DNA of 64,000 bases, taken from Thermoplasmata archaeon. Lineage in GTDB: Archaea; Thermoplasmatota; Thermoplasmata; Lutacidiplasmatales; UBA184. Of this stretch, positions 1 through 64,000 are shown one piece after another; positions within the stretch are counted from its first letter, which is position 1, and every line of letters begins with the position of its first letter. Below the pieces are notes generated by a model that saw nothing but the letters and a program-made list of their open reading frames with translations, made no database searches and was not told the DNA's origin. The stretch covers positions 15,408-79,407 of the forward strand of contig JAKASE010000009.1 of assembly GCA_021819135.1 (NCBI GenBank). Direction: 5' to 3'. The translations under genes were made by a program, and so were the position numbers.

Positions 1-1107
<1,107 letters not shown>

Positions 1108-1111
1108 GAGG

Positions 1112-1393
1112 TCAGGGGGCGGGAGGGACGGCGTCCGGAGCGGCGGTCGCGTTCCTCAACTGCTCGAGCTCCCCGATCTGGCGGGCGTACTCGAACACTC
1201 GCTGGGCCTCCTCTTCATCGAGCCGGCTGATCGCGAACCCGACGTGCACGATGACGTAGTCGCCCACGTGGGCCTCGGGCGTCAGGGAGAGGGAGACCTC
1301 CTTGACGATCCCCCCGAACCGAACCCGGGCCATCCGCAGGTCCGGGTCGGCCGGGTCGATCTCCTCGATGCGGCCCGGGATTGCCAAGCACAT
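1112..1393 (-). CDS. hypC: hydrogenase assembly chaperone HypC
   Basis: 93 aa beginning [12 protein letters not shown], the hallmark HypC/HupF N-terminus (MC-x-x-x-P). The small size and position between hypD and hypF fit. Confidence 0.85.
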
Positions 1394-1406
1394 CGTCCGC
1401 TCCCGA

Positions 1407-3755
1407 TCACTCCCCGCGGGTCCGGGACCGGCCCAACGAGGGCTGGGTCTTAACGCGAGCGGCGGCCACCACCTGACCGAGGGAGATCCCTCCGTCGTTC
1501 GGAGGAACCCGCGAGTGCACGACGGGCGTGAAGCCCTCGGCGATGAGCCGGTCCGTCGTCATCTCCGTCAGGAGCCGGTTCTGAAAGCACCCTCCGCTCA
1601 ACGCCACCGCATGTTCACCGACCCGGCGGGCGATCTCCACGATCCCCGCCGCCAGCCCGGCATGGAAACGGCGGGCGGCCCTCCGGGCCACCTCCCGTTC
1701 CCCGAGGACTCCTCTCACGGTCGGCCCCCAGTCGAGCACGAACCCTTCCGCCTCGGGGAGCACCCGGTACGGGTACGGCTCCGCGGAGGCGGCGTCCCCC
1801 GCCGCCTTCTCCGCCTCGAACTCTACCGCCATCGCCGCCTCCCCCTCGAAATCGCTGCGATGCACCAGCCCCAGGAGGGAGGCGACGGCATCGAAGAGTC
1901 GCCCCGCGCTGCTCGTAGGGATCACCCGCAACGACCGCCGGAGCATCTGCCGTATCGTACGGGCCTCCGCCGGACGGAAGGGCGCCATCGCGGGGGCGGC
2001 ATCGTCTAGCGCCGCCTCCCCCTCGAGCTCGTACAGCAGACCCGCGGCCGCGCGCCGAGGCTCTCGGATCGCCGCATCGCCTCCGAGGAGCGGGAATGTA
2101 CGCAGGTGGGCGACGCGCTCGAACCCCTCCTGGGTGATCCGGAGGAACTCCCCTCCCCAGATCGTCCCATCCGTGCCGTAGCCGGTCCCGTCCCAGGCGA
2201 CCCCGAGGACCGGCGGAGAGACTCCGGCGTCGGCGAGACAGGAAAGGACGTGGGCGTAGTGATGCTGCACCGGATGGAGCGGCAGCCCGAGGCCGGCGGC
2301 GTACCGCGTCGAGCGGTAGTCCGGGTGCAGATCGTGCGCGACGCGCTCGGGGGCCCAATCGTAGAACCGGCGCAGGTCCTCGACCGTCCGACGGAAGGCA
2401 CCGAGCGTCTCGGCGTTGTCGAGATCGCCGAGGTGCTGGCTCACTACGACGCGATCGCCGAGCGAGACGGCGACCGTGTTCTTCAACTGGGGACCCACCG
2501 CTAAGACCGACGGAAGGTCCGGACCGAGCGCCAGCGCGAGGGGGGCATAGCCTCGGGCCCGCCGAAGTACCTGGAGCCGGCCCCGGACCACCCGGACCAC
2601 GGAATCGTCGACCGGCCGCACGATCGGTCGATCATGGACGAGGAACCCATCGGCGAGCCCCCGGAGCCGACGTCGCGCCTCACGGTTGTCGATGCAGATC
2701 GGCTCGTCCGAGAGGTTCCCGCTCGTCGCCACGAGAGGAAGGCCAAGCTCCCGGAGCAGCAGGTGGTGGAGGGGCGAATAGGGGATCATCGTCCCGATCA
2801 GGGGATTTCCCGGAGCGACCGAAGGGGCGAGCCCCGTCGTCGACCCGGCCCGCGCGTCCAAGAGCACGATCGGGCTCGCGGCGGAGCGGAGAAGTCCCTC
2901 CGACACCGCGTCGAGCTCGGCCGAGGTCCGGACGGCGTCCAGGTCGGGGAACATCACCGCGAACGGCTTGCGCCCGCGGCGCTTTCGCCGCCGGAGCTCC
3001 TCCACCGCGTCCTCGTTGCGGGCATCGACCAGCAGCTGGAACCCACCGAGTCCCTTGAACGCGAGGATCCGGCCCTCCCTCAGCGAGCGTGTGGCCTCGG
3101 CGATCGCCGGCTCGCCGAGAGCGAGCGTGCTTCCTTCAGGGGACTCGAGGGCGACCGTCGGGCCGCACGCGGCGCAGGCCGTGGGCTGCGCGTGAAAGCG
3201 ACGGTCCGACGGATCGTGGTACTCGCGGGCGCATTCCGGGCACATCCGGAACCGCTTCATCGACGTTCGGGGACGGTCGTACGGCAAGCTCTCGATGATC
3301 GAGAACCGGGGACCGCAGTTCGTGCAGTTGAGGAAGGGGTACCGATAGCGTCGGTCCTGCGGGTCCCACATCTCGGCCAGACAGTCCGCGCAGGTCGCCA
3401 CATCGGGCGGAACGATCGCGCGGCGTGGCCCGGCGCTCGGGCTCTCGAGCACCCGGAAGCCGACCTCCGACGTCGTGGGGACCGATCTCGTTTCGACGGA
3501 GTCGACGCTGGCGAGCGGCGGCGCCTCGGACCGGACCCTTCGGAGGAACTCCCCCAACGCCTCGGGCCGTCCTTCCACCTGGAGGAGGACGCCCTCGGTG
3601 TCGTTCCACACCCAGCCGGTGGCACCGAGCTCCCGCGCGAGCCGGTAGACGAACGGGCGGAACCCGACCCCCTGCACCGTCCCCCGGATCCGGACCTCGA
3701 TCCGCTCTCGGGAGCCGGACGACGGAGCCACCGGTCCCGCCGTCCTCCGACTCAT
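1407..3755 (-). CDS. hypF: carbamoyltransferase HypF (hydrogenase maturation)
   Basis: 782 aa with an N-terminal acylphosphatase-like segment (VRIRGTVQGVGFRPFVYRLA). Two Zn-finger CxxC pairs follow (CADC...CTNCGPRFS and CPEC...CAAC), then YrdC-like and Kae1/carbamoyltransferase-like C-terminal parts. Length is typical for HypF. Confidence 0.9.
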   Translation of the reverse strand: MSRRTAGPVAPSSGSRERIEVRIRGTVQGVGFRPFVYRLARELGATGWVWNDTEGVLLQVEGRPEALGEFLRRVRSEAPPLASVDSVETRSVPTTSEVGFRVLESPSAGPRRAIVPPDVATCADCLAEMWDPQDRRYRYPFLNCTNCGPRFSIIESLPYDRPRTSMKRFRMCPECAREYHDPSDRRFHAQPTACAACGPTVALESPEGSTLALGEPAIAEATRSLREGRILAFKGLGGFQLLVDARNEDAVEELRRRKRRGRKPFAVMFPDLDAVRTSAELDAVSEGLLRSAASPIVLLDARAGSTTGLAPSVAPGNPLIGTMIPYSPLHHLLLRELGLPLVATSGNLSDEPICIDNREARRRLRGLADGFLVHDRPIVRPVDDSVVRVVRGRLQVLRRARGYAPLALALGPDLPSVLAVGPQLKNTVAVSLGDRVVVSQHLGDLDNAETLGAFRRTVEDLRRFYDWAPERVAHDLHPDYRSTRYAAGLGLPLHPVQHHYAHVLSCLADAGVSPPVLGVAWDGTGYGTDGTIWGGEFLRITQEGFERVAHLRTFPLLGGDAAIREPRRAAAGLLYELEGEAALDDAAPAMAPFRPAEARTIRQMLRRSLRVIPTSSAGRLFDAVASLLGLVHRSDFEGEAAMAVEFEAEKAAGDAASAEPYPYRVLPEAEGFVLDWGPTVRGVLGEREVARRAARRFHAGLAAGIVEIARRVGEHAVALSGGCFQNRLLTEMTTDRLIAEGFTPVVHSRVPPNDGGISLGQVVAAARVKTQPSLGRSRTRGE

Positions 3756-3942
3756 CGTCGCTCACGGCGCGGGGGTCGAACCATGGGCCGGGGTCGAATT
3801 CACGGAACGCGATGAAGTGTAGGGCCGAGCCTCTCGATTGCCCCGCGCGGCCGCACGGGCGGTGTTCGACGCTCCTCGAGTTCGGCTGCCGCGAGCGTTC
3901 GGGCCGAACGCGGGGCACCGGGGGTCGAGCGGATTTCACGAA

Positions 3943-3953
3943 GGTTAGTTATC
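3943..3953 (+). promoter_or_regulatory. possible TATA-like element (TTAGTTAT) ~20 nt upstream of the GTG start of the HdrD-like gene, in the divergent hypF / hdrD-like intergenic region
   Basis: The only AT-rich patch in the 3756-3968 intergenic region of a ~70% GC sequence. Its position is compatible with a leaderless archaeal transcript. Confidence 0.2.
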
Positions 3954-3968
3954 CGCGACCTGACGTCA

Positions 3969-5234
3969 GTGCGCTCATCCTTATCGGGTGTTTCAGTGGC
4001 CCTTGGTGAGGAAATCTCCCCATTGCCCGGGCTGTTGGGCATGGACCTTGACCATGTCCTCCTCTATCCCGAGGGGAAGAGCCTCCTGACGTGCATCCAG
4101 TGCGGTGTCTGCTCCGCGACGTGCCCGCAGGAAGCGTTCATGGAGTATCCCCCGCGGAAGATCGTCGCCATGCTCAAGGCCGGTCTGATCGACGAGGTCG
4201 TCCAATCCGGCAGCATGCTGAAGTGCGTCTCCTGTTACTCCTGTCAGGCGAAGTGCCCTCGACAGATCCGTCTCACGGACCTCCTCTTCCCGCTGATCCG
4301 CGGGCGGATGTTCGAAGGCGGGGGGATACCGGCCGAGCTGCAGAAGGCGTTCCTCGACGTCCAGCGCTATGGCAACCCCCTCGGCCGGAGCACGTCCGAG
4401 CGGAGCGACTGGGTCGCCCGGTCGAAGGTGCCGATCCGCATCCTCGCCGACCGGCCGGGGCCGGTCGACCTCCTCTGGAACGTAGAGTGCTACCCCTCTT
4501 ACCATCCCCGCGGTCAAGCGGTCGCCCTGGCGACGGCACGGCTCTTCCACCGGCTCGGGCTCGACTTCGCGATCCTGGGCTCGGAGGAGCGATGCATCGG
4601 CGACTGCGCCGGCTACTTCGGCGAGTTCGGCCTGCTCGACGCGCTCATCGAGCAGAACCTGACCACGTTCCGGAAGTACGATTTCCGACGGGTCGTGACG
4701 TCCGGCGCGCACGCGTTCAATGTCTTTGCGCACCACTATCCGGGCTACGGGTTCACGACCCCGGTCGAACCCGTGGTGGGCCTGATCGGCGAGGAGCTGC
4801 CGAAGCTCCGTCCGATGCTCAAGACGTCGGTCCCGCACAAGGTGACCTATCACGATCCGTGCTGCCTCGGACGGTGCATGGGGGCTTCCGCCCTGCGCTG
4901 CTACTTCGCTCCCCCGCGAAAGCTGCTGGAGGCGATCCCGGGACTGAAGTACGTCGAGATGGCCCATCACCACGAGAACTCGCTCTGCTGTGGCGGCGGA
5001 GGCGGCGGGATGTGGCTGGACACATACTACCGGGACCAGGGGATGGACCGGCTCTCCGAGCGCGTGGTGAAGGAGGCGGTCGCCGCCGGTGCGGACGTGC
5101 TGGCGGTCACCTGCGACTACGAGGTCTCCCGTTTCGAGGACGCGGTAAAGGTCCTCGGCTACGACCGCAAGATCGTCGTGCGCGACGTCCTCGAGCTGTT
5201 GGACGAGTCCGCCGGCGGGGAAGCCGCGGTCTAG
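3969..5234 (+). CDS. HdrD-like Fe-S oxidoreductase (fused HdrC/HdrB-type: 2x[4Fe-4S] ferredoxin motifs + two CCG domains), soluble
   Basis: Two [4Fe-4S] motifs (CIQCGVCSATCP and CVSCYSCQAKCP) are followed by two CCG signatures (HDPCCLGRC and NSLCCGGGGG). No hydrophobic TM stretch is visible. The start may instead be the ATG at 4041 (MDLDHVLLY). Confidence 0.75.
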   Translation: MRSSLSGVSVALGEEISPLPGLLGMDLDHVLLYPEGKSLLTCIQCGVCSATCPQEAFMEYPPRKIVAMLKAGLIDEVVQSGSMLKCVSCYSCQAKCPRQIRLTDLLFPLIRGRMFEGGGIPAELQKAFLDVQRYGNPLGRSTSERSDWVARSKVPIRILADRPGPVDLLWNVECYPSYHPRGQAVALATARLFHRLGLDFAILGSEERCIGDCAGYFGEFGLLDALIEQNLTTFRKYDFRRVVTSGAHAFNVFAHHYPGYGFTTPVEPVVGLIGEELPKLRPMLKTSVPHKVTYHDPCCLGRCMGASALRCYFAPPRKLLEAIPGLKYVEMAHHHENSLCCGGGGGGMWLDTYYRDQGMDRLSERVVKEAVAAGADVLAVTCDYEVSRFEDAVKVLGYDRKIVVRDVLELLDESAGGEAAV

Positions 5235-5249
5235 AGGCGTCGCGGGACC

Positions 5250-6029
5250 ATGGACGTCGTCGTCCTGATGAAGATGGTCCCCGATGCCGCCCAGAAGATC
5301 GAGGTCGACGCCGCGAGCGGTCAGCTCAAGGCCTCCACGCTGAACCTCATCCCGTTCGAGTCGGACGAGCATGCGCTCGAGGAAGCGCTGCTGATCAAGG
5401 AGCGCACGGGCGCGACGGTCACCGTGGTGACCACCGATCTCCCCGGGGGGGACGTCGCGCTGTGGACCGCACTCGCCAAGGGGGCGACCCACGCCCTGCT
5501 CGTGACCCGCGGCCGTCCGTACGAGCCCCGGAGCACGGGCGAGCTCGCCCGTATCTACGCGAAGCTCCTCGAGACGATCCCGCACGACCTCGTGCTCACC
5601 GGGGCGCAGGCGCCCGACGACGTGGAGGGAGAGCTCGGGGCGTTGCTCGCCGCTCAGCTCGGTCTTCCCTACATCAGCGTCGCGGTGGCGGTCCGGCCCG
5701 ACGAGGGGACCCATTCGGCCGAAGTGACGACCGAGCTCGGGGGCGGCCTTCGGTCGGTCTACGAATCCGCGCTCCCGCTCGTCGTCGGGATTCAGACCTC
5801 GGAGACGCCGCCCCGGTACGCTCCGTTCCTGCAGATCCGCGCCGCCCAGCGGAGCAAACGGACCCGTTCCGTTGCGGTCGAGCCGGTCCCCTTCGACCCG
5901 AAGGTCGAGGTGGTCGCCCTGCATAAGCCGGTGGCCGGGAAGGGGGCGACCATGCTCGAGGGAAGCCCGGAGGAAGTGGCCGGTCGTCTCGTGGAGATCC
6001 TGGCCGAAAAGGAGCTCGTCGGAGGGTGA
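5250..6029 (+). CDS. etfB: electron transfer flavoprotein beta subunit
   Basis: 259 aa starting MDVVVLMKMVPDAAQKIEVD, with ...ESDEHALEEALLIKE..., the typical EtfB N-terminal fold signature. Followed 1 nt later by etfA. Confidence 0.85.
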   Translation: MDVVVLMKMVPDAAQKIEVDAASGQLKASTLNLIPFESDEHALEEALLIKERTGATVTVVTTDLPGGDVALWTALAKGATHALLVTRGRPYEPRSTGELARIYAKLLETIPHDLVLTGAQAPDDVEGELGALLAAQLGLPYISVAVAVRPDEGTHSAEVTTELGGGLRSVYESALPLVVGIQTSETPPRYAPFLQIRAAQRSKRTRSVAVEPVPFDPKVEVVALHKPVAGKGATMLEGSPEEVAGRLVEILAEKELVGG

Positions 6030-6030
6030 C

Positions 6031-7017
6031 GTGGCCGACGTCTATGTCCTGGCAGACCTGGAACGCGGGAGGCCCACCGATCTCACCTTTGAGCTCCTGA
6101 CCGCCGGGAGGGCGCTCGCGAGCGACCTCCACGTTCCCCTGAAGGCGGTTCTCCTCACGAACGAAGCGGGGCTGATCGCGCCCTCGCTCGGCTTCGCCGA
6201 CGGCGTCGTCGCGATGAGCCACAGTTCCCTAGAGCACCGGAACCTCGAAGCGTGGTCCCGGGCGCTCCTGAAGATCCTCGACGAGAAGCCCCCGAAGGTT
6301 CTCCTCATCGGCATCTCGAACGGTCTCTTGGGACTCCCGTCGCTCGTCGCGGGCGCCCGAGGTCTGCCGCTGATCAGCCTCTGTCGCTCGGTGACCGCTC
6401 ACGGGGAGGAGATCGTGGGTGACCCCGTCCTGTTCGGGGGGAAGATCGAGGCCGAGGTCCACGCGAAGGGGGGGCCCGTGGTCGTCGCGGTCCGACCCGG
6501 GAGCTACTCCGCCGAACCGGCCCGGGTCCAGCGGACGGTCCCGGTCGAGAACGTCGAGCCGCCGGAAGCGCTGGAGACCCGTCGGGTGCACTTCAAGAGG
6601 TACGCCGATCTCGAGCAGACCGACGTCGACATCACGCACTGCGATGTCCTGATCTCCATCGGGCGGGGGATCCAGAGCCAGGAGAACATCCGGATCGCCG
6701 AGGAGCTCTCCGGCCTGTTCCGGAACGCGGCGGTCTCCTCGTCGCGACCGCTCGTCGACCAGGGCTGGCTCCCGCGGACGCGTCAGGTCGGGCGGTCCGG
6801 TATGACCGTGAAGCCCCGGCTCTACCTCGCTCTCGGCATCAGCGGGGCGCCCGAGCACATCGAGGGCATGAAGAGCTCGGAGACGATCGTCGCCGTGAAC
6901 ACGGATCCGAAGGCGCCGGTCTTCGAGTACGCCCACTACGGGGTCGTGGCGGACATCCTGACCTTCATGCCGCGGCTCGCCGAGCAGCTGCGGAAGCGCA
7001 AGCCGGTGGTCGCATGA
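6031..7017 (+). CDS. etfA: electron transfer flavoprotein alpha subunit
   Basis: GTG start 1 nt after the etfB stop. The C-terminal FAD-binding region reads ...ISIGRGIQSQENIRIAEELS...RPRLYLALGISGAPEHIEGMKSSETIVAVNTD, characteristic of EtfA. There is no N-terminal ferredoxin domain. Confidence 0.85.
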   Translation: MADVYVLADLERGRPTDLTFELLTAGRALASDLHVPLKAVLLTNEAGLIAPSLGFADGVVAMSHSSLEHRNLEAWSRALLKILDEKPPKVLLIGISNGLLGLPSLVAGARGLPLISLCRSVTAHGEEIVGDPVLFGGKIEAEVHAKGGPVVVAVRPGSYSAEPARVQRTVPVENVEPPEALETRRVHFKRYADLEQTDVDITHCDVLISIGRGIQSQENIRIAEELSGLFRNAAVSSSRPLVDQGWLPRTRQVGRSGMTVKPRLYLALGISGAPEHIEGMKSSETIVAVNTDPKAPVFEYAHYGVVADILTFMPRLAEQLRKRKPVVA

Positions 7018-7078
7018 CGTTGCGTTCTCCCCGATCGCGCGAAGAGCCGGAGCGGGGCCGGCCCAAGAGGAACGAGGA

Positions 7079-9091
7079 ATGAAGGAAGGCGAGACGCCCA
7101 GGATCGGAGTGTACGTTTGCCACTGTGGACTGAACATCGCCGGTGTGCTCTCGGTCAAGTCCCTGGCCGAGTACGCGGGCCGCCTGCCGAACGTCGTCGT
7201 TTCGCGGGACTACAAGTACATGTGCTCGGACCCCGGGCAGGAGCTCATTCGGCAGGACATCCGGGAACACGGGCTCAATCGGGTCGTGGTCGCCGCCTGT
7301 TCTCCGTTCCTCCACGAAGAGACGTTCCGACGCGTCTGCGCGAGCGCGGGAGTGAACCCGTACTTCTACCAGATGGTGAACATTCGGGAGCACGCGGCGT
7401 GGGTGCACTCCCACGAGAAGGAGAAGGCGACCCGGAAGGCCGAGGACCTCATCCGAGCCGGGGTCGCCCGGGCCGCGAAGCTCGAGCCGGTCGTTCGCCA
7501 GCGGGTCCCGATCCATCCGGCCGTCCTCGTGGTCGGGGGCGGGATCGCCGGCATCCAGGCGGCCCTCACGCTCGCGGACGCGGGCAAGAAGGTCTACCTG
7601 GTCGAGCGCGAGCCGACGATCGGGGGGCACATGGCCCAGTTCGACAAGACCTTCCCGACGCTCGACTGCGCCGCGTGCATCCTCACGCCGAAGATGACGG
7701 CCGTGGGGAACCATCCCAACATCACGCTGTGGACCTACTCGGACGTCGTGAAGGTGGACGGGAGCGTAGGCCACTTCACGGTGACCGTGAGGCGCCGCCC
7801 CCGGTACGTCCACGAGGACCTCTGCATCGGCTGCCTCCTCTGCATCGAGAGCTGCATCTATCCGGACGCCCGCGTCGCGAGCGAGTTCGACCTCGGGCTC
7901 GGGAAGCGCAAGCCGGTCTACATCCCGTTCCCCCAGGCCGTCCCGATGAAGGTCGTCTTTGACCCCGAGACGTGCATCGCGGTGAAGACCGGTAAGTGCA
8001 CGCGGCCGTGCGTCGACGTCTGCGGCGTCGAAGGGGCGATCGACTTCGAGCAGAAGGAGGAGTTCCCGCAGATCGAGGTCGGCACGATCATCCTCGCTAC
8101 GGGGTTCAAGACGTTCGACCCCCACCGTCTTCCGTTCTACGGGTACGGCCGCTACCCGGCCGTCTACACCTCGCTCGAGGTCGAGCGGCTGCTCAACGCC
8201 TCCGGCCCGACCGGCGGGGAGGTCGTCCTTCGGAACGGCAAGAAGCCCGAGGCCGTGGGGATCGTCCACTGCATCGGCTCCCGGGACGAGAACACGAACC
8301 GCTACTGTTCCCGGGTCTGCTGCATGTATGCGATGAAGATCGCGCACCTGATCCGGGAGCGCACCGGGGCCGAGGTCTACAACTTCTACATCGACATCCG
8401 GGCCCCCGGGAAGGGCTTCGAGGAGTTCTACGACCGGGTCCAGGAGGAAGGGGTCCACTTCATCCGGGGCAAGGTCGGGGACGTCACGCCCGAGACCCCG
8501 GACGGCAAGGGACGGGTCGTCGTCTCCGCGGACGACACGCTCCTCGGGCGGGCCCGGAAGATACCGCTCGACATGCTCGTCCTCGCGGTCGGCCTGGAGG
8601 CGCAGGCGGACGCGAACGAGGTGCGACGGCTGTTCAACATCACCTGCTCGGAGGAGGGGTTCTTCGTCGAACGGCATCCGAAGCTCGCCCCGGTGAACAC
8701 GTTCACCGACGGGGTGTTCCTGGCCGGGTGCTGCCAGTCCCCGAAGGACATCCCGGACTCGGTCGCCCAGGCCGGCGCCGCCGCGGCCGAAGCGCTCGCC
8801 CTCATCGATCGGGGCGAGATGGAGCTCTCGCCGAACTTCGCGTACGTGAGCGCCGAGGAGTGCTCCGGATGCAAGACCTGCGTCCCGCTCTGCCCGTACT
8901 CGGCGATCACCCTCGAACCGGAGCACGGCAAAGCGGTGATCAACCAGGCGCTCTGCAAGGGCTGCGGGGTGTGCGTGGCGGCGTGCCCCTCGGGCTCGAT
9001 CGGCCAGCATCTGTTCGAGGACGCGCAGATCTTCGACGAGATCGAGGCCTTGATCCAGGGCGTCGCGGCGAACGGGGAGGGGGCGCGATGA
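7079..9091 (+). CDS. hdrA: heterodisulfide reductase subunit A-like flavoprotein (HdrA)
   Basis: 670 aa with an N-terminal Cys cluster (VYVCHCG...). FAD-binding fingerprint VLVVGGGIAGIQAALTLADAGKKVYLVE. Inserted 2x[4Fe-4S] ferredoxin domain (CIGCLLCIESC...CTRPCVDVC) and C-terminal ferredoxin domain (CSGCKTCVPLCP...CKGCGVCVAACP). Confidence 0.9.
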   Translation: MKEGETPRIGVYVCHCGLNIAGVLSVKSLAEYAGRLPNVVVSRDYKYMCSDPGQELIRQDIREHGLNRVVVAACSPFLHEETFRRVCASAGVNPYFYQMVNIREHAAWVHSHEKEKATRKAEDLIRAGVARAAKLEPVVRQRVPIHPAVLVVGGGIAGIQAALTLADAGKKVYLVEREPTIGGHMAQFDKTFPTLDCAACILTPKMTAVGNHPNITLWTYSDVVKVDGSVGHFTVTVRRRPRYVHEDLCIGCLLCIESCIYPDARVASEFDLGLGKRKPVYIPFPQAVPMKVVFDPETCIAVKTGKCTRPCVDVCGVEGAIDFEQKEEFPQIEVGTIILATGFKTFDPHRLPFYGYGRYPAVYTSLEVERLLNASGPTGGEVVLRNGKKPEAVGIVHCIGSRDENTNRYCSRVCCMYAMKIAHLIRERTGAEVYNFYIDIRAPGKGFEEFYDRVQEEGVHFIRGKVGDVTPETPDGKGRVVVSADDTLLGRARKIPLDMLVLAVGLEAQADANEVRRLFNITCSEEGFFVERHPKLAPVNTFTDGVFLAGCCQSPKDIPDSVAQAGAAAAEALALIDRGEMELSPNFAYVSAEECSGCKTCVPLCPYSAITLEPEHGKAVINQALCKGCGVCVAACPSGSIGQHLFEDAQIFDEIEALIQGVAANGEGAR

Positions 9092-9546
9092 CCCCCGCGA
9101 CGAACGGGCACGACCCGAAGATCGTGTCGCTCTTCTGCAACTGGTGCACGTACATCGCCGCCGATTCGGAGGGGGTTTCGCGTAAGCAGTACCCGGCGAG
9201 CACCCGCGTCGTCCGTCTCATGTGCTCGGGCCGGGTCGACCCGCAGTTCGTCCTCGATGCCTTCGCGAAGGGGGCGGACGGAGTGTTGATCGGCGGCTGC
9301 CACCCCGGCGACTGCCATTATTCCGAAGGGAACTACAAGAACCTGCGCCGGTACTCGCTGCTGAAGCGCGTGCTGACGGAGTTCGGGATCGACCCCCGGC
9401 GGCTGCGCCTCGAGTGGATCTCGGCCTCGGAGGGCGAGAAGCTCGCGAAGGTCATCCGCGAGATGACCGAGGAGCTGCGCGCGCTGGGTCCGCTCAATCT
9501 GCCCGAGAAGATCGCCCGGCCCGAGGCCGTGGCCATGGAGGCGTGA
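9088..9546 (+). CDS. mvhD: methyl-viologen-reducing hydrogenase delta subunit (MvhD/FlpD-like)
   Basis: ATG overlaps the hdrA stop (ATGA). 152 aa with MvhD-type Cys pattern (FCNWCTY...MCSGRVD...GGCHPGDCHY). Confidence 0.8.
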   Translation: MTPATNGHDPKIVSLFCNWCTYIAADSEGVSRKQYPASTRVVRLMCSGRVDPQFVLDAFAKGADGVLIGGCHPGDCHYSEGNYKNLRRYSLLKRVLTEFGIDPRRLRLEWISASEGEKLAKVIREMTEELRALGPLNLPEKIARPEAVAMEA

Positions 9547-9551
9547 GAACC

Positions 9552-10544
9552 ATGGCCGAGAAACCGAAGGTGGCGTTCTACTGGTGTGCGAGCTGTGGCG
9601 GATGCGAGGAGTCGGTCGTCGATCTCGCCGAGGACATCCTCACGGTCGTGAGCCTGGTCGACATCGCGTTCTGGCCGGTCGCGATCGACATGAAGCGCAA
9701 GGACGTCGAGGCGATGGCCGACCGCTCGCTCACGGTCTCGTTCATCAACGGATCGGTCCGGACCTCCGAACAGCGCGAGATGGTCGAGCTGCTCCGCCGG
9801 AAGTCCGCCTTCGTCATCGCCTATGGCGCCTGCTCCCAGTACGGCGGGATCCCGAGCCTCGCGAACCTCCACTCGAAGGAGGAGATCTTCGACTGGGTCT
9901 ACCACGCCTCGCCGACGGTCGTGAACCCGGCGGGGACGGTTCCCCTCGAGCGGTTCGACGACGGCCACGGCCACACGCTGAAGCTGCCGACCTTCTACGA
10001 GACAGTGCGGGCCCTCGACCAGGTCATCGACGTCGACTTCTATCTCCCGGGCTGCCCGCCCACGCCGAAGCTCCTCAAGGAGGCGGTGCTGGCCCTCCTC
10101 TCGGGGAAGCTCCCCCCGAAGGGGACGGTCCTCGCCCCGGACGTGGCGTTATGCGACGAGTGCCCGAGGCGGGCGACGAAGCCGGAGAAGCTCGCCATCG
10201 CGAGGTTCTACCGACCGCATGAGATCGTGCCGGACCCGGAGAAGTGCTTCCTCGCCCAGGGGCTCCCCTGCATGGGCATCGGGACGCGGAAGGGCTGCGA
10301 GGCGCTCTGCATCCACGGCAACATGCCCTGCACGGGGTGTTTCGGACCGACGAGCCGCACCCGGGACCACGGGGCGAAGATCCTCTCGGCCCTCGCCTCC
10401 GAGGTCGACGCCACGGACGAGAAGAAGATCGAGGAGATCCTCGCCGGCATCCCGGATCCGGTCGGGACGTTCTACCGGTACGGGATCGCCTCGTCGATGC
10501 TGCGTCGCAAGATCGTGGAAGGGAACGGAGGGGTGAGCGCATGA
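9552..10544 (+). CDS. mvhG: F420-non-reducing [NiFe] hydrogenase small subunit (MvhG)
   Basis: Starts MAEKPKVAFYWCASCGGCEES, the proximal Fe-S cluster motif of NiFe-hydrogenase small subunits. More Cys ligands follow (CPPTP, CDECPRR, CMGIGTRKGCEALCIHGNMPCTGCFGP). Confidence 0.85.
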   Translation: MAEKPKVAFYWCASCGGCEESVVDLAEDILTVVSLVDIAFWPVAIDMKRKDVEAMADRSLTVSFINGSVRTSEQREMVELLRRKSAFVIAYGACSQYGGIPSLANLHSKEEIFDWVYHASPTVVNPAGTVPLERFDDGHGHTLKLPTFYETVRALDQVIDVDFYLPGCPPTPKLLKEAVLALLSGKLPPKGTVLAPDVALCDECPRRATKPEKLAIARFYRPHEIVPDPEKCFLAQGLPCMGIGTRKGCEALCIHGNMPCTGCFGPTSRTRDHGAKILSALASEVDATDEKKIEEILAGIPDPVGTFYRYGIASSMLRRKIVEGNGGVSA

Positions 10545-12016
10545 CGACCCCCGCGCGCCAGATCACCGTCGACCCGATCACCCGGCTCGAAGGCCACGGG
10601 AAGATCGAGATCTTCCTCGACCCGAAGGGTGAGGTCGAGCGGGCCTACTTCCAGGTCCCCGAACTGCGGGGGTTCGAGGTCTTCTGCCGGGGACGGCCCG
10701 CGGAGGACCTGCCGCAGATCACCCCGCGCATCTGCGGGGTCTGTCCGACCTCGCACCACCTCGCCTCCACCAAGGCGGTCGACGACCTGTGGAAGGTCGA
10801 GCCGCCGGTGCCGGCGAAGAAGCTCCGCGAGCTGATGTACAGCCTGTTCATGTTCGAGGACCACGCCCTCCACTTCTACATCCTCGGGGGACCGGATTTC
10901 GTCGTCGGGCCGAAGGCGCCGAAGGCGGAACGGAACATCCTCGGCGTCATCCAGAAGGTCGGGGTCGAGACCGCGAAGACGGTCATCCAGGCCCGGAAGA
11001 AGGCCCGGGACCTGATGACCTACCTCGGCGGGAAGGTCATCCACCCCGTGATGGGCCTGCCCGGGGGGGTCGCGAAGGGGATCAAGCCGGAGGACCTCCC
11101 GAGGTTCCAGCAGGTCGCCGAGGAGTCGGTGGAGTTCGCGAAGTTCACCCTGCAGCTCTTCCGGGACGTCGTCCTGAAGAACGCCGGCTACGTGGATGTG
11201 ATCACATCCGGGGCGTACACGATCCCGACGTACTACATGGGCCTCGTCGACGCGAACAACCACCCGAACTTCTACGACGGCAAGCTACGGGTGGTCGATC
11301 CGTCCGGTAAGGAGTTCGCGAAGTTCGATGTGCACGACTACACCGAGCACCTGGGCGAGCACGTCGAGCCGTGGACCTACGTCCGGTTCACCTACCTCAA
11401 GAAGATCGGGTGGAGGGGGTTCACCGAAGGGAAGGACGGGTCGATCCTCGCGGTCGCGCCGCTCGGTCGGCTGAACGCCTCCGAGGGCATGGCCACCCCG
11501 CTCGCCCAAGAGGCGTTCCGGGAGTTCTACTCGACCCTCGGCGGAAGGCCCGTGCACGCGACCCTCGCGACCCACTGGGCCCGCCTCGTGGAGCTCCTCT
11601 ACGCGGCCGAGCGGATGCGCGAGCTCGTCCACGACCGGGACATCGTCTCGACGAACCTACGGAACCTCCCGACCCACACCCCAGACGTGGGGATCGGCGT
11701 CGTCGAGGCACCCCGGGGGACGCTGATCCATCACTACGAGACCGACGAGAAGGGGCTCGCGAAGAAGGTCAACCTGATCGTCGCGACGCAGAACAACGCG
11801 GCCCGGATCGCGATGTCGGTCGAGAAGGCCGCTAAGGGCCTGATCCACAAGGGCCTCGTGGACGACGGACTCCTCAACATGGTCGAGATGGCGTTCCGGG
11901 CCTACGACCCCTGCCACGCCTGCGCGACGCATGCCCTTCCGGGAACGATCCCGCTCCAGGTGACGATCCACGACTCCGAGCGGCACGTCGTGGCGGTCCT
12001 GAAGAACGCGGACTGA
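10541..12016 (+). CDS. mvhA: F420-non-reducing [NiFe] hydrogenase large subunit (MvhA)
   Basis: ATG overlaps the mvhG stop. N-terminal RICGVCPTSH (RxCGxCxxxH) and C-terminal DPCHACATH (DPCxxCxxH) are the Ni-Fe ligand motifs. 491 aa. Confidence 0.9.
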   Translation: MTTPARQITVDPITRLEGHGKIEIFLDPKGEVERAYFQVPELRGFEVFCRGRPAEDLPQITPRICGVCPTSHHLASTKAVDDLWKVEPPVPAKKLRELMYSLFMFEDHALHFYILGGPDFVVGPKAPKAERNILGVIQKVGVETAKTVIQARKKARDLMTYLGGKVIHPVMGLPGGVAKGIKPEDLPRFQQVAEESVEFAKFTLQLFRDVVLKNAGYVDVITSGAYTIPTYYMGLVDANNHPNFYDGKLRVVDPSGKEFAKFDVHDYTEHLGEHVEPWTYVRFTYLKKIGWRGFTEGKDGSILAVAPLGRLNASEGMATPLAQEAFREFYSTLGGRPVHATLATHWARLVELLYAAERMRELVHDRDIVSTNLRNLPTHTPDVGIGVVEAPRGTLIHHYETDEKGLAKKVNLIVATQNNAARIAMSVEKAAKGLIHKGLVDDGLLNMVEMAFRAYDPCHACATHALPGTIPLQVTIHDSERHVVAVLKNAD

Positions 12017-12154
12017 CGCGGGGAATCCGGGGACCGCTTCGTGACCGCACGCGCCGACCCTCCCCGTCGCGTGCGCTCGCGGCCGGCACAGTACGGCGGG
12101 AAGACGGGAGCCCGCGAGGCCCGGGACGCCCACCGCCCCGATGAGCCGGAGGGA

Positions 12155-12706
12155 ATGCCATCCAAGCGCCGCACCCCGGCCGCCTCCCGGCCCGGGCCGC
12201 GGGGCGTCGTGCTGGGGCTCGGCAACGACATCCTCACCGACGATGCGATCGGACCGCTCATCGTGCGGCGACTCAGGGACAAGTTCCGGGAACAGCCTTC
12301 CGTCGACTTCATCGAGTCGAACGAGATGGGACTCGCGCTGCTCGACTTCCTCGAGGGGTACGACTGGGCCCTGCTCGTCGACTCGATCGTGAGCGGCACC
12401 GTGCCCCCGGCCACCGTGCGGCTATTCGAACGGGCCGATTTTCCCACGACCCGCGGCTCGAACCCCCACCACGTAGGGGTCTACGACGCGCTCGCGTTCG
12501 CGGAGCGGGTCGACCTCGCGGTCCCGAAGGAGATCCGCGTGGTCGCGATCGAGGTGCGCGACCCGTTCACGTTCGGGACGGGCCTGACCCCAGAACTGGA
12601 ACGGGCCTCGGACCGCCTCGTCGCTGAGGTCGGCGAGCTCGTCCGGGAGCGATTGAACGGAGCATGCACGAATACGGAATCGCCGAAGAAGTCGCGCGGG
12701 CCATAA
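12155..12706 (+). CDS. hydrogenase maturation endopeptidase (HycI/FrhD/HoxM family)
   Basis: Contains VVLGLGNDILTDDAIGP near the N-terminus and a conserved His-containing C-terminal half. It is directly downstream of mvhA. The start is uncertain, either the ATG at 12155 or a downstream GTG. Confidence 0.7.
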   Translation: MPSKRRTPAASRPGPRGVVLGLGNDILTDDAIGPLIVRRLRDKFREQPSVDFIESNEMGLALLDFLEGYDWALLVDSIVSGTVPPATVRLFERADFPTTRGSNPHHVGVYDALAFAERVDLAVPKEIRVVAIEVRDPFTFGTGLTPELERASDRLVAEVGELVRERLNGACTNTESPKKSRGP

Positions 12707-13032
12707 TCCGGTACTCGGAAGAGCACGGCGGGGCCCACCCCCGGACGGCCTGGGTAGGCCTCGGTGCCCTGTCCGGGCTGGACCCCGAGTCGCTCGAAGA
12801 GGCCTACCCCATCGCGGCGAAGGGGACCGCGGTCGAGGACGTACGGCTGGTCGTGCGGATCGAACGGGCCGAGTGCCGGTGCCGGGGATGCGGGGCCACG
12901 CTGGCCCTGGAGGGACCCGTGGACCTACTGCTGTGCGAGCAGTGCGGATCCGCCGACTTCGAATGCCCTCCGCACGCCCGGGGCACCTGGCTGACCCGGG
13001 TCGAGCTCGAGGAGGGTCCGACCAACCGGTGA
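12664..13032 (+). CDS. hypA: hydrogenase nickel insertion protein HypA
   Basis: MHEYGIAEEV N-terminus (the HypA MHE motif) and a C-terminal Zn ribbon (CRCRGCG...CEQCGS). Overlaps the protease gene by 43 nt. Confidence 0.85.
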   Translation: MHEYGIAEEVARAIIRYSEEHGGAHPRTAWVGLGALSGLDPESLEEAYPIAAKGTAVEDVRLVVRIERAECRCRGCGATLALEGPVDLLLCEQCGSADFECPPHARGTWLTRVELEEGPTNR

Positions 13033-13280
13033 CGGTCCTCGGGCTGTCTTCGCCTTCGTCGGTTCCGAGCCCCCACCGGGGAGCCGCACCACCGGTAGCA
13101 TCCACGCCGTACCGTAGATCAGGTAGCGCAGCAGGCCGCAACGTAGAACGAAAGGGGGCGTGGCGTCTCAGAGGCCCGTTCCCCCTCTGTGGCGTGGCGA
13201 GTGATGGCCCTCGCAGCCACCGTCGAGAGAACGTGGCAACGCACGGGCCTCGCCCGAGGGGATGAATGAGTGATGCGGCC

Positions 13281-15248
13281 TTACCGAATGGGCACGGGGT
13301 GGGACCCGGCAGCTGCCGTAGACGGGACCGGGTGCCCGGGGTCGACCAAACCGGCCCGCCTCAGAATCTCGGCGAACCTTGGGTCCTTCCGGACCGGGTC
13401 GAGCGGCGGGTCCAGCCGGAACGGAGTGAACCAGAGATTCCGCTGGTCGATCGCCTGGTCCAGCAGACGGAAACAACCCTCCACGTCGCCGACATGGGCA
13501 CGCAACCAAGCGAAGAGAAACGCCACGGTCCGCACGGAAGTCGCTTCCTCTTCCCGGAGGAGCTCCTTTGCCCTTTCGATTTGGCCGAGGCCGGCGTACG
13601 CGACGATACGCAGGGCCCACGCCCCCCCCGGCCGGATGGCGTCCCATCGGTCCGCCGACTCCAGCGCGCGTTGAAAGTCGGAACAATACGCATGGTACCA
13701 ACCGAGCGCCTTGTAGTACGACTCTCCGGCGTGGTCGACCTGACGGAGGCGCCTAATGATGTTCTCGGCCTCCTCCCGCCGCCCCAGATAGTTCAGGTAG
13801 TAGACGTGGGCCACCAGGATGGGTACCGACTGGGGGTCCGACTCCTCGGCCACGGAGAGTTCTCGCAGGGCCTCCTCGACCCGGACCTCGTCCATCAGCA
13901 GCACGGCGTAGTTCTGCCGGGCCCACGAGTAGCTCGGGCTGAGGGCGATCGCCTGCCGGAACTCCCTCTCTGCCTCGGCCCACTGCCAGTCGTCGTAGAG
14001 GATGAGGGCGAGCGATGCATGCGCCTCGGCGAGATCCGGATCGAGCTCTAGCGCGTGGGTCACGAACGGTCGTGCCCTGGCGTCCCACTCCGCTCGGGTA
14101 CTGGGGTCGAAGAGCCCGACGAGGTGAATGGTCTCGGCGAGACCGCAGTACGCCGCGGCGTTCTGATCATCGAGTGAAACGGCAAGCTCAAACTGCTTTC
14201 TCGCGGCCTCCAGCGACTCCCGTTGGACGGACGCAGCCATCAGGTGGCGCCCCCTCAGGTACGCCAGGTAGGACTCGGGACGGATGCCCGGCCGTTCCCC
14301 CATGCGGGCCTCTTCCTCGCCCTTCAGCCGGACCTTCAACGCGTCGGCGATCTCCTTGGAGACATCCGTCTGGACCGCAAAGATGTGGGCGACCTTCCGG
14401 TCGAACGTGTTCGACCAGACGTGGGCCTGGGACCCGACATCAATGAGTTGCACCGCGATCCGGAGCTGGTCGCCCGACCTTCGGACGCTTCCCTCGAGGA
14501 TCGATGTGACACCAAGTTCCGCCCCGACCTGATCGATCGGCTTGGGCGCTCCCTTGTACTGCACGACCGAGGTACGTGCGGTCACCTGGAGCCCCTGCAA
14601 CCGCGAGAGCATCGTGATCAACTCCTCGGTGAGGCCATCGGCGATGTACTCGTCCTTGGGATCCGGACTGATATTGGCGAACGGAAGTACCGCGAGCCGC
14701 GGCAGAACTGCGGGTCGGGGCGCGGACGGGACCGGGGCCCACGGTAGCACGATCCGATAGATCTCCAACGGCTCCCCGAGCCCCTTGAGGTTCTTCGCGC
14801 CGATCTCCTCGAACCGATACGGCACCTTCGTGCGCACCTGGTCGTAGACCTGCGCCGATAGGCAGACCCCCCCGGGATCCGCACACGACTCCAACCGAGA
14901 GGCGATGTTGACGGCATCTCCGAGGATGTCGGCCCCCTTCCGCTGGACATCGCCCAGATGGATGCCGACCCGCATCGGAAGCCAAAGCGCCCTCTCCCGT
15001 TCGTCCCGCTCTGCCGCGTGACGTTGAAGGTCGACCCCGCACTCGACCGCGTCCAGGGCGTCCGGGAACTCGAGCAAGAGTCCGTCGCCGATCGACTTCA
15101 CCTTCCGGCCATGATGGGTCGCGAGGACCATTCGAACGAGCCGGTCCTGCTCTTGGAGCAGCCGGAAGGCTCCCCGCTCATCTCTCTGGCTGAGCTGCGT
15201 GAACCCCTCGAGGTCGGTGAACATTATGGCCGAGAGACGGCGCGCCAT
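13281..15248 (-). CDS. class III adenylate/guanylate cyclase with TolB-N-like segment and C-terminal TPR repeats
   Basis: N-terminal CHD cyclase domain (MFTDLEGFTQL...GDGLLLEFPDA...GIHLGDV). Followed by LAVLPFANISPDPKDEYIADGLTEELITMLS and multiple TPR-like helical repeats (A/L/Y-rich, ~34 aa periodicity) to the C-terminus. Confidence 0.8.
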   Translation of the reverse strand: MARRLSAIMFTDLEGFTQLSQRDERGAFRLLQEQDRLVRMVLATHHGRKVKSIGDGLLLEFPDALDAVECGVDLQRHAAERDERERALWLPMRVGIHLGDVQRKGADILGDAVNIASRLESCADPGGVCLSAQVYDQVRTKVPYRFEEIGAKNLKGLGEPLEIYRIVLPWAPVPSAPRPAVLPRLAVLPFANISPDPKDEYIADGLTEELITMLSRLQGLQVTARTSVVQYKGAPKPIDQVGAELGVTSILEGSVRRSGDQLRIAVQLIDVGSQAHVWSNTFDRKVAHIFAVQTDVSKEIADALKVRLKGEEEARMGERPGIRPESYLAYLRGRHLMAASVQRESLEAARKQFELAVSLDDQNAAAYCGLAETIHLVGLFDPSTRAEWDARARPFVTHALELDPDLAEAHASLALILYDDWQWAEAEREFRQAIALSPSYSWARQNYAVLLMDEVRVEEALRELSVAEESDPQSVPILVAHVYYLNYLGRREEAENIIRRLRQVDHAGESYYKALGWYHAYCSDFQRALESADRWDAIRPGGAWALRIVAYAGLGQIERAKELLREEEATSVRTVAFLFAWLRAHVGDVEGCFRLLDQAIDQRNLWFTPFRLDPPLDPVRKDPRFAEILRRAGLVDPGHPVPSTAAAGSHPVPIR

Positions 15249-15503
15249 GACAGCCCACCCTGAGGGTCCGGTGCTTGCCGCAGTGCAGGTCGAGCTCGCT
15301 ATTCAAGGCGGCGGCAGTTTCGGGATTTCCCCTATCCGCGAAGCACACCCTCCAGAGGAGAACAAGGACGACGAACGTCGGGCACCGGACCTTTGGCCGC
15401 CCTCCCGCAGTCCCATCCGCACAGGGTTCGGAGACGCCCTGCCCCCAATTGTACAACGAAAAGCGCACAATATTGATATATTCGTTGAATTCTGTTTAAC
15501 GCT

Positions 15504-15902
15504 GTGCGGACCGCTCGGGCCGACGCTCCCGCGACTCGCTTCCTCGGTGTGCGCCTCACCGCCGAGGAGGAGTCGAACCTCGAGAGGTTCCGAACCGAAC
15601 ACGACTTTGCGAGCCGTTCCGACGCGGTGCGGGCCCTCGTGCGTGCGGCGGTCGAAACGCCCGCCTCCGCGATCGAAGTGCCCACCACGCTGCGGAACGA
15701 GCTCGAGGATCTCGCGGAGGATGGATACGCTCGGGACGTGGGTGAAGCGGCGACGCTCGCCCTCACCCTCGGTATCCGGGAGCTGGCTCGCACGCACGTC
15801 GAACAGCTGACGGCCCTGCGCGAGCGCGCGCGGTCGGCGGCGGACCGGCGGGCGCGACGTCACCGGGCGGACCGGGAGGGTCGGGGACTCCTCGGGCAGT
15901 AG
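15504..15902 (+). CDS. hypothetical protein, possible ribbon-helix-helix DNA-binding fold
   Basis: 132 aa. The N-terminal LGVRLTAEEESNLERFRTEHDFASRSDAVRALVRAAV resembles RHH/CopG-type proteins. No further support. Confidence 0.3.
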   Translation: MRTARADAPATRFLGVRLTAEEESNLERFRTEHDFASRSDAVRALVRAAVETPASAIEVPTTLRNELEDLAEDGYARDVGEAATLALTLGIRELARTHVEQLTALRERARSAADRRARRHRADREGRGLLGQ

Positions 15903-16069
15903 TCTCCGGGTTAGGGGAGCGGTTGCAACATGGAGCCGATGGGGATCGCCTGGAGCGAACGAAGCGGGTTCATCTGTCGACTGTGCCGTCAGGACGCCAA
16001 GCATAATGAGGTGCTGCACATCTCATACTGCCCCGTCCACGGCCTCAGTTCACCCTTGGACCAGCTCCC

Positions 16070-16645
16070 GTGGCGACCGGAGGCGAGAGCATCCCGCGTC
16101 TCTATACCCGCACGGGCGACCGTGGAACCACCGCTCTTGCCGGCGGTTCGCGCGTAGAGAAGGACGCGCCCCGCATCCGCACCTACGGCACCTACGACGA
16201 GCTCGGGGCCTGCCTCGGTCTCGCCTTCGCCGAGCTCCCGGGCGAGCTCGCCGACATCCGGGACGTGGTGCGCAGGCTCGAGCACGAGGTCTACGTCGCC
16301 CAGGCGGAGCTCGCGAACCCCTCCGACCGTCACCCGGCAAAGCACCGGATCTCCCGCGCGCATGTCCGCCGCCTCGAGACGGACATCGACCGGTTCGAGG
16401 GAGCGCACGGGTCGATCCACTCGTTCGTCCTTCCCGGGGGCTCGCGGCCGGCGGCGTTCCTCCATCTCGCGCGCGTCACGGCGCGCCGGGCCGAGCGGGA
16501 ACTGTGGACTCTTCATCGCGCCGAGCCCGTCCGCCCGGAACTCCTCCAGTGGGCGAACCGGCTGAGCGGGCTCCTCTTCGCCCTCGCGCTCGCGACGAAC
16601 CAACGCCTCGGCGTCCCCGAGGTGCCTCCCGACTACACGGTCTGA
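16070..16645 (+). CDS. ATP:cob(I)alamin adenosyltransferase (PduO/MMAB type)
   Basis: Contains IPRLYTRTGDRGTTAL, the PduO-type adenosyltransferase signature, in a ~190 aa helical protein. Confidence 0.75.
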   Translation: MATGGESIPRLYTRTGDRGTTALAGGSRVEKDAPRIRTYGTYDELGACLGLAFAELPGELADIRDVVRRLEHEVYVAQAELANPSDRHPAKHRISRAHVRRLETDIDRFEGAHGSIHSFVLPGGSRPAAFLHLARVTARRAERELWTLHRAEPVRPELLQWANRLSGLLFALALATNQRLGVPEVPPDYTV

Positions 16646-16669
16646 CGGCGGACCGCACGGAGGCTCGCG

Positions 16670-17866
16670 TTGGAGATCGGGGTGGTCGGGAAGCCGAACG
16701 TCGGGAAGTCGACGTTCTTCAACGCGCTCACGCTGCTCGACGCCCCGATGGCCCCGTACCCCTTCACGACGATCGCCCCGAATCGGGGGGTCGGAGCGGT
16801 GCGGGCGAAGTGCCCGCATCCGGAGAAGGGTACCCCGTGCACTCCGGGCAACGCGAAGTGCGTGGACGGGACCCGCTGGATCCCGGTGAACCTCGTGGAC
16901 GTCCCCGGGCTCGTGCCTGGAGCCCATCTCGGGAAGGGCCTCGGCCACAAGTTCCTCGACGACCTCCGGGCGGCCGACGGATTCGTCCAGATCGTCGACC
17001 TGTCCGGCGCGACCGATGCCGAAGGTCGCATCGACTCCCCGGGGGCGCACGACCCGGCGGAGGAGGTCGGCTGGCTCGAGGAGGAGATGGTGGCCTGGAT
17101 CGCGGAGGTCCTCGGCCGTGACTTCAACCGTCAGGCGCGCACCGTCGAGCTCGAGGGACGGAAGCTCGAGGAGTTCCTGGCGCAGCGCCTCACCGGGCTC
17201 TCGATCGCGCCGACGGCGATCGCCTCCGCCCTCCGGAACACGGCGATCGACCGGGCGCACCCGGCGCACTGGTCGGCCGAGGACCTCGCCCGGCTGGGCC
17301 GCGAGCTGCTCCGGGAGTCGAAGCCTCGCCTCGTCGCGGCGAACAAGTGCGACCGCAGTTCCCGCGCGCAGGAGAACGCCCTCTCGAGCGCGATCGCCCC
17401 CATTCCGGTCGTCCCCACGGGCGCGGATGCCGAGCTGACGCTCCGGCGCGCGGCGCGGGCCGGGCTCGTGGAATATCGACCGGGGGACGCGGAGTTCACC
17501 GTGCGCGATCCGGGCCGGCTGTCTCCTCCCCAGGCGAAGGCCCTCGAGGGGATCCGGGCGATCCTCGCGACCTGGGGCTCTACGGGGGTCCAGGCGGCCC
17601 TCGAGCGCATGGTCTACGAGCGGCTCCGCATGATCGTGGTCTATCCGGTAGAGGACGAGACCCATTGGACCGACGGCCAGGGACGGGTGCTGCCCGACGC
17701 CCTGCTGGTGCCGGCCGAGACGACGGCGCGCGCGGTCGCCTACCGGGTCCACACCGATCTGGGGGAGCACTTCATCCGGGCGATCGACGGCCGTACCCAT
17801 CGGGCGCTCGCCGCGGACCATCCGCTCGGACCGAACGCGGTCATCCGGATCGTCGCCCGCAAGTAG
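16670..17866 (+). CDS. YchF/OLA1-family (Obg-like) P-loop ATPase/GTPase
   Basis: TTG start. G1 motif VGKPNVGKST, then FTTIAPNRG (PFCTIEPN-like). ~400 aa with a C-terminal TGS-like region. Confidence 0.7.
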   Translation: MEIGVVGKPNVGKSTFFNALTLLDAPMAPYPFTTIAPNRGVGAVRAKCPHPEKGTPCTPGNAKCVDGTRWIPVNLVDVPGLVPGAHLGKGLGHKFLDDLRAADGFVQIVDLSGATDAEGRIDSPGAHDPAEEVGWLEEEMVAWIAEVLGRDFNRQARTVELEGRKLEEFLAQRLTGLSIAPTAIASALRNTAIDRAHPAHWSAEDLARLGRELLRESKPRLVAANKCDRSSRAQENALSSAIAPIPVVPTGADAELTLRRAARAGLVEYRPGDAEFTVRDPGRLSPPQAKALEGIRAILATWGSTGVQAALERMVYERLRMIVVYPVEDETHWTDGQGRVLPDALLVPAETTARAVAYRVHTDLGEHFIRAIDGRTHRALAADHPLGPNAVIRIVARK

Positions 17867-17884
17867 CGGACGGGTACCCGCGGA

Positions 17885-18859
17885 CTACGGTTCGATCAGC
17901 CGTACCCCGGTGGCCGAAGGCCGGACGACGAACGGCAGCCCACCGGCCCGGGCGAGGCGACGGACGAGCTCGACCTCCTTTCCCGGGACGGGGAGCGCGA
18001 CGATCGAACCGCCGGCGCCGGCCCCGGTGAGCTTCGCCGCTTCGGCGGCCGGTGCGGCCGCCGAGATCAGGGCCTCGAGCCGGGGATGCGAGACCCCCAC
18101 CTCGCGCAGGAGCTCCTGGTTGCGTCCGATCAGTTCGGCGACCCGCGGGCGGTCCCCCTGCTCCACGGCGCGGATCCCATCGCGGGCGACCCGGGTGAAC
18201 TCTTCGAGAAGCCTCGGACCGTCGGACCGGGCGAGCCGTTCGCCGACGGCCCGGACCGCGGTACCCGTCGACCGGGGGATGCCGCTGTGCGCGACGACCC
18301 AGAGCCAGCCGGGATCAGGGACCCGTCGCACCTCCCACTCCCGGTCGGGGCCGCGCACCGTCCAGAGGACCTCCCCGGAGCCTCCGTTGATCGATAGAAA
18401 TCCTCCGCCGACCACCGCCGACGTGTCGCCCGGACTGCCGACCCCCTGGGCCCCCCGCTCGGTCTCGAAGGCGCGCTGCGCGAGGGCCGGGCGGTCGATG
18501 CCTCCGCGCGCCGCCGAGAGGGCCGCGGAGAGGGCGGCCACGAACGCCGCGGACGAGCCGAGGCCGGCGGACTTCGGGATGCGCGAGACCGCGCGCACCG
18601 CGACCGGCGGGCCGTCGGACCAGCTACGGGCGAGGGCGGACCGGAAGTACGGGTTCCGCTCGGTGCCCTCCCGGTCGGTGTTCAGGGAGACCGCCCCGGA
18701 CGGCCGGACGATCACCTGCACCGAGAGGTCGAGGGCAAAGAGGAGCTCGGGCGCCCCGTGGACGACCGCATGCTCGCCGAAGACGATGCACTTGCCCGGG
18801 GCCTCGGCCGACACCGGGAGGGCCCGGGCCGGGATCGGCGGGAGCTCCAACGCGCTCAT
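17885..18859 (-). CDS. mvk: mevalonate kinase (GHMP kinase family)
   Basis: Internal ATG start (MSALELPPIP). Contains APGKCIVFGEHAVVHG and a GHMP motif region (IPKSAGLGSSAAFV). The 125 upstream codons of the ORF-track entry were rejected as junk. Confidence 0.8.
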   Translation of the reverse strand: MSALELPPIPARALPVSAEAPGKCIVFGEHAVVHGAPELLFALDLSVQVIVRPSGAVSLNTDREGTERNPYFRSALARSWSDGPPVAVRAVSRIPKSAGLGSSAAFVAALSAALSAARGGIDRPALAQRAFETERGAQGVGSPGDTSAVVGGGFLSINGGSGEVLWTVRGPDREWEVRRVPDPGWLWVVAHSGIPRSTGTAVRAVGERLARSDGPRLLEEFTRVARDGIRAVEQGDRPRVAELIGRNQELLREVGVSHPRLEALISAAAPAAEAAKLTGAGAGGSIVALPVPGKEVELVRRLARAGGLPFVVRPSATGVRLIEP

Positions 18860-19443
18860 CGGGCCTCCGCGGGGGACAGAGCGACCCGCTCGACGACCTT
18901 CTTGCCCCGCGCCCGAGGCACGACCTTTAGGCGAGCGCCGCGGGGGACGCGAGCGGTCGGAAGGCCGAGGAGCCGTACGAGCGTGACCGCCAGTGCCGCG
19001 ACCTCGCTGTGGGGCTGGCTTCCCACCGAGACATTGACGGTCGCGAGCCGGTAGAGCTCCGACGGGACCTTCGCCCCGCCCACGACGAGGAGGAGGCGAC
19101 GGGCTCGGACGAGACGGGGGGCGACGCGGTCGAGCGGAAGCCCGTACATCGTGAGGTGGACGACCTCCCCGTCGAACTCCCGAACGAGTCGCTTCCACTC
19201 CGTCGCGGGGGCCACCTCGAAGGAGCCGCCCCACCGACGAGTGACCGCGAGGAGGCGCGCGGCGAGATCGGGGTCAGGGGGATGCAGGTAAAGGCGCCGC
19301 GCACCGAGCGCGCGGGCGGTCAGGGCGACGTGCGTGGTCAGCCGGGGATCCCGACCGGGGCGATGCCCGACCCGGAGGACGGAGACCTCGGGAACGGTCC
19401 TAGGAGCCCGGGTCCGCCTGGAACCGCTCGATCCGGTGCCCAC
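18856..19443 (-). CDS. tRNA (cytidine56-2'-O)-methyltransferase aTrm56 (SPOUT)
   Basis: LRVGHRPGRDPRLTTHVALTARALGA matches the aTrm56 N-terminal signature. Its stop overlaps the mevalonate kinase start by 4 nt. The exact start is uncertain. Confidence 0.7.
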   Translation of the reverse strand: MGTGSSGSRRTRAPRTVPEVSVLRVGHRPGRDPRLTTHVALTARALGARRLYLHPPDPDLAARLLAVTRRWGGSFEVAPATEWKRLVREFDGEVVHLTMYGLPLDRVAPRLVRARRLLLVVGGAKVPSELYRLATVNVSVGSQPHSEVAALAVTLVRLLGLPTARVPRGARLKVVPRARGKKVVERVALSPAEAR

Positions 19444-19939
19444 GGTACTCCAGCTTGTCGGAACGCTTGACGATCCCCTTGAGGCGAGTGGCGCTCATCC
19501 CGAGCTCCTCGGCCACGTCGGAGAAGAACCGACCGTCCGGTCCGACCGCCTGGTAGATCTTCTCCTCGATCTTGCCGTACTCCTTCGGCGGCATGGTCGC
19601 GATCGCGAGCACCTCCGAGATCTCCCCGAGCGGGCTCGTGGTGCTGATGTTGATCGTCGAATAGTAGAAATGGTAGCTCTTCTCGGGCTGGCGCTTCCCT
19701 TCCCGGGCGACCCAGCGGGTATCGATCAGGCGGAGCTTCTCGAAGAAGGCGAGCGCCTTCTCGCCCTCCTTGCCGAACTCGGCGCGCATGTCGTCTAGAG
19801 TGAGCCAGCTCTCCCCGAGCCGCTGGACGAGCTTCAGCTTGACCGGCGAGTCCACGGCCCGCAGGATCGGAACGAGGTCGGATACATCGTTCACGACCTT
19901 GATGCGGTGGATGTTCGCGACCATGCGGTCTCCGATCAC
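19400..19939 (-). CDS. hypothetical protein (possible winged-helix regulator)
   Basis: 179 aa ORF with normal amino-acid composition. No family recognised. Overlaps the aTrm56 start by ~44 nt. Confidence 0.35.
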   Translation of the reverse strand: MIGDRMVANIHRIKVVNDVSDLVPILRAVDSPVKLKLVQRLGESWLTLDDMRAEFGKEGEKALAFFEKLRLIDTRWVAREGKRQPEKSYHFYYSTINISTTSPLGEISEVLAIATMPPKEYGKIEEKIYQAVGPDGRFFSDVAEELGMSATRLKGIVKRSDKLEYRGHRIERFQADPGS

Positions 19940-20115
19940 GCGCGGCCGTCCGGGGTCGCCCGTGCGGTGAGCATGCGACGGTACTTCCCGTACCGGTCGG
20001 CCGGGTCAAAACGCGCCGGGTGCGGGGTGCGGGTCGCCCCGCCGCATTCGGGGCACTTCGCCCGGAAGGTGTAGCGCCCGCACCCGCGGCAGACGCGGAG
20101 GATCGATTCCGTCAT
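19936..20115 (-). CDS. nop10: H/ACA ribonucleoprotein subunit Nop10
   Basis: 59 aa (MTESILRVCRGCGRYTFRAKCPECGG...) with a Zn-ribbon CxxC...CxxC, typical of archaeal Nop10. Internal start within the longer ORF-track entry. Confidence 0.8.
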   Translation of the reverse strand: MTESILRVCRGCGRYTFRAKCPECGGATRTPHPARFDPADRYGKYRRMLTARATPDGRA

Positions 20116-20888
20116 GCCCGGACGAACGTCCCTTCCCCTCCGACGGCCTTCACGCTCTTGAGGGCGGCCTCGGTCGCCTTCTTTAGCGTCTCCTCCGCCT
20201 GCTTGTACTGGGCGGCCCGCACGCGAATGCGGTATCGGGGAGCCCCCACGTACTGGACCTCCACCGAGTCCGGGTCGACCTGCTCGGCGGCGAGGAGCGC
20301 CTCCCGGACGTGGTCGAGCCCGTCCGGGCCGGGATCGCTCACCTCGAGCGTGCCGAGGATCGTCACCGAGGGCGGGACGATGTTGTCGTGCGCGACCCGG
20401 AGGAACGCCGCGACCCACGGCACCTTGTCGTTCTCCTTCTGGAACCGCTTCGCGTCGACCGACGCGACCTCGAACGCGCCAAAGAGCGAGCCGTACTTCT
20501 CGACCAGCGCGGGCCCGAACTGGTCGACCGCCTCATCGGTCGGGATCTTGAGCCCCTGGGCGACCTGCTCAACGAGACGCATCGCGCGGGCCTCGTTCTT
20601 CCACGCCTGGACCTTCTCGCGGCGCTGGTGGTCGTTGATGCGCTTCAGCGAGAGATCGACCTGGCCCTTCGACGCATCGACCCGAAGGACGCGGGCCACG
20701 ATCTTCTGGCCCTCGCGGATGTGGTCCCGGATGTACTTGACCCAGCCGGTCGCGACCTCGGAGAGGTGGATGAACGCCTCGCGCTTGTTGTACTCGTCCA
20801 GGGTGACAAAAGCGCCGAAGTTGCGGATCGACGTGACGGTCCCGATGACGAGGTCGCCTTCCTCGGGAAGCTCGGCACGCAGAGGCAT
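20112..20888 (-). CDS. translation initiation factor 2 alpha subunit (aIF2-alpha)
   Basis: 258 aa with an N-terminal S1 domain (GDLVIGTVTSIRNFGAFVTLDEYN...GWVKYIRDHIREGQKIVARVLRVD). Canonical position next to nop10 and S27e/L44e. Confidence 0.9.
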   Translation of the reverse strand: MPLRAELPEEGDLVIGTVTSIRNFGAFVTLDEYNKREAFIHLSEVATGWVKYIRDHIREGQKIVARVLRVDASKGQVDLSLKRINDHQRREKVQAWKNEARAMRLVEQVAQGLKIPTDEAVDQFGPALVEKYGSLFGAFEVASVDAKRFQKENDKVPWVAAFLRVAHDNIVPPSVTILGTLEVSDPGPDGLDHVREALLAAEQVDPDSVEVQYVGAPRYRIRVRAAQYKQAEETLKKATEAALKSVKAVGGEGTFVRA

Positions 20889-20907
20889 CCGATGCGCCGA
20901 CCCCCGC

Positions 20908-21084
20908 CTAGGCCGACACCGGGCGGACGAACTCGCCTCGGAGCTTCGCCTGGCCGCCGGTCGGCGTCGCGAGCGTGGCCCCGCAGACGGAGCAGTTGAC
21001 CACGGTCGCGGGACGGCTGAACACCGTCTGCTCGGTCGAGCAGTCCGGACACTTCACGATCCAGAACGGAGATGGGGCGCGCAT
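20908..21084 (-). CDS. rps27e: 30S ribosomal protein S27e
   Basis: 58 aa (MRAPSPFWIVKCPDCSTEQTVFSRPATVVNCSVCGATLATPTGG) with a C4 Zn ribbon. Internal ATG of the longer ORF. Confidence 0.8.
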   Translation of the reverse strand: MRAPSPFWIVKCPDCSTEQTVFSRPATVVNCSVCGATLATPTGGQAKLRGEFVRPVSA

Positions 21085-21092
21085 GGACTGTC

Positions 21093-21377
21093 TCAGTGGT
21101 GCTCGACGAGCTCGAGCTGGCTCGCCCGCCAGCTGGCGGGCTGAACGGTGTACTTGCACTTCTTGCACCGGTACTTGAGATAGACCCGGCGCACGGCCTT
21201 CGCACGGCCCTCGGGCTTCGGACGCGGGAACCCTCCGTACCCGCGCGTGGCGCGACGGAAGCGGCGCTGCCCCCAGGCGAGCTCGGAGGCCGCCCTCTTC
21301 TTGCCCTTCTCGACCTCGTGCGCCGTGTGCGTCTTGCACTTCGGGCAGTACGTCGAGACGACCTTTGGATAGTGCAT
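21093..21377 (-). CDS. rpl44e: 50S ribosomal protein L44e
   Basis: MHYPKVVSTYCPKCKTHTAHEVEKGKKR...CKKCKYT, with a Zn ribbon. The ORF-track GTG at 21383 would add 2 aa. Confidence 0.85.
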   Translation of the reverse strand: MHYPKVVSTYCPKCKTHTAHEVEKGKKRAASELAWGQRRFRRATRGYGGFPRPKPEGRAKAVRRVYLKYRCKKCKYTVQPASWRASQLELVEHH

Positions 21378-21397
21378 GGTCACCCGCGCAGACGGCC

Positions 21398-21410
21398 TCC
21401 ATATAAATCC
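21398..21410 (-). promoter_or_regulatory. TATA box (minus-strand TTTATATGG) ~24 nt upstream of L44e start; divergent promoter region
   Basis: Plus-strand ccATATAAAtcc at 21399-21410 in an otherwise GC-rich intergenic region. Spacing fits an archaeal leaderless mRNA. Confidence 0.45.
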
Positions 21411-21535
21411 CCTCCTCCGAACCCGGGAGCCCCGATCGCGAACGGAGAGGCCCTCTGCGGGGACCGTCGCCCCCGGGGGGCAGGGCCCCGTTCCTCCAGC
21501 CGAAACGGGCGCTCCCCGAGAGAGCGAAAGATAAC

Positions 21536-21546
21536 GCTTTAATAGC
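21536..21546 (+). promoter_or_regulatory. possible TATA-like element (CTTTAATAG) ~45 nt upstream of L1 start
   Basis: AT-rich octamer in a GC-rich intergenic region. The L1 mRNA leader often carries an autoregulatory L1-binding site, so a short leader is expected. Confidence 0.3.
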
Positions 21547-21587
21547 GAGGCCTGTTCCGCGCGCCCGCCGAACTATCGGACCGTTCC

Positions 21588-22226
21588 ATGCCGGACCGTT
21601 CATCGCTCGAGGTGGTCACCGAGGCGCTCGGGAAGGCCGGTGAGCGGAAGTTCTCCGAGACCATCGAGCTCTCCGTCAATCTCAAGGACCTCGACCTGAC
21701 GGTCCCGAAGAACCGTATCGAGGACGAGATCCCGCTCCCGAACGGGCGCGGTCGGACGGTCAAGGTCGCCGTCTTCGGATCCCCCGAGCTCTGCCAGAAG
21801 ATCCGCAACGTCGCGGACGTCGTCGTCCCGTCGAACCAGCTCGATGACTTCGCGAAGGACAAGAAGTCGGTGAAGAAGGCGGTCAACGGGATCGACTTCT
21901 TCCTCGCCGAGGCCCCGCTCATGCCGACGATCGGTAAGCGCCTCGGGGTCGTCCTGGGCCCGCGCGGCAAGATGCCGCGACCGGTGCCGCCGGGGAGCGA
22001 CCCCACGAACCTCGTCAACGCCCTGAAGCGCTCGATCCGGGTCCGCTCGAAGGGCAACCGGACGTTCCACGCGCCGGTCGGCACCCGGGCGATGCCGGCG
22101 GAGCAGATCGCGCAGAACGTCGATGCCGTGCTGACCCGCATCGTCGGCAAGCTCGAACGCGGACGGACCAACATCGAGTCGGTCTACGTGAAGACCACGA
22201 TGGGGCCGTCGGTCCGGCTCTGGTAG
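21588..22226 (+). CDS. rpl1: 50S ribosomal protein L1 (uL1)
   Basis: 212 aa (...FSETIELSVNLKDLDLTVPKNRIEDEIPLPNGRGRTVKVAVF...), the L1 fold signature. Followed by P0 and P1 as in archaeal L1-L10-L12 operons. Confidence 0.9.
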   Translation: MPDRSSLEVVTEALGKAGERKFSETIELSVNLKDLDLTVPKNRIEDEIPLPNGRGRTVKVAVFGSPELCQKIRNVADVVVPSNQLDDFAKDKKSVKKAVNGIDFFLAEAPLMPTIGKRLGVVLGPRGKMPRPVPPGSDPTNLVNALKRSIRVRSKGNRTFHAPVGTRAMPAEQIAQNVDAVLTRIVGKLERGRTNIESVYVKTTMGPSVRLW

Positions 22227-22240
22227 GGGAGGTCATCGCG

Positions 22241-23101
22241 ATGCCCGGTCGAGGTTCGGTCCGGCCCGAGAAGTTCACCGAGGTCGAGTCGCTCACCCGC
22301 ACGGTCCTCGAGCACCGCGTCACGGCGGTGGTGGGACTGCGAGGCGTACCCGCGGCCGCGCTGCAGTCGATGCGCCGCGAGCTCCGGGCCCGTGGCCACC
22401 CGATCACCGTCTCCACGAACAGCGCGATCCGCCATGCCCTCGAGAAGGCGAGCGGCACGCGCCCGTCCCTGAAGCCGCTCCTCGACCAGGTGACGGACCA
22501 GACCGCGATCCTGTCGGCCGAGGGGAACCCGTTCGCGCTCTACCAAGAGTTCCTCAAGACGCGCTCGCCCACCCCGGCGCGCGGCGGGGAGATCGCGCCG
22601 AGGGACATCTTCGTGCCGGCCGGGACGACGAACTTCAAGCCGGGTCCGATCGTCGGCGAGCTCCAGCACGCCGGGTTCCCCGCGGCGATCGAGAAGGGGA
22701 AGGTGGTCCTCAAGAAGGACACCACGATCGTGAAGGCCGGTCAGACGATCTCTCGCGAGGTCGCGGGGATGCTGACCCGGCTCGACATCCTACCCCTCGA
22801 GGTCGGTCTCAACCTCCGGGCGGTCGTCGACGGCGAGACCTTCTACCCCCCGGATGTCCTCTCGGTCGACCTCGAGGCGAAGCGGACGGAGATCGCGCGT
22901 GCGTCCCGCACCGCGCTCGGCCTTGCGGTCCAGCTGGGATACCTCGCCCCGGAGACCGTGCCGCTCCTGCTCGAACGGGCCCACCGTAGGGCCCTTGGGG
23001 TCGCGATCGCGACCGGCTATCCTACGAAGGAGACGATCGAGCCGCTCTTCGCGAAGGCGATGCGGGAGGCGGCCGCCGTCTCCAAACTGACAGGTCACTG
23101 A
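22241..23101 (+). CDS. rplP0: 50S ribosomal protein P0 (uL10)
   Basis: 286 aa. N-terminal L10 domain and operon position between L1 and P1. Confidence 0.9.
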
Positions 23102-23132
23102 GGGTCCCCCCAAAGTCCACGGAGTGAGAACG

Positions 23133-23441
23133 ATGGAGTACGTCTATGGTGCGCTGCTGCTCAACGCCGCCGGAAAGCCGATCGACGAGAAGGCCCTCTC
23201 GGGCCTGCTCACCGCCGCCGGGGTCAGCCCCGACGCGGCTCGGGTGAAGGCGCTCCTCGCGTCGCTCGAAGGGGTCAACCTCACCGAGGTCCTCGCGAAG
23301 GCCGAGACGTTCGCCGCCCCGGCCCCCGCCGCCGCGGCACCGGCGGAGAAGAAAGAGGGCAAGGGCGAGAAGAAGGAAGAGGAGGAGAAGGGCGTCTCCG
23401 AGGAGGAGGCGGCCGAGGGACTCTCCGCCCTCTTCGGCTGA
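23133..23441 (+). CDS. rpl12: 50S ribosomal stalk protein P1 (L12e)
   Basis: [22 protein letters not shown]..., Ala/Glu/Lys-rich hinge, then the conserved C-terminal stalk peptide [13 protein letters not shown]. Confidence 0.85.
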
Positions 23442-23463
23442 ACCGGTCCTTTCCCGTACCCTC

Positions 23464-23489
23464 GGCCCCGCCGAACCACCGGCGGGGCC
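23464..23489 (+). terminator. GC-rich perfect hairpin (GGCCCCGCCG-AACCA-CGGCGGGGCC) 23 nt after the P1 stop
   Basis: Perfect 10-bp inverted repeat seen directly in sequence. No oligo-T tract follows, so function as an archaeal terminator is uncertain. Confidence 0.25.
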
Positions 23490-23693
23490 CTACCTATTCG
23501 AGCGCATAGAGCAGCGACCGCGGCGTTCCCGGGCCAAGCGCGGGTCGGTGCCGCCCGGGGGCCCGCCCGGCACGAAGACCATCGTATCCCCCGAGGAGAC
23601 GGCCGCAGGATGCCGACCCGTTCGGGGCCGGAACGACGGAAGACCGGGTAACCGTAGCCGCTCCGCTTATGACCCACGCCCCGCTGGGTCACG

Positions 23694-25139
23694 GTGAAGG
23701 AGTCACCCTCCTCGCTCGGTGCCCGCATGCCCGCTCGGGAGTTCTGCGGCGTTGTGGGGGTCTCGCTGCAGGGCAAGGGGGCCGCTCCCTACCTTTTCCG
23801 GGGCCTGCGGGCCCTCCAGCACCGGGGCCAAGAGTCCGCGGGGATCGCGACGACCAGCCACGGGACGCTCTACCAGCGCAAGGGGATGGGTCTCGTCCAC
23901 GAGATCTTCGGCCAGGAGCTTCTGGACTCCCTGCGCGGCGCCGTGGGGATCGGCCATGTCCGCTACTCGACCACCGGCTCGAGCGATATCGAGAACGCGC
24001 AGCCGATCGTCGTGAAGGTCAAGGACGAGGACGCCGCCATCGCGCACAACGGCGACATCGTGAACTTCAGCCGGATCCGGCGCCGCCTGGAGTCCCAGGG
24101 GATCGACCTCCTCGGGAACGCCGACACCGAGTCGATGGCCCAGATGATCGCGCTCGAGTACGGGCGTACCCGCGACCTCGAGGCCGCGATCCGGCGGGCC
24201 TGCTCGGAGATCATCGGAGGCTACGCGGTCGTCTTCCTCGTCGGGAACCGCGTCTACGCCTTCCGGGACCCGCTCGGGATCCGTCCCCTCGTCTTCGGCA
24301 CGGTCGAGGGCGGGGTCGCGGTGGCGAGCGAGTCGGTCGCGCTCGAGCTGATGGGCGGCAAGGCGGTACGCGATGTCGCTCCCGGGGAGGTCCTGGTCCT
24401 GGAGAAGGGCCAGCTCGCGCGCACCTCGCTCATCCCCAACAACGGGGACCGCGCCCACTGCATGTTCGAGTGGGTCTACTTCTCCCGGCCGGACTCGATG
24501 ATGGAGGGCCAGCCGGTCTACGACGTCCGCTACCGTATCGGCCAGCGTCTCGCGGCGGAGGCGCCGGTGAAGGCCGACCTGGTGGTCCCGGTGCCGGATT
24601 CGGCGCGCCCCCAGGCCCTCGGCTTCGCCGAAGGGACCGGCGTCCCGTACGCCGAGGCGTTGATCAAGAACCGTTTCGTGGAACGTACGTTCATTCTCCC
24701 GGACCAGAAGCGGCGGGAGTTCGAGGTACGGGTGAAGCTCCATCCGGTGCCGGGGCTCCTCCGGGGGAAGCGGATCGTCCTTCTCGACGATTCGATCGTG
24801 CGGGGGACCACCCTCCGGGAGATCGTCCAGATGGTCCGCGGGGCCGGGGCGACGCGGGTCGATGTCCGCATCGGTTGCCCTCCGATCCGGGCCCCGTGCT
24901 ACTTCGGCATCGACATGAAGGAACGCAAGGAGCTCGTCGCCCACAATCGGACGGCGGAGCAGATCGCCGAGGTCGTGGGGGCCGACAGCGTCCACTACCT
25001 CTCGATCCCCGGGCTCGTCGAGTCGATCCGCCTCTCCGAGAACCAGCTCTGCCTCGGGTGCCTGACCGGCCGGTACCCGGTCGAGGTACCCGAAGAGCGA
25101 CACCGGTTCCAGAAGTCGCTGGCGGAGTTCGGCGCGTGA
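23694..25139 (+). CDS. purF: amidophosphoribosyltransferase PurF
   Basis: REFCGVVGV (N-terminal nucleophile Cys), a glutamine amidotransferase type-2 domain and a C-terminal PRTase domain (VLLDDSIVRGTT). The start may be the ATG at 23727 (MPAREFCG), making the first 11 aa a propeptide or mis-start. Confidence 0.9.
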   Translation: MKESPSSLGARMPAREFCGVVGVSLQGKGAAPYLFRGLRALQHRGQESAGIATTSHGTLYQRKGMGLVHEIFGQELLDSLRGAVGIGHVRYSTTGSSDIENAQPIVVKVKDEDAAIAHNGDIVNFSRIRRRLESQGIDLLGNADTESMAQMIALEYGRTRDLEAAIRRACSEIIGGYAVVFLVGNRVYAFRDPLGIRPLVFGTVEGGVAVASESVALELMGGKAVRDVAPGEVLVLEKGQLARTSLIPNNGDRAHCMFEWVYFSRPDSMMEGQPVYDVRYRIGQRLAAEAPVKADLVVPVPDSARPQALGFAEGTGVPYAEALIKNRFVERTFILPDQKRREFEVRVKLHPVPGLLRGKRIVLLDDSIVRGTTLREIVQMVRGAGATRVDVRIGCPPIRAPCYFGIDMKERKELVAHNRTAEQIAEVVGADSVHYLSIPGLVESIRLSENQLCLGCLTGRYPVEVPEERHRFQKSLAEFGA

Positions 25140-26056
25140 GGAGCGCCGTCCTGCTCGGACGGGGTCCCCGGCTCTTCCTCGTGACGCTCCCGGACGGGGC
25201 CGTCGAGGGGTTTCCCTGGGACGTCGCCCCCGAGCGCGCGGCCGAACGAGCCGCGGCGCACGGCGCGGAGCACCTCCCTACGGGTCTCCGTGCCCGACTG
25301 GGGTCCCTCGGAACCGACCTAGGGCTCCTCTCGGGGGAGCCGGGTCTCGGCCCGGTCGTCGCCCGGGAGCTCGGACGCGCCGTGGGGGAGGCGACCCTCA
25401 CCGAGCTCCGGAGCGCGCGGGCCCGTCTCCCCGAGCTCGCGGAGGACGAAGAGCGGGCGTTCGTCCGGGCCTTGGCCCGCCTCCGTCTCGAGCAGGCGCT
25501 CCGGAGCCCCGACGAGGTCCTCGTAACGCTCGCCCGTGAGGAGATCCGGGTCGAGCGCTCGGTCGGACGCGAGGCGCGGGCGGCGGAGGCGTTCGTCGCC
25601 GTGCCGGGGACTCCGCTCGAACCGTACGCGCGCGAATGGCACCGCATCCGTGAATCGCTCGAGCAGCACCACGCCTCCCTCCGGGGCGAGGTCGAGCGTC
25701 GCGCGCGCGCGCTCCTCCCGAACCTCTCGGAGCTGGTCGGACCGCTCGTCGCCGCACGGCTCCTCGCGGTCGCGGGCGAGGCCGGCACGCTCGCTCGCCT
25801 CCGCGGACCCCGCCTCCAGCTCCTCGGGTCGAGGCGGCGCCCCTCCGCCGAACGGGGGCCCCGCTACGGCGTGCTCTACCGGGCCGACCGGATGGAGGAG
25901 CTGCCCCTCGGGCGCCGGGGCGCCTACGCTCGCAGCCTCGCCTCGCTCGCCGCGATCGCGATCCGGGCGGACGTGCTCACGCATCGGGACCTCACGACGA
26001 CGCTCGTCGGGCGCCGGGACCGTCGGGTCCGCGAGCTCCAGCGGAGGCGACCGTGA
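25136..26056 (+). CDS. nop5: Nop5/Nop56/58-family C/D box snoRNP protein (short form)
   Basis: GTG start overlaps the purF stop by 4 nt. The C-terminal Nop domain reads ...LSELVGPLVAARLLAVAGEAGTLARLRGPRLQLLGS...RGPRYGVLYRADRM. Only 306 aa, with no obvious long coiled-coil insert. Confidence 0.75.
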   Translation: MRSAVLLGRGPRLFLVTLPDGAVEGFPWDVAPERAAERAAAHGAEHLPTGLRARLGSLGTDLGLLSGEPGLGPVVARELGRAVGEATLTELRSARARLPELAEDEERAFVRALARLRLEQALRSPDEVLVTLAREEIRVERSVGREARAAEAFVAVPGTPLEPYAREWHRIRESLEQHHASLRGEVERRARALLPNLSELVGPLVAARLLAVAGEAGTLARLRGPRLQLLGSRRRPSAERGPRYGVLYRADRMEELPLGRRGAYARSLASLAAIAIRADVLTHRDLTTTLVGRRDRRVRELQRRRP

Positions 26057-26823
26057 GGCCGCCGACCCGGTTCCGTAGCCACCCGGCTTCCGCTCGCCTC
26101 GCCCTGCGCCGGGACTCCGGGCGCACCGAGCTCTGGACGGAAACGGTGGGGGCGCTTCCCTCCGTCTACGGCGAGCGCTGGATCGAGCGGGACGGCCGGA
26201 CGTTCCGTGCGTTCGATCCGAACCGTTCAAAGCTCTCGGCGGCCGTGGTGCATGGCTGGTCCGGGGAGCTTCCGTCCCCCGGGCAGCGCTGGCTCTACCT
26301 CGGGGCCGCCAGCGGGACCACGGCGTCCCACGTCGCCGACCTCGTCGGCCCGCATGGTCGCGTCTACGCGGTCGAGCGCAGCGTTCGCCCGTTCGCCCGA
26401 CTCCTCGAGCTCTCCGCCCGGTGGCCGAACCTGCTGCCGATCCTGGCCGACGCCCGGGAGCCCCGGAACTACTCCGATCTCGTGCCGCCCGTGGACGGCC
26501 TCTACGCGGACATCGCCCAGCCGGACCAGACCGAGATCGCCTACCGGAACGCCGCGCTGTTCCTCTCGGGAGCCGGGGGGCTCCTTCTGATCGCGCTCAA
26601 GACCTCGAGCATCGGCCGGGAGGTCGGTCCGGCGGGTCACCTGGCCCGTGCGGAGACGGAGCTCGGGTCCCGGTTCGCGCTCGCGCCGTCGGTCAAGCTC
26701 GACCCGTTCCACCGGGCGCACTACCTGGTGGGGGGACGGGCCCGGGACCCGCTGTTCTCGGAACGAGGGACGGTCTCGCTCACGAAGCGGGACGGGCGGC
26801 GCCGCGCGCGATCAGCACGGTGA
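26053..26823 (+). CDS. flpA: fibrillarin-like rRNA/tRNA 2'-O-methyltransferase
   Basis: GTG overlapping the nop5 stop. SAM-MTase motif region (RWLYLGAASGTTASHVADLVGPHGRVYAVERS) typical of fibrillarin. Canonical nop5-flpA pairing. Confidence 0.85.
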   Translation: MRPPTRFRSHPASARLALRRDSGRTELWTETVGALPSVYGERWIERDGRTFRAFDPNRSKLSAAVVHGWSGELPSPGQRWLYLGAASGTTASHVADLVGPHGRVYAVERSVRPFARLLELSARWPNLLPILADAREPRNYSDLVPPVDGLYADIAQPDQTEIAYRNAALFLSGAGGLLLIALKTSSIGREVGPAGHLARAETELGSRFALAPSVKLDPFHRAHYLVGGRARDPLFSERGTVSLTKRDGRRRARSAR

Positions 26824-27901
26824 CGATGTCCTCGTCGGCGAGGACGTGGTCGCGTCCGACGGTCTGACCCGGGAACCGGGCGCTGCGTCCCCAGACCTGC
26901 GCCGAGCGGAACGTCCGATCGAGATCGGACGGGAGCCGGCGGAGGAGAGCGCTCACGGGGTCGCCCTTGCGGAGGATCACCGGCTCGTCGAGGTCCGGCG
27001 GTCGTCCCGGGGGCTTGACGAAGACCCGGATGAAGTGGAGCGCGTGCCCGAGCCGATCGATCAGCTCCTCGAGGCCGACCTGGTTCTTCGCGGAGATGAA
27101 GATCGGGTCGAACCCGCGGAGGTCAGCGGCGAGACGCGTGCGCTCGGCAGGGGTGAGGAGCTCGGCCTTGTTGAGCACGAAGAGCGCCGGAACGTAGACC
27201 CGGTTGCCGGCGAGGACATCGATCAGCTGGTCGACGGTGGCGTCCTCGCGGAAGACGATCGACCCGTTGTGGACGCCGAACTCCCGTGCGATCTGGGCCG
27301 CTGCCCCGCTCCCGAGATGGGTCAACCGGACGGTGCTCGACACCGTGAGCCCGCCGCGGTCCGAGCGCTGCACCACGATCCGCGGGGGGCGCTGGTTGAC
27401 GCGGACCCCCGCTCCCTCGAGCTCGTTCGTGAGCGCGCGGAGGTTCGGGTGCTCCGGGTCGATCAGGAACAGGATGAGATCGCAGGAGCGGACGACGGAC
27501 AGGACCTCCCGTCCCCGCCCTCGCCCCTTCGCGGCCCCCGGGATCAGCCCAGGCATGTCGAGGATCTGGATCGACGCGCCGCCCCAGCGCAGCATCCCCG
27601 GGATGATCGATACCGTGGTGAAGTCGTAGGCCCCGGTCTCGCTCTCCGTCTGGGTGAGACGATTGAGGAGGGTGGACTTGCCCGTGGAGGGGTACCCGAC
27701 GAGACCGACCGTCGCGTGCCCGCTCTTGCGGACCCCGTACCCCGTGCCCCCGCCGCGTCCCTTGGCCCGGGTCTCTCGCTCGAGGCGAAGGACGGCGAGC
27801 TTCGCTTTCAGCCGACCGATGTGCAGCTGGGTCGCCTTGTTGTAGGCGGTGTTGCGGATCTCCTCCTCTACCGCGGCGATCTGTTCTTCGAGCGACGACA
27901 T
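26780..27901 (-). CDS. DRG-family (Obg-like) GTPase with C-terminal TGS domain
   Basis: 373 aa (MSSLEEQIAAVEEEIRNTAYNKATQLHIGRLKAKLA..., G1 GYPSTGKSTLLN, G3 DMPGLI). The architecture matches developmentally-regulated GTP-binding protein. Convergent 44-nt overlap with flpA. Confidence 0.85.
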   Translation of the reverse strand: MSSLEEQIAAVEEEIRNTAYNKATQLHIGRLKAKLAVLRLERETRAKGRGGGTGYGVRKSGHATVGLVGYPSTGKSTLLNRLTQTESETGAYDFTTVSIIPGMLRWGGASIQILDMPGLIPGAAKGRGRGREVLSVVRSCDLILFLIDPEHPNLRALTNELEGAGVRVNQRPPRIVVQRSDRGGLTVSSTVRLTHLGSGAAAQIAREFGVHNGSIVFREDATVDQLIDVLAGNRVYVPALFVLNKAELLTPAERTRLAADLRGFDPIFISAKNQVGLEELIDRLGHALHFIRVFVKPPGRPPDLDEPVILRKGDPVSALLRRLPSDLDRTFRSAQVWGRSARFPGQTVGRDHVLADEDIVTVLIARGAARPAS

Positions 27902-28014
27902 CGGAGGAGCGGCCCGGGGCCTACGGGGCTCGCATCCTACTTGAGCGTGACGAGCCGTCGGCCACCGTTCAGGGAGGGCCGGGAGCGGTTAAGCCCCGCC
28001 CGGGTCGGACGCCC

Positions 28015-30396
28015 GTGTCCGCACCGGCCGATCGGGACCGGCCGCCCTCTGGCGGGGCGTGCTGGGAGTTCGGGCCAGGGCTCCCCGAGGCCCCGAGGAG
28101 GGACCGGATCGCCGAATTCCGCAGCGGTGTCCGGACGGCGCTCCGAGTCGCCCACGGCTCCGGGGCATCGTTCTCGCTCCGCATCGTTTCGGGTCCGGAA
28201 CCTCGCGCCGACCTCACGGTCCAGCGCCCGGCGGAACAACGCTGGGCGAGGCGGGCCCTGCTCGCATGCTATCCACCCCACGCGTGGACCGAGGTCCGTA
28301 GGGACGACGGAGGCACGGTCGGGACCCCGGAAGCACGGTTCGCCCGTCGCCTTCGGTCCTGGCAGACCCCGCTCGGGGATCCCGCGGAGGCGCGATCGCT
28401 CTTCGACGCGCTCGTGCTCGCATTCGGGAGCCTCCCGCCCGGGCTATCGCTCGAGCTCGGCGCACGGCCGTTACCGCTGCGACGCCCTCCCTGGTGGGAG
28501 CTCGCGCTCGGATCGGGACCGCCAACCCCCACGACCGAGCGCCCGCCGGCGCTCGGCCGAGCTCCCCGTCCTCCGCCGGGCCCTCCGCCGATCCTTCCCC
28601 GTCCGCTCCTGTGGAACCTTCGGGTCCGCCTCGCGGGACGGCGGTCGATCGATGCCGCGGCGCGTACCGTCGAGCACGTCACCCACGTGGGGACCGACAA
28701 CGGCATCGTCTTCGGCCACTGGCCCCGAAGCATCGGGTCCCGGGGATTCGAGGTCACGGACGAGGAGCTCGTCCTCTTCCTGCCCGGGCCGGAGTGCCCG
28801 GCGATATTCCGGCCTCTCCCGCCGCCGCCGGGGAGCTCCCTCCTTCCCCTCGGACGGACCCGGTCCGGGGCGGTCGTAGGCATCCCGCTCGAGGGTCGAC
28901 AGGGACGCCACCTCGCCATCCTCGGGGAGACCGGGATGGGGAAGAGCTCCCTGCTCGTCGCCCTCGCCCATCGGATGGGCCGGGACCACGGGATCGTGCT
29001 GCTCGACCCGGTCGGGGAGACGGCGGAGGCGTTCGACCGCCATATCGACCCGCGAGCGCTCGGTACGAGGTACCTTCGCATCGACCCGGTCCTCTCGCCG
29101 GTCCGGGTCAACGCGCTCGAAGGGATCGGCCCTCCCGAGGTCGACTCGACCCGATCGGAGCGGCGCCTCAACGACCTCGTGCACGCGTTCCGCCGGGTCC
29201 GCGCCGGCCGGTATGCGGGAGGCTTCTGGGGTCCGCGCATCGATGAGATGGTCACGCGGGCGCTCCGCGCGGCCGCGGTGATCGAGAAGGGAACGATCGC
29301 CGATGCCCACGCCCTCCTGGCCACGGGGGGACGCACCTACCGGGACCTGCCTCCGGCATCGCTCGGTCCGATGCGCGAGCTCGCCGAACGGATCCGCGAG
29401 CGACCGGACGACGCCGAGGGGGCCCGTCGGCTGCTCTACGAGCTCGTCCGGAGCGCCACCCTCGAGCGGATGCTCTCGGCCCGGGACCCGGATCTCTCGA
29501 TCGACGATCTGGTGGCCCCGGGCCGGGTCGTCGTGATCTCGGGCCACGCCGCCCGGGTCGGCGAATCGACCGCCCGGTACCTCCTTTCCGTGTACCTCGC
29601 GCTCGTCTGGTCGTCCCTCCTCGCGCAGCGCGTCCCGGCGAAGACGTTCGTCCTGCTCGATGAGGCGCAGTGGTTCGCGCACGAGAGCCTCGCCGAGATG
29701 CTGACGCTCGGCCGCAAGCGGAACGTCCACGTCGTCCTGGCGACGCAATCGGTCGGGTCGCTCGAGCCGGAGTCTCTGCCGCCGGCAGTGTGGACGAACG
29801 TCGCGGACTTCGTCGCCTTTCGGGGCTCACCGGCCGAGGCGAAGGAGTTCGCGGCGCTCACGGTCGGCATCACCCCCGAGCAGTTGCTCGCCCTCCCGCG
29901 AGGGGAGGCCGCGGCCCTCCGGGGGAAGGGGACCTCCGTCCGCTGGATCCGGACCGCCCGCCTTCCGTCGCGGGAGCCCGTCGGAGAGCCGAGCCGCCCC
30001 GCCACGGACTCCCGTCCGAGCCCGGGGCCAGGACGGGCCTTCGAACGCTCGAGTGAGGCACCGGCCAGCCCCCCGCACGGGGCGCCTTCGCCGGGCGACG
30101 CGACGCCACCGACGGGTGAGGAGTCCCTCGTCGAGCATCTTCGAGCGCGGGCGGGGGGGACGGACCCGGGGGCGCTGCTGCGCGTCCCGCTCGACGAGCT
30201 CCGGGCCCGCGCGGGCTCGGACGAGGGGGTCGTCCGCCGGGTCGGCGGTCGGCTGGGACGGACCGGGGCCCTCGTTCGACGCGAGGAGGGCCCGGACGGG
30301 GGGGTCTGGGTGATCGATCCGACCCGGCTCCCGCCCCCGGGCGACATGCCCGAAGGGGGAACCGACCGGGGAGGTTCTTCCCCACGACAATCATAA
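28015..30396 (+). CDS. HerA/FtsK-superfamily (DUF87-like) P-loop ATPase with ~250-aa Pro-rich N-terminal extension and Pro/Gly-rich C-terminal tail
   Basis: Walker A (AILGETGMGKSSLL), Walker B (TFVLLDEAQWFAHES) and downstream VHVVLATQS, typical of HerA/FtsK/VirB4-type ATPases. No TM segment seen. The N-terminal ~250 aa and the C-terminal 120 aa are low-complexity, so the true start may be further downstream. Confidence 0.6.
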   Translation: MSAPADRDRPPSGGACWEFGPGLPEAPRRDRIAEFRSGVRTALRVAHGSGASFSLRIVSGPEPRADLTVQRPAEQRWARRALLACYPPHAWTEVRRDDGGTVGTPEARFARRLRSWQTPLGDPAEARSLFDALVLAFGSLPPGLSLELGARPLPLRRPPWWELALGSGPPTPTTERPPALGRAPRPPPGPPPILPRPLLWNLRVRLAGRRSIDAAARTVEHVTHVGTDNGIVFGHWPRSIGSRGFEVTDEELVLFLPGPECPAIFRPLPPPPGSSLLPLGRTRSGAVVGIPLEGRQGRHLAILGETGMGKSSLLVALAHRMGRDHGIVLLDPVGETAEAFDRHIDPRALGTRYLRIDPVLSPVRVNALEGIGPPEVDSTRSERRLNDLVHAFRRVRAGRYAGGFWGPRIDEMVTRALRAAAVIEKGTIADAHALLATGGRTYRDLPPASLGPMRELAERIRERPDDAEGARRLLYELVRSATLERMLSARDPDLSIDDLVAPGRVVVISGHAARVGESTARYLLSVYLALVWSSLLAQRVPAKTFVLLDEAQWFAHESLAEMLTLGRKRNVHVVLATQSVGSLEPESLPPAVWTNVADFVAFRGSPAEAKEFAALTVGITPEQLLALPRGEAAALRGKGTSVRWIRTARLPSREPVGEPSRPATDSRPSPGPGRAFERSSEAPASPPHGAPSPGDATPPTGEESLVEHLRARAGGTDPGALLRVPLDELRARAGSDEGVVRRVGGRLGRTGALVRREEGPDGGVWVIDPTRLPPPGDMPEGGTDRGGSSPRQS

Positions 30397-30423
30397 TAGG
30401 GTACGGAACGGCTCTCGCTACCG

Positions 30424-31257
30424 ATGGCATCGACAGTGGAGAGCCCTCCGACGGACTCCTCCCCTCCGCCGGTGCCGACCGAACCGAACCCGCCCGCGAC
30501 CCTGATGAGCGCGGCGAACGTCCTCGCCCGCTGCGCGACCGGGATCGAGGGACTCGACAATGTCCTGGAAGGCGGGATCCCGCGGGGCAACATGGTCCTC
30601 GTCGCCGGGAGCGTGGGCACCGGCAAGACGACCCTCTGCCTCGAGTTCCTCGTCCACGGCGCGGAACGGGGGGAGCGCTCGCTCTTCATCTCGGTCACCG
30701 AGTCGTCCTCGAAGCTCATCCAGAACCTCTCGACGTTCGAGTTCTTCCGACGGGACCTGATCGAGCAGGGCTCGCTGGTCTTCGTGGACCTGCCGGCGAT
30801 CTACGACCGCCTCGGGCTCGGTCGGGAGGAGATGACCTCGGAGGAGATCGACATCCTCATCCGGACGATCCGGGACATGGTGAAGTCCCTCGGGGTCCGG
30901 CGTCTCGTGCTCGACAGCCTCACGTCGGTATGCTACCGGATCCGGCGGGACGAGCAGATCCGCGATTTCATGCTCCGCCTCGGCCAGGAGCTCAACGAGC
31001 TCGGGTGCACCTCGCTCCTCGTCTCCGAGATCGGTCCGAACCCGGCCCGCTACTCCCTGCATGGGGTCGAGGAGGCGATCGTCGACGGGGTGATCCTCCT
31101 GTGGAACACGCGTCGGATGGGGGACATCCTCCGGGTCGTCCAGATCGTGAAGATGCGGGGGACCGCGCATTCGCGCGCGCAGTACGTCCTCGAGCTCACC
31201 CCGATCGGGATCCTGATGGCGCCCCACCTGAAGGGCGGGCGCGAGGGGGGCACCTAG
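30424..31257 (+). CDS. KaiC-like RecA-superfamily ATPase (single domain, intact motifs)
   Basis: GIEGLDNVLEGGIPRGNMVLVAGSVGTGKTTLCLEFL (Walker A), catalytic Glu region ISVTESSS, Walker B RRLVLDSLTSV. C-terminal VVQIVKMRGTAHS matches COG0467 KaiC/RadB-like proteins. Confidence 0.8.
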   Translation: MASTVESPPTDSSPPPVPTEPNPPATLMSAANVLARCATGIEGLDNVLEGGIPRGNMVLVAGSVGTGKTTLCLEFLVHGAERGERSLFISVTESSSKLIQNLSTFEFFRRDLIEQGSLVFVDLPAIYDRLGLGREEMTSEEIDILIRTIRDMVKSLGVRRLVLDSLTSVCYRIRRDEQIRDFMLRLGQELNELGCTSLLVSEIGPNPARYSLHGVEEAIVDGVILLWNTRRMGDILRVVQIVKMRGTAHSRAQYVLELTPIGILMAPHLKGGREGGT

Positions 31258-31261
31258 TCCC

Positions 31262-31843
31262 GTGCCGCTCGACATCGGCGAGCGGCTCCGCTCGCTCCCG
31301 AGCGGGAGCGCGGTCGCCCTCAAGCTCGATCCGCGGGAGTACGCCGACCACTACTTCGCGGTGCTGAACGCGACCCTGCGTGACGTCGGGAGCGAGACGA
31401 ACGTCCACACGATCTACGTCGCGGTGACGAACCCCGCCGCGTTCGTCTGGTCGCTCGCGCAGGCGCTCGACGTGCCGATCGACCGGATCAGCTTCGTGGA
31501 CGCGATCAGCCACATCATGATGAACTACGCGAACTCGCTCCCGAACGCGACGTACGTCGACAGCCCGCGGGCGCTCGAGGAGATCATGCTGCGCGTGGAG
31601 TACCTCCTGCGGAAGTTCCCGCATCCCCGCTCGATCGTCGTCATCGACAGCGTGAACTCGCTCGCGATTCACAACCCGCCCGAGCTCCTCAGCGAGTTCT
31701 TCCACATCCTCCTCAACAATCTCAAGAGCCGTCCGGTCCTCACGCTCGTGCTCGAGACGTCGGAGGAAGAGGCGACCGGCGTCGAGCAGATGCTGAACCT
31801 CGTGGTCGACGAGACGATCGACGTCGCCCGCGCGGGTCGGTGA
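31262..31843 (+). CDS. KaiC-like fold protein with degenerate Walker A (predicted ATPase-inactive paralogue)
   Basis: 193 aa with a RecA/KaiC-like layout (SIVVIDSVNSLAI Walker-B-like strand). The P-loop is replaced by LPSGSAVALKLD, with no GK[ST]. Confidence 0.5.
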   Translation: MPLDIGERLRSLPSGSAVALKLDPREYADHYFAVLNATLRDVGSETNVHTIYVAVTNPAAFVWSLAQALDVPIDRISFVDAISHIMMNYANSLPNATYVDSPRALEEIMLRVEYLLRKFPHPRSIVVIDSVNSLAIHNPPELLSEFFHILLNNLKSRPVLTLVLETSEEEATGVEQMLNLVVDETIDVARAGR

Positions 31844-31850
31844 ACTCCTG

Positions 31851-32633
31851 ATGGTCGAGACGCAGAACATCTTCGGGATCCCCGAGGTCGACACCCCGCT
31901 CTCGACGGCGCTGCCGTTGGGATGGCTCGCGCTCCTGAGCGGGACCTCCGGCTCGGGGGCCCCCCTGCTCGCGAAACAGTTCGCCCACGCCGGCGTCGGG
32001 AGCGTCCCGGTCCTGTTCTACACGACCTACGAGCGGACCGCCGACGTCCGCTCGACGTTCGAGGACCTCGGGTGGGACCCGACCTCGGTCACGGTCGTCA
32101 ACCTCGCGGACGAGTACTACGAGCGGGTCCTCGTCCGGGGCCTCGACGTCGCCCGGGCCCGGGAGGTCGGGCTCTCGATCGAGGAGATCATGGAGATGCG
32201 CCCCGCCAGCGCGACGCTCGGCTCGTTCAGCCTGACGAACCGGATGCTGAGCGACCTCGCCGCGATCGACAGCCCGTTCCGGCTCGTGGTCGACTCGATC
32301 GACTTCTTCTTCGAGGTCCTCGAGCCGCAGGACGTCACCATGGTCGCCCGCCAGATCCGCCACCGGTGCCAGACGATCGGCGGTCAGGCGCTCCTCACCG
32401 CGCACTCGATCGCGCACGACCGGGCGGTCTTCGGCCTCCTCCAGGACCTCGCCGACGTCGTGTTCGAGCTCAAGGGGGAGCCTCGCGGGGACCACTACGA
32501 CCACGCGCTGTATCTCGAGAAGATCGCGAACCGTCCGGACCTCACCCACATCTGGGACGCGATCGTCGGGGAGTCCGGCTGGCACGTCGAACCCCGGAAG
32601 ATGCCCCGGGGCGACAAGATACCCTCGGCGTAA
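31851..32633 (+). CDS. KaiC-like fold protein with degenerate Walker A (second inactive paralogue)
   Basis: 260 aa. The P-loop position reads LLSGTSGSGAPLLAKQF, lacking Lys and Thr. Walker-B-like FRLVVDSIDFFF is retained. Confidence 0.5.
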   Translation: MVETQNIFGIPEVDTPLSTALPLGWLALLSGTSGSGAPLLAKQFAHAGVGSVPVLFYTTYERTADVRSTFEDLGWDPTSVTVVNLADEYYERVLVRGLDVARAREVGLSIEEIMEMRPASATLGSFSLTNRMLSDLAAIDSPFRLVVDSIDFFFEVLEPQDVTMVARQIRHRCQTIGGQALLTAHSIAHDRAVFGLLQDLADVVFELKGEPRGDHYDHALYLEKIANRPDLTHIWDAIVGESGWHVEPRKMPRGDKIPSA

Positions 32634-32681
32634 GCCAACCTTTAAGGCGGCCCCGCGGCTCCTTGCCGCGAGGCAGGGACC

Positions 32682-33467
32682 GTGGAGGACGTCGTCATCC
32701 GGACGCTCGATCAGGTCGAGCTCCGCGACCCGATCCTCGTGGAAGGGCTCCCCGGGGTCGGGAACGTCGGGAAGCTCGCGGCGGACTACCTGCGTGAGCA
32801 GCTCGGCGCGAAGCCGCTCGCGACCGTCTATTCGAAGTTCTTTCCCCCCCAGGTCTACGTCTCGGAAGAGGGGATCATCCGGCTCGTCTCGAACGACCTG
32901 TACTACTGGCGGGCGCCTGCGAGCGCCCACCATGACGTCCTCATCCTGGGCGGGGACTACCAGGGGATCAGCCCCGAGGGCCAGTACGAGATCACGCACC
33001 GCGTCCTCGACTACTGCCACGGGCTCGGCGTCCGGGAGGTCTTCACGCTCGCCGGCTTCGCCCAGGGGCGGGTCGTGGAGACGCCCCGGGTGCTGGGCGC
33101 GGCCACCCTGCCGACCCGAGTCGAGTCGCTCAAGAAGCACGGGGTGGTCTTCTCCCGGAACGATCCGGGCGGGGGGCTCATCGGGGCGAGCGGGCTGTTC
33201 CTCGGCCTCGGTCGCCTGTTCGGGATGGAGGGGGCCTGCCTGATGGGGGAGACGAGCGGCTATTTTGTCGACCCACGGAGCGCGGAGGCCGTCCTCAAGG
33301 TCCTGGGACGGGTCCTCGAGGTCCCGATCGACTTCGCCGCGCTCGAGGCGAAGGCGCAGGAGATCGACCGCATCGCCCAGAAGATCCACGAGGCCGAGCA
33401 GCGGACCGCCGAGCCGACGTCCGCGACGGGTCCCGCCTCCCGCGAGGACCTCGGATACATCGGCTAG
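32682..33467 (+). CDS. PAC2-family protein (proteasome assembly chaperone-like)
   Basis: LVEGLPGVGNVGKLAADYL N-terminal signature of archaeal PAC2/PbaA-like proteins. ~260 aa. Confidence 0.65.
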   Translation: MEDVVIRTLDQVELRDPILVEGLPGVGNVGKLAADYLREQLGAKPLATVYSKFFPPQVYVSEEGIIRLVSNDLYYWRAPASAHHDVLILGGDYQGISPEGQYEITHRVLDYCHGLGVREVFTLAGFAQGRVVETPRVLGAATLPTRVESLKKHGVVFSRNDPGGGLIGASGLFLGLGRLFGMEGACLMGETSGYFVDPRSAEAVLKVLGRVLEVPIDFAALEAKAQEIDRIAQKIHEAEQRTAEPTSATGPASREDLGYIG

Positions 33468-33477
33468 AGCCCCGTCC

Positions 33478-34638
33478 GTGCCCGATCGGGACGCGGGACC
33501 GAGGGCCCCCAGCGCTTCCCGGACCGACGACCCCGAACGGGCCCGGCGCCTCCTCGATCATCTCGCGCGTGAGCCGCGGTCCGACGCGTTCATCCCGTTC
33601 GACCGGTTCATGGAGCTCGCCCTCTACGCGGAGGACGCCGGCTTCTACGCCACCGACCGCTCCCCCCTCGGTGCCGAGGGCGACTACTACACGGCCGCCC
33701 ACGCGTCTCCCCTCTTCGGGCAGACGATCGCCGCCCACCTGGCCGCGGTGCATCACGCGCTCGGCCGAGACCGGCCGTTCCGGGTCGTCGAGCTCGGGCC
33801 CGGGGACGGCACGCTCGCCCGCACCGTGCTCGAATCGTTCGGGTCCGGCGAGCGCCTCGGGGGCGAGATCGAGTACGCCCTCGTCGAGCGCTCGGAGCGA
33901 CTCGCCGAACGGGCGTACCGCGAGACTGACGCCGCCGCTCACCGCGCCGGGATTCCGCTCCGCGTCCGGGGATCGGTCGGCGAGGAAGGGCCGTTCGAGG
34001 GGGTCGTACTCGCGAACGAGGTGCTCGACGCCCAGCCGGCGCGCCGCCTCCGATGGACCGGCACGGCGTGGCGCGAGCTTGGCGTACGGATCGAGGCCGG
34101 CCGAGTCGTTCCGGCCGAAGCGCCGCCGCTCCCGGTCCCGCCTCCCGAGCTTCCGGTGCCCTCCGAGGTCGGGACGATACTCGAGATCTCTCCCGCAGCC
34201 GAGGCCCTGGTCCGGGAGGTCGGCGACCATCTCGTCCGCGGGGCGTTCGTGCTGTTCGATTATGGGATGGAGGAGGCCGAGCTCCTGAAGGGGCACCCAA
34301 GCGGCACCCTCGCCGCGGTCCGAGGCCACCGGGCGGGGATCGATCCGTTCGAGGCCCCCGGGACCGCCGACCTCTCGATGTTCGTCAACTTCGGTCGGAT
34401 CCGCTACGCATCGCGGAGGGCCGGGCTCGAGGAGGCCGCCTACTGCTCCCAGGCCGAGGCGCTCGGGCTCTGGGGCCTCTCGGCCCGGATCGAGGAGGCG
34501 ATGCAGACCGCCCCCTCCCCGGCGGAAGAGGTCCGGCTCCGCCTCTCGGCGAAGAACCTCATGTTCGGCTTCGACACCTTCCGACTCCTCGAACTCGCGC
34601 CGCCGGCGAGCGCCGCGGCCATCCGGTCGGTCACGTAG
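33478..34638 (+). CDS. MidA/NDUFAF7-like (DUF185) SAM-dependent methyltransferase
   Basis: FDRFMELALYAEDAGFYAT...GDYYTAAHASPLFGQTIAAHL and RVVELGPGDGTLA (SAM motif I) match DUF185. The GTG start at 33478 was chosen because the upstream ORF part overlaps the PAC2 gene. Confidence 0.65.
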   Translation: MPDRDAGPRAPSASRTDDPERARRLLDHLAREPRSDAFIPFDRFMELALYAEDAGFYATDRSPLGAEGDYYTAAHASPLFGQTIAAHLAAVHHALGRDRPFRVVELGPGDGTLARTVLESFGSGERLGGEIEYALVERSERLAERAYRETDAAAHRAGIPLRVRGSVGEEGPFEGVVLANEVLDAQPARRLRWTGTAWRELGVRIEAGRVVPAEAPPLPVPPPELPVPSEVGTILEISPAAEALVREVGDHLVRGAFVLFDYGMEEAELLKGHPSGTLAAVRGHRAGIDPFEAPGTADLSMFVNFGRIRYASRRAGLEEAAYCSQAEALGLWGLSARIEEAMQTAPSPAEEVRLRLSAKNLMFGFDTFRLLELAPPASAAAIRSVT

Positions 34639-35350
34639 TGGGCCGCTCGGGTCCGACGGAGACCGGCTCTGCGACCGCGGCGTCGATCAGAAGCTTCGCG
34701 ATCTCGGCCGGTAGCGAGACGAGGTCGTCGGTGCGCAGGTCGAGCGTCTCCACCCCGACCTCGATCGGTCGACCGCCCTTCAGGATCCGCAGGTACCGGA
34801 GATCGGTTCGGGGCAGGCCCGGCTTCGCTGCCGGCGGCGGGGTCGCCGGAGGCGTGGGAGCCGGAGCGGAAGGGGCGGGAGGAAGGGATGGCGGGGGCGG
34901 TGTGCGGGCCGTCGGGCCGGGAGCCGCCGCAGCCCCCGAAGGCTCGAGGTACGGGGCCGCGGTGCGCCGGTGCTCGAGGATGGCCCGGAGCACCTGGTCG
35001 AACAGGGACCGCTCCTCGCTGAGAGCGTTCGGAAGATCCCGGGCCCCTCCGATGCTCGCCTGGAACGCGGCGGTCACGACCTTTTGGGCGCGTCCCTCAA
35101 CGACATCCCGCGCGAGCTGGCTCGCCCGCTGGTAGGTCTGTCGGGCGAGCTCCCCTTTCCGGCCCGAGGGGTTCTCGCGCAGGTCCGCCTCGTAGCTCCG
35201 TCGGACCTCGGCGAGGTACGCGGCGGTGGTCGCGTAGAAGTCGTGCGGGAGCTTCGAGAGCCCCCGGACCGCGGATTCGTTCCGCCGCCATTCGAGGAGG
35301 AGTGAGAATTGGTCGGGCATCTCCGGGTCCGCGAGCGCCTCCCACTCCAC
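34631..35350 (-). CDS. GINS complex subunit Gins51 (Gins15)
   Basis: N-terminal A-domain signature (LSKLPHDFYATTAAYLAEVRRSYE) and C-terminal B-domain (LRYLRILKGGRPIEVGVETLDLRTDDLVSLPAEIAKLLIDAAVAEPV). The Pro/Ala-rich linker is unusually long. Confidence 0.65.
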   Translation of the reverse strand: MEWEALADPEMPDQFSLLLEWRRNESAVRGLSKLPHDFYATTAAYLAEVRRSYEADLRENPSGRKGELARQTYQRASQLARDVVEGRAQKVVTAAFQASIGGARDLPNALSEERSLFDQVLRAILEHRRTAAPYLEPSGAAAAPGPTARTPPPPSLPPAPSAPAPTPPATPPPAAKPGLPRTDLRYLRILKGGRPIEVGVETLDLRTDDLVSLPAEIAKLLIDAAVAEPVSVGPERPTT

Positions 35351-35542
35351 ATAGGTATACTTCGTTGGCGGTCATCGCTCGGTGGGGCGGAGGACCCCCT
35401 TGCGGGACCGAGCGCCTTCCGCCCCGTTCTCCATGCGATCACGCCTCCGGCCGGACCGCAGAGGAAGGAGGAACATGCGGAGAACGGAGCCGGCCCCCTC
35501 GGGACAGGGCACCTGCGCACGCTCCACGACACCATACGCAAT

Positions 35543-36688
35543 ATGCTGCGAAATACACCATTTTTATACGCGGAAACCGCGCCAGGCGCAAGGCACGGCG
35601 TATGGAATGTCGTCCCGGACCTCGTGCGCACCGCGCCCCGGGTCGCTCTCAACGAGACCGAGCGAAGGATCCTCACCGGGTGGGCCAACCCCTCCGGGTC
35701 GCCGGATGCGCGGACCGTTCGGGCCCGGATCATCCTCGCCGCCTCCGAAAGACGCTCGAACCGGGAGATCGCGATGGCCCTGGGGCTCTCTCCCTCGACC
35801 GTCGGACGTTGGCGGAGACGGTTCGCGGTCTACGGACTGCGGGGGATACGGTATTCGGCTCCCCCCGCGCGGCTTCCGTCGACCGCTCGGGCCCGCCGGG
35901 AGCGCCGGGTCCTCCGCACGCTGCTCTCGCGGCCGCCTCCCGGAGCGCGGTGGAGCGTGCGGAGTCTCGCCCGGCACCTCGGGCTGAACCACATGTTCGT
36001 GTTCCGTACCTTGCGAAAGTACGGCTACGAACCGCGGACCGCGCTCCAGCGACGCGGCGAGCGGAGGGCGCGTTCGCTCGACGTGACCGGCCTCTACCTG
36101 GGGCCCCTGACCCGGGGGATCGCGTTCGCCCGAGGCCTTCCCGCTCCATCGCCCAGCGTGGGGACTCCGCCGGGCGCGACCGCCTCCGGGTCGCTCCCGA
36201 GCGACCCGCTCCTTCGCTCGGTCGGGGACGCGCGCGGGGAGTTCGAGTGGTTGCTGGCGGAGTCCTCCCGGATGCTGCGGTGGGGCGGCGAGCGGTCGCT
36301 CCGGGCCGCGCGGTACGACCTCTTGATCTTCCTCCAGGCCCTGGAGCGTTCCGTTCACGGCGCCACATCCTTCGAGGCGATCGTCTTCTCGCAGGACCCG
36401 ATGGTCCGGCAGCGGGCGGAGCGGTGGCTCTCCGCGCATCCGCGCTGGCGCCTCGCCTGGGCCGACTCCCTCGCAGAGTGGACGGAAGCCGTCGAGCGGA
36501 TGCTCCCGGGTCCCCGCCCCGGGAACGCCCGTCGCGCGACGCTTGGCTCGATCGACTCGCTCTTCGCCGGCGTGACCCGGGCCGCGGGCCGGACGGGGCC
36601 CGACCCGGACTCCCTCGTCTGGATGTGGAGATCCCCCGCGCCGTCGCTCGTTCCGGCGCGACCGGCGGTCCCGGACCCTCATCGGTGA
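35543..36688 (+). mobile_element. IS630/Tc1-family transposase-like gene, apparently degenerate (possible pseudogene or domesticated copy)
   Basis: N-terminal tandem HTH typical of IS630 (ETERRILTGW...SNREIAMALGLSPSTVGRWRRRFAVYGLRGI...WSVRSLARHLGL..VFRTLRKYGYEP). Followed by DVTGLYLGP and a C-terminal region aligning to the IS630 DDE domain (FLQALERSV...AIVFSQDPMVRQRAERWLSAHPRWRLAWADSLAEWTEAVE). The canonical first acidic residue context (SVDEKSQ) is not recognisable. The start is uncertain: ATG 35543 or GTG 35624. A TTTTTATA box lies at 35561-35568. Confidence 0.55.
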
Positions 36689-36728
36689 CGGGCGCCGCAT
36701 CGCTCGGGTCGGCGGGATCGGGGGTCCG

Positions 36729-37178
36729 TTACCGGTCGGGGGACCGGACGAACTGGTCGAGGGTGCCGCCCAGTTGTTCGGCGATACGACGGGCCCAGCC
36801 GTACAGTCCCTCGACGTGGACGAGCTCGCCGCGCAGGATGTGGGCGAAGCGACGCCGGTACTCGAGATCGAGATCGACCCGCTCCGCCTCGAGGAACCCC
36901 TTGAGCCGCCGGGCGAACTGGCCGCCCTCCGCGTCCCAGTCGGTCAGCAGGATCACGGGGCGGCTCTGGCCGACGAGCCGGTGGGCGGTCTTCGATAGGG
37001 TCTCTCCGCGGTGGATCAGAAGGATCGGCCCGTCGAGGCCGAGACGACGCAGCGCGCGCCGGTCCCGTTCCCCTTCGACGACGACGACCGCCCCCTCCTC
37101 CTCGCTCGCGCTCTTGAGCTTCTGCCAGAGCTCGACGAACGCTTCGAACGCCGCCTCGGCATCCCGTCCGTTGCGCAT
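36729..37178 (-). CDS. small Toprim-domain protein
   Basis: 149 aa from an internal ATG. Contains VVVVEGERDRRALRRLGL and ILLTDWDAEG, i.e. Toprim E...DxD motifs. The upstream part of the long ORF-track entry was rejected. Confidence 0.5.
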   Translation of the reverse strand: MRNGRDAEAAFEAFVELWQKLKSASEEEGAVVVVEGERDRRALRRLGLDGPILLIHRGETLSKTAHRLVGQSRPVILLTDWDAEGGQFARRLKGFLEAERVDLDLEYRRRFAHILRGELVHVEGLYGWARRIAEQLGGTLDQFVRSPDR

Positions 37179-37246
37179 CGTCCCGAAGGTCCACGCCCCG
37201 GTCGGACCGGGTCGGCGCGTTCCGCGAACGGGAGAGCCCGGGGGGA

Positions 37247-37861
37247 TTAGGGGATGACCTTCGTCTGGACGCGCCGCGTGGGGCGGCGGTTGCGGGCCCG
37301 GGACGGTCGGAACCGCTCGGCTCCCTTGCCGCTCCAGCGCAGGCCCCGGCCCGTGATGCCGGCGCTCGTGAGCCCGCGGTAGACCCGACCCTTCTGGGTC
37401 GGGGCGCTGATCCAGGCGATCTTCGGATCGGCCCGGATCTCCGGATGGTCCGGGTCGACCAGGATGATCTCGAAGAACTTCTGCTTCCCGTCCTCGCCGA
37501 GCCAGTAGGAGTTCAGGACCTCGAGGTTCGGGTAGTGCTTCTGCGCCCGTTCCTCGGCGATCCGACGCAGGCTCTTCGAGAGCGTCATCTGCAGGATCCC
37601 CTTGTGCTTCGGGCGGCGGCCCGCGATGATCGCGCGCTTGCGCTGACCCCCGCGACGGACGCGCACCCGGACGACCACGAACCCGCCCTTCGCCCGGTAG
37701 CCGACGGCCCGGGCGCGGTCGAGCCGGGTCGGGTGCTCGAGCCGGGTCACGGTGTTCTCCCGGCGCCAGTTCAAGAGGCGCTCGTGGCGGAGGTCCGCTC
37801 CCTCGTCCCCCTGGGTCTGGCGGAACGAGCGGGACATGTACCGGTAGACGCTGGGCGACAT
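37247..37861 (-). CDS. rpl15e: 50S ribosomal protein L15e
   Basis: 204 aa (MSPSVYRYMSRSFRQTQGDE...RLLNWRRENTVTRLEHPTRLDRARAVGYRAKGGFVVVRVRVRRGG), the canonical L15e sequence. Confidence 0.9.
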   Translation of the reverse strand: MSPSVYRYMSRSFRQTQGDEGADLRHERLLNWRRENTVTRLEHPTRLDRARAVGYRAKGGFVVVRVRVRRGGQRKRAIIAGRRPKHKGILQMTLSKSLRRIAEERAQKHYPNLEVLNSYWLGEDGKQKFFEIILVDPDHPEIRADPKIAWISAPTQKGRVYRGLTSAGITGRGLRWSGKGAERFRPSRARNRRPTRRVQTKVIP

Positions 37862-37888
37862 GGAAGGCGGCGCGGGGGACCCACGTCC

Positions 37889-37900
37889 CGATTATAAGCA
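37889..37900 (-). promoter_or_regulatory. TATA-like box (minus strand CTTATAAT) ~30 nt upstream of L15e start, in divergent L15e / GNAT-like intergenic region
   Basis: The only AT-rich octamer in the 37862-37936 spacer. Confidence 0.35.
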
Positions 37901-37936
37901 TAGTGGAAGTGCGGAGCGGCCGGACGAGAGGGGCGG

Positions 37937-38818
37937 ATGCGCTCGGAGAGGGCCGCGGGCGACGGGGCCGGAATGACCCTTCGCCTCCTTTCGAGCCCGG
38001 AAGAGTACCGGGCCGTGGAGGAGGTCCAGCGCGAGGCCTGGGGTCTCGGCGGCGACGGACCGGTCCCTGCGACGATCCAGCGGGCGATCCAGGACAACGG
38101 AGGGATCCTCCTCGGGGCCTTCGACAAGGACCGCATGGTCGGCTTCACCCTCGGGTTCCTCGGACGCGAGGAGGGCCGCCTCTACCATTACTCGCACATG
38201 ACCGGGGTCCGTCCCCCCTACCAGAACCGGTCGGTCGGCTTCGCCCTCAAGGTCCGCCAGCGGGCGGAGGCCCTCGCGCAGGGCCTCGACGAGATCCGCT
38301 GGACGTTCGACCCGCTCCAGAGCCGCAACGCGTTCTTCAACATCCATCGGCTCGGCGGCACCCCGGACCGCTACTACCCCCGGTACTACGGGACGATGCG
38401 GGATGCGCTCAACGAGGGCCTCGAGACCGACCGGCTCCGGCTGGTCTGGCGCCTCAAGGACCCGCGGGTCGAGGCCCGGCTCGCCGGCGAGTGCCCGACC
38501 TCCGAGGAGGACGAGAAGCGCGTGCGGGAGTCGACCCCGCTCGTCGAGACCGCGCTCGGGGACCAGGGGTTGCGGCGTCCGGCCCACGTCCGGCCTCCCG
38601 AGGCGGACCGGGTCCACCTCGAGATCCCCCCCGACCTGCACGCGGTCCGGACCCGGGACCCGGGGGTGACCCGGCGCTGGCGCGACGTCACGCGGGAGGC
38701 GTTCCTCCAGGCGTTCGCGCACCAGTACCGGGTCGATGACTTCGTGACCGTGAGACTGGGCGGGGAGCGGCGGAGCTTCTATCTCTGCTCGCGTGCGGAG
38801 CGCACCGATGGAGCTTAG
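37937..38818 (+). CDS. hypothetical protein, possible GNAT-fold N-acyltransferase (COG3375-like)
   Basis: 293 aa with no confidently recognised motif. Pattern MVGFTLGFLG...LYHYSHMTGVRPPYQNRSVGFALKVRQRAEA recalls acetyl/succinyl-transferase folds. Paired with an OSBS/NSAR-family gene. Confidence 0.4.
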   Translation: MRSERAAGDGAGMTLRLLSSPEEYRAVEEVQREAWGLGGDGPVPATIQRAIQDNGGILLGAFDKDRMVGFTLGFLGREEGRLYHYSHMTGVRPPYQNRSVGFALKVRQRAEALAQGLDEIRWTFDPLQSRNAFFNIHRLGGTPDRYYPRYYGTMRDALNEGLETDRLRLVWRLKDPRVEARLAGECPTSEEDEKRVRESTPLVETALGDQGLRRPAHVRPPEADRVHLEIPPDLHAVRTRDPGVTRRWRDVTREAFLQAFAHQYRVDDFVTVRLGGERRSFYLCSRAERTDGA

Positions 38819-39923
38819 AGGCGCCCGTCTCGACGAGCTCGAGCTCGAGCTGGTCGAACCGTTCGAGACGAGCTTCGGGGTCGAGAAGCGACGGCGGTTC
38901 CTCCTGCTCGAGCTCGAGGAGCGTTCCGGCGAGGTCGGCTACGGCGAGTGCGTGGCGACCGCGGATCCGCTCTACTCGAGCGAGACCGTCACGACCGCGA
39001 ACGAGATGATCGCGACGCGGTTCCTGCCGGAGCTGCTCCGCTCCCGGTCCGTGGACCCCGCGTCGTTCCTCCGCTCGGCCGCGCGCTACAAGGGCAACCG
39101 GATGGCCAAGGCGGCGGTCGAGACCGCGCTGGTCGACCTCGCCGCCCGGCTCTCGGGGGAGTCGGTCGCGGACCACCTGGGAGGAGGGCGGCGCCGCATC
39201 GAGGTCGGCGTGAGCGTCGGGATCCAGCCGACGGTCGCCGGGCTCGTCCGCCGCGTCGGGCGGTACCTCGACGACGGGTACCGTCGCATCAAGCTCAAGG
39301 TGCGCCCCGGCTGGGATGCGCGGCCGGTCCGTGCGGTCCGGGCCGCGTACCCCGACATCGAGATCTGGGTGGACGCGAACCAGGCCTATCCGACCCGAAA
39401 CGTGGCGAGGATCCGCCGATGGGCGACCGCCTCCCGGGTGGCCCAGGTCGAGCAGGCGTTCCCCGAGCGGGCGATCCGCGCCCACGCGGACCTCGCGCGG
39501 GGAGCCCCGTTCCGGGTCTGCCTCGACGAGTCGGTCGTCGACATGCCCTCGCTTGAGGACGCGCTCGATGCGGGGGCGATCTCGAGCCTGAACGTCAAGA
39601 CCGGCCGGGTCGGGGGGGCCGAGGTCGGCCAGGCGCTCGCGCGCCGGGCCCGACGCGCCCGGGTCCCCGCCTGGGTCGGAGGGATGCTCGAGAGCGGCGT
39701 CGGCCGGGCGCACAACGTCCACCTCGCCTCGCTCCCCGAGTTCGTCCTCCCGAACGACCTCTCGGCGAGCGACCGGTACTACCACGAGGACGTGATCGAG
39801 CGGCCGTTCGTCCTCGGTCCCGGCAGCACCCTCGAGGTACCGAAAGGCCCCGGGATCGGGGTCGAGGTGTCGGAGCGAGCGGTCCGCCGCGCGCGCCGCC
39901 GCTCGCGGACGTTCCGCCGCTAG
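38808..39923 (+). CDS. enolase-superfamily enzyme, o-succinylbenzoate synthase / N-acylamino-acid racemase subgroup
   Basis: Capping domain then TIM-barrel with KLKV...WVDANQAY...LDES (metal ligands D/E/D pattern) and K-x-K motif (IKLKV), ~370 aa. The ORF-track start at 38793 overlaps the upstream gene, so ATG 38808 is preferred. Confidence 0.7.
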   Translation: MELRGARLDELELELVEPFETSFGVEKRRRFLLLELEERSGEVGYGECVATADPLYSSETVTTANEMIATRFLPELLRSRSVDPASFLRSAARYKGNRMAKAAVETALVDLAARLSGESVADHLGGGRRRIEVGVSVGIQPTVAGLVRRVGRYLDDGYRRIKLKVRPGWDARPVRAVRAAYPDIEIWVDANQAYPTRNVARIRRWATASRVAQVEQAFPERAIRAHADLARGAPFRVCLDESVVDMPSLEDALDAGAISSLNVKTGRVGGAEVGQALARRARRARVPAWVGGMLESGVGRAHNVHLASLPEFVLPNDLSASDRYYHEDVIERPFVLGPGSTLEVPKGPGIGVEVSERAVRRARRRSRTFRR

Positions 39924-40393
39924 GACGCAGCCGCCGTGTCGGACGCCTCGCCCGACGGGGCCCCCTCGCTCTTGGGGGGTCCGGTCCAGGGGAGGTGGGC
40001 CTCGGGCGGGCGAACGACCTTCGCCGTCGCGTGGCTCTCCGAGTGGACGACCCGCTCGAGGTGGGTCTGCATCTCGCGGACGAACCGGTCCATGCGGGAC
40101 CGCTCGTGCATCGGCACCTCGCTCGGGCCGACCCAGACGAGGGCGGCGCCCCCGCTCGTCGGATAGAAACGGAAACGGACCTCGCTGGCGGCCGAGGGGA
40201 CCGCCGGGTTCATCCGGCCGAGCCGGCCCACGACCCGGCTCTCCACGGGCTCGGTCGACTCGCTCCGCTCGACCGTGAACCCGAGCGTCCCGAGGTAGTC
40301 CACGAGGTACGCGGCGAACCGCTCGCGCCCGATGCCTCTCACCCGCAGCCAATCACCGTTGCCTTCGACCATGAGACCCCCGGTCCATCGCAC
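39920..40393 (-). CDS. hypothetical protein
   Basis: 157 aa ORF with protein-like composition. No family recognised. Overlaps neighbouring gene ends by a few codons on both sides. Confidence 0.3.
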   Translation of the reverse strand: MRWTGGLMVEGNGDWLRVRGIGRERFAAYLVDYLGTLGFTVERSESTEPVESRVVGRLGRMNPAVPSAASEVRFRFYPTSGGAALVWVGPSEVPMHERSRMDRFVREMQTHLERVVHSESHATAKVVRPPEAHLPWTGPPKSEGAPSGEASDTAAAS

Positions 40394-41102
40394 GCCCGAG
40401 GCTCTTGAAGAGCCCGAGCATCATCCGGTACTCCGCCTCTGTCGGCGTCGCCCGGCCAAGAACCCGACGATACAGGAGGATTAAACCCCGTCGTTTGTGC
40501 GCCGGGTAGCCGATCCGGGCGAGAAGCTCGGCCAGACGGGTGAGGAAGAGCTCCTTTTCGCGCCCGTTCAGCGCGAGGACGTCCGGCGCCGGGGTCGTCT
40601 CGGGATCGACCGGTCCCCGCGCCCGGTGGACCGCGTAGAGGACGATCCCGGCGGCGTGGGAGAGGTTGAGGGTCGGATACTCCCGACGTGCCGGTATGTG
40701 CACGAGGAGGTCGCACTTCGCGAGCTCCTCCCGGGAGAGCCCGTTGTCCTCGGGACCAAAGACGAGCGCGACGCGGCCCTCGACCGTCCGCAGGACCTCC
40801 CCGAGACGCTCGGGGCTCACCGACCGCCGCAGGTAGGCGCTCGAGCGCCCGGTCGACAGGTCGGTCGTCCCGACCACGAGGTCGGCCCCCTCGACGGCGC
40901 GGTCGAACGAACGGACGCGCGTCGCGGCCCGGAGGAGCGGAAGCCCGGCCATCGACCGCCGGCGGGCCTCGGCGCCGATCCGGGCCCGTGACGCGACCAG
41001 GACGAGGCCGTCGGCGCCGAAGTTCCGGGCGGCCCGAGCGACCGCCCCGACGTTCCCGTCCTCCTTCGGACGGACGAGGACGACGTCGAGCCGGACCGTC
41101 AC
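40353..41102 (-). CDS. SpoU/TrmH-family RNA 2'-O-methyltransferase (SPOUT)
   Basis: MTVRLDVVLVRPKEDGNVGAVARAARNFGADGLVLV (motif 1), LVFGPEDNGLS (motif 2), LVHIP...LNLSHAAGIVLY (motif 3). Confidence 0.8.
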   Translation of the reverse strand: MTVRLDVVLVRPKEDGNVGAVARAARNFGADGLVLVASRARIGAEARRRSMAGLPLLRAATRVRSFDRAVEGADLVVGTTDLSTGRSSAYLRRSVSPERLGEVLRTVEGRVALVFGPEDNGLSREELAKCDLLVHIPARREYPTLNLSHAAGIVLYAVHRARGPVDPETTPAPDVLALNGREKELFLTRLAELLARIGYPAHKRRGLILLYRRVLGRATPTEAEYRMMLGLFKSLGRAMDRGSHGRRQR

Positions 41103-42163
41103 CCGGCGGTCCCCTCCGCGAAAAGATGCCGGACCATCCAGTCCGCGTCGAACGGGGCGAAGTCCCCGTACCCCTGGCCGATCCCGATGAAGACGATCGG
41201 CTTCTTCGTGACGAAGGTCGTGCTGAGGGCGGCGCCCCCTTTCACGTCGGCGTCGAGCTTCGTCAGGACGAGCCCGTCGAACCCGATCGCCCGGTCGAAC
41301 AGCTTCGCCTGCTCGACCACGTCGTTCCCGCTCAGTGCGTCACCGACGAACAGGGTCAGGGCCGGCGAGACAACGCGCCGGATCTTCTTCGCCTCCTCGA
41401 TGAGGTTCTCGTTCGTGTGCTGGCGGCCGGCCGTGTCGACCAGGACGACGTCGACATGCTTGGCCTTCGCGTGCTGAACGGCGTCGAAGGCGACCGCGGC
41501 GGGGTCGCTCCCCTCCTGCTGGCGGACCACCCGGATGCCGAGGCGCTCGCCGTGGACGAGGAGCTGTTCGATCGCGCCTGCCCGGAACGTGTCGGACGCG
41601 GCGATCACGCTCGAGAGTCCCTGGGCGCGGAGCCATCCGGCGAGCTTCGCGATCGTGGTCGTCTTGCCGGTGCCGTTGACCCCGACGAACAGGATGACGT
41701 ACGGCGAGCCCGCGTGTCCGCGGATCGCCGCGGCGAGGTCGATCGGGGGCCGGGCGAGGATCGAGCGCACCGACCGCTCGAGGGTCACGCGGATCGCCTC
41801 CTCCGCCTCGACCCCGTACCGGAGCTTCTTCCCGGCGAGGTCCTTGCGAAGGTCGCGCCGGAGCCGCTCGATCACCGGCAGCGAGACGTCGGACTGGAGG
41901 AGCGCGATCTCGAGGTCGTCCATGACGTCCTCGATCTTCTCCTCCTTCAGGCGGCGGCCGAACATCCCGTCCGAGAACATCCCCTCCTCGGAGCCCCGGG
42001 GGGCCGGTTCGGGAGCGCGGGGGGCCGGCGCCGTGCGCTCCGCCGCCGGAGGGGGCGTCGCGGATACGGCCGCAGGGGCCCGCGGTTCCGGGGACGTCGG
42101 GGAGGTGGCGGTCGGCTCTTCCTCGGCGCGGCGCCGCAGCCGGGCCTTAATCGCCGCCCACAT
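41099..42163 (-). CDS. ftsY: signal recognition particle receptor FtsY
   Basis: SRP54-type NG domain with VILFVGVNGTGKTTTIAKLA (G1), DTAGRQH (G3), TKLD (G4). The short acidic/Pro-rich N-terminus is typical of archaeal FtsY. Confidence 0.9.
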   Translation of the reverse strand: MWAAIKARLRRRAEEEPTATSPTSPEPRAPAAVSATPPPAAERTAPAPRAPEPAPRGSEEGMFSDGMFGRRLKEEKIEDVMDDLEIALLQSDVSLPVIERLRRDLRKDLAGKKLRYGVEAEEAIRVTLERSVRSILARPPIDLAAAIRGHAGSPYVILFVGVNGTGKTTTIAKLAGWLRAQGLSSVIAASDTFRAGAIEQLLVHGERLGIRVVRQQEGSDPAAVAFDAVQHAKAKHVDVVLVDTAGRQHTNENLIEEAKKIRRVVSPALTLFVGDALSGNDVVEQAKLFDRAIGFDGLVLTKLDADVKGGAALSTTFVTKKPIVFIGIGQGYGDFAPFDADWMVRHLFAEGTAG

Positions 42164-42614
42164 CGGAGCCCATCGCGTTCGCCCGGGCGACCTGGTCGAG
42201 CCGGCGCGAGAGGATCTGGATCCGTTCGTCGAGCGCGGTCATCTGGCCCTCGAGGTCGCGGATCGCCTGGTCGATCTGGAGGATCCGCTGGGAGAGCAGC
42301 TCGACCACCTTCGGCCGCTCCATCTCCACCACGACCCCCGAGCCGACCCCGAGGAGCACCGCGGCGCGGCGGTCGACCGAACCTCGGACATAGGTCTCCG
42401 CTCCCAGCGGCAGGAGGAGCTCCGCGTCCGCGGCCGCTCCCTCCACTCCTTCGAGGCTCTCACGGGCCCTCAGGTGTTCCTGGCGCGAGCCGGTCAGGAG
42501 CTGGTGTTGCTGGAGGGCCGCGTTGAACTGCGAGCGGTAGGCGTCGAGCCGCATGAGGTCCTCCTGGACCTCTCTCTCCATCTGCCCCTCAGGGGGGGCC
42601 TCGGGCGTCGCCAT
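42147..42614 (-). CDS. pfdA: prefoldin alpha subunit
   Basis: 155 aa from internal ATG (MATPEAPPEGQMEREVQEDLMRLDAYRSQFNAALQQ...). Coiled-coil / beta-hairpin / coiled-coil layout. Canonical LX-pfdA-ftsY order. Confidence 0.75.
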   Translation of the reverse strand: MATPEAPPEGQMEREVQEDLMRLDAYRSQFNAALQQHQLLTGSRQEHLRARESLEGVEGAAADAELLLPLGAETYVRGSVDRRAAVLLGVGSGVVVEMERPKVVELLSQRILQIDQAIRDLEGQMTALDERIQILSRRLDQVARANAMGSDVGGD

Positions 42615-42779
42615 GAATCGGCGCCGGGGACCCCCGCGAGCCCTTAAGGTCGGCGCCTCGGCACCGGGCTCCGGTCGATCCATCCCGGTCCGGGCGCCCG
42701 ACACTTGGGGATCAAGCACCGGCGATCGAGCAGATAGGAGATCCCACGGGGGCCTACGCGGGTCGGGAGAATGGCTGCG

Positions 42780-42968
42780 TCAGTCCGGCTTCGCTTCCCG
42801 GACCGACTCGATCCGGATCTGGTGGCGCTTCACGTGGTGGCAACCCCCGATCTCGGAGAGGGCCCACTCGCGGACCATCTCGCCGGATTCGGCCTCGTGG
42901 GTCTTCGTGAACGGTTGCCAATAGCCCCGCCGGGCATAGAACGACCCCGTGACCGTCCACATCGCCAT
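42780..42968 (-). CDS. rplX: 50S ribosomal protein LX (L18Ae/L20A family)
   Basis: 62 aa from internal ATG (MAMWTVTGSFYARRGYWQPFTKTHEAESGEMVREWALSEIGGCHHVKRHQIRIESVREA). Matches the archaeal LX pattern (F..G.F.....WQ.FTK...A.....A.E.V.SE.GS.H.VKR..I.I..V). Confidence 0.7.
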   Translation of the reverse strand: MAMWTVTGSFYARRGYWQPFTKTHEAESGEMVREWALSEIGGCHHVKRHQIRIESVREAKPD

Positions 42969-43008
42969 CGTGGTTCCTCGGGAGCGGCGCAGGATTCCGG
43001 GGGGGTCT

Positions 43009-45018
43009 TTAACGTTGCGGGGACGCCGAGAGGCTTGCCCGGAGCCTTTCGGAGACCCGCCAGGCCACCGCGAGGATCGAGAGCATCGGGTTCGCGCCGG
43101 GAGCGGAGGGCAGGAGGGCGCCATCGGCCACCCAGAGCCCCTCCACTCCGTGGACCTCGCCGGAGGGACCGCACGCGGAGGTGCGGGCGTCCGGGCCCGC
43201 GCGCGCCGAGCCCAGCGGGTGGGCGGAGAAGAGCGCGATCGAGTTCTCGCGCACCCCAGCGGCCGTGACCCCCGCGATGAACCGATCGAGGTCGGCCGGG
43301 GAGATCGGCCGGGTCCCGTCCCCGGCCTCCACGGGCGGCATGTGGAGCGAGAGGACCCGCGTCGCTCCCGCGGCCGTCACCAGGCGCGCGGTCTCGACCA
43401 TGCCCCGCACCAGATTGTTCCGGTCACGCGCCGTGAGCGTGTACTCGTAGAGGGGCTGCCCTTCCCCGTCGAAGCGCACCCGTCCCTCGCCGACGTCGCG
43501 GACGAGGACGATCGGGGTCGCGATCCGCTCCAGGCGCTCCATCTCGCGCCGGTACCGCTCGGCCCCGGTCCATGGCAGGGCGATCGCCGCGAGGCCGGGG
43601 TGGGCCGGAGCGACCTCCATCCAGGGTCCGTGGGCGCCCTCGTCCGTCGTCTGGAACTTGTATACTCCCACCGTCTGATGCGGCCCGCTCCACGTGCGGA
43701 CCGGGAACGGGAACTCGACCGCGAGGGCGGTCGTCGGGTCCAGCCTCAGTCCCGCACCGACCCCCGGCGAACGGATCCCCGACCGCCAGAGGACCGCCGG
43801 CGTCTGGAGCGCCCCGGCCGAGACCACGATGGCCCGCGCCCGGATCCGTACCGAGAGCGCCCGCCCCCCCGCCCGGCTCGTGGCGCGGACACCGCGGGCC
43901 CGGCCCTGCTCGATCTCGACCGAGTCGACCCGGGTGCGGTCGTAGACGCGCGCCCCGCCGCGCATCGCCCCGGCGAGGAACGTCACCGACGTGGCCTGCC
44001 GGGCCGAATACGGGCAGCCGAAGGTGCAGAAGCCGCAGCGGGACCGGCACCCGACCGCGTTGCGGGAGATGATGTCCCAGTCCACGCCTTGACGGTACCC
44101 GAGCGCGATCGCCCCGCGCCGCAGCGCGTCGTTCGAGGGATTGACGGTGCTCTCCTCAGTCGAGACGTGGATCCGCTCGGAGACCGCCGCGAGGTCGCGG
44201 TCGAAGTCGGGGCCGTCGATCCCGACCATCCCTCCGTCCCGGGCCCATTCGGCGCGGGCCTCCGGCCTCGGCCTCAGGCAGGTCATCCAGTTGATCGCGG
44301 TCGATCCCCCCACCGTCTCGCCGGCGAGAATGCCGAACGCTCCATCGCGCGTGGTCGCGACCCCGTGGCGATAGAACAGATGCTCGTGGGCCGCCCGCTC
44401 GACCCGGGGGTACTCCTCGGGGGAGAACCAGGCACCGGCCTCGAGGACGACCACCCGGTATCCGGCGGCGACCATCCGCTCGGCCACCACGCCGCCGCCC
44501 GCCCCGCTGCCGACGACGACCACGTCGGTGGTCTCCTCGACCTCCGCCGTGGGGCGCACCGGACGGGCGCCTCCGTAGGGGTCCGGCATCGGCGGCTCGG
44601 ACGGGGGAAGCTCGTAGTGGATGCGGCTCCAGAGCGGGTGCGGCTGACCACCAAGCGGCCCGGAGTAGTACACCCCTCCCGAGAGGCGCTTCGCCGCGTG
44701 GAACGCCTTCCGCTTCACGGCGAGCCGGCTCTGCGACCAGCCGAGCAGGTACGCCGCCCGACGTTCGGGGGGAAGACGGCTGAACCGGACCGGTCGGCCC
44801 GTGAGGAGCAGGTTGAGCCAAGGGTTGTCGAGGGTCCGCAGCAGCGTCGAGAACTCCTTTCTCTGGCCCGCCGGCAGGTCCGCGATCAGCGACCGGACGT
44901 CGCGGTCGATGCCCACCGCGCTGGCGGCCGGATAGGCCGGGCCCGTGCCGTCCGCGGGGAACCCGGGGAGGAACGTATCGAGAAGGGGCGCGAGCGCCGC
45001 CTCGCCTCCGGTGGCCAC
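43009..45018 (-). CDS. GMC-family FAD-dependent oxidoreductase (long-chain alcohol/cholesterol oxidase-like)
   Basis: FAD fingerprint DVVVVGSGAGGGVVAERMVAAGYRVVVLEAG, central GMC N-domain, C-terminal LWVADGALLPSAPGANPMLSILAVAWRVSERL active-site region. 669 aa including a ~150 aa N-terminal extension. Confidence 0.8.
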   Translation of the reverse strand: MATGGEAALAPLLDTFLPGFPADGTGPAYPAASAVGIDRDVRSLIADLPAGQRKEFSTLLRTLDNPWLNLLLTGRPVRFSRLPPERRAAYLLGWSQSRLAVKRKAFHAAKRLSGGVYYSGPLGGQPHPLWSRIHYELPPSEPPMPDPYGGARPVRPTAEVEETTDVVVVGSGAGGGVVAERMVAAGYRVVVLEAGAWFSPEEYPRVERAAHEHLFYRHGVATTRDGAFGILAGETVGGSTAINWMTCLRPRPEARAEWARDGGMVGIDGPDFDRDLAAVSERIHVSTEESTVNPSNDALRRGAIALGYRQGVDWDIISRNAVGCRSRCGFCTFGCPYSARQATSVTFLAGAMRGGARVYDRTRVDSVEIEQGRARGVRATSRAGGRALSVRIRARAIVVSAGALQTPAVLWRSGIRSPGVGAGLRLDPTTALAVEFPFPVRTWSGPHQTVGVYKFQTTDEGAHGPWMEVAPAHPGLAAIALPWTGAERYRREMERLERIATPIVLVRDVGEGRVRFDGEGQPLYEYTLTARDRNNLVRGMVETARLVTAAGATRVLSLHMPPVEAGDGTRPISPADLDRFIAGVTAAGVRENSIALFSAHPLGSARAGPDARTSACGPSGEVHGVEGLWVADGALLPSAPGANPMLSILAVAWRVSERLRASLSASPQR

Positions 45019-45262
45019 GCGCGGCCCACGCCGTCGGCCTATTTCGAACTATCAGCGGATCCTGAGGAACGACGTCGGGAGGCCTCGAAGCGCTCCCGTT
45101 CGTCGGACCAGCGTTCCCGACGTTCCCTCAGGGATCGCTCGGACGGTTCGTGGGAGATCGGCGGAGCGGCAGGGGCAGGCGCCGCGGCGGGGCCCTCCGC
45201 CGGCGGGGGGGCCGGCGAGAGGTCCGGGGCGTTCTCTTCGGTCGGCTGGAGCGTGCGCTGGG

Positions 45263-46162
45263 TCATGCCGCGAGGGCTCTCACGCCCATCCATCGCTCTT
45301 CGACCTCGGGATCGGTCCATCCCACGGTGGGAGAAAAGACGACGCGGTCCCCCCAGAGTTCCCGCGCGGCGGGGTACTCCTCGACGGAGAGCGGGAGGAC
45401 GATCCCGTCCGCGTGGATCGCCTCCGCCCGGTCCCGTACCACGGGGGGCCAGTCGGCCGGTGGCGGACCGGTGAGCGTGAGGGAGAGCTTCGGGTCGAAC
45501 CGGGCGAGGACCTCACGGGCGAACGGCTCACCGGTGGAGGAGGCGACGAGCGCGACCCGACAGCCGCGCTTCATCATGAGGAACGCGCCGAGCGCGCCGC
45601 GGGTCCCCTCGACGAAGGCAACGAGCCGGCCCGCGACCCCCAGCGGGAGCCCGCCGGGGCCTTCCCGCCGGTCGAACGAGAGGTAGGTACGGGGGCCCCG
45701 GACCTCGACGAACAGCTCGACCTCGGGACGCTCGAGGTCGACCGAGAGCGATCGGTCGGCGAACCGCTCGAGAACGTCGCCCCCGAGGTCGCGGGCCAGT
45801 TCCTGGCTCGTGAACGGATGCTGCCCGGTGCGGCGGGCCCGCACCGCGAACCGGGCGCCGGGACGAAGCCGTTCCCCGGAGAGCTCGAGGAGCCGGTCCC
45901 GGATGATCTCCCGTTCGCTCGCCACCTCGTGTACCTCGCTCACCGAGGTCACCCCGAAGACCCGGCGCAGGACTCCGATCGCCCGGCTCGGCACCGCCGT
46001 CTCGACGTAGAGATGGCCGCGGTCCGACCGCAGCCGTACCTCGATCCCCTCGCGGACGAACTGCTCGAGGATGTTCCGGCGCAGCGTCCGCTCGAACTCC
46101 CGGCGGACCGGCGGGGACTTGAGGGCGAGTTCGCCATAGCGGACGAGCAGGAGCCCCGGCAT
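45263..46162 (-). CDS. ThiI-like THUMP-domain protein with degenerate PP-loop (truncated relative to ThiI)
   Basis: N-terminal ferredoxin-like + THUMP region (MPGLLLVRYGELALKSPPVRREFERTLRRNI...). The position of the ThiI PP-loop reads LVAFVEGTRGALGAFLMMKRGC: LMMKRG is conserved but SGGxDS is lost. Only 299 aa, with no rhodanese domain. Confidence 0.6.
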   Translation of the reverse strand: MPGLLLVRYGELALKSPPVRREFERTLRRNILEQFVREGIEVRLRSDRGHLYVETAVPSRAIGVLRRVFGVTSVSEVHEVASEREIIRDRLLELSGERLRPGARFAVRARRTGQHPFTSQELARDLGGDVLERFADRSLSVDLERPEVELFVEVRGPRTYLSFDRREGPGGLPLGVAGRLVAFVEGTRGALGAFLMMKRGCRVALVASSTGEPFAREVLARFDPKLSLTLTGPPPADWPPVVRDRAEAIHADGIVLPLSVEEYPAARELWGDRVVFSPTVGWTDPEVEERWMGVRALAA

Positions 46163-46215
46163 CGCGAACCGTTATCAGAGACGTCCCGTTCAAGAGCTTC
46201 TCGGACGGAGTCCCC

Positions 46216-48009
46216 GTGACCGCGGAGAACGCATCCCCCACACCGTCGGACCCCTGGGCCCCGATCGTCGCGACGATCGTGGCGGGGATCACGAAGTCGG
46301 CGGGGAGCGCCGGATTGACGGTGGACGCCGAGTCGCTGCGGGCCCAGCTTGACCTCGAGGGGGGCGCCGAGAGCGACATCGCGCTCCCGGTGCATCGACT
46401 CGCGCAGGGGGCCGGACGGGACCCGGGCGTGCTCGCCGCGACGCTGGCCGAGGGGTTTCCCCCCGACCCCGCGATCGCGCGCGTGGCCGCCCACGGAGCC
46501 TACCTCAATTTCCGCGTCGACACCCCCCGCCTCGCGGCCGCCACCCTCGCGGCGGTCCTGGGGCTGGGCCCGGGCTACGGAGGGGGCCCTCCGACCCCGG
46601 CCCGGGCGTGCGTCGAGCACACGAGCGCGAACCCGACCGGACCGTTCCACATCGGCCGCGTACGGAACGCGATCATCGGCGACACGCTCGCCCGGGTGCT
46701 GCGGGTCTCCGGCGTACCGGTGACGACGCAGTACTACGTCGACGACATGGGCCGGCAGGCGACGATGATCACCTGGATCTGGTCGATGCCGCGCGACGCC
46801 TGGCCTGCGCCGATCCGCGCGACGGTCGAGGGAGAGGAGGTCCCCGGCGAGAAGCCGGACCGGTACCGGGGACGGCCGTATCCCGCCGTCAGCGCCTACC
46901 TCAAGGAGCACGCGGAGGCGCGCGAGGCGGTCGCCGCGCTCGTCCGGGCGATCGAGACCGGGCAGGCACCGGCCGAACACCACGCGCTCGCCCAGCAGAT
47001 CCTGGACGGGATGCTCAGCTCGCTCGCCCGGCTGCACATCCACTTCGACGAGTTCGTGTGGGAGTCCCGGTTCGTCGCGGACGGTTCCGTCGACCGGGTC
47101 CTCGACCGGCTCCGCGCCGCGCCGCATGCGATGCGGGAGGAGAACGGGGCGCTCGCGATCGACGCCGCGGGCCACGGCCTCCCGAAGGAATCGACGCGTG
47201 TGGTCGTGCAGCGGGGCGACGGGACCAGCCTCTACGTGACGCGGGACATCGCCTACCACCTCGAGAAGTTCGCCCGGTTCGACCGGGTGATCGACGTCCT
47301 CGGCCAGGACCACCAGCTCCACGCCCGGACCCTCGCCGCGCTCCTCGAGGAGATCGGGGAGGCGCGGCGCCCGTCGTTCGTGATCTATCAGGACATCACC
47401 GTTCCCGAGGGGGGGCGGATGTCCACGCGCGGCGGCTCCGCCGTGTGGCTCGACCAGCTCCTCGAGGAGGCGGTCAGCCGGGCCCGCAAGGAGGTCCTGA
47501 CCCGCCGCGAGGATCTCCCGGATTCCGAGGTCGACCGCATTGCGGAGGCGGTCGCCACCGCGGCGATCCGGTACCACGTCGTTCGCGTGGCCCCGGAGAA
47601 GCCGGTCGTCTTCCGGTGGGAGGACGCCCTCTCCTTCGAAGGACGGAGCGGGCCGTTCGTGCAGTACTCCTACGCGCGGGCGTCGAGCGTGCTCCGCAAG
47701 GGCGGGGCGGACCGGCCCCCGTACCCGTTCGACGCGGCGCTGCTCACCGACCCCGAGGAGGCGGCCCTCGTCCGGACCCTGGCCGGCTTCCCCCGGGCGG
47801 TCGCGTACGCCGCCCGCACGGCGCACGTCCACACGATCGCGGGGTACGCCCACGAGCTGGCCGACCGGTTCAACCGCTTCTACCACGCGGTACCGGTGCT
47901 GAAGAGCGGGGCCGAGCGCGAGACGCGTATCGCGCTGGTCGCCGCGGTCCGGCAGACCCTCGGGAACGCGCTCGACCTGCTCGGGATCGCCCCCCTCGAG
48001 AGAATGTGA
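46216..48009 (+). CDS. argS: arginine--tRNA ligase
   Basis: HTSANPTGPFHIGRVRNAIIGD (class I HIGH region in ArgRS context), DALR anticodon-binding C-terminal domain (...FYHAVPVLKSG...). 597 aa. Confidence 0.9.
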   Translation: MTAENASPTPSDPWAPIVATIVAGITKSAGSAGLTVDAESLRAQLDLEGGAESDIALPVHRLAQGAGRDPGVLAATLAEGFPPDPAIARVAAHGAYLNFRVDTPRLAAATLAAVLGLGPGYGGGPPTPARACVEHTSANPTGPFHIGRVRNAIIGDTLARVLRVSGVPVTTQYYVDDMGRQATMITWIWSMPRDAWPAPIRATVEGEEVPGEKPDRYRGRPYPAVSAYLKEHAEAREAVAALVRAIETGQAPAEHHALAQQILDGMLSSLARLHIHFDEFVWESRFVADGSVDRVLDRLRAAPHAMREENGALAIDAAGHGLPKESTRVVVQRGDGTSLYVTRDIAYHLEKFARFDRVIDVLGQDHQLHARTLAALLEEIGEARRPSFVIYQDITVPEGGRMSTRGGSAVWLDQLLEEAVSRARKEVLTRREDLPDSEVDRIAEAVATAAIRYHVVRVAPEKPVVFRWEDALSFEGRSGPFVQYSYARASSVLRKGGADRPPYPFDAALLTDPEEAALVRTLAGFPRAVAYAARTAHVHTIAGYAHELADRFNRFYHAVPVLKSGAERETRIALVAAVRQTLGNALDLLGIAPLERM

Positions 48010-48063
48010 AAACGACCGCCGCTACCATTATAGCGGAGGCCCATACGCCGCGCGAGGTTCGAT

Positions 48064-48498
48064 ATGGCGTCGATACGGGAAGACTTTACGAAGTTCATGC
48101 AACGGGGGAACCTGATCCAGCTGGCGGTCGCCTTCGTGATGGGCGCGGCCTTCTCGGCGGTGGTCACCGCGCTCGTGGCGGACCTGATCACCCCGCTCAT
48201 CGGGGTGGCCGGGAAGTTCGACTTCTCGAAGTGGGTCTTCACCTTCAATGGCAGCACGTTCCAGCAGGGCGCGTTCCTGAACTCCTTGATCGCGTTCGTG
48301 ACGATCACCATCGTCGTCTTCTTCGCGATCGCGCTCCCCTACCAGCGCTACGAGGACCGGAAGGCGGCGAAGGCCGCCGCGGCCGCGAAGGCGGTCCCTC
48401 CGACCACCCGCGCGTGCCCGGAATGCCTCACGCAGATCCCGCTCGCCGCGAAGCGGTGCTCGGCGTGCACGTCGCCGGTCCCGGCGGCGTCCCCCTAG
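48064..48498 (+). CDS. mscL: large-conductance mechanosensitive channel MscL with C-terminal Cys4 zinc-ribbon-like extension
   Basis: MASIREDFTKFMQRGNLIQLAVAFVMGAAFSAVVTALVADLITPLIG (TM1 signature) and a second TM (LNSLIAFVTITIVVFFAIALPY). C-terminal tail CPECLTQIPLAAKRCSACTS. Confidence 0.8.
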   Translation: MASIREDFTKFMQRGNLIQLAVAFVMGAAFSAVVTALVADLITPLIGVAGKFDFSKWVFTFNGSTFQQGAFLNSLIAFVTITIVVFFAIALPYQRYEDRKAAKAAAAAKAVPPTTRACPECLTQIPLAAKRCSACTSPVPAASP

Positions 48499-49205
48499 GT
48501 TGGCTCACGGGACGCCGCCCGGAGCAGCGGGTCGACGACCCCGGCCCCTCGGAAGCCGCGGGCACGTAGCCGGCAGGAGGCGCACCGACCGCACGGTCGC
48601 CGGCCGCCCTCGTAGCAGCTCCACGTGAGGCCCCAGGGGACCCCGAGGCGCTCGCCGCGACGTACGATCTCCGCCTTCGAGGACCGAACGAGCGGGGCCT
48701 CGATGCGGACCGGACGGCCGGCCTCGACGGCCGATCGGGTCGCGAGGCCCGCGAGCCGGTCGAACGCCCGAAGGTACTCGGGCCGGCAATCCGGGTATCC
48801 CGAGTAGTCCACGGCGTTCGCGCCGATGTAGACCGAACCGAGGCGATGGCTCTCGGCGTACCCGAGCGCGATCGCGAGCAGGATCGTGTTCCGCGCCGGC
48901 ACGTAGGTGGAGGGGATCCGCCCGGGGCGGGCGGGACGCCGGGGGACGCGGCGCTCGGGGCGGGTGAGGGCGGAGCGGAGGAGCGGCCCGAGAGGCAGCC
49001 GGAGGACCACGTGGTTCCGGACCCGGTAATACCGGGCGAGCGCCCGGGCCGAGCGCACCTCCCGTGCGTGCCGCTGCCCGTACAGGATGGTGAGCGCGTG
49101 GACGGGACGGCGTTCCTGCGCCGCGACCGCGAGGCAGGTGGCCGAGTCCATCCCGCCGGAGAGGAGGACGACGCTGCCCGGGTCCCGGGCAAGCCGCCGC
49201 GTCAC
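48495..49205 (-). CDS. queC: 7-cyano-7-deazaguanine synthase QueC
   Basis: PP-loop VVLLSGGMDSATCL and C-terminal Zn-binding Cys cluster (WSCYEGGRRPCGRCASCRLR). Confidence 0.85.
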   Translation of the reverse strand: MTRRLARDPGSVVLLSGGMDSATCLAVAAQERRPVHALTILYGQRHAREVRSARALARYYRVRNHVVLRLPLGPLLRSALTRPERRVPRRPARPGRIPSTYVPARNTILLAIALGYAESHRLGSVYIGANAVDYSGYPDCRPEYLRAFDRLAGLATRSAVEAGRPVRIEAPLVRSSKAEIVRRGERLGVPWGLTWSCYEGGRRPCGRCASCRLRARGFRGAGVVDPLLRAASREPT

Positions 49206-49981
49206 AGGAGGACCCCGGCGGCCGCGTAGATCCCGGCCGCGATCACGACCGCTCCAAGCATCCCGAGGAAGTTCGTGCTGTGCTTGGTGAGGAGGCCCCG
49301 GTTCTCGAGGAGCTCACCGAGGACACTGTCGAGCTGACAGGCGAGGAACCCGGCGACGACGACGGCCACCAGGAATATCGCGCTCCGTTCGGGAAACCCG
49401 CCAAAGGCCCCGAAGAGACCGACCCCCACCACGCCCGTGACCGCCGCGCCGGCGAAGGCGAACGCCTCCCCGAGGGCCGAGACCCCGCCGTTCGTCCCGG
49501 GGGGCACGGGCCGCAGGGTGAGGATGCTCCGGGCCCGACCGGCGAGCACGCCGAACTCGCTCGCGAAGGTATCGGAGGCGCCGAACGCGAGGGCGCTCGT
49601 GTAGAGCACGTCGAGCCCCGGAACGCCGAGTCCGGGGGTGGGAAGACCCCCGGCGACCGCGATCGCGGTGGGGATGAGGATATGGGCGAGTACGTTGGAG
49701 ATCCCCCGCTCCCCGGTCGTCCCCTCCTGTAGGTGGCGCGCCTCCTTCTCTGCGAACCGGTACCGCGTCGCGAGGACGCTCGATACCAGGAAGAGGACCA
49801 TGAGGGCGAGGAACGGAAAGCCGGCGAACACGACGATCGCACCACCGAAGATCGCGGCGACCGCCCCGGCCGCAACGGTGAGCGCCCGGACGTAGACGGC
49901 GGCCGCCGCGAGCGCCACCGTCGCCACAGTGCCGATGAGCGCCGGGACGAGAAGGAGCACGGAACTCCCCACGGGGCGCAC
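49202..49981 (-). CDS. DUF92/TMEM19-family integral membrane protein
   Basis: 259 aa with ~7 hydrophobic helices. Conserved FAEKEARHL...GERGISNVLAH and GGVSALGEAFAFAGAAV segments typical of DUF92. Confidence 0.65.
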   Translation of the reverse strand: MRPVGSSVLLLVPALIGTVATVALAAAAVYVRALTVAAGAVAAIFGGAIVVFAGFPFLALMVLFLVSSVLATRYRFAEKEARHLQEGTTGERGISNVLAHILIPTAIAVAGGLPTPGLGVPGLDVLYTSALAFGASDTFASEFGVLAGRARSILTLRPVPPGTNGGVSALGEAFAFAGAAVTGVVGVGLFGAFGGFPERSAIFLVAVVVAGFLACQLDSVLGELLENRGLLTKHSTNFLGMLGAVVIAAGIYAAAGVLL

Positions 49982-50063
49982 CGAGCCGGCAACTTAACGT
50001 GATGCCCCCGGCGATCGAGGCGGGACGCTTGCGAGGACGGCCGGGGACCCGGCGGCCGGCGGG

Positions 50064-50651
50064 CTAGCCTCGGGCGAGGATCCGGCACACCGCGTTCTCG
50101 AACGAGAGCGACTCGATGTCGGCCTCGGCCCCGTGCTCGCGAAGCTCCGCGCGCACCTGGCGCTCATGGCCCATCGGGACCACGACCGCCGTGAGGAGGC
50201 CGAGGGCCCGACCGGCCTCGACGTCGAGCGCCCGGTCCCCGATCACGGCGCTCGAGGCGAGGTCGATGTTCCACTCGGCCCGGGCACGCTCGAACAAGCC
50301 GGTCCGCGGCTTACGGCACTCGCAGGAGGACTCCGGCGCGTGAGGGCAGTAATAGAAGGCGTCGATGTGCGCATGCCGGGCCGCGAGCATCTCGTTGAGG
50401 CGACGGTGGATCTGCTCCACCTCCTCCCGGGTGTAGAATCCCCGCTCGACACCGGACTGGTTCGTGACGCAGAGGATCCGGAACCCGTGGTCGCGGGCGA
50501 GCGAGAGCCCCTCCGCCACCCCTCGGTTCAGCTCGAGGCGATCGGCCTCCTTGAGATACTTGAGGTCCGGGTTGATCGTCCCGTCCCGATCGACGAACAG
50601 GGCCCGGCGGGGCGGTCCGGGTCGCGGCCCCTCCCGTGCCGGTGCGGCCAC
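50064..50651 (-). CDS. HAD-IIIA family phosphatase (GmhB / histidinol-phosphatase-like)
   Basis: LFVDRDGTIN (motif I DxDGT), CVTNQSGV (motif II), CECRKPRTG (Zn/motif III K), IGDRALDVEAG (motif IV). The upstream 70 codons of the ORF-track entry were rejected. Start assigned to an in-frame GTG and is uncertain. Confidence 0.55.
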   Translation of the reverse strand: MAAPAREGPRPGPPRRALFVDRDGTINPDLKYLKEADRLELNRGVAEGLSLARDHGFRILCVTNQSGVERGFYTREEVEQIHRRLNEMLAARHAHIDAFYYCPHAPESSCECRKPRTGLFERARAEWNIDLASSAVIGDRALDVEAGRALGLLTAVVVPMGHERQVRAELREHGAEADIESLSFENAVCRILARG

Positions 50652-50711
50652 GTCGCGGGGAAACCGCTCCCGAGATAAGCGTTCGGTCGTCGCGAGACGG
50701 GGGGCCGGGCG

Positions 50712-51482
50712 TTGCGGGCGCCAGAGGGGAAGGAGACCGGGACCGACCGCCTCGACCGGGCGTTCGACGGCGCGCTCGCGCCCTACCGCCGCGACGACGG
50801 GCCGCTCGGGGTGCTGTTCTCGGGCGGCGTCGACTCCTCCCTGATCGCGTGGGAGCTCCACGACCGGCCGAACCTGACGCTCGTGACCGTGGGGGTCCCG
50901 GGCAGCCCGGACCTCGTGGCGGCCCGGAGCGCGTCCGCCCTCCTTTCCCTGCCCTGGACGGAGGTGGTCGTCCCGATCGATGAGGTCCGGTCGGTGGCGG
51001 CCGAGATCGCGGAGGAGACCGATCGGCTCGCTCCCGTCCCGCGCTCGGTGCAGATCGCGTTCGCCGTCGCCGTCCGCTCATCGCCGGTGGACCGGCTCTT
51101 GTGCGGGCAGGGGGCCGACGAGCTGTTCCTCGGCTACGCTCATTTCCGCGGCCGGTCCGCGGCCGAAGCTGCTCGGATCGCCGATGGCGACCTGGGTCGG
51201 CTGATCACCGAGGATTGGCCGCGGTCCCAGCGCATCGCCGCCCGGTTCGGTCGGTCGGTGTTCGCTCCGTACCTCGACCCCGGGTTCATGGAGGCGGCCC
51301 GGTCGATCCCGGTCGACCGACGATTGCCCGAGCCCGAGCCCAAGTCCTGGTTCCGATCGTGGGCCCGGCACCGCGGGCTTCCGGCCGAGATCGCCGCGCG
51401 GCCGAAGCGGGCGCTCCAGTACGGGAGCGGCGTCGACCGCGCCCTCCGCGACGGGGAACGGCGGACCGTCAGGAACGCGTGA
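50712..51482 (+). CDS. asparagine synthetase-domain (AsnB C-terminal-like) PP-loop ATP pyrophosphatase
   Basis: GVLFSGGVDSSLIA (PP-loop SGGxDS) and LLCGQGADELFLGY, as in the synthetase domain of AsnB-family enzymes. No glutaminase domain. 256 aa. Confidence 0.6.
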   Translation: MRAPEGKETGTDRLDRAFDGALAPYRRDDGPLGVLFSGGVDSSLIAWELHDRPNLTLVTVGVPGSPDLVAARSASALLSLPWTEVVVPIDEVRSVAAEIAEETDRLAPVPRSVQIAFAVAVRSSPVDRLLCGQGADELFLGYAHFRGRSAAEAARIADGDLGRLITEDWPRSQRIAARFGRSVFAPYLDPGFMEAARSIPVDRRLPEPEPKSWFRSWARHRGLPAEIAARPKRALQYGSGVDRALRDGERRTVRNA

Positions 51483-52425
51483 CGCGGGTCCCGGCCTCCC
51501 CGTCGACGGCACGGGCGAGCGACGGGATGTCGGTGATCAGGAAGCGACGCCCGCCGCCCTTCAGGAACTCGAGACCCGCCCCGACCTTAGGCCCCATACT
51601 GCCCGAGGCGAACTCTCCCCGCGCGTGGAGCCGCGTGAGCTCGTCCTGGGTGACCTCGCCGAGCCATCGCTCCCCCTTCTTGCCGAAGTTCACCGCCGCG
51701 CCCGCGACGTCGGTGACGATCGCGAGCGTGTCGAGGCCGAGCTCGCGGGCCACGAGGGAGGCGCCGAGGTCCTTGTCGATCACCGCCTCGACGCCCTCGT
51801 ACGAGCCGTCCGGCCGACGGACGACCGGGATCCCGCCGCCTCCCGAGACCACGGGGATCCAGCTCTGGCCGAGCCCGGCGGCCATGAGGTGACGGACCGC
51901 CGGGCCCTCGAGCCATCGGACCGGCCGCGGGGAGGGAACGACCCGCCGCCATCCCCCCCGTGCCCCATCGTACTGCATCGCCCAGTCGTGCTGCTTGCGC
52001 AGGACCCGCGCCTCCGCCTCGGAATAGTACCGGCCCACGGGCTTCGTCGGGTTCGCGAACGCGGGGTCCTTGCGCGAGACCTCGGTACGGCTCACGATCG
52101 TCAGGACCGAGCGATCGACCTTCGCCGCCCGGAGCGCCGGGGTAAGCTCGGTCTGGATCAGGTAGCCGATCTGCCCCTGGGTCTCGGCCCCGAGGACGTC
52201 CATCGGCCGCGGCGGCACCTCCCGGCCGGCGAGCTCGTTCTGCAGGAGGAGCGCGCCGACCTGAGGACCGTTGCCGTGCGAGAGCACGAGCTCGGGGCCG
52301 TGGCGGGCGATCTCGGCGATCGTGGCGACCGCCCGGCGCATCTGGGCCCGGGCTTCGGTCCAGGTCCCGGAGCGCCCCGCCCGCTGCAGGGCGTTGCCCC
52401 CGAGCGCGACCAGGATCCCGGCCAT
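51469..52425 (-). CDS. arcC: carbamate kinase
   Basis: MAGILVALGGNALQRAG...VLSHGNGPQVG...IPVVSGGGGIPVV...GSMGPKV, all carbamate kinase signatures. Internal ATG preferred over the ORF-track start at 52461. Confidence 0.8.
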   Translation of the reverse strand: MAGILVALGGNALQRAGRSGTWTEARAQMRRAVATIAEIARHGPELVLSHGNGPQVGALLLQNELAGREVPPRPMDVLGAETQGQIGYLIQTELTPALRAAKVDRSVLTIVSRTEVSRKDPAFANPTKPVGRYYSEAEARVLRKQHDWAMQYDGARGGWRRVVPSPRPVRWLEGPAVRHLMAAGLGQSWIPVVSGGGGIPVVRRPDGSYEGVEAVIDKDLGASLVARELGLDTLAIVTDVAGAAVNFGKKGERWLGEVTQDELTRLHARGEFASGSMGPKVGAGLEFLKGGGRRFLITDIPSLARAVDGEAGTRVTRS

Positions 52426-52546
52426 GGAGTTCGGCACTCGCCTCGCGAGCCCTTGAGCCAATCGGCCGTCCTCGGCGCACCGCGACCGGCCGAGGGGAAG
52501 GGCGCCCGGTAATCACGCCTATATACGCCTCCCCCGCTCACCGGCC

Positions 52547-53908
52547 GTGACGGACGATACCTCCTCTCTCTTCTGTCCGCTCGAGTTCCGATACGGCCGC
52601 GAGACGGTCCGGGCGCTGTTCTCCCGGGGCGCCCGCCTCGAACGGGCCCTCCGCGTTGAGGCGGCTCTCGCGGGGGCAGAGGCGGACCTCGGGATGATCC
52701 CGAAGGACTCCGCCGCGGCGATCGCCGCCGCAGCCGACCTCCACCACGTGTCGCTCGACCGGGTCGATACGCTCGAGCGGTCGCTCCGACACGATGTGAT
52801 GGCCATCACACGGGCGCTCGCCGAGGCGGCGGGTCCCGCGGGCCGGTGGGTCCACTTCGGGGCGACGAGCGCCGACATCACCGACACCGCGCTCGCGCTC
52901 GAGCTCAGCGAGAGCGTGGGGGTCCTGCGGGAGGACCTGACGCATCTCGCGCGCGCCCTGGCCGACCTCGCCCGCCACCACCGGGCGACCCCCGAGATCG
53001 GACGGACGCATGGGCAGCACGGCGTGCCGATCAGCTTCGGCTACAAGATCGCGGTCGCGGCGGCCGAGGTGGTGCGCCACCGGCAGCGGCTCGACGAGCT
53101 CCGCCCGCGCCTCGCGGTCGGCAAGATGGCGGGCGCGGTCGGCACGGGGGCCGGGTTCGGCACGCACGCCGCGGAGGTCGAGGCCGCCGTGATGCGGCGC
53201 TTGGGCCTCGCCGCGGACGAGGCCCCGACGCAGATCGTCGGGCGGGACCGCATCGCCGAGTTCACGAACTTCCTCGCGCTCGTCGCAGGCACGGCGGAGC
53301 GCCTCGCGACCGAGGTGCGGAACCTCCAGCGGACCGAGATCGCCGAGGTCGCGGAGCCGTTCGACGAAGGCCACCAGGTCGGCAGCTCCACGATGGCGCA
53401 GAAGCGGAACCCGATGCTCTCCGAGAACGTCACGAGCCTCGCCCGTCTCATCCGGGCGTTCGCGCTCCCGCCCCTCGAGAACATGGTCCAGTGGCACGAG
53501 CGCGACCTCGCGAACTCCGCGAACGAGCGGATCGTCCTGCCGCACGCGATCGTTCTCACGGACGACGTGCTGGGCAAGCTGGTCGAAGTCTTCTCCGGCC
53601 TGCGCGTCGACGCGGCGCGCATGGCCGAGGGGATCGCGCGCTCGGGCGGCTCCGCGATGACGGAGAACCTGCTGCTCGCGCTCACCTCGAAGGGTCTCGG
53701 CCGGGCCGAGGCCCACGAGCTCCTCCGCACCCTCACGCGTCCCGGTTCCGGTACGCTGGTCGAGCGGGCGAACGCGGACCCGACCGTGCGGGCTCACTTC
53801 GCTCCCCAGGAGATCGTGGCGCTCCTCGACCCCGCCGGCTATGTCGGCGCGGCCGCCCTCAAGACCGATCGGGTGCTCGCCGGCGTCGACCGGGCGCTGA
53901 ACGGATGA
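52547..53908 (+). CDS. purB: adenylosuccinate lyase
   Basis: Fumarate-lyase family signature GSSTMAQKRNPMLSENV and overall PurB layout (SLFCPLEFRYGR N-terminus, typical of PurB). Confidence 0.9.
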   Translation: MTDDTSSLFCPLEFRYGRETVRALFSRGARLERALRVEAALAGAEADLGMIPKDSAAAIAAAADLHHVSLDRVDTLERSLRHDVMAITRALAEAAGPAGRWVHFGATSADITDTALALELSESVGVLREDLTHLARALADLARHHRATPEIGRTHGQHGVPISFGYKIAVAAAEVVRHRQRLDELRPRLAVGKMAGAVGTGAGFGTHAAEVEAAVMRRLGLAADEAPTQIVGRDRIAEFTNFLALVAGTAERLATEVRNLQRTEIAEVAEPFDEGHQVGSSTMAQKRNPMLSENVTSLARLIRAFALPPLENMVQWHERDLANSANERIVLPHAIVLTDDVLGKLVEVFSGLRVDAARMAEGIARSGGSAMTENLLLALTSKGLGRAEAHELLRTLTRPGSGTLVERANADPTVRAHFAPQEIVALLDPAGYVGAAALKTDRVLAGVDRALNG

Positions 53909-54189
53909 GCGAGCCCGCCGCCGGGTCCTGGACGGCGCGACTTCGGGTCACGGTATCCGACCCATCGCTCGCCGAGTGGCTCGAGCGTGCCCTACGACCC
54001 GAGGCTGCCCGGGAGGTGCCCCGGACGCGCGCGACGGTCGGCCGGGGCCCCGATGGGTCCGTGGAGGTCTCGGTCTCCGCCCTCGACTCCGGCGCGTTGC
54101 GGGCGGCGATGAACACCTATCTCGGGTGGATCCATCTCGCGCTCTCGACCGCCGAGACGGCCCGCGCGGCCGGCGGGGTCCGCGCCTAG
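53905..54189 (+). CDS. small Pcc1-like (KEOPS subunit) protein, tentative
   Basis: 94 aa, ATG overlapping the purB stop (ATGA). Pattern ARLRVTVSDPSLAEWLERALRPE...VGRGPDGSVEVSVSALDSGALRAAMNTYLGWIHLA resembles Pcc1 family topology. Weak. Confidence 0.4.
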   Translation: MSEPAAGSWTARLRVTVSDPSLAEWLERALRPEAAREVPRTRATVGRGPDGSVEVSVSALDSGALRAAMNTYLGWIHLALSTAETARAAGGVRA

Positions 54190-54238
54190 GGAGCCCGTCG
54201 CGCCGAAGCGCTTATCTCTCTCGTCCGGTCGGGCGGTC

Positions 54239-54619
54239 GTGGCTCTACCGGCGAAGTTGCAGAACGACATCAAGCAGTTCCAGCGGCTCCAGCAGGAGCT
54301 GGGCGCGGTGCAGCAGCAGCGACTCCAGATGGAGCTCAAGGTGCGCGAGGTCTCCCACACGCTCGAGGAACTCAAGGCCGTCCCCGAGGATGCGGTCGTC
54401 TACCGGCCGATCGGGGGTCTCATGGTGAAGGCGAAGGGCCGGAAGGAGGTCGAGGACCTCCTCACCGAAGAGAAGGAGACCGCCGAGGTACGCCTGAAGG
54501 CGGTCGAGCGGCAGGAGAACCACCTGAAGGAACGCTACACGACCCTGCAGCAGGAGCTCTCCCAGGCGCTGCAGGCCGCCGGTGCGGTCCCCTCCGGACC
54601 CGCCGAAGGCGGGGACTGA
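54239..54619 (+). CDS. pfdB: prefoldin beta subunit
   Basis: 126 aa (LPAKLQNDIKQFQRLQQELGAVQQQRLQMELKVREVSHTLEELKAVPEDAVVYRPIGGLMVKAKGRKE). Coiled-coil, beta hairpin, coiled-coil. Confidence 0.8.
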   Translation: MALPAKLQNDIKQFQRLQQELGAVQQQRLQMELKVREVSHTLEELKAVPEDAVVYRPIGGLMVKAKGRKEVEDLLTEEKETAEVRLKAVERQENHLKERYTTLQQELSQALQAAGAVPSGPAEGGD

Positions 54620-54776
54620 CCCGACCGCCACGGATCCTCGACGGTCCTCTTCCTGCGTGGTCCTGCCCGTTCACGGGCCGAGTTCCCGGTCGGCCGGACG
54701 GTCGCTCAAGGGCACTATAGGGCCTTAGGTCGGCCCGCTCGAACCGGGGGCCCCCGAAATGCCCCGGCCCGTGGGA

Positions 54777-55859
54777 TCAACTTCGGCGGCGCACGAGACG
54801 ATCGGCGATCTCTTGGACCAGCGGTTTCGACCGGGTCGGGATCGCCCGGCTCCGCTCGAGGCGGCGTAGTCCACGGCGATTGAGCTCGTCGATACGCTGC
54901 TCGGAGTAGGCCAGGCTGCCGGTCGCCCGGATCACCCCGCGGGCCCGCTCCACGTCCTCGGGGGTCGCGGTCGGGTTACCGAGGACCCGGGCGAGTCGCG
55001 CGCGGTCGGCGTCGTCTCCCCGGGTCCACGCTCGGACGACGAGCAGCGTGCGCTTGCCCTCGACGAGGTCGTTCGAGCTCTTGCCGGCCTCGTCGGCGTC
55101 GAACCCGGCGCCGAGGACGTCGTCGCGCAGCTGGAACGCGATCCCGAGGTCGCTGCCGATCGCTTCAAGGTCGGCGAGGAGCGCGGGACGGGCCCCCCCC
55201 AGCTCGGCGCCGATCTTGAGCGGGGCGACCACCGTGTAGACGGCCGACTTGAGCCGGTGGACGGTCAGGACGTCCTCCTCGGAGACCGTCCCGGGCGGCA
55301 GGGTCCCGTTCCGGATGTCGAGGAGCTGGCCGTAGGCCGTGCGCCGGGTCATCTCCACGTACTCGCGGAGCGCGGCGAGCCGTGCGGCGGGAGCGGACGG
55401 CACTTCGAGGAAGGCGCTCACGACGAACGGCTCCTCGAGGTCGCCGAGGGCGATCGCGCACCCGGTCCCGTAGTCCGCGCTCGAGCCCTCCTGGTGGTCC
55501 CGGCGGTGCATCGCCTCGAGGACCCGGTGCGCGGTCGGCCCGCCGCGGCGCTCCTCGGCATGGTCGATGACGTCGTCGTGGATCAGCATCCAGCTCTGGA
55601 AATGCTCGAGGGCGGCGGCGGCCGGCAGCACGGGTCGGGGCGACCGGCCGGTGGCGATGTGGTACCCGGCGAGCAGCAGGGTCGCACGGAACCGCTTCCC
55701 TCCGCGGAGGGTGAACTCGCGGTTGACGTCGAGGAACGGCCGGACGCTCTTCGGGGCGGTGCGAAGCGCGCGTTGGTAGGACCCCCGGAGCTCTTCGGTC
55801 AGGGGAGGAAGGAACCGGAAGAGACCTTCAAGATCCACGGCGTTGCGATTGGACGCCAT
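54777..55859 (-). CDS. idsA: polyprenyl (geranylgeranyl) diphosphate synthase
   Basis: First DDxxD motif LIHDDVIDHAEERRG and second motif FQLRDDVLG. 360 aa trans-isoprenyl diphosphate synthase fold. Confidence 0.85.
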   Translation of the reverse strand: MASNRNAVDLEGLFRFLPPLTEELRGSYQRALRTAPKSVRPFLDVNREFTLRGGKRFRATLLLAGYHIATGRSPRPVLPAAAALEHFQSWMLIHDDVIDHAEERRGGPTAHRVLEAMHRRDHQEGSSADYGTGCAIALGDLEEPFVVSAFLEVPSAPAARLAALREYVEMTRRTAYGQLLDIRNGTLPPGTVSEEDVLTVHRLKSAVYTVVAPLKIGAELGGARPALLADLEAIGSDLGIAFQLRDDVLGAGFDADEAGKSSNDLVEGKRTLLVVRAWTRGDDADRARLARVLGNPTATPEDVERARGVIRATGSLAYSEQRIDELNRRGLRRLERSRAIPTRSKPLVQEIADRLVRRRS

Positions 55860-55891
55860 TCGTATTTAACGGACCGGGAGTTGTCGTCACG

Positions 55892-57010
55892 ATGGCGTCC
55901 GCTCCCTTCGTGGCGCTCGCGAGCGCCCTGGTCGAGGCCATGGGTCAGCGCCTCGACGCGGCGAAGCCGACCGAGGAGGGGCTCGTGCTCCGGACCGGGG
56001 ACGGCTTCCTGTACGCGTTCCTCGAGGACCCGACGCGGGTCTCCCTCGAGACGATCCGTCACCTCTTCGAAAGCGGCGACGGACTGCCGGCCCACCTGGT
56101 CGTCCTGACCCCGGGTCATCTCCCGCTCGCGATCTCCCAGGACGTCGTCCGACGCGGCGGGACGCTCATCGAGGGGGCCCGCTTCTCCGAGCTGGCCCGA
56201 CAGCTCGGCCTCGAGACCTATCTCGGCGAGGAGCCCCGGGTCCCCCCGAAGGTCGACCGCCGGCTCCTGCCGAGCGCCCAGCTGCTCGATGCGATCGTGC
56301 TCCGCGCCCGGACCTGGCTCGACTGGGGGGTCCCGGCCCTCGCGCTCCGGTTCTATCGGCAGGCGAGCGAGCTCAAGCCGGAGTTCCTGCCGGCGCGGAC
56401 CGGGATCGGCCGATCGCTGCTTGCCCTCGGCCTCGTGAACGATGCGGACCGGATCTTCGACGAGGTCCTCGCCGCCCGACCCGAGGACGTCGACGGACGG
56501 ATGGGCAAGGCGGCGGTCCTCGGAGCCCGCGCGCAACCGCTCAAGGAGGTCGAGCTGTACCGCGAACTCCTCGCGGAGGACGAGGCCCGCACGGAGGTGC
56601 GCGCCCATCTCCTCGCCGCCCTGGTCGACCTAAGAGACTGGCGGGGGGCCCGGGTGGAGATCGAGGCGCTCCTGTCGCGCACTCCTGAGGATTCCCAGCT
56701 GCGGTTCCTGCACGCCGTTGCCCTGAGCGAGACCGGTGAGAAGGCCCTCGGGGAGGAGGAGCGGCTCGAGGCGAGGCGCCTCGGACTTCCCTACGAGCGA
56801 GAGTCCGCGCTCTGCCAGCATCTCGGACTGCCTACCCCGCCCCGACCCGAAGCGACGCCCGCCCCGACCGCGTCCACGGCGAAGGTAGCCGTCCGAGCGG
56901 AGAGGGCCCCCGCGACGCCCCTCGCCCGGTCGCGCCCCACCCGCCGCGGGCCCGCCGTACGCTCCCGCGGCAAACGACGACGCCGGTCCGTGCCCCGCAA
57001 AGGTAAGTAG
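55892..57010 (+). CDS. TPR-repeat protein with basic C-terminal tail
   Basis: Central and C-terminal helical repeats (ALRFYRQASELKPEFLPARTGIGRSLLALGLVNDADRIFDEVLAARPED...). The ~80-aa C-terminus is rich in P/A/R/K. Confidence 0.45.
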   Translation: MASAPFVALASALVEAMGQRLDAAKPTEEGLVLRTGDGFLYAFLEDPTRVSLETIRHLFESGDGLPAHLVVLTPGHLPLAISQDVVRRGGTLIEGARFSELARQLGLETYLGEEPRVPPKVDRRLLPSAQLLDAIVLRARTWLDWGVPALALRFYRQASELKPEFLPARTGIGRSLLALGLVNDADRIFDEVLAARPEDVDGRMGKAAVLGARAQPLKEVELYRELLAEDEARTEVRAHLLAALVDLRDWRGARVEIEALLSRTPEDSQLRFLHAVALSETGEKALGEEERLEARRLGLPYERESALCQHLGLPTPPRPEATPAPTASTAKVAVRAERAPATPLARSRPTRRGPAVRSRGKRRRRSVPRKGK

Positions 57011-57039
57011 CCCCGCTCCGCCTCGACGGGCGGGTCCCG

Positions 57040-57957
57040 ATGGAGCCTCGTCGCGTCGTCTCCGTGCTTCCGAGCGCCACCGAGATCATGTACGCTCTCG
57101 GGCACGGGTCCGAACTGGTCGGACGGAGCGCGGAGTGCGATTTCCCGGCGGAAACCTACGGGCTCCCGGTCGTGATGCGGCCGCGTACGCTCTATGGCGA
57201 CCGGCCGTCGCGGGAGATCGATCGGCGGGTTCGCGAGGTCCGGGGGAGCGGCAGGAGCCTCTACACGCTGGACGTGGGACTCCTCCGCCGTCTCCGACCC
57301 GACGTTCTCCTGACCCAGGACCTGTGCGGGGTCTGCTCGGTGACCGACGAAGAGGTCGCGGAAGCCTGCGCGCAGGCCGGGGTCCGGCCCGAGATCGTAT
57401 CCCTGAGCCCGACGCGCCTCTCCGAGGTCTGGTCGACCTTCGAACGGGTCTCCCGGGCGATCGGGGATCCGGCCGCCGGCCGACGACTCGGGGCCGCGGT
57501 GCGAGCGAAGCTGCCCCCGGCCCCGGGGACCTCCACGCGGCCCTCGGTCGCCGTCGTCGAGTGGCTCGATCCCCCGATCCTCTCCGGACTCTGGACCCCG
57601 GATATCATCGCGGCCGGAGGGGGTTCCCCCCTCGGCCCCCGCCCCGGCGCGGTGGCGGAGCGCACCACGTGGGAGCGGATCGCCGACCAGCCCCCCGAGC
57701 TCCTGGTGCTGAGCCCATGCAGCTTCCCGGTCGAGCGCACCCGTCGCGAACTCCGTGACCCCGAGATCCTCCGGCGTCTCTCCCAGGTCGCTCCTCCGAA
57801 GGGGGTGATCCTCGCGGACGAGGCGTACTTCAGTCGGCCCGGGCCCCGGCTCGCCGAGGGCGTTCGCCTGATCCACGCTCTTCTCCGGGGGGACACGAGT
57901 TCCCTGCCGATGCCGGCCGAGCGCTGGACCGATCCGCGCGGGGGGCGGGCCGCGTGA
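57040..57957 (+). CDS. periplasmic-binding-protein-fold (BtuF/FepB-like, COG0614) protein lacking a signal peptide
   Basis: MEPRRVVSVLPSATEIMYALG...ELVGRS and ...LRPDVLLTQD...EWLDPPI, typical of cobalamin/siderophore-binding PBP class III. The N-terminus has no hydrophobic leader. Confidence 0.6.
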   Translation: MEPRRVVSVLPSATEIMYALGHGSELVGRSAECDFPAETYGLPVVMRPRTLYGDRPSREIDRRVREVRGSGRSLYTLDVGLLRRLRPDVLLTQDLCGVCSVTDEEVAEACAQAGVRPEIVSLSPTRLSEVWSTFERVSRAIGDPAAGRRLGAAVRAKLPPAPGTSTRPSVAVVEWLDPPILSGLWTPDIIAAGGGSPLGPRPGAVAERTTWERIADQPPELLVLSPCSFPVERTRRELRDPEILRRLSQVAPPKGVILADEAYFSRPGPRLAEGVRLIHALLRGDTSSLPMPAERWTDPRGGRAA

Positions 57958-58667
57958 CGGGCCGTCCGAACTACTACTACACGTGGACGACGAGCCGACC
58001 GGCGGTCGCCCGGGTCTCGACCTCGCGGACCGAGCTCCTCCACATCGGGCTCGCGTTCCTCGTGCTGACGGTCGACCTGGTCATCATCCTCGGAGGCGGC
58101 GGCCTTCTCCTGCGGTCCAGCAGCGGCGGCTTCTTCAGCCTCGTTTCTCCCATCGAGATCCTGGCCGCGGCCACCGCGGTACTGACGGGTTTCCTCTGCC
58201 ACGAGCTCGCGCACAAGGTCTACGCCCAACGCCATGGCTTCTGGGCGGAGTTCCGGATGTCGCCATCCGGGCTCCTGTTCTCGTTCCTCACTTCGCTCGT
58301 CGGGTTCATCTGGGCCGTTCCGGGGGCGACCGTTGTCAGCGGGATGAGCGAGTACGACCGGAAGAACTGGGGTCGGACGAGCCTGGCCGGGCCGGTCACG
58401 AACGCGGTATTCGGCCTCGGCTTCTACGCCGCGGCCGCCGCGACGTACCTCGGCCACTCGGGCATCTACCCCTGGCTCATCCTGCTCGCCTGGTTCAACG
58501 GCTGGTTCGCGACGTTCAACCTCTTCCCGATCGGCCCGCTCGACGGGGCGAAGGTGCGACGGTGGAACGCCGGGATCTGGATCGCCTCCCTGGTGGCGTT
58601 CGGGGTCTTTACCGGAATCACGACCGCGGTCCTCTACGGCTATCTGACCCCGCTTCTTGGCCGGTGA
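57954..58667 (+). CDS. site-2 protease family (M50) membrane metalloprotease
   Basis: HELAH (HExxH) in a TM helix and NLFPIGPLDGAKV (LDG motif). Multiple TM segments. Confidence 0.75.
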   Translation: MTGRPNYYYTWTTSRPAVARVSTSRTELLHIGLAFLVLTVDLVIILGGGGLLLRSSSGGFFSLVSPIEILAAATAVLTGFLCHELAHKVYAQRHGFWAEFRMSPSGLLFSFLTSLVGFIWAVPGATVVSGMSEYDRKNWGRTSLAGPVTNAVFGLGFYAAAAATYLGHSGIYPWLILLAWFNGWFATFNLFPIGPLDGAKVRRWNAGIWIASLVAFGVFTGITTAVLYGYLTPLLGR

Positions 58668-58675
58668 GCCAGAGC

Positions 58676-59605
58676 ATGACGCGACCGTCCGTACGCGAGC
58701 TGGGAGAGGGCCGACAGCTGCTGGATCTCGACTTTAGGGACGCGGAGGGGCTGATCGCCGCCTATCTAGTGCCCGCCGCGGACGGCTGGATCCTTATCGA
58801 GACCGGGCCCACGACCTGTCGGGACGCCCTGCTCGCCGCGATCGATCGCGCGGGCGTCGGGCGGGAGGAGATCCGGAAGGTCTTCGTCACGCACATCCAT
58901 CTCGACCACGCGGGGGGGATGGGGGCGCTCGCCGAGGCGCTTCCCCGGGCGACCTTCTATGCGCACGAGCTCGGTGTCCCGCATCTGGTCGATCCCACCC
59001 GTCTGATCTCGAGCGCGCGGCGCGCCTGGGGCCCGGCCTCCGATACGCTTTGGGGGACGATCGTGCCGGTGCCCGCGGCCCGGGTGGTCGCGCTCCGGGG
59101 AGGCGAGCGCTTTCCCCTGAAGGACGGCGAGCTCTCGGTCCTCGCCACCCCCGGGCACGCCCGCCACCATCTCGCCTTCTTCGACTCCCGGATCCGCGGG
59201 ATCTTCACGGGGGACGGAGCCGGCGTGCGCCTTCAGTCCGGCCGTCGCCTCCGCCCGGCGGTGCCGCCTCCGGACCTTGACCTCGACCAGCTCTACGCGA
59301 GCGTCGACGCGATGCGCCGGACCGACCCCCGTCTCGTCCTCTTCAGCCACTTCGGGCCGAGCCCGGAGGGGGTTGCGGACCTCGAACGGTACCGCGGGGT
59401 CGTCGAGTCCTGGCGGGAGGTCGCGCTCGCCGCGGCCCGAGAGCGGCCGGAGGTCGCGTACATCACCGAACGTCTCCGCGCGTTCGACGAGTCGTCGCAC
59501 GAGGGGATCTCAGCGGATGACCGGGAGTCCCTCATCTCGGGGTACGAGCTCGCCGCGGGGGGCTTCCTCCGGTACTTCGAGACCCACGGACTGATCGGCC
59601 GGTGA
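58676..59605 (+). CDS. MBL-fold metallo-hydrolase
   Basis: VTHIHLDHAGG (HxHxDH) and downstream His/Asp ligands (TPGHARHH). 309 aa from an internal ATG of the longer ORF-track entry. Confidence 0.75.
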   Translation: MTRPSVRELGEGRQLLDLDFRDAEGLIAAYLVPAADGWILIETGPTTCRDALLAAIDRAGVGREEIRKVFVTHIHLDHAGGMGALAEALPRATFYAHELGVPHLVDPTRLISSARRAWGPASDTLWGTIVPVPAARVVALRGGERFPLKDGELSVLATPGHARHHLAFFDSRIRGIFTGDGAGVRLQSGRRLRPAVPPPDLDLDQLYASVDAMRRTDPRLVLFSHFGPSPEGVADLERYRGVVESWREVALAAARERPEVAYITERLRAFDESSHEGISADDRESLISGYELAAGGFLRYFETHGLIGR

Positions 59606-60867
59606 GCGACCCCGCCCCGCTCGACCGCACGCGTCGGCGGGAGGCGGCGACCACGCTCCTGCTCGCCCGCATCGTCTACGCGTTCAACTGGTACAACATC
59701 GGAGGGCTCTCGGTCCCGCTCGCCGCCACGATCGGGGTGACCACCTTCGAGTTCGGGGTCGTGCTCGGGGCGTTCCTGATCGGCGCCGGGCTCTTCCAGG
59801 TCCCCGCCGGCTTGGCCGCCCTCCGGTGGGGGAACCGCGCGACCTCCCTGTTCGCGCTCGTCCTCATGGGCGGCTTCTCCCTCGCCTCGGCATTCTCCCC
59901 GAACTGGATCGTCCTCGCCGCCTTCCGCTTCGGTGCGGGCGCGGGAGCCGCGTTCTTCTTCGCGCCGGCGCTCGGGCTCATCGCGTCGTACTACCCCTCG
60001 GGAAGTCGGGGTCCGATCATCGGGCTCTACAACTCCGGGTTCAGCATCGGCTCCGGCATCGGCCTCTTCGGCGGCGCCCTGATCGGCGCCAGCTACGGCT
60101 GGCCCCTTGCCCTCGCGGTCGGAGGGATCGGGCTCCTCGTGATGGCGGCCATCGGACCGTTCACCCTGCCGCGAGGGGCAGGACGGGTAGCGCTCCCGTC
60201 GTTCCGCCGTCTCTGGAACGACGCGGCGGCGCCGATCTTCCGGTCCCGATCGATCTGGGCCCTCGCCCTCGCGGTATCGGGGCTGTGGGCGGCGTACTAC
60301 GTGGCGGCGCAGTACTTCATCGCCTTCGCAAGCGCGGTCCATCCGGGTTGGTCGGTCGCCGTGGCAGCGGCCGTACCGGTGGTCATGATCATCCTCGAGG
60401 TCCCGGGCGGCCCCATCGGGGGGTGGATCGGCGAGCGGGCCGTCTCGATGCGGCTCGTCCTCCTCGTATGGGGGGTGGTGTCGGCCGTGGGGATCTTCGC
60501 GATCCCGCTTCTCGGACTGCCGGGTCTCCTGGCCCTTTTCGGGTTCCTCGGTTTCGCGGACGGGGTCGTCTTCGCGGTCCTCTACCTGATCCCGTCGTAC
60601 CTTCCAGAGTCGCGAGGGGAGACGCTCGCGCTCGGCCTCGCGTTCGTGAACTCGATCCAGATCTTCCTTGGGAGTCTGCTCGCGATCGTCTTCGGCTACA
60701 TCGCGGGGATGTGGGGCTACGAGGCCGCCTGGTGGTTCGCGGGCGTCATCGCACTCGCCCCGCTCCCCCTCCTCGCGTGGGTGAGCGGTCGGGGCGGCGA
60801 CGCGACGTACGTCCGCGCCCGGGCGCGGGGACCCCGGGGCGTGCGGGCTCCGAGTCGACCAATGTGA
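59602..60867 (+). CDS. MFS transporter
   Basis: 12 predicted hydrophobic helices. MFS motif A-like GAGLFQVPAGLAALRWGNR between TM2-3 and repeated in the second half. Confidence 0.75.
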   Translation: MSDPAPLDRTRRREAATTLLLARIVYAFNWYNIGGLSVPLAATIGVTTFEFGVVLGAFLIGAGLFQVPAGLAALRWGNRATSLFALVLMGGFSLASAFSPNWIVLAAFRFGAGAGAAFFFAPALGLIASYYPSGSRGPIIGLYNSGFSIGSGIGLFGGALIGASYGWPLALAVGGIGLLVMAAIGPFTLPRGAGRVALPSFRRLWNDAAAPIFRSRSIWALALAVSGLWAAYYVAAQYFIAFASAVHPGWSVAVAAAVPVVMIILEVPGGPIGGWIGERAVSMRLVLLVWGVVSAVGIFAIPLLGLPGLLALFGFLGFADGVVFAVLYLIPSYLPESRGETLALGLAFVNSIQIFLGSLLAIVFGYIAGMWGYEAAWWFAGVIALAPLPLLAWVSGRGGDATYVRARARGPRGVRAPSRPM

Positions 60868-62257
60868 CCAGGTTCGTGGGTCGCCCTTCGACCGGATACC
60901 CCGCCGTCAGGACGATCGGGCCCGACTCCCCGATCCGGCTATGGACGATCAGCTCGGCGGCCCGCGTCCGTAGCTCCACGAGGTCCCGGTGCACCGGGGC
61001 CGGGAGCGAGATCACGCCGCCCACCAGCGCGAGCCTCCTCCGGGTCGCTCCCGAGTTGGAGAGGGCGACGACCGGGCACGCCGGCCGGAGCCGGGCCACC
61101 AGCCGGGCGGTCCGACCCGAATGCGTGGGGGTGACGATCGCCCGGGCCCGCACGCCCTCGGCCAGTCGGACCGCCGCGCCCGCCACCGACCGTTCGGTCT
61201 CGGTCGACGGGCGGATGTCGAGATCACGGACCAGGCGAGGATCGAAGGCGCCCTCGGTGGCCCGGGCGATCCGGTCGAGCCAGCGGACCGCGTCGGCCGG
61301 GTAGGAGCCTACCGCGCTCTCCTCGCTCAGCATCACCGCGTCCGCCCCGTCGAGGACCGCGTTCGCGACGTCGGTCGCCTCGGCCCGGGTCGGTCGTGGT
61401 GCGTGCATCATCGACAGGAGCATCTGGGTCGCGACGATCACGAACCTCCCGGAGAGGTTCGCTTTCCGGACGAGGTTCTTCTGTTCGAGCGCGAGGCGCT
61501 CGAGGGGGACCTCGATCCCGAGATCGCCCCGCGCCACCATGATCCCGTCTGCCGCGTCGAGGATCGCGTCGATCGACCGGAGCGCCTCCGCGCGCTCGAT
61601 CTTCGCGATCAACCCCACCTCGGCCCCGTGGGGCTGGCGCTTGAGCCAGGAACGGACCTCGTCGAGATCGCGGCGGTCCCGCACGAACGACAACGCGAGG
61701 TAGTCGATCCCTTCCGCGAGCCCGAGCTCGGCGTCGTGCCGGTCCTTCTCCCCGAACACGGAGGTGCGGAGGTGGGCGCGCGGAAGGAACAGGCCCGCAT
61801 GGGAGGTCACGGTCCCGCCGTTCAGCACACGGGCCTCGATTGCCCCCGGCCGCGCCCGGACCACGGCCAGCGACACGCTCCCGTCGCCCAGGAGGACGGG
61901 GTCGCCCGGCTTGGCGCTCCGCTCGAACGACGGGATCTGGACGCCGACCCGACGGTCGTCCCCGGGCGTTGGGTCCTCATCGAGCACCCAGAGCCGTCCG
62001 GACTGAAGACGCACCGTTCCTCCGGCGAGCTCCCCGATACGGATCTTCGGTCCCTGGACGTCCCCGACGATCGCGATCTCGTGATCCGTGCGACCGACCG
62101 CTGCTCGGATGCGACGGATCAGGGTGCGGTGCTCATCGTCGGTACCGTGCGAGAAGTTCACACGAAAGGCATCCGCACCGCCATCGATCAGCTCCCGGAG
62201 GCGATCGACCGAGTCGGTCGCCGGACCGACGGTCGCGAGGATCTTGGTTCGTCGCAC
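60746..62257 (-). CDS. pyk: pyruvate kinase
   Basis: VRRTKILATVGPAT N-terminus (GTG start), FRVNFSHG, MVARGDLGIEVP, IVATQMLLSMM. The ORF-track start at 62362 was rejected because it overlaps tRNA-Gln. The C-terminal 30 aa (Pro/Arg/Gly-rich) overlap the MFS gene and may be read-through. Confidence 0.8.
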   Translation of the reverse strand: MRRTKILATVGPATDSVDRLRELIDGGADAFRVNFSHGTDDEHRTLIRRIRAAVGRTDHEIAIVGDVQGPKIRIGELAGGTVRLQSGRLWVLDEDPTPGDDRRVGVQIPSFERSAKPGDPVLLGDGSVSLAVVRARPGAIEARVLNGGTVTSHAGLFLPRAHLRTSVFGEKDRHDAELGLAEGIDYLALSFVRDRRDLDEVRSWLKRQPHGAEVGLIAKIERAEALRSIDAILDAADGIMVARGDLGIEVPLERLALEQKNLVRKANLSGRFVIVATQMLLSMMHAPRPTRAEATDVANAVLDGADAVMLSEESAVGSYPADAVRWLDRIARATEGAFDPRLVRDLDIRPSTETERSVAGAAVRLAEGVRARAIVTPTHSGRTARLVARLRPACPVVALSNSGATRRRLALVGGVISLPAPVHRDLVELRTRAAELIVHSRIGESGPIVLTAGYPVEGRPTNLVTLVDSEPARPGVPAPGRGRTSRRRPDRSPTRGGGAGRVR

Positions 62258-62336
62258 GCCCGCCGTAGGCCCCCCGGCCTTATAGTCCGGTGACCCGGGG
62301 GGAGCTATTTGTAATCCGAACCCTCGTCCCGCCGAT

Positions 62337-62409
62337 AGCCCCGTGGTGTAGAGGCCAAGCATGCCGGCCTTTGGAGCCGGCGACAGCGGTTCGAATCCGC
62401 TCGGGGCTA
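62337..62409 (+). tRNA. tRNA-Gln (anticodon UUG)
   Basis: Hand-folded cloverleaf: acceptor AGCCCCG/CGGGGCT; D-arm GTGT-AGAGGCCAA-GCAT; anticodon stem CCGGC/GCCGG with loop CTTTGGA (U33, anticodon TTG, G37); 4-nt variable loop; T-arm AGCGG-TTCGAAT-CCGCT; discriminator A. No encoded CCA, as typical in archaea. Confidence 0.8.
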
Positions 62410-62443
62410 CAATTAAAATAATGTCGAGACGCTAGGTCTTACG

Positions 62444-62665
62444 ATGGCGACCGACCGGATGACGTCCATCTCCGTCCATGCTTCCACGCTACGAATGCTC
62501 CAGCCGTTCAAGAAGGGAGACATGACCTGGGACGATGTGCTGATCGACTTCATTGAGGAGCACGTTCCGAAGGAGTTCGTCCGGGCAATGATTCGAGAAG
62601 CCGAGAAGGGTCCCGGCATCCCTTTCGACCAAGTGTACGAGGAGCACGTTCGTCGGAGGCGCTAA
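62444..62665 (+). CDS. putative antitoxin (small protein upstream of RelE/ParE toxin)
   Basis: 73 aa, lower-GC codon usage than the rest of the window. Stop is 3 nt before the toxin gene start. No family recognised by eye. Confidence 0.45.
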   Translation: MATDRMTSISVHASTLRMLQPFKKGDMTWDDVLIDFIEEHVPKEFVRAMIREAEKGPGIPFDQVYEEHVRRRR

Positions 62666-62668
62666 CGC

Positions 62669-62953
62669 TTGCCTATCGTGGAGATGAGCCACGAGGCGAG
62701 GCGCCAGTTCCTATTGTTGCCCCCCGAGATTGCGGACCAGTTCAAAGAGCTCGCCGACCACCTGAAGGAGAACCCCCACCGCCTTCCGCCGTGGTGCGAG
62801 GTGAAGGCCATCGGACGAGAGGGTGCGAAGGAGGTCTTCCGTGCCCGAGTCGGGGAGTACCGTGCGACCTACGTGTTCGACGGTCACACGGTCCGCTTCA
62901 CTCGCTTCCGATTGCGGAGAGATATCGGCTACTCTGTCCTACCAAAGTCGTAG
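62669..62953 (+). CDS. RelE/ParE-family type II toxin
   Basis: 94 aa. ...FRARVGEYRATYVFDGHTVRFTRFRLRRDIGY matches the RelE/ParE core (R..G.YR.iY.....v.i.ri.hR...Y). Confidence 0.65.
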   Translation: MPIVEMSHEARRQFLLLPPEIADQFKELADHLKENPHRLPPWCEVKAIGREGAKEVFRARVGEYRATYVFDGHTVRFTRFRLRRDIGYSVLPKS

Positions 62954-63045
62954 GTCAGTTCTCTCTGCGCCCGCGACGAAAGTCCCCCTCACTTCACCGC
63001 TCTTCCACCGACGGATGCCCCCGGGAGTCTGCGCCAAAAGTGCTC

Positions 63046-64000
63046 CTAATGAGCCCACGGTAGGACCACACGGTAAACCTCCACGGGGCCCTGCAGTCCC
63101 TTCAGGATCGTCGGCGGAAGTCTCTCGAGAGGGTTGGTCAACTTGTTCCGGACCTCCTCCCGGACGGCCCCCGAGACACAGATCCCTCCGGCTTCGGCGA
63201 CCGGCTCGATCCGGGCGGCGACATTCACGGCGTCGCCTACAATGTCGCTGCCCTGCTGGACGACGTCTCCCAGATGAACCCCAATTCGAATCTGTATCGG
63301 GGTCACTCGAGGGGCCTTATTCCGCTCGAAAATTCGCCGCTGAACCTCGATGGCGCACCGAGTCGCTTCTAGTGCGCTCCCGAACTCGATCAGGAGGCCG
63401 TCGCCGGTCGACTTGATCTCACGTCCGTGAAAATCTAGTACGAGTGGCCGAATCAGATCCTGCTGCTGGCGAAGCATCTCGAGCGCGTGAGCTTCGTCGC
63501 GGTGTGTTGACTCGGTGAAGCCAACCGTGTCCGTGAACATGATCGCGGCCAGTCGTCTGCCCTCGGGCGAGGCTGTAGTGGCACAAATGGCGACCTCGCC
63601 GTTGGCCTTCAGCTGCAGCCGCTGCCATCGGGAGTCGAAGGTCTTTCCCCTTAACGCGCGAATTCGGAGGAACCGTTCAACGCGACCGCCGACCTCTTCA
63701 CTCTTGAAATCGATGATTCCGTCGCAGAGGGCCTCGAACTTCGTGTAGAACGACTCGGACGCGATGCCCCTTGGGAATGCCAGGAAGTGCGGACACTCTC
63801 GGGCCCGGATGGCGGGAAGGATCGCCGTCCGCCACGCGTCGATACAGGTCTTCTCGTCATTGTACTGGAGAAAGATGCCGGTATTGTCGTCAAGGTGAAG
63901 CCAGCCTTTCTCCTCTGGCGGATAGCCGGCCTTGGTCCGCTCGATCCATCGCGCGGCTCCCTGAACGATGTCCAGCGGATTTTCATGAGTTTCTTCCCAG
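63046..64000 (-). CDS. KaiC-like (RecA-superfamily) domain fused to class III adenylate/guanylate cyclase domain; 5'-partial (continues beyond window end)
   Basis: C-terminal 164 aa is a CHD cyclase domain (MFTDTVGFTE...KSTGDGLLIEFGSALEATRCAIEVQR...RIGVHLGDVVQQGSDIVGDAVNVAARIE). The reading frame stays open upstream to position 64000. The upstream part (…DAWRTAILPAIRARECPHFLAFPRGIASESFYTKFEALCDGIIDFKSEEVGGRVERFLRIRALRGKTFDS…) matches the C-terminal half of a KaiC/RadB-type domain (…DGvI.L…R.L.I.KmRG…). Confidence 0.7.
   Translation of the reverse strand, partial: WEETHENPLDIVQGAARWIERTKAGYPPEEKGWLHLDDNTGIFLQYNDEKTCIDAWRTAILPAIRARECPHFLAFPRGIASESFYTKFEALCDGIIDFKSEEVGGRVERFLRIRALRGKTFDSRWQRLQLKANGEVAICATTASPEGRRLAAIMFTDTVGFTESTHRDEAHALEMLRQQQDLIRPLVLDFHGREIKSTGDGLLIEFGSALEATRCAIEVQRRIFERNKAPRVTPIQIRIGVHLGDVVQQGSDIVGDAVNVAARIEPVAEAGGICVSGAVREEVRNKLTNPLERLPPTILKGLQGPVEVYRVVLPWAH

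Follow-up and report, generated by a model that had tools for sequence, protein, structure and literature searches.

A 64,000-nucleotide stretch of DNA from a high-GC Thermoplasmata archaeon (referred to below as the window) contains an operon which, as predicted from its sequence and synteny, joins an H2-splitting, bifurcating MvhADG-HdrA module to an ETF by means of a special iron-sulfur adaptor, in a wiring that is conserved. With moderate confidence, we interpret this operon as encoding a cytoplasmic, H2-dependent complex for flavin-based electron bifurcation, whose high-potential outlet would be the ETF and not a heterodisulfide. Electrons from H2 would probably be delivered to ferredoxin and, via the ETF, towards the respiratory chain rather than to a disulfide.

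Organization of the operon

The gene content observed directly comprises seven co-directional, tightly packed genes of the plus strand, as had been proposed in a first-pass annotation of this DNA; the ORFs and the families identified by Pfam and NCBIfam bear this out. Their order is HdrD-like - EtfB - EtfA - HdrA - MvhD - MvhG - MvhA, with successive intergenic distances of 15, 1, 61, -4 (ATGA), 5 and -4 (ATGA) nt. The pattern and the two ATGA overlaps had thus been described correctly, but the largest gap is 61 nt and not 62 nt. The features of the locus are as follows:

4023..5234, + strand: hdrB3/bamD-like gene (Pfam Fer4_17/Fer4_8 and CCG; alternative starts GTG 3969 and ATG 4041)
5250..6029, + strand: etfB, ETF small/beta subunit (PF01012)
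6031..7017, + strand: etfA, ETF large/alpha subunit (PF01012 and PF00766; GTG start 1 nt past the etfB stop)
7018..7078, + strand: etfA-hdrA spacer of 61 nt, the slot of an approximately 675-aa EMO gene in relatives
7079..9091, + strand: hdrA, full-length bifurcating-type flavoprotein (NCBIfam HdrA2, 862 bits)
9088..9546, + strand: mvhD, [2Fe-2S] adaptor (PF02662 FlpD, E 4e-52; ATGA overlap with hdrA)
9552..10544, + strand: mvhG, [NiFe]-hydrogenase small subunit (PF01058; NCBIfam VhuG, E 8e-64, full length)
10541..12016, + strand: mvhA, group 3c [NiFe]-hydrogenase large subunit (PF00374; NCBIfam VhuA, E 3e-120; ATGA overlap with mvhG)
12041..12706, + strand: hydrogenase maturation endopeptidase, HycI/FrhD-like (PF01750, TIGR00072; alternative start ATG 12155)
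12664..13032, + strand: hypA, nickel insertion (PF01155, found in the gene as called on the identical NCBI contig)
1407..3755, - strand: hypF (HypF domain set), divergent from the operon
1112..1393, beyond hypF, upstream of the operon: hypC (HypC on identical contigs)
..1107, beyond hypC, cut by the window edge: hypD (HypD on identical contigs)

For the first gene, a start at TTG 4023 (called by NCBI; 403 aa) or ATG 4041 is likelier than one at GTG 3969. The unit runs past mvhA into the gene of the maturation protease, which comes after mvhA in most related loci, and then into hypA. The divergent flank is formed by hypF-hypC-hypD, and HypE is also present on the identical contigs, beside HypC and HypD. 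Since three independent assemblies (an NCBI MAG and two from Logan runs) agree on the contig structure, the operon structure is not an assembly artefact.

Separate transcription of etfBA had been named as a point to check; a scan of the operon with bacterial consensus patterns, which is weak evidence in an archaeon, revealed no promoter-like or terminator-like signal above shuffled expectation. The etfA-hdrA spacer, conserved in the sister genome L008, is GC-rich and carries a GAGGA motif ahead of the hdrA ATG; read by eye, it showed no T-run or TATA-like box, and no terminator-like match of the scan lay within it. Elsewhere in the 64 kb, tblastn detected no hdrB, hdrC, EMO or second etf gene, Pfam scans of approximately 30 other ORFs of the window recovered archaeal housekeeping genes only, and no methanogenesis genes were present among the ORFs examined.

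Conservation of the cluster and the EMO gene

The EtfB of the window belongs to a distinct Hdr-associated clade, found in at least 525 species-level genomes, of which the 80 closest were sampled. Within this sample, hdrA lies downstream of etfBA in 50 of the 56 independent species-level loci that extend at least 5.5 kb beyond etfA; where at least 7.5 kb is available (51 loci), mvhD is present in 38 and mvhG in 34. The complete order HdrD-like-EtfB-EtfA-EMO-HdrA-MvhD-MvhG-MvhA occurs in 16 loci of the same sample, and at least 10 loci have a permuted order, some of them with the adaptor directly before hdrA. The coupling of etfBA to hdrA-mvhDGA has thus persisted in evolution and is no accident, in support of the first-pass annotation. 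The cluster is distributed over archaea as well as some 12 or more phyla of bacteria, its bearers including Acidobacteriota, Verrucomicrobiota, Planctomycetota, Bacteroidota, Gemmatimonadota, Acidimicrobiia, Ignavibacteriota, Zixibacteria and Eisenbacteria, and the same cluster was recovered independently when the search was started from the EMO side.

The usual eighth gene encodes a membrane ETF:menaquinone oxidoreductase (EMO/EtfD type) of approximately 675 aa, which matches EtfD in both its TM and soluble parts (E 7e-63). Every one of the 56 loci that reach at least 5.5 kb past etfA has an EMO-like gene adjoining it, and this gene has been lost from the operon in the window and its sister lineage. 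That this membrane protein, absent from the window, normally belongs to the cluster had been overlooked in the first-pass annotation. Canonical hdrCB is additionally present in about one quarter of the related loci, and a second hdrA in some; in such genomes, the ETF branch may be accompanied by a classical disulfide branch, which might even be the main outlet.

Proposed path of electrons

The HdrA of the window aligns with that of M. thermolithotrophicus (5ODC_A) over residues 5-661 (E 2e-222), keeps the full architecture with inserted and C-terminal ferredoxin domains, and conserves the lysine of CCMYAMK (the N5 lysine) and the DCxxC pair. MvhD matches NCBIfam VhuD and the C-terminal region of HdrA2. 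The MvhA translation carries ICGVCPTSH and AYDPCHACATH, in agreement with the L1/L2 motifs that PMC6085437 gives for group 3c.

According to the subunit contacts and direction of flow that we predict, H2 would be oxidised at MvhA, and electrons would pass through MvhG and the [2Fe-2S] cluster of MvhD to the FAD of HdrA, where bifurcation would occur. The low-potential electron would exit via the ferredoxin domains of HdrA to ferredoxin, the putative co-acceptor, and the high-potential electron would cross the adaptor, by way of its two cubane clusters and its single noncubane-type cluster, and reach the ET-FAD of the dedicated EtfAB. The membrane EMO, co-encoded in most lineages, would there re-oxidise the reduced ETF and pass the electrons to menaquinone, giving the net reaction 2 H2 + Fd(ox) + MK -> Fd(red) + MKH2. 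This quinone end of the chain is drawn from the other lineages. Because EMO is absent from both the operon and the 64 kb, the archaeon of the window would need another ETF partner, and the candidates for its final acceptor are an ETF oxidase encoded elsewhere or an ETF-linked dehydrogenase/reductase.

The complex might also run in the reverse direction, as a confurcating, H2-evolving system in which HdrA-FAD receives electrons from the ETF and reduced ferredoxin together, and H2 leaves at MvhADG; the ETF would then be reduced by acyl-CoA or amino-acid-derived dehydrogenases or, in other lineages, by quinol via EMO. Flavin-based bifurcation is reversible in principle, and class II benzoyl-CoA reductase (BCRII) combines confurcation with bifurcation. 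The lack of EMO in the window fits an ETF which donates electrons received from soluble dehydrogenases, and related non-methanogenic Thermoplasmata have been interpreted as peptide/fatty-acid fermenters with bcd/etf genes. However, neither the operon nor the scanned ORFs of the window encode an acyl-CoA dehydrogenase or other ETF-reducing enzyme, nor do related loci regularly, and the location of the ETF beside EMO in most lineages, and beside cytochrome c maturation genes in one locus (L091), suggests respiration. To our knowledge, the group 3c Mvh enzymes characterised to date operate in H2 uptake. We regard the reverse direction as unlikely.

The iron-sulfur adaptor

The HdrD-like protein is, judged from its sequence, of the sHdrB3/BamD type (the likeness to BamD being by description), i.e. 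a soluble HdrC-HdrB fusion with an HdrC-like 2x[4Fe-4S] domain, a CCG (noncubane-cluster) domain and no predicted TM segment. Its closest match in the PDB is EtfD of M. smegmatis (9OJN, E 3e-34), its N-terminal part matches HdrC (E 7e-17), and the same search returned no HdrB chain at E<=0.01. With sHdrB3 of a type II sHdr cluster it shares 42% identity across the full length (E 2e-105; a canonical HdrB reaches E 0.004 only), and with the soluble part of EMO from related clusters 33%. These matches suggest that the CCG part is of the ETF-interacting kind and, since the N-terminus is HdrC-like, the adaptor could plausibly dock on HdrA, in keeping with its place next to an HdrA-MvhD fusion in the relative L088.

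It had been proposed that this protein provides a CCG-domain terminal site, with a disulfide among the possible acceptors. A classical heterodisulfide-type reductase of this sort would reduce some disulfide or sulfur compound, like HdrBC/HdrD, with EtfAB as a second input or accessory. The domain architecture is that of HdrC plus HdrB/HdrD, the top NCBIfam match is the C-terminal part of TfrB, and a homologous module is found in sHdr sulfur-oxidation clusters. In one relative (L088), the adaptor directly adjoins an HdrA-MvhD fusion with no ETF, so an ETF-independent acceptor may exist. However, HdrB has two noncubane clusters, one per thiol, whereas only one of the two CCG motifs of the adaptor is complete: the second has invariant C280, C322, C323 and C364 together with E/D367, its CxxC reading C-P-Y-E in 74 of 76 sequences, and the first is degenerate. 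The eight cubane cysteines are approximately 100% conserved. Moreover, the ETF adjoins the adaptor, or EMO alone intervenes, in nearly all loci. The adaptor thus more probably passes electrons on to the ETF than reduces a disulfide itself, and we consider the classical reaction quite improbable.

The ETF

The ETF of the window is most likely a plain one-flavin carrier. All NCBIfam matches of EtfB fall far under their cut-offs, and the protein is about equidistant from the non-bifurcating 1EFP_B and the bifurcating 5OL2_B/4KPU_B; its PRY recognition-loop region resembles that of the non-bifurcating Paracoccus ETF, and its identity to EtfB of the type II sHdr cluster is 39%. The ET-FAD domain of EtfA is strongly conserved in comparison with 4KPU_A and 1O94_D.

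The first-pass annotation envisaged a single supercomplex in which both HdrA-FAD and Etf are flavin branch points and the CCG domain is the terminal site. Both flavoprotein families have bifurcating members, BCRII is a real case of two coupled bifurcation/confurcation modules, and EtfB has kept a partial SPxxV motif ('GSPEEV'). Nevertheless, a comparison with bifurcating ETFs revealed that the group 2 determinants are missing. Bifurcation by T. maritima EtfABCX strictly requires the Arg of RPxFGG (PMC10734219), a residue that occurs in none of the 78 family members: its EtfA site holds Pro/Asp in the window and S/C/A/N in 78 of 78 relatives. EtfB lacks the small-subunit RxGV motif, EtfA has no N-terminal ferredoxin domain, and there is no NAD(H)-binding partner or ETF-linked dehydrogenase. 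A second flavin branch point thus appears highly improbable.

A mere neighbourhood of two units with separate functions, etfBA plus its Fe-S partner and hdrA-mvhDGA, is scarcely credible: the 61-nt gap could hold an archaeal promoter missed by the bacterial-pattern scan, and the HdrB3-EtfAB-EMO module is found without hydrogenase in type II sHdr clusters, but the linkage is kept across two domains of life, many phyla and permuted orders (adaptor directly before hdrA), and the closest loci lack canonical hdrBC, which would leave HdrA without a high-potential partner.

Comparison with known systems

Class II benzoyl-CoA reductase is the only case with experimental support for the route from an HdrA-type flavoprotein through an HdrBC-fusion and ETF to EMO. 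There, the high-potential electron of the HdrA-like BamE passes via BamD to the alpha-FAD of the ETF, as shown by density in cryo-ET and by reduction of the ETF in vitro, and EMO then re-oxidises the ETF (preprint, bioRxiv 10.64898/2026.04.10.717634). The window system is likened by description to this BamE-BamD-ETF-EMO chain, which leads to menaquinone and in which the fusion has a disrupted second noncubane cluster. The input of the reductase is ferredoxin plus NADH via BamGHI, whereas H2 would enter the window complex via MvhAGD; low-potential electrons end up on benzoyl-CoA at a tungsten site in the former and presumably on ferredoxin in the latter. In Geobacter, the bam operon is not described as including the ETF genes, whereas those of the window lie inside the operon.

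The same gene adjacency, with the identities given above for the adaptor and EtfB, is known from the type II sHdr sulfur-oxidation clusters (shdrC1B1AHB3-etfAB-emo), and their sHdrB3-EtfAB-EMO module has been proposed to carry electrons from an HdrA-type flavoprotein to menaquinone, according to PMC11094781, which cites Kumpel et al. 2024. The window differs in having a long bifurcating-type HdrA and the MvhDGA hydrogenase, and in lacking emo as well as the short sHdrA, sHdrC1B1, sHdrH, LbpA and lipoate-assembly genes of the type II cluster (L041); the electron source would accordingly be H2 instead of sulfane sulfur.

With MvhAGD-HdrABC of methanogens (PDB 5ODC/5ODH), the operon shares MvhA, MvhG, MvhD and a full-length HdrA with its lysine and CxxC, and the same H2 input and HdrA-FAD branch point are expected. 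The methanogen complex has separate HdrB and HdrC, while the window has one HdrC-HdrB-like fusion with one complete CCG motif, and an inserted EtfAB pair. EMO/EtfD (PDB 9OJN; S. aciditrophicus EMO preprint), the best solved-structure match of the adaptor, takes electrons from ETF, whereas the adaptor would give electrons to it; having no membrane or heme domain, the adaptor is not an EMO. FixABCX/EtfABCX follows the same logic overall: ferredoxin and the quinone pool share the electrons of a mid-potential donor, with the aid of ETF and a membrane-associated ETF oxidase. In FixABCX, however, the ETF itself bifurcates (group 2, RPxFGG Arg) and the donor is NADH, whereas in the window the ETF lacks bifurcation determinants, the branch point would be HdrA and the donor H2.

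As the first-pass annotation had surmised, the searchable literature holds no characterised example of an MvhADG-HdrA-ETF operon. The synteny had nevertheless been remarked once: group 3c hydrogenase, Hdr and ETF genes were noted together in some Chloroflexi (Anaerolineae/Dehalococcoidia; bioRxiv 10.1101/2021.08.23.457424), in a genomic remark on one phylum that is accompanied, in the main text, by no mechanism, motif analysis or experiment. This report, together with the earlier ones on HdrB3-EtfAB-EMO and BamD-ETF-EMO, had been overlooked when the DNA was first annotated.

Organisation of the operon

At about 70% G+C, the window gives overcrowded lists when ORFs are called mechanically. Third-position GC, together with searches for protein domains, nevertheless set apart a clear run of genes on the plus strand:

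4023..5234, +, Fe-S/CCG protein ("HdrD-like") with two 4Fe-4S motifs and CCG (NCBI start; alternatives GTG 3969 and ATG 4041)
5250..6029, +, etfB (PF01012)
6031..7017, +, etfA (PF01012 and PF00766)
7079..9091, +, hdrA (HdrA2 model; 5ODC_A)
9088..9546, +, mvhD (PF02662)
9552..10544, +, mvhG (PF01058; VhuG)
10541..12016, +, mvhA (NiFe large subunit)

The successive spacings, from the first gene to mvhA, are 15, 1, 61, -4, 5 and -4 nt. The gene series, its spacings and its reading as a single unit thus stand as the first-pass annotation described them, and only the first start codon is changed (4023, the NCBI start, in place of 3969). An internal promoter or terminator had been named there as a sign against a single unit; a scan of 3700-13300 for sigma-70 promoters and intrinsic terminators found no signal above shuffled expectation, which is weak evidence, since these patterns are bacterial and the organism is archaeal. 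The 61-nt etfA-hdrA spacer is GC-rich and is kept in the sister genome L008. An assembly artefact was rejected, as the same contig was obtained in three independent assemblies.

Downstream of mvhA the operon continues into genes for a hydrogenase maturation protease and then HypA, and its divergent flank carries hypF-hypC-hypD(-hypE). The operon lies inside a complete [NiFe] maturation island (1..3755 on the minus strand, 12041..13032 on the plus strand), a setting that suggests a role as a principal hydrogenase for its Mvh enzyme. The individual maturation genes were located as follows:

up to the window edge, which cuts it, -, hypD
1112..1393, -, hypC
1407..3755, -, hypF
further upstream, seen on a longer Logan contig, hypE
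within 12041..13032, +, endopeptidase and hypA

In the rest of the window, where scanned, archaeal housekeeping genes were found (eIF-2 alpha, fibrillarin, L1, L10P, KaiC-like ATPases, ArgRS, pyruvate kinase), and the closest GTDB genome is a Thermoplasmata MAG with 90% EtfB identity. By tblastn, the 64 kb contain no hdrB, hdrC, second etf or gene for EMO (the membrane ETF:menaquinone oxidoreductase, EtfD). The earlier statement that mcr, fpo and HdrE are missing was borne out: no methanogenesis or Fpo-type genes occur among the window ORFs scanned, and no hdrE was found.

The hydrogenase and HdrA

The large-subunit motifs of group 3c hydrogenases have been defined as L1 ICGxCxxxH and L2 AYDPCxxCATH (PMC6085437). 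Both are present in the MvhA translation (ICGVCPTSH and AYDPCHACATH), which matches NCBIfam VhuA with E 3e-120. MvhG (PF01058/VhuG) and the [2Fe-2S] adaptor MvhD (PF02662/VhuD) are encoded adjacently, by genes that overlap or lie 5 nt apart. With these motifs and neighbours, the enzyme is a group 3c [NiFe]-hydrogenase, MvhADG.

HdrA can be aligned over its whole length with the M. thermolithotrophicus HdrA of known structure (5ODC_A, residues 2-652, E 2e-222). It is of the long, 670-aa methanogen type, as opposed to the sHdrA of about 350 aa found in the related locus L041, and retains everything expected of a full-length bifurcating-type HdrA: the FAD domain, the lysine of CCMYAMK, the DCxxC pair (DCAAC), and both the inserted and the C-terminal ferredoxin domains. 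In HdrA, K409 reportedly contacts N5 of the flavin. The N5 lysine has been cited as a hallmark of Hdr-type bifurcating flavins, and an analogous lysine has been described for BamE, the HdrA-like flavoprotein of class II benzoyl-CoA reductase (bioRxiv 10.64898/2026.04.10.717634).

The "HdrD-like" protein

The N-terminal half of the "HdrD-like" protein aligns with HdrC (E about 1e-17), while its C-terminal two-thirds match EtfD best, in the soluble portion of that protein (E 3e-34). In the PDB search no match to a HdrB chain was as good as E 0.01, and the canonical HdrB of a related locus gave E 0.004 by BLASTP. In a set of 76 orthologues there is essentially no variation at the eight cubane cysteines. 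Of the two CCG motifs, the second is complete and has a characteristic form (H-D-x-C, CC-GGGGGG, C-P-Y-E), with four invariant cysteines and E/D at the end of C-P-Y-E in 74 of 76; the first has at most three cysteines, in 67-70% of the family only, and is never CxxC. HdrB, by comparison, is separate from HdrC and has two complete CCG motifs with ten cysteines and two noncubane clusters, which make up the disulfide site. The cysteine pattern of the fused protein is instead that predicted for an HdrC2-HdrB2 fusion with one noncubane cluster, as found in the type II sHdr module. It would accordingly hold two cubanes and one noncubane-type cluster, and in about 70% of the family perhaps a second site built on 3 Cys.

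The protein is 42% identical over its full length to the sHdrB3 of L041 (E 2e-105), and the EtfB proteins of the window and of the L041 sHdr cluster share 39% identity. On the basis of these matches, the "HdrD-like" gene is, as judged by sequence, an sHdrB3-type adaptor. A membrane enzyme of the HdrD/HdrE type was rejected, since the adaptor has no transmembrane segment and there is no hdrE. It likewise lacks the N-terminal NarI-like heme b membrane domain that EMO/EtfD proteins carry fused to their Fe-S/CCG part: no hydrophobic segment was detected, against about five in the approximately 675-aa protein encoded at related loci.

In the window and its sister genome L008, the adaptor contains a 6-residue insertion (4875..4901, residues ~285-293 of 403 aa) that brings two extra cysteines, C285 and C293: LGRCMGASALRCY. 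Most relatives show LGRHN at this site, with His in 44 of 76. As a His helps to ligate the proximal noncubane cluster in BamD, the HdrBC fusion of class II benzoyl-CoA reductase, the insertion may represent a ligand swap specific to the EMO-less lineage.

The ETF

EtfA carries the ET-FAD (alpha-FAD) domain II (PF00766, E 7e-28), so that the heterodimer has what is expected of ETFs in general, and its SRPLVD...GISGAPEH...AVNTDP region is strongly conserved with 4KPU_A and 1O94_D. The first-pass annotation suggested the ETF as a second flavin branch point; the alignments speak against this. In bifurcating (group 2) ETFs, for which we used the motifs as restated in PMC10734219, the Arg of RPxFGG in the large subunit lies 3.1 A from N5 of the bifurcating FAD, and its mutation in T. 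maritima EtfABCX abolishes ferredoxin reduction (PMC10734219). This Arg is absent from the window EtfA (GDPVLFGGK), and the aligned column holds S, C, A or N in 78 of 78 EtfA relatives; an Arg does occupy it in both reference ETFs, one bifurcating and one non-bifurcating. In the small subunit, RxGV is absent from the window EtfB and from the family consensus, the RDGV of 5OL2_B/4KPU_B being aligned to A-S-T-L in the window protein, and of GxxSPTxV a partial GSPEEV is left. A PRY-containing stretch in EtfB resembles the recognition-loop region of the non-bifurcating Paracoccus ETF, and EtfA has no N-terminal ferredoxin domain. The simplest reading is that EtfAB would be a one-FAD carrier ETF. 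A bifurcating ETF linked to a lactate or acyl-CoA dehydrogenase was rejected, because the bifurcation motifs are missing and the genes near the operon include none for an NAD(H)-dependent or ETF-linked dehydrogenase.

Conservation of the cluster

With aligned EtfB relatives as the query, each GTDB species was scanned through a single genome, and at least 525 loci were found to encode a relative. The best 80 of these were fetched with 10-kb flanks and mapped by tblastn with the window proteins and three proteins from an acidobacterial locus. The link between etfBA and hdrA-mvh would have been undermined by homologous loci lacking it; the outcome was the opposite. Among these best 80 of at least 525 loci, hdrA is present in 50 of the 56 with at least 5.5 kb downstream of etfA, and mvhD and mvhG in 38 and 34, respectively, of the 51 with at least 7.5 kb. 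The commonest order in the same set (16 loci) is HdrD-like-EtfB-EtfA-[~675-aa protein]-HdrA-MvhD-MvhG-MvhA, and at least 10 loci show the permuted order EtfB-EtfA-[675]-HdrD-like-HdrA-MvhDGA. The carriers include Acidobacteriota, Verrucomicrobiota, Planctomycetota, Bacteroidota, Ignavibacteriota, Gemmatimonadota, Acidimicrobiia, Zixibacteria, Eisenbacteria, a Chromatiales MAG and archaea. A search started from the 675-aa protein yielded one more complete cluster, accompanied by hycI and hypA.

The ~675-aa protein begins with about five hydrophobic helices, and both its membrane and its soluble parts match M. smegmatis EtfD (9OJN, E 7e-63); by this homology, it belongs to the EMO/EtfD family of ETF:(methyl)menaquinone oxidoreductases. 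All 56 related loci with sufficient flanking sequence (among the best 80 of at least 525) carry its gene, and the direct step from etfA to hdrA was seen in this set only in the window lineage (the window and L008) and in one bacterial MAG, L021. Since the window groups with an EMO-bearing archaeal locus in the EtfB+EtfA tree, the absence of EMO looks like a secondary loss from the operon. A database search gave no close NCBI-source match to the archaeal EMO; the one NCBI candidate checked was a different assembly with the full cluster.

Several individual loci deserve mention. In five acidobacterial loci (L007, L013, L019, L063 and L066) there are two hdrA copies with a canonical hdrC-hdrB between them, in the order HdrD-like-EtfBA-EMO-HdrA-HdrC-HdrB-HdrA-MvhDG (e.g. 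L007:11516-17083); these might specify a mixed complex that has an outlet to a disulfide in addition to the one to the ETF. The EMO-like proteins of L007 (9474-11501), L004 and L016 have a first CCG motif without cysteine (VGD...NSGND...TDPH, three aligned), in contrast to the VGC...TCTGD...CPHC of M. smegmatis EtfD, and probably carry a single noncubane-type cluster. In L020:9236-12586 (Fraserbacteria) and L047:7811-11176 (Bipolaricaulia) the HdrA match is split in two parts on the same strand, about 1.4 kb apart, which could reflect an insertion, an intein, or a recoded or interrupted gene. In L009, from a MAG that bears the label "Candidatus Methanofastidiosia", the full HdrD-like-EtfBA-EMO-HdrA-MvhDG cluster is present; the ETF of this locus groups with bacterial (Anaerolineae-like) sequences in the tree, which suggests lateral transfer or a binning error.

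Comparison with known systems and proposed electron path

A long HdrA is missing from six loci among the best 80 of at least 525. Annotation of L041, one of these six, showed LbpA (GcvH-like), HdrC, HdrB, a HdrA of 352 aa, the fusion protein, two proteins of the radical-SAM type, a lipoate ligase, EtfB, EtfA and EMO; this gene set is the published type II sHdr cluster, shdrC1B1AHB3-etfAB-emo, and the other five show the same tblastn pattern. With this module the window shares the adjacency of etfAB to the fusion gene (15-nt and 1-nt gaps), whereas it lacks emo and, from the complete system, the shdrC1B1AH core, LbpA and the lipoate-assembly genes.

A further comparison is with class II benzoyl-CoA reductase, as described in a 2026 preprint (bioRxiv 10.64898/2026.04.10.717634). 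There, the HdrA-like BamE bifurcates, and its high-potential electron passes through BamD to the alpha-FAD of a docked ETF, as was shown with in situ cryo-ET and with ETF reduction in vitro, before EMO re-oxidises the ETF. The proximal noncubane cluster of BamD is conserved, the distal one is disrupted in most homologues, and the disulfide site of BamD is blocked. Set against this published description, the cysteine pattern and gene neighbourhood of the window adaptor are consistent with a BamD-like role. In the window, MvhAGD takes the place of BamGHI/F, HdrA that of BamE and the sHdrB3-type adaptor that of BamD, and a dedicated EtfAB is encoded within the operon.

Because the window thus encodes a chain of the same component types as BamE-BamD-ETF with a different input, electrons from H2 would pass through MvhA/G/D to the FAD of HdrA, from which a low-potential branch would lead to ferredoxin and a high-potential branch through the adaptor to the ETF; in most lineages the ETF would deliver them to EMO and menaquinone. 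The components, their motifs and homologies and the conserved synteny of the unit were observed directly. From these we infer the subunit contacts, the direction of flow, ferredoxin as the partner, and the final acceptor of the ETF in the EMO-less archaeon.

Other outlets for the adaptor and HdrA, disulfide-linked or independent of the ETF, may exist, in view of the relatives: hdrCB occurs in about a quarter of the related loci and a second hdrA in some (among the best 80 of at least 525), and in locus L088 (10001-13875) a 63%-identical adaptor lies directly upstream of a 789-aa HdrA-MvhD fusion, with no ETF. The neighbours of this pair are genes for CooT, a CooC-like ATPase and CODH/ACS (CdhA/C/D-like), with a second CCG protein, FlpD-domain proteins and HdrA-like genes on the other strand; ETF-independent use of the adaptor in a Wood-Ljungdahl archaeon is therefore possible. 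The same hardware could also be run backwards, as a confurcating H2 producer.

Returning to the ETF outlet, we propose tentatively, and with somewhat less than even confidence, that MvhADG-HdrA-HdrB3-EtfAB(-EMO) is a widespread and so far uncharacterised class of electron-bifurcating hydrogenase, whose high-potential acceptor would be the ETF/quinone pool and not a heterodisulfide (2 H2 + Fd(ox) + MK -> Fd(red) + MKH2). It would be a hydrogen-driven counterpart of FixABCX. The window would then hold a reduced archaeal version, with the ETF uncoupled from EMO; this EMO-less form lends itself, as a natural variant, to the question of the other partners that the ETF can serve.

Among non-methanogenic bacteria and archaea, group 3c (Mvh-type) hydrogenases are widespread, and they are routinely annotated as "heterodisulfide-reductase linked". 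To our knowledge, no disulfide substrate is known in most of these carriers. The replacement of HdrBC by an ETF-facing adaptor, a dedicated ETF and, usually, EMO offers a testable answer for organisms without CoM-S-S-CoB, namely quinone reduction as the exergonic half. If correct, it would explain the role of group 3c hydrogenases in non-methanogenic archaea, and in many bacteria of soils and sediments (Acidobacteriota, Verrucomicrobiota, Planctomycetota, Gemmatimonadota, Bacteroidota and others), where neither CoM nor CoB is made; in abundant phyla of these habitats, H2 would then give respiratory electrons and reduced ferredoxin together. The outlet from HdrA through BamD/HdrB3 and ETF to EMO would, moreover, be a reusable module serving aromatic-ring reduction, sulfur oxidation and hydrogen metabolism.

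Both the individual parts and the HdrB3-EtfAB-EMO module were known before, and the route from HdrA through a fusion subunit to ETF has one experimental precedent. Full-text searches of the literature gave no characterisation of the hydrogenase-linked version, no recognition of its breadth and no account of the EMO-less archaeal form. The first-pass view of the synteny as uncharacterised therefore holds, with the qualification that a 2021 preprint mentions it for some Chloroflexi (Anaerolineae/Dehalococcoidia), without analysis in its main text (bioRxiv 10.1101/2021.08.23.457424).

Other features of the window

A whole-window Rfam scan revealed no leader RNAs; the only Rfam/ARAGORN match in the 64 kb is a tRNA-Gln (TTG), whose position coincides with a fall in G+C at the window's right end. 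Four further features were recorded, among which the cyclase-TPR gene, directly downstream of the hydrogenase island, has a domain pairing that seems unusual for an archaeon:

62337..62410, +, tRNA-Gln (TTG)
43009..45018, -, GMC-family FAD oxidoreductase, 669 aa, with ~200 N-terminal residues without Pfam match
13281..15248, -, 655-aa protein, adenylate/guanylate cyclase catalytic domain at the N-terminus, then TPR repeats
28015..30396, 793-aa HerA/AAA-like gene, preceding the KaiC-like trio
30424..32633, +, three KaiC-like ATPase genes in a row (277, 193 and 260 aa)

Follow-up and report, generated by a model that had tools for sequence, protein, structure and literature searches.

The window, the whole 64,000-nt stretch of DNA that was analysed, has five co-directional ORFs, designated A to E, at 28015-33467 on the + strand. 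The spacers A/B, B/C, C/D and D/E are 27, 4, 7 and 48 nt, respectively, confirming the close spacing given in a preliminary description of this DNA, and every motif quoted there is found in the translations. In all five ORFs, the GC content of third codon positions far exceeds that of first positions, which exceeds that of second positions (GC3 >> GC1 > GC2), the pattern of real genes, in a genome with 70% GC; A to E are real genes. As also described, no KaiA/KaiB, NurA, Mre11/Rad50 or archaellum genes were called among the neighbours of A to E. The genes and features are as follows.

28015..30396, + strand: gene A, 793 aa, soluble FtsK-HerA superfamily ATPase of the TrwB(VirD4)/VirB4/DptH type (ORF, motifs, profiles, AF2, Foldseek)
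28015..28830, + strand: N-terminal α/β domain of A, aa 1-272 (AF2 model, residue conservation)
30115..30315, + strand: winged-helix-like C-terminal domain of A, aa 701-767 (AF2 topology, conserved residues)
30383..30399, + strand: conserved BRE/TATA-like DNA element, CACGACAATCATAATAG (conservation, position, consensus)
30424..31257, + strand: gene B, 277 aa, single-domain KaiC-like ATPase (Pfam, PDB matches, motifs)
31262..31843, + strand: gene C, 193 aa, pseudo-ATPase with a complete KaiC/RecA fold and no P-loop (Pfam, AF2, Foldseek)
31851..32633, + strand: gene D, 260 aa, KaiC-fold pseudo-ATPase with a P-loop lacking Lys/Thr (Pfam, PDB, orthologue)
32682..33467, + strand: gene E, 261 aa, PAC2/proteasome-assembly-chaperone family (Pfam, TIGR00162)

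Gene B was reported as a canonical single-domain KaiC-like ATPase, and the evidence agrees. The protein matches Pfam KaiC (PF06745) with E=6e-58 and, in the PDB, KaiC chains (E=1e-54) and PH0186 (E=3e-38). With its Walker A motif (GSVGTGKTT), the Glu in VTES and a Walker B motif (LVLDSLTS), B is predicted to be catalytically intact. Genes C and D encode, as proposed, KaiC-fold paralogues without the Walker A Lys/Thr. The translation of C has LPSGSAVALKLD and no P-loop; its Pfam KaiC match (E=3e-6) scores 27.3 bits against a cut-off of 26.6. The AF2 model of C (pLDDT 91) aligns over its whole length to the single KaiC-like domain of PH0284, with TM 0.70-0.74 for the query, so that C, as modelled, is untruncated. 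The C family has 501 representative homologues, and the family alignment has the motifs YI..T.P, FVD.IS, ESPTMLE, DS.N.L.IHN and LSEFLH. D has a P-loop sequence, GTSGSGAPLL, in which the Lys/Thr are missing, and matches KaiC in Pfam (E=3e-10) and in the PDB (E=5e-6). The D orthologue at locus L087, 32% identical over the full length (E=7e-44), has an equally degenerate P-loop, GPPGAGLE, and the inactivation of C and D is, by these comparisons, ancient.

The preliminary description had named loss of synteny among relatives as a sign that the KaiC-like genes may be independent paralogues. Synteny extends far beyond close relatives: B and C adjoin at each of the 85 distant loci that were compared, and at most of them the stop of one gene abuts or overlaps the start of the next. 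The 85 comprise 80 metagenome loci, one Methanomassiliicoccales MAG and other lineages with unrelated flanks, and as there are at least five different flanking contexts, the B-C linkage survives rearrangement. D was found at 13 of 54 distant loci. Identities between the window and L087, which represents a distant lineage, are 62% for B, 38% for C and 32% for D, and across 80 species 66-87% for B and 69-93% for C; in degree of conservation, B and C match the DRG GTPase and L15e, a ribosomal protein. These sequence comparisons, in which every gene has an orthologue of its own in distant Thermoplasmatota, make B-C-D a genuine and ancient module, most likely ancestral in this phylum. The suggestion of an active plus inactive RecA-like subunits fits the separate orthologues, the B-C adjacency and the apparently ancient inactivation of C and D.

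Outside the window's clade, the constant partner of the module is one or two type IV pilin genes, for which Pfam PF07790 is recorded. All 56 distant loci with at least 700 nt of downstream flank have, ≤400 nt downstream and in the same orientation, a Pilin_N gene whose product carries a class III signal peptide; its usual distance from C is 150-190 nt. Annotation with profiles of our own and, for four loci, with Pfam tables revealed no PilB/PilC-type machinery gene beside the distant B-C-pilin loci. No pilin-like ORF was found in the 64-kb window, so the pilin link is drawn from orthologues of other lineages and may not hold in the window's own clade. With a type IV pilin gene as the conserved partner of the trio, a defence or DNA-processing role, as first suggested, is not favoured. 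The linkage points instead to an ArlH-type, type IV pilus (T4P)-associated KaiC role, an identification that the preliminary description had listed as refuting its proposal. Linkage of KaiC-family ATPases to T4P loci recurs in archaea (PMC4858521). [quoted passage not shown]

On balance, we favour B-C-D encoding a heteromeric KaiC-like switch, comparable to ArlH, that is tied to type IV filament or cell-surface control. The core would be the three-gene module of active B and pseudo-ATPases C and D. Given such tight packing of their genes, the three proteins are expected in roughly equal amounts, and we infer that together they build a heteromeric ring or stack of the RecA type. B would be its only subunit to hydrolyse ATP, and might autophosphorylate. 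C and D would then be structural or adaptor subunits that couple the nucleotide state of B to partner proteins. The C-type domain is also found at the C-terminus of TPR/Ig-like scaffold proteins and of proteins anchored in the membrane, as well as together with DUF835, which supports an adaptor role. The module most likely acts as a switch of the ArlH/CirA kind, regulating or assisting a type IV filament or a system of the cell surface, and a KaiC-like 'hub' of this kind has already been predicted from comparative genomics. In Thermoplasmata of the UBA184/Lutacidiplasmatales type, the pilin gene is no longer beside the module, and B-C-D lies between a clade-specific, fast-evolving TrwB/VirB4-type gene A and a housekeeping PAC2 gene.

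Gene A was described as a DUF87/HerA-FtsK-type ATPase. The DUF87 match (E=8e-9) and membership of the FtsK-HerA superfamily stand, but the HerA label is imprecise, as A resembles TrwB/VirD4, VirB4 and DptH more closely than it does HerA. Pfam also matches TrwB_AAD_bind (E=5e-5), Walker A (GETGMGKS) and Walker B (LLDEAQWF) are intact, VVLATQS is present and no transmembrane segment was found in A. The AF2 model (pLDDT 84.7) matches TrwK/VirB4 over its full length in Foldseek (E=2.5e-13, ~830 aligned columns). The N-terminal ~250 aa, reported as Pro-rich, do contain a Pro-rich stretch, but this is one disordered loop (~aa 160-197) in a folded α/β domain of repeated β-α-β elements with pLDDT mostly >90. 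There is no Pfam match to this domain; part of it superposes on the N-terminal domain of VirB4, with 539 TrwK residues aligned, and it is alignable at loci L001 and L003. Residues R76, W77, R80 and W91 are invariant in 49 homologues, each covering 90-99% of the query, and with such conservation in a folded domain the region, for which a non-coding origin had been considered, is coding. Similarly, the reported Pro/Gly-rich C-terminal tail does have a disordered Pro-rich linker (aa 657-697), but a folded domain then follows (H701-714, E722-725, H726-733, H737-749, E753-759, E762-767; pLDDT 88-96) with conserved R741, G744, L747 and W765. It has no Pfam match, and from the topology of the model we read it as winged-helix-like. 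A would be a separate hexameric motor, possibly with a nucleic-acid-binding winged helix.

Throughout the clade, in all of its ~80 species, the genes follow the order A-B-C-D-PAC2, with A adjoining B in every one, as might result from clade-specific functional coupling; the sister lineage L170 has the same order with one insertion. With five co-directional, closely spaced genes, this would fit a single operon-encoded assembly of all five proteins, as first proposed, pairing a hexameric motor of the FtsK/HerA superfamily with a KaiC-like heterohexamer, in DNA/RNA processing or secretion, for instance; in a narrower version, without PAC2, A and B-C-D would form an ArlI-ArlH-like pair. In A, a TrwB/VirB4-type motor is followed by a winged-helix-like domain; in conjugative systems, VirB4 is the ATPase of pilus biogenesis, which would suit a module linked to pilins elsewhere. 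References cited in PMC12448462 also offer a precedent in ArlH, a KaiC-like protein that docks on ArlI, a hexamer of the secretion superfamily, and by this analogy a functional link between A and B-C-D is possible. We nevertheless consider such an assembly rather unlikely. The whole 13-kb housekeeping neighbourhood from purF to L15e (purF-Nop5-fibrillarin-DRG...MT28...L15e) is collinear in the clade, and with everything equally conserved the adjacency of A to B says little. An A-profile HMM had no matches within 8 kb of B-C in the 655 kb around the 85 distant loci, and PAC2 is likewise absent near these loci; the PAC2 family (TIGR00162) is widespread and stand-alone in Archaea. In L170, the insertion between A and B is a gene encoding a 1103-aa surface protein, and within the clade A (34-55% identity) evolves far faster than B and C (66-93%). 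A and PAC2 are outside the core module and are its neighbours only in this lineage.

A promoter-like element ahead of B also argues against one five-gene operon. The element has the consensus CACAACCCTC[T/A]TAG across related loci, overlaps the stop codon of A and ends 24 nt before the B ATG, a spacing fixed at 23-24 nt in 33 of 47 related loci; the intergenic bases that follow, CGGCTCGTTTC, are likewise conserved. With a BRE/TATA-like sequence so positioned, B-C-D probably has its own promoter. This assignment, made from position and consensus, suggests that the element may direct synthesis of a leaderless or short-leader B-C-D mRNA. Because the element overlaps the last codons of A (consensus PQPS-stop), some of its conservation could reflect the protein sequence.

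It is very unlikely that B-C-D is a recombination or repair mediator resembling RadA paralogues (aRadC, RadB, Rad51 paralogues) that loads or remodels recombinase filaments, with A as DNA translocase. B does have weak matches to RadA, RadB and Rad51 models, the active and inactive paralogues resemble the BCDX2 complex, A joins an FtsK-HerA-type motor to a winged-helix-like domain, and GINS-like, Toprim and primase genes are present in some neighbourhoods. However, for B the KaiC match (E=6e-58) is far stronger than any RadA/RadB match (~1e-8), the only partner conserved across lineages is a pilin gene, nuclease, Mre11/Rad50 and NurA genes are absent nearby, and the fusion partners of C-type domains are TPR or membrane sensor-like proteins rather than DNA-binding modules. 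An anti-virus defence system built around A as a HerA/DptH/mad8-like ATPase is highly improbable. A does evolve fast, its best profile match is PADLOC mad8 (E=6e-23) and its structural neighbours include the DptH, TdpA, HerA-Sir2 and HerA-DUF defence ATPases, but the locus is single-copy, vertically inherited and fixed among ribosomal and RNA-processing genes in ~80 species. No other PADLOC component was matched, C, D and E having no matches, no nuclease, Sir2, methyltransferase or other effector gene was found adjacent, and base composition is flat across the locus. We give almost no credence to B, C and D forming an RNA-handling heterohexamer with degenerate P-loops, for tRNA or other RNA, as an archaeal counterpart of the Elp456 accessory subcomplex of eukaryotic Elongator: there are three paralogues, two inactive, near fibrillarin/Nop5, SpoU methylase and THUMP protein genes, with matches to Elong_Iki1 (Elp5) in 6 of 19 C-family members (best E=1e-4), to PAXNEB (Elp4) for B and its orthologues, and of the C model to Elp456 chains in Foldseek (E ~1e-5), which also matched KaiC, but all the Elp profile matches are below Pfam cut-offs and weaker than the KaiC matches of the same proteins, TM is 0.53-0.59 for Elp456 chains versus 0.70-0.74 for PH0284/KaiC, D is missing from most distant lineages, no adjacent Elp3-type radical-SAM/acetyltransferase gene was seen at any locus, and the pilin linkage is left unexplained.

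The last gene, E, described as encoding a PAC2-fold protein, indeed encodes an ordinary member of the PAC2 family (Pfam PAC2, E=5e-52; TIGR00162, 267 bits against a cut-off of 200) and is probably a neighbour of B-C-D rather than part of the module. An AT-rich sequence, TTTAAG, is located ~38 nt upstream of the start of E.

Five ORFs on the + strand fill positions 28015-33467 with spacers of 27, 4, 7 and 48 nt, and their codon-position G+C follows the pattern of real genes within a window that, in a composition scan, is ~70% G+C throughout. Reading the ORFs and motifs from the translations confirmed the preliminary description of five co-directional genes, together with every motif that it quoted. 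The genes, designated A to E, are as follows.

Genes under study, with domain matches
28015-30396, + strand: A, 793 aa, DUF87 (E=8e-9)
30424-31257, + strand: B, 277 aa, KaiC (E=6e-58)
31262-31843, + strand: C, 193 aa, KaiC (E=3e-6, barely over the Pfam cut-off)
31851-32633, + strand: D, 260 aa, KaiC (E=3e-10)
32682-33467, + strand: E, 261 aa, PAC2 (E=5e-52), also over the TIGR00162 cut-off

The window derives from a Thermoplasmatota MAG. Close relatives carry the names 'Thermoplasmata archaeon', UBA184 and Candidatus Lutacidiplasmatales, and at 84 related loci the genes are arranged as purF, Nop5, fibrillarin, DRG (on the opposite strand), A, B, C, D, PAC2, Methyltransf_28, a 239-aa gene, Toprim and L15e, an order counted as kept as far as each contig reaches. 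Of the loci found in a genome scan with a 7-sequence alignment, 80 were kept, all at least 69% identical. Within the clade collinearity extends over the entire 13 kb, which makes an operon indistinguishable here from inherited gene order. Identity to the window protein at the related loci is 69-93% for C, 66-87% for B, 64-90% for PAC2, 73-89% for L15e, 45-80% for D and 34-55% for A. B and C are thus under strong constraint, conserved within the clade like ribosomal proteins; adjoining genes in the same genomes (L001-L084) differ sharply in rate, as C at 69-93% and A, directly upstream of the trio, at 34-55% illustrate. At one related locus, on a 2.18-Mb contig (L002, 6787-11166), the orthologues of A, B and D are broken into several short gene calls apiece; they are intact in the near-identical L001, and the splits would seem to reflect frameshifts introduced by long-read assembly, not pseudogenes.

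Loci outside the clade separate the gene trio from its neighbours. An exhaustive search returned 501 representative C homologues, among them a stand-alone family of ~190 aa, 30-40% identical and with common motifs. In two Methanomassiliicoccales-type contexts a B-like gene overlaps the C-like gene, with a Pilin_N gene downstream. A metagenome scan limited to this distant branch by the pattern [VI]ESPTMLE gave 80 loci, and the flanks of the distant loci were annotated with profiles built for this analysis; since high-GC loci gave spurious antisense ORFs in a crude flank clustering, this profile annotation and a coarse list of contexts were used instead. B lies directly upstream of C in every distant locus with that flank present, D is found in 13 of 54, and a pilin-like gene (Pilin_N, class III signal peptide) follows on the same strand within 400 nt at 56 of the 56 loci whose flank spans 700 nt or more. 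The distant flanks represent at least five unrelated contexts, so that the linkage of B, C and, where present, D to a pilin gene outlasts rearrangement. One distant locus (L089) has B-C only; in another (L087) two Pilin_N genes come after B-C-D, and its proteins are 62% (B), 38% (C) and 32% (D, aligned full-length) identical to those of the window, with an equally degenerate P-loop in D. These one-to-one counterparts and the degenerate D indicate that both the trio and its inactivations are ancient. The KaiC-like genes are thus syntenic in relatives, including distant Thermoplasmatota, as had been asked of them. The five-gene machine that had been proposed does not survive the same comparison, as no A-like ORF (phmmer and a profile of 49 A sequences) and no PAC2 ORF (phmmer) was found around B-C in 85 distant loci totalling 655 kb. 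In a Methanomassiliicoccales genome (L085) B-C and its pilin gene are followed, after ~1 kb, by a CRISPR effector cluster of type III-A (13634-20570; Cas10/Csm1, Csm2 and RAMP proteins), which is probably unrelated to them.

Two observations nearer to the window also point to A as a unit of its own. In a sister lineage whose C is 66% identical (L170), A and B are separated by a gene (L170 5852-9163) for a 1103-aa β-helix (NosD-like) protein that has many N-glycosylation sequons (N-x-S/T) and is anchored in the membrane at its C terminus. In the window a DNA element at 30383-30399, with the consensus CACAACCCTC[T/A]TAG, overlaps the stop codon of A. It ends 23-24 nt before the ATG of B in 33 of 47 loci, and the bases that follow are also conserved. 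By established promoter geometry, this layout would correspond to an archaeal BRE and TATA-like box for a leaderless or short-leader mRNA. Conservation at the nucleotide level extends over ~40 nt that cover the A stop codon and the A-B spacer (30383-30423; L001-L073), in an otherwise variable C-terminal tail of A whose last residues are consistently P-Q-P-S.

At the other end of the set, E scores 177 bits against PF09754 (cut-off 25.8) and 267 bits against TIGR00162 (cut-off 200) and is a regular member of the PAC2/proteasome assembly chaperone family. It resembles the archaeal PAC2 proteins of the PbaA/PbaB type with nothing unusual in itself, its KaiC-like-trio neighbour being particular to the clade of the window. 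An AT-rich TTTAAG lies upstream of the PAC2 gene. A Methyltransf_28 gene (PF02636; 33502-34638 in the window) is always found 3' of PAC2 on the same strand at the related loci, is poorly conserved (38-61% identity) and may share a transcript with PAC2.

Gene A had been described as HerA-like, with some doubt as to whether its N-terminal region was coding. A homologue search returned 287 sequences; the best 120 of these are nearly all 44-58% identical and come from MAGs like that of the window. In most of them the length is ~790 aa and 90-99% of the query is covered; one is an identical partial copy (GCA_027377435.1). R76, W77, R80 and W91 are invariant in an alignment of 49 homologues, and these residues, with a confidently folded model of the region, establish that it is coding. 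The AlphaFold2 model of A (pLDDT 84.7, pTM 0.74) has five parts.

Parts of the AlphaFold2 model of A
aa 15-250: folded α/β N-terminal domain with one disordered Pro-rich loop
about aa 275-650: P-loop motor with a helical insertion
aa 657-697: disordered Pro-rich linker
aa 701-767: compact helix-strand domain, read in the model as a putative winged helix
C-terminal end: disordered tail

The fold of A was compared with the PDB only, as a whole model rather than domain by domain, with the following results.

Structural comparisons of the A model (two values for each comparison)
TrwB/VirD4: 26.3; 345
VirB4 C-terminal domain: 25.5; 328
DptH/DndH C-terminal domain: 24.6; 320
DotL: 22.2; 340
HerA: 20.1; 325
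Full-length TrwK/VirB4: 15.9; 539

The top Foldseek match was also full-length TrwK (E=2.5e-13, about 830 aligned columns). The motor domain has the all-α insertion that marks VirB4 and VirD4 (TrwB); A does not qualify as a HerA helicase, a family defined by an N-terminal HAS β-barrel with a HerA-type RecA core and usually partnered by NurA or a defence effector. A is, accordingly, a TrwB/VirB4-type motor rather than HerA proper. Sequence models support this type only loosely, TrwB_AAD_bind being barely over its Pfam cut-off. Against the NCBIfam HerA, VirB4 and TrbE models A falls far under every cut-off (18.8 bits against TIGR00929, VirB4, where the cut-off is 643), and Pfam searches with the N-terminal domain alone and the C-terminal tail alone gave no match. 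In length and two-domain layout A is like full-length VirB4, but its identity to TrwB/VirD4, VirB4 and DptH/DndH is just 17-19%, no transmembrane segment was found in it, and the C-terminal winged-helix-like domain is an addition relative to them. Conjugative T4SS and Dnd/Dpt systems are further distinguished by their partner genes, as there are no VirB3, VirB6, VirB8, relaxase or Dnd/Dpt genes in the neighbourhood of A, so that family models, VirD4 anchor and partner genes all speak against a T4SS. A is chromosomal, vertically inherited and limited to one clade. It works like a TrwB/VirB4-type motor, yet fails the family sequence models and has no T4SS partner: an orphan motor of the conjugation type, with a fixed chromosomal place in an order of soil archaea that is widespread. 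As far as we checked, this clade-specific family has no description in the literature.

The proposal that one active KaiC-like protein is accompanied by two with ablated P-loops is upheld by motifs, by Pfam and by the predicted structure of C, these being used because a three-way alignment of B, C and D was too divergent to be reliable. B carries a Walker A motif (GSVGTGKT), a Glu after the second strand (VTES) and a Walker B motif (LVLDS). It matches KaiC domains with E=1e-54, the single-domain PH0186 with E=3e-38 and PF06745 with 196 bits (cut-off 26.6), as expected for the single-domain archaeal type. C and D also exceed the Pfam KaiC cut-off (27.3 and 40.4 bits, respectively) but lack the P-loop Lys and Thr, and are consequently members of the KaiC family by fold and pseudo-enzymes. 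In D the glycines are retained and Lys-Thr is replaced by Ala-Pro; C has no P-loop. The predicted model of C (pLDDT 91) aligns full-length with the single KaiC-like domain of PH0284 (TM 0.70-0.74, normalized to the query), with KaiC next and Elp456 chains following (E about 1e-5, lower TM); the C sequence itself gave only spurious matches in the PDB. Among solved structures with a single KaiC-like domain (PH0284, PH0186 and SSO2452), C thus fits best on PH0284 and B strongly on PH0186, but the P-loops of all three are intact, unlike in C and D, and the window encodes three paralogues side by side.

A C-type pseudo-KaiC domain is also found as the C-terminal domain of giant soluble proteins with TPR/SNAP and CARDB/Ig-like regions (P0284, P0299 and P0306; 900-1776 aa), following a transmembrane segment in smaller proteins (P0301, P0327 and P0272) and together with DUF835 (P0273). 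From these varied fusions it looks like a widely reused adaptor domain. As no membrane anchors were found in the giant TPR/CARDB proteins, a reading as receptors is confined to the smaller fusions.

The trio is therefore a compact, deeply conserved unit that encodes one active KaiC-fold protein and two inactive ones. We suggest that B, C and D would assemble as a heteromeric RecA-type complex in which B alone turns over ATP, and that interfaces provided by C and D would pass the nucleotide or phosphorylation state of B to partners. The constant pilin neighbour suggests that the output may concern a type IV filament or the cell surface; as the pilin gene is not adjacent in the clade of the window, the output may have shifted there. 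A is a candidate partner of B-C-D, with no independent support. It is a speculative and rather improbable scenario that the trio, ancestrally linked to pilin, was recruited in this clade to a hexameric motor of the TrwB/VirB4 type, chromosomal and inherited vertically, with a DNA-binding winged helix. A and B-C-D would then form an undescribed machine, a conjugation-type ATPase gated in ArlI-ArlH-like fashion by a heteromeric KaiC-like ring with one live and two dead subunits, for DNA or protein translocation or for assembly of a non-canonical filament.

Archaeal KaiC-like ATPases are said to have been presented, by Makarova and colleagues in mBio in 2017, as a 'signal-transduction hub'. In such hubs inactivated KaiC-type domains (DUF835, DUF7504 and DUF7090) serve as partner or adaptor modules, as C and D would here; what is particular to the Thermoplasmatota loci is the fixed operon in which B is followed by the ~190-aa C with no P-loop, optionally by D, and then by a pilin gene. 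T4P-associated KaiC-like ATPases have been predicted to be regulators, their stand-alone genes being recurrently linked to type IV pilus loci (PMC4858521; Makarova et al. 2016). Adjacency to a pilin or pilus gene, which defines that class, is seen in the orthologues (56 of 56) but not in the 64-kb window, where no pilin-like ORF was found; in the clade of the window PAC2 replaces pilin as the neighbour and the TrwB/VirB4-like ATPase lies upstream. Precedents for a filament output are CirA of Haloferax volcanii, which is KaiC-like (PMC10983859), and ArlH, which acts on ArlI according to references cited in PMC12448462.

ArlH (FlaH) is, like B, a single-domain KaiC-like ATPase encoded beside type IV filament genes, some C-family members are labelled 'FlaH' by JGI, and a nucleotide- or phosphorylation-dependent switch that docks on a hexameric motor is the likeness proposed. 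B nevertheless scores only 42 bits against NF052589 (cut-off 215) and 52 bits against PRK06067 (cut-off 194), there are no arl genes in the window or the related loci and no arlI, arlJ or archaellin genes near B, ArlH has no dedicated pseudo-ATPase paralogues where B has one or two, and the adjoining ATPase of the window is TrwB/VirB4-type instead of the ArlI/GspE type of the archaellum. The tandem CI-CII domains and KaiB/KaiA partners of circadian KaiC are likewise not found: B is a single domain of 277 aa that reaches 107 of the 546 bits required by TIGR02655 and 155 of the 408 required by PRK09302, and neither KaiA nor KaiB is encoded among the called neighbours. B is a KaiC family member that is neither circadian KaiC nor ArlH, the scores against both models being far under their cut-offs.

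Eukaryotic Elp456 and the Rad51-paralogue complexes (BCDX2) are also heteromers of RecA/KaiC-fold paralogues, some with degenerate nucleotide sites, and share weak fold or profile similarity with the trio. B-C-D, however, has no specific sequence affinity to them (PAXNEB 20 bits, cut-off 28; Iki1 15.6-19.2 bits, cut-off 22.5), no linkage to RadA and no Elp3 gene seen adjoining any locus examined, its genomic partner being a pilin gene. The resemblance to Elp456 is real at the level of the fold, and weaker than that to KaiC and PH0284.

The defence readings fare no better. A alone fits a MADS model (PADLOC mad8, E=6e-23, for which we found no domain description in the MADS preprint), B has only a weak match to the same P-loop model and C, D and E match nothing in PADLOC; a defence island or mobile element was rejected on context and composition. 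Only the motor of A is mad8/DptH-like, and the fixed housekeeping context speaks against the defence-type machine that had been suggested.

To our knowledge, few uncharacterised regulators of archaea are as abundant as the KaiC-like ATPases, and we know of almost nothing on their wiring. The locus is a clear-cut case that lends itself to testing: a fixed operon that encodes one active KaiC-fold subunit with one or two inactive ones, and whose only constant partner across Thermoplasmatota is a type IV pilin gene; as far as we checked, the B-C(-D)-pilin operon has no description in the literature. A heteromeric B-C-D ring, if true, would be the counterpart in prokaryotes of Elp456 and the Rad51-paralogue complexes and could serve as a concrete model of the way in which pseudo-KaiC domains such as DUF835, DUF7504 and DUF7090 plug sensors and scaffolds into KaiC hubs. 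The fixed operon and the clade-specific A family fit within the existing concept; current views are not overturned, an existing hypothesis is sharpened and the reading as HerA plus a five-gene machine is corrected.

Elsewhere in the window, a 459-aa ORF with HTH_23, HTH_28 and HTH_29 matches (35309-36688, + strand) is missing from 84 of 84 related loci, and the neighbouring Toprim gene (36729-37202) runs on the - strand, opposite to its orientation in 59 of 59 related loci (+ strand). The region 35309-37202 looks like a local insertion and inversion, the 459-aa ORF possibly being a transposase-like element. On the - strand, 13281-15248 encodes a 655-aa protein with a class III adenylate/guanylate cyclase catalytic domain (E=1.5e-16) and TPR repeats.

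Follow-up and report, generated by a model that had tools for sequence, protein, structure and literature searches.

A gene fusion at the edge of the window

The window (the whole stretch of 64,000 nucleotides that was analysed) ends inside a minus-strand gene that joins a KaiC-like domain to a class III nucleotidyl cyclase domain and that lies next to a tRNA gene and a pair of small ORFs on the opposite strand (Table 1). The frame is free of stop codons from 63999 to 63049 and terminates at a TAG (63046-63048), so that the part of the gene within the window encodes 317 residues. The peptides quoted in an earlier reading of this DNA, which relied on the letters alone (hereafter the sequence-only reading), are all recovered from this frame, and its statement that the frame is open up to the window edge is correct.

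Table 1. Features of the cyclase locus, in window coordinates.
Feature	Position	Strand	Remark
tRNA-Gln (UUG)	62337..62410	+	
73-aa ORF	62444..62665	+	4 nt upstream of the toxin ORF; presumed antitoxin by position
RelE/ParE-like toxin ORF, 94 aa	62669..62953	+	
3' part of the KaiC-like/cyclase gene	63046..64000	-	955 nt of the 1269-nt gene; codons 106-422 and stop
Class III nucleotidyl cyclase catalytic domain, residues 253-422	63049..63558	-	
Metal-binding Asp, D262	63529-63531	-	
Interdomain linker, residues 247-252	63559..63576	-	alignment and structure model
C-terminal 141 residues (106-246) of the P-loop-less KaiC-fold domain	63577..63999	-	
KaiC-family C-terminal signature, FEALCDGIID and RIRALRG	inside 63577..63999	-	
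R222, aligned to the Arg of the KaiC 'MRG' motif	63649-63651	-	profile alignment
Walker-B-equivalent H140-L-D142-D-N	63883-63897	-	
Degenerate P-loop, residues 28-36	outside the window		

A database search retrieves a 100%-identical full-length protein of 422 aa (P0001). The corresponding locus, L001, is the window's own contig, with 0 mismatches over the 10,955 nt of overlap, and supplies the remainder of the gene: the start ATG lies 314 nt past the window end, with an in-frame stop 90 nt upstream of it, and no frameshift intervenes. The interruption that could have made the N-terminal part a separate gene is thus not there; the gene in L001 is intact and encodes all 422 aa. Two more assemblies, one of them NCBI GCA_027377435.1, carry an identical copy of the gene (three in total), and more than 70 homologues of 400-450 aa have the same two-domain layout, which argues that the gene is real and not a chance ORF. 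The P0001 gene is a single intact archaeal fusion of a KaiC-fold domain with a cyclase domain, and sequence and predicted fold agree on this pairing, which had been proposed in the sequence-only reading.

The structure model of P0001 has a mean pLDDT of 90.4 and a pTM of 0.61; given that the pTM is only 0.61, the relative orientation of the two domains is uncertain. Only at residues 247-250, within the linker, does the pLDDT fall below 50; the length of the linker is nearly constant across the family according to the alignment. Taken together, P0001 is probably a soluble archaeal class III adenylate cyclase with an N-terminal regulatory module of the KaiC fold, as judged from the sequence features of the two halves.

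The cyclase domain

The C-terminal half of the protein is readily recognized by profile searches. The Pfam Guanylate_cyc model matches fragment residues 151-309 with an E-value of 2.4e-14 (53.8 bits, cut-off 21.9), PF00211 scores 52.8 bits on the full P0001 (cut-off 21.9, residues 256-414), and the NCBIfam model for the LipJ-type cyclase detects the fragment with an E-value of 3e-22. In phmmer searches, the most similar cyclases are small homodimeric domains, namely 3mr7 from Silicibacter pomeroyi (E 4.5e-32, 115 bits) and, with E-values of 1e-12 to 1e-18, Ma1120 from Mycobacterium avium and Rv1900c/LipJ from M. tuberculosis. The fold predicted for this half agrees with the sequence assignment and, like all the catalytic residues, is shared with these three proteins. 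Rv1900c and 3mr7 resemble P0001 also in carrying an unrelated N-terminal regulatory domain; the differences are that the N-terminal partner in P0001 is a putative KaiC-fold pseudo-ATPase rather than an alpha/beta-hydrolase and that the host of P0001 is an archaeon.

The catalytic positions were assigned by alignment to 3mr7 and Ma1120 and by the established GDxVNxAxR motif. All six catalytic and specificity residues, D262, K301 (in IKSTGDG), D305, D357 (in SDIVGD), N364 and R368, are present and invariant among 32 full-length homologues with 40-59% identity, in agreement with the class III assignment of the sequence-only reading. By what is established for class III cyclases, D262 and D305 are the metal-binding Asp pair and K301 and D357 the adenine-specifying Lys/Asp pair, which points to ATP as the substrate; N364 and R368 are the transition-state Asn and Arg. 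Because all six canonical residues for two-metal catalysis and adenine recognition are in place, the cyclase half is predicted to be a homodimeric, catalytically competent adenylate cyclase. Enzymes of class III require head-to-tail dimerisation for activity.

A KaiC fold devoid of the ATPase motifs

The N-terminal half is far less conspicuous in standard domain searches. On the fragment, the Pfam KaiC model produces a weak match that covers only the end of the profile (positions 178-222 of 231, E 0.069), and NCBIfam KaiC_arch_4 matches with an E-value of 0.026; on the full P0001, Pfam KaiC (PF06745) scores 22.8 bits, under the cut-off of 26.6, and the matches of the homologues, all of them partial, reach 25.7-33.4 bits. 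Neither Pfam nor NCBIfam has a model dedicated to this domain. When a profile of the N-domain is compared with the PDB, however, exclusively KaiC-family chains are matched (8zn5 with E 7.5e-9, 2dr3, 2zts and 2w0m), PH0284, PH0186 and SSO2452 being among these matches, and Foldseek aligns the N-domain model to KaiC with an E-value of about 1e-12. By these profile and model comparisons, the N-domain is a RecA fold of the KaiC clade, as the sequence-only reading had supposed from the C-terminal portion visible in the window.

Several elements of this fold seem to be retained. The C-terminal signature of the KaiC family is present, with the family form FEALCDGIID ... RIRxLRG. The HMM alignment lays the KaiC motif 'vvIDS' on 'WLHIDDN', such that the invariant D142 aligns with the Asp of this motif, in an alignment segment that is below significance. 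R222 sits within the C-terminal beta-hairpin kept by the N-domain and aligns with the Arg of the KaiC 'MRG' motif, which we take to be the arginine finger of KaiC; because of this correspondence, the elements that form the interface in the KaiC fold appear to be kept in the N-domain.

The motifs that bind and hydrolyse ATP, in contrast, are lost. With the P0114 and P0120 sequences and the PDB HMM alignments as the KaiC reference, hhalign places GPPGIGKE of the true KaiC domain of P0114 on FDPDSLWYE, and in the profile alignment the position of the Walker A Lys is occupied by Tyr35 and that of [ST] by Glu36. The loop between strand 1 and helix 1 reads F-D-A-D-S-L-W-Y-E in P0001, and the family consensus is E-F-D-P-D-S-L-W-Y-E, from which P0001 departs at two well-conserved positions, L27 (for Glu) and A30 (for Pro). 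Walker A is thereby replaced by a shorter, acidic and conserved loop, D-x-D-S-L-W-Y-E. The pattern GxxxxGK[ST] is absent within the N-domain from all 136 near-complete family domains (136/136), P0001 included, from each of the 38 genome loci (0/38) and from the 18 distant representatives inspected (0/18). In addition, the catalytic Glu-Glu of KaiC ('FEE') is replaced in the HMM alignment by 'FQH', with F57 and H59 invariant and Q58 nearly so.

The altered site shows a conservation pattern of its own. In the broad family, S32, W34, D88, D143, E154, E194, D198, R217, R219, D227 and W230 each reach a conservation of 85% or more, and the subfamily fused to cyclases has three invariant His residues (55, 59 and 140) alongside E36, D88 and D142. 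From motif homology, the conserved polar residues would cluster in one pocket, and this pattern suggests that the remodelled pocket is held by purifying selection rather than decaying. The N-domain is therefore best described as a likely KaiC-fold pseudo-ATPase that is catalytically dead. Walker-type binding and hydrolysis of ATP would be beyond such a domain; a RecA fold that lacks the P-loop might still bind nucleotides in a non-canonical way.

These observations run against the most striking proposal of the sequence-only reading, namely that the N-domain is a working ATPase/autokinase of the KaiC type, so that an ATP-driven, phosphorylation-gated oligomeric cycle gates the synthesis of cyclic nucleotides. 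The KaiC fold with its C-terminal signature, the probable Walker B Asp (D142) and the 'MRG'-aligned Arg (R222) would suit a working enzyme, and the same archaea encode sister architectures in which an intact Walker A stands beside a cyclase (GPPKVGKS in P0120, GAPKTGKS in P0115). Nevertheless, with Walker A missing throughout the family, Tyr and Glu in place of its Lys and [ST], a shortened loop whose two Asp residues would repel phosphate, and Gln-His where the catalytic Glu-Glu should be, this proposal is contradicted and has become highly unlikely; P0001 should not be called an ATP-driven clock-like switch, tempting as this over-reading is.

A small archaeal family with several architectures

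When 1.84 billion representatives are searched exhaustively with the profile, only 546 proteins reach E<=1e-3 and 83 reach E<=1e-30; the N-domain family is small and distinct. The scan of GTDB species representatives identifies 38 loci, all in archaeal MAGs; the hosts belong to Thermoplasmata, Nitrososphaerales/Thaumarchaeota and Bathyarchaeia, and several genomes hold multiple paralogues.

The domain architectures were counted over the 64 complete domains from the unbiased representative search. The stand-alone form, of about 250 aa, accounts for 41 of the 64, and in 13 more the N-domain is followed by a C-terminal extension of 60-250 aa. A cyclase is joined to the domain in 8/64 cases, with the N-domain preceding the cyclase in four, an N-domain, a cyclase, a TolB-N-like segment and TPR in three, and the cyclase preceding the N-domain in one; P0068, P0073 and P0074 are further fusions in this reverse order. 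The last two of the 64 carry a C-terminal AAA+ ATPase (P0123 and P0155). Among the fused architectures, the form of about 420 aa that stops right after the cyclase is the commonest, although the closest relatives of P0001 (L004 and L005) are longer and run on past the cyclase domain, in L005 with a TolB-N-like segment and TPR-like repeats.

The extension of 60-250 aa corresponds to a conserved segment of about 110 aa (SGWRSL...GERGRGG...RVAY) in eight aligned sequences. It has no significant sequence match in Pfam or the PDB; its AF2 model shows three helices followed by a two-strand hairpin, with a winged-helix-like look, from which one might guess that the segment binds DNA.

KaiC domains with an intact or near-intact Walker A are separately fused to the same type of cyclase in P0114, P0115 and P0120, from the same archaeal groups, in which the cyclase part is 52-56% identical to that of P0001. 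The KaiC domain of these proteins clears the Pfam cut-off by a wide margin (77 bits for P0114) and still has GxxxxGK[S/E], in contrast to the P-loop-less family, from which they represent a different branch. The databases thus contain KaiC-cyclase architectures in either order, with TPR, and with Walker-A-positive domains. The pairing of KaiC-superfamily and cyclase domains has, on these sequences, arisen repeatedly, and a functional link between the two is therefore argued. The N-domain itself is an autonomous, mobile module that occurs alone or with several partner domains.

The two halves of P0001 differ in their closest affinities. The cyclase domain is 62-70% identical to that of Thermoplasmata cyclase-TPR proteins without the N-domain but reaches no more than 44-52% identity with its counterpart in most other fusions, whereas the N-domain is 62-65% identical across phyla. 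This contrast suggests either domain shuffling or unequal evolutionary rates.

Genomic setting

The GC content drops exactly at the tRNA-Gln gene, from 0.70-0.75 to 0.60-0.66 (the host level is 0.72), and a RelE/ParE-like pair follows, so that the low-GC islet beside a toxin-antitoxin pair described in the sequence-only reading is indeed there. The 94-aa ORF matches Pfam ParE_toxin with an E-value of 4.9e-4, just under the cut-off, and the PHROG RelE-like toxin with an E-value of 2.5e-5; the 73-aa ORF has no family match. The last 18 nt of the tRNA together with the two that follow (62392-62411) are repeated exactly 4090 nt away (L001 3748-3767), on the far side of the cyclase gene, where the repeat marks the islet border, and a third copy with 85% identity lies a further 3.5 kb on. 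There are, accordingly, two tandem repeat-bounded islets, the first with the RelE/ParE-like pair, the cyclase gene and an insertion sequence, and the second with VapBC and a CLC channel. The insertion sequence, in which perfect 18-nt terminal inverted repeats flank a DDE transposase ORF, ends 83 nt upstream of the cyclase ATG, which makes the expression of this copy uncertain. No integrase gene was called in the 7.8 kb up to the contig end, and the PHROGs gave no match for the cyclase or the transposase ORF.

This setting is not conserved in the family. No gene family is common to more than 4 of the 36 loci compared, and an assignment of function from operon context was dropped because no neighbour family is conserved over these loci. 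A tRNA occurs within the fetched flanks in only 5 of the 36 other family loci, in one of which it abuts the gene, so that tRNA adjacency is not a family trait. With neither shared neighbours nor recurrent tRNA adjacency, the islet context is peculiar to the P0001 copy: its location in the tRNA-Gln islet is the history of one copy and not a family feature, and the toxin ORF shares the islet without being functionally tied to the cyclase.

The low GC, the tRNA 3'-end repeats, the toxin-antitoxin pairs and the insertion sequence would be in keeping with a mobile anti-virus system of the Pycsar/CBASS kind, for which the cyclase would be the signal generator, and PADLOC reports a PycC match (33.1 bits, E 7.6e-9), the sole match to a defence system. 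Yet these 33 bits compare with 115 bits to the adenylate cyclase of the 3mr7 type and thus reflect generic cyclase homology; the invariant Lys/Asp pair points to a purine (ATP) substrate; no effector gene is adjacent, the neighbours being the toxin-antitoxin pair and the insertion sequence; and neither the variable neighbourhoods nor the presence of several paralogues per genome fits such a system. A role in defence is therefore extremely improbable. Of the mobile signalling or defence module envisaged in the sequence-only reading, the mobile islet stands, given the tRNA-end repeats and the deviant GC, and the defence part does not, for want of a conserved context and of more than a weak PycC match.

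The same setting could also signify that this particular copy is a decaying passenger, acquired horizontally, poorly expressed or non-functional, and stranded in an integration hot spot. Its GC content of 0.60 against 0.72 for the host, the insertion sequence close to its start, the deviations from the family signature at L27 and A30 and the longer forms of its closest relatives would all agree with decay. The ORF is intact, however, with every catalytic residue present, the sequence is identical across three assemblies, and the form of about 420 aa is the commonest fused architecture elsewhere, all of which makes a decaying passenger quite unlikely.

Relation to known KaiC-like proteins

The N-domain shares the C-terminal signature and probably the Walker B Asp with the single-domain archaeal proteins PH0284, SSO2452 and ArlH/FlaH and with cyanobacterial KaiC, all of which have Walker A and bind ATP, unlike the P0001 domain, which lacks both Walker A and the catalytic Glu pair; KaiC and ArlH also autophosphorylate. 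Closer in kind are the inactivated KaiC domains (iKaiC), a category already recognized for the signalling proteins of archaea and described in response regulators and HalOD1 proteins (Galperin et al. 2018, PMC5847659, citing Makarova et al. 2017). In both cases, a KaiC-superfamily module with degenerate motifs is embedded in multidomain archaeal signalling proteins. Haloarchaea supply most of the iKaiC examples, and the domains joined to these are REC, PAS or HalOD1, whereas the P0001 family is found in soil and sediment Thermoplasmata, Nitrososphaerales and Bathyarchaeia, has its own D-x-D-S-x-W motif and is combined with a cyclase, an AAA+ ATPase or the extension of about 110 aa; it is by description that the two are set apart.

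A bacterial parallel is BcsE, an enterobacterial regulator of cellulose secretion, in which an N-domain with a RecA/KaiC-like fold and, as in P0001, without Walker A mediates oligomerisation (PMC7439463). A sequence relationship between the two N-domains is not detectable, and the degenerate GGDEF domain of BcsE only binds c-di-GMP, in contrast to the competent-looking cyclase of P0001.

A possible input module for cAMP synthesis

The best reading of the fusion, and a fairly probable one on the sequence evidence, is a pseudo-ATPase input module that regulates an adenylate cyclase. Because the ATP-binding motifs are lost, sensing or assembly is a more likely task for the N-domain than ATP-driven switching. 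In such an input or assembly role, the domain could self-associate via the retained RecA-type interface, could take up a small ligand, a metal or a partner protein in the remodelled pocket that once served the nucleotide, or could dock onto KaiC-like ATPases that are active. The short linker of nearly fixed length would transmit the state of the N-domain to the cyclase, and the N-domain would thereby govern the head-to-tail pairing of two cyclase domains, by which the active sites are created; control of dimer formation would in turn set the level of the cAMP output.

A special form of the docking option holds that the pseudo-KaiC domain is an adaptor for active KaiC-like ATPases from other loci of the genome, with which it would form mixed rings or to which it would dock, the state of this 'KaiC hub' being read out as cAMP or via the extension of about 110 aa. 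Elements of the KaiC oligomer interface (E194, D198, R217, R219, D227 and W230) are the best conserved in the broad family, most members are stand-alone proteins of about 250 aa, as expected of subunits or adaptors, and a KaiC-like/STAND-type protein of 1151 aa is encoded close to a stand-alone member at three loci. There are also precedents: the structural neighbours Elp4/5/6 and the Rad51 paralogues make mixed RecA-like rings, and the KaiC-like ArlH acts by docking onto the hexameric ATPase ArlI, according to literature cited in PMC10983859. Over the 36 loci, however, no partner gene is conserved beside the family, and the adaptor scheme remains unlikely.

A more general proposal extends the input-module reading of P0001 to the family. 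As a rather long shot, the P-loop-less KaiC-fold domain could be an unnamed archaeal family of input modules, in which the remodelled pocket senses a small molecule or metal, or which dock onto active KaiC-like ATPases, and which pass their state to interchangeable outputs. These outputs might, equally tentatively, be cAMP synthesis, the extension of about 110 aa or the AAA+ ATPase. The pocket would, in a similarly speculative vein, be composed of Asp, Ser, Trp and Glu, with three His added in the cyclase-fused subfamily.

KaiC-like proteins have been proposed to be the main signalling hubs of archaea (Makarova et al. 2017, as cited in PMC5847659 and PMC10983859). The recurrent fusion of a KaiC fold with an adenylate cyclase, in both orders, amounts to evidence of the Rosetta-stone type that the two systems are connected, and places this connection in soil Thermoplasmata, Nitrososphaerales and Bathyarchaeia; if the family-wide input-module proposal is true, the fusion would directly and physically couple cyclic-nucleotide signalling to the proposed KaiC hub of archaea. 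The family is also a clean test case for what becomes of the RecA/KaiC fold after the loss of the P-loop, be it a scaffold, a ligand sensor or an adaptor, with cAMP as a readily measured output. In archaea, cAMP signalling is poorly understood.

Neither inactivated KaiC domains nor class III cyclases under regulation are new as kinds; the novelty lies in a distinct KaiC family without a P-loop that, in soil archaea, is fused to adenylate cyclases. The literature searched on the fusion, on archaeal class III cyclases and on inactivated KaiC-like domains contains no description of a KaiC-like/cyclase fusion, in line with the sequence-only reading, in which the architecture was not recognized as described. 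Automatic pipelines do tag both Pfam domains on the homologues, and one JGI entry names both.

Tandem islets at the tRNA-Gln gene

The cyclase gene lies in the first of two tandem low-GC islets, which are recognized as such because the repeated 3' end of tRNA-Gln marks their borders: an exact 20-nt copy is found at a distance of 4.1 kb, and a third, 85% identical copy follows another 3.5 kb on, both past the window end (L001, the locus on the same contig that extends beyond it). No integrase was found up to the contig end. The insertion sequence of the first islet is bounded by perfect 18-nt terminal inverted repeats (CTGGAGTTTACAAGATAG) that enclose a 562-aa DDE_Tnp_1-like ORF, the flanking TGCTG being a possible target duplication. 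This element ends 83 nt before the ATG of the cyclase gene, whose expression it may influence.

A 156-nt stretch that takes in the 3' portion of the RelE/ParE-like toxin gene recurs as a direct repeat, at 72% identity, in the adjoining islet, and may be the remnant of a second toxin–antitoxin module there. The pyruvate kinase gene call (538 aa) overlaps the tRNA-Gln gene, and translation probably begins instead at the GTG codon at position 62257 (V-RRTKILATVGP), for a protein of ~503 aa.

Features of the window and of L001
Feature	Coordinates	Strand	Contents or remark
tRNA-Gln 3' end	window 62392–62411		
Exact repeat	L001 3748–3767		
Third copy	L001 250–269		
First islet			toxin–antitoxin pair, cyclase gene, insertion sequence
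Second islet			VapBC, CLC channel
Insertion sequence, ~1.9 kb	L001 3923–5851		outside the window
Toxin-gene stretch	window 62833–62988		
Copy of toxin-gene stretch	L001 2792–2947		
Second class III cyclase gene	window 13281–15248	-	655 aa
Pyruvate kinase gene call	window 60746–62362	-	
Metallo-beta-lactamase-fold gene	window 58676–59605	+	

Cyclases and the KaiC-like domain

P0001, the 422-aa cyclase studied, deviates from its family at two positions of the motif found in place of the P-loop, both encoded outside the window: residue 27 is Leu, where Glu is 90% conserved in the broad family, and residue 30 is Ala instead of the consensus Pro. The window encodes a second class III cyclase, and the genome therefore has several. 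The N-terminal cyclase domain of this second enzyme, 48% identical to that of P0001, is followed by a TolB-N-like segment and then TPR-like repeats; the KaiC-like domain is absent from this protein.

Elsewhere in the family, sister proteins (L006, L012, L013, L028, L032; P0118, P0124, P0127, P0134) carry, fused to the P-loop-less KaiC-like domain, a conserved C-terminal extension of ~110 aa (SGWRSL...GERGRGG...RVAY) without a Pfam or PDB sequence match, which looks winged-helix-like judging from the three helices and beta-hairpin of the AF2 secondary structure. In P0123 and P0155 (~560 aa) the domain is fused to an ATPase of the AAA+ type whose Walker A and B motifs are intact, and stand-alone members of the family (L014, L020, L034) are encoded close to the gene for a 1151-aa protein that combines a degenerate KaiC-like N-terminal domain with a STAND-type NTPase.

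The metallo-beta-lactamase-fold gene has precomputed matches to Lactamase_B and, weakly, to Anti-Pycsar Apyc1, the latter probably reflecting generic fold homology.
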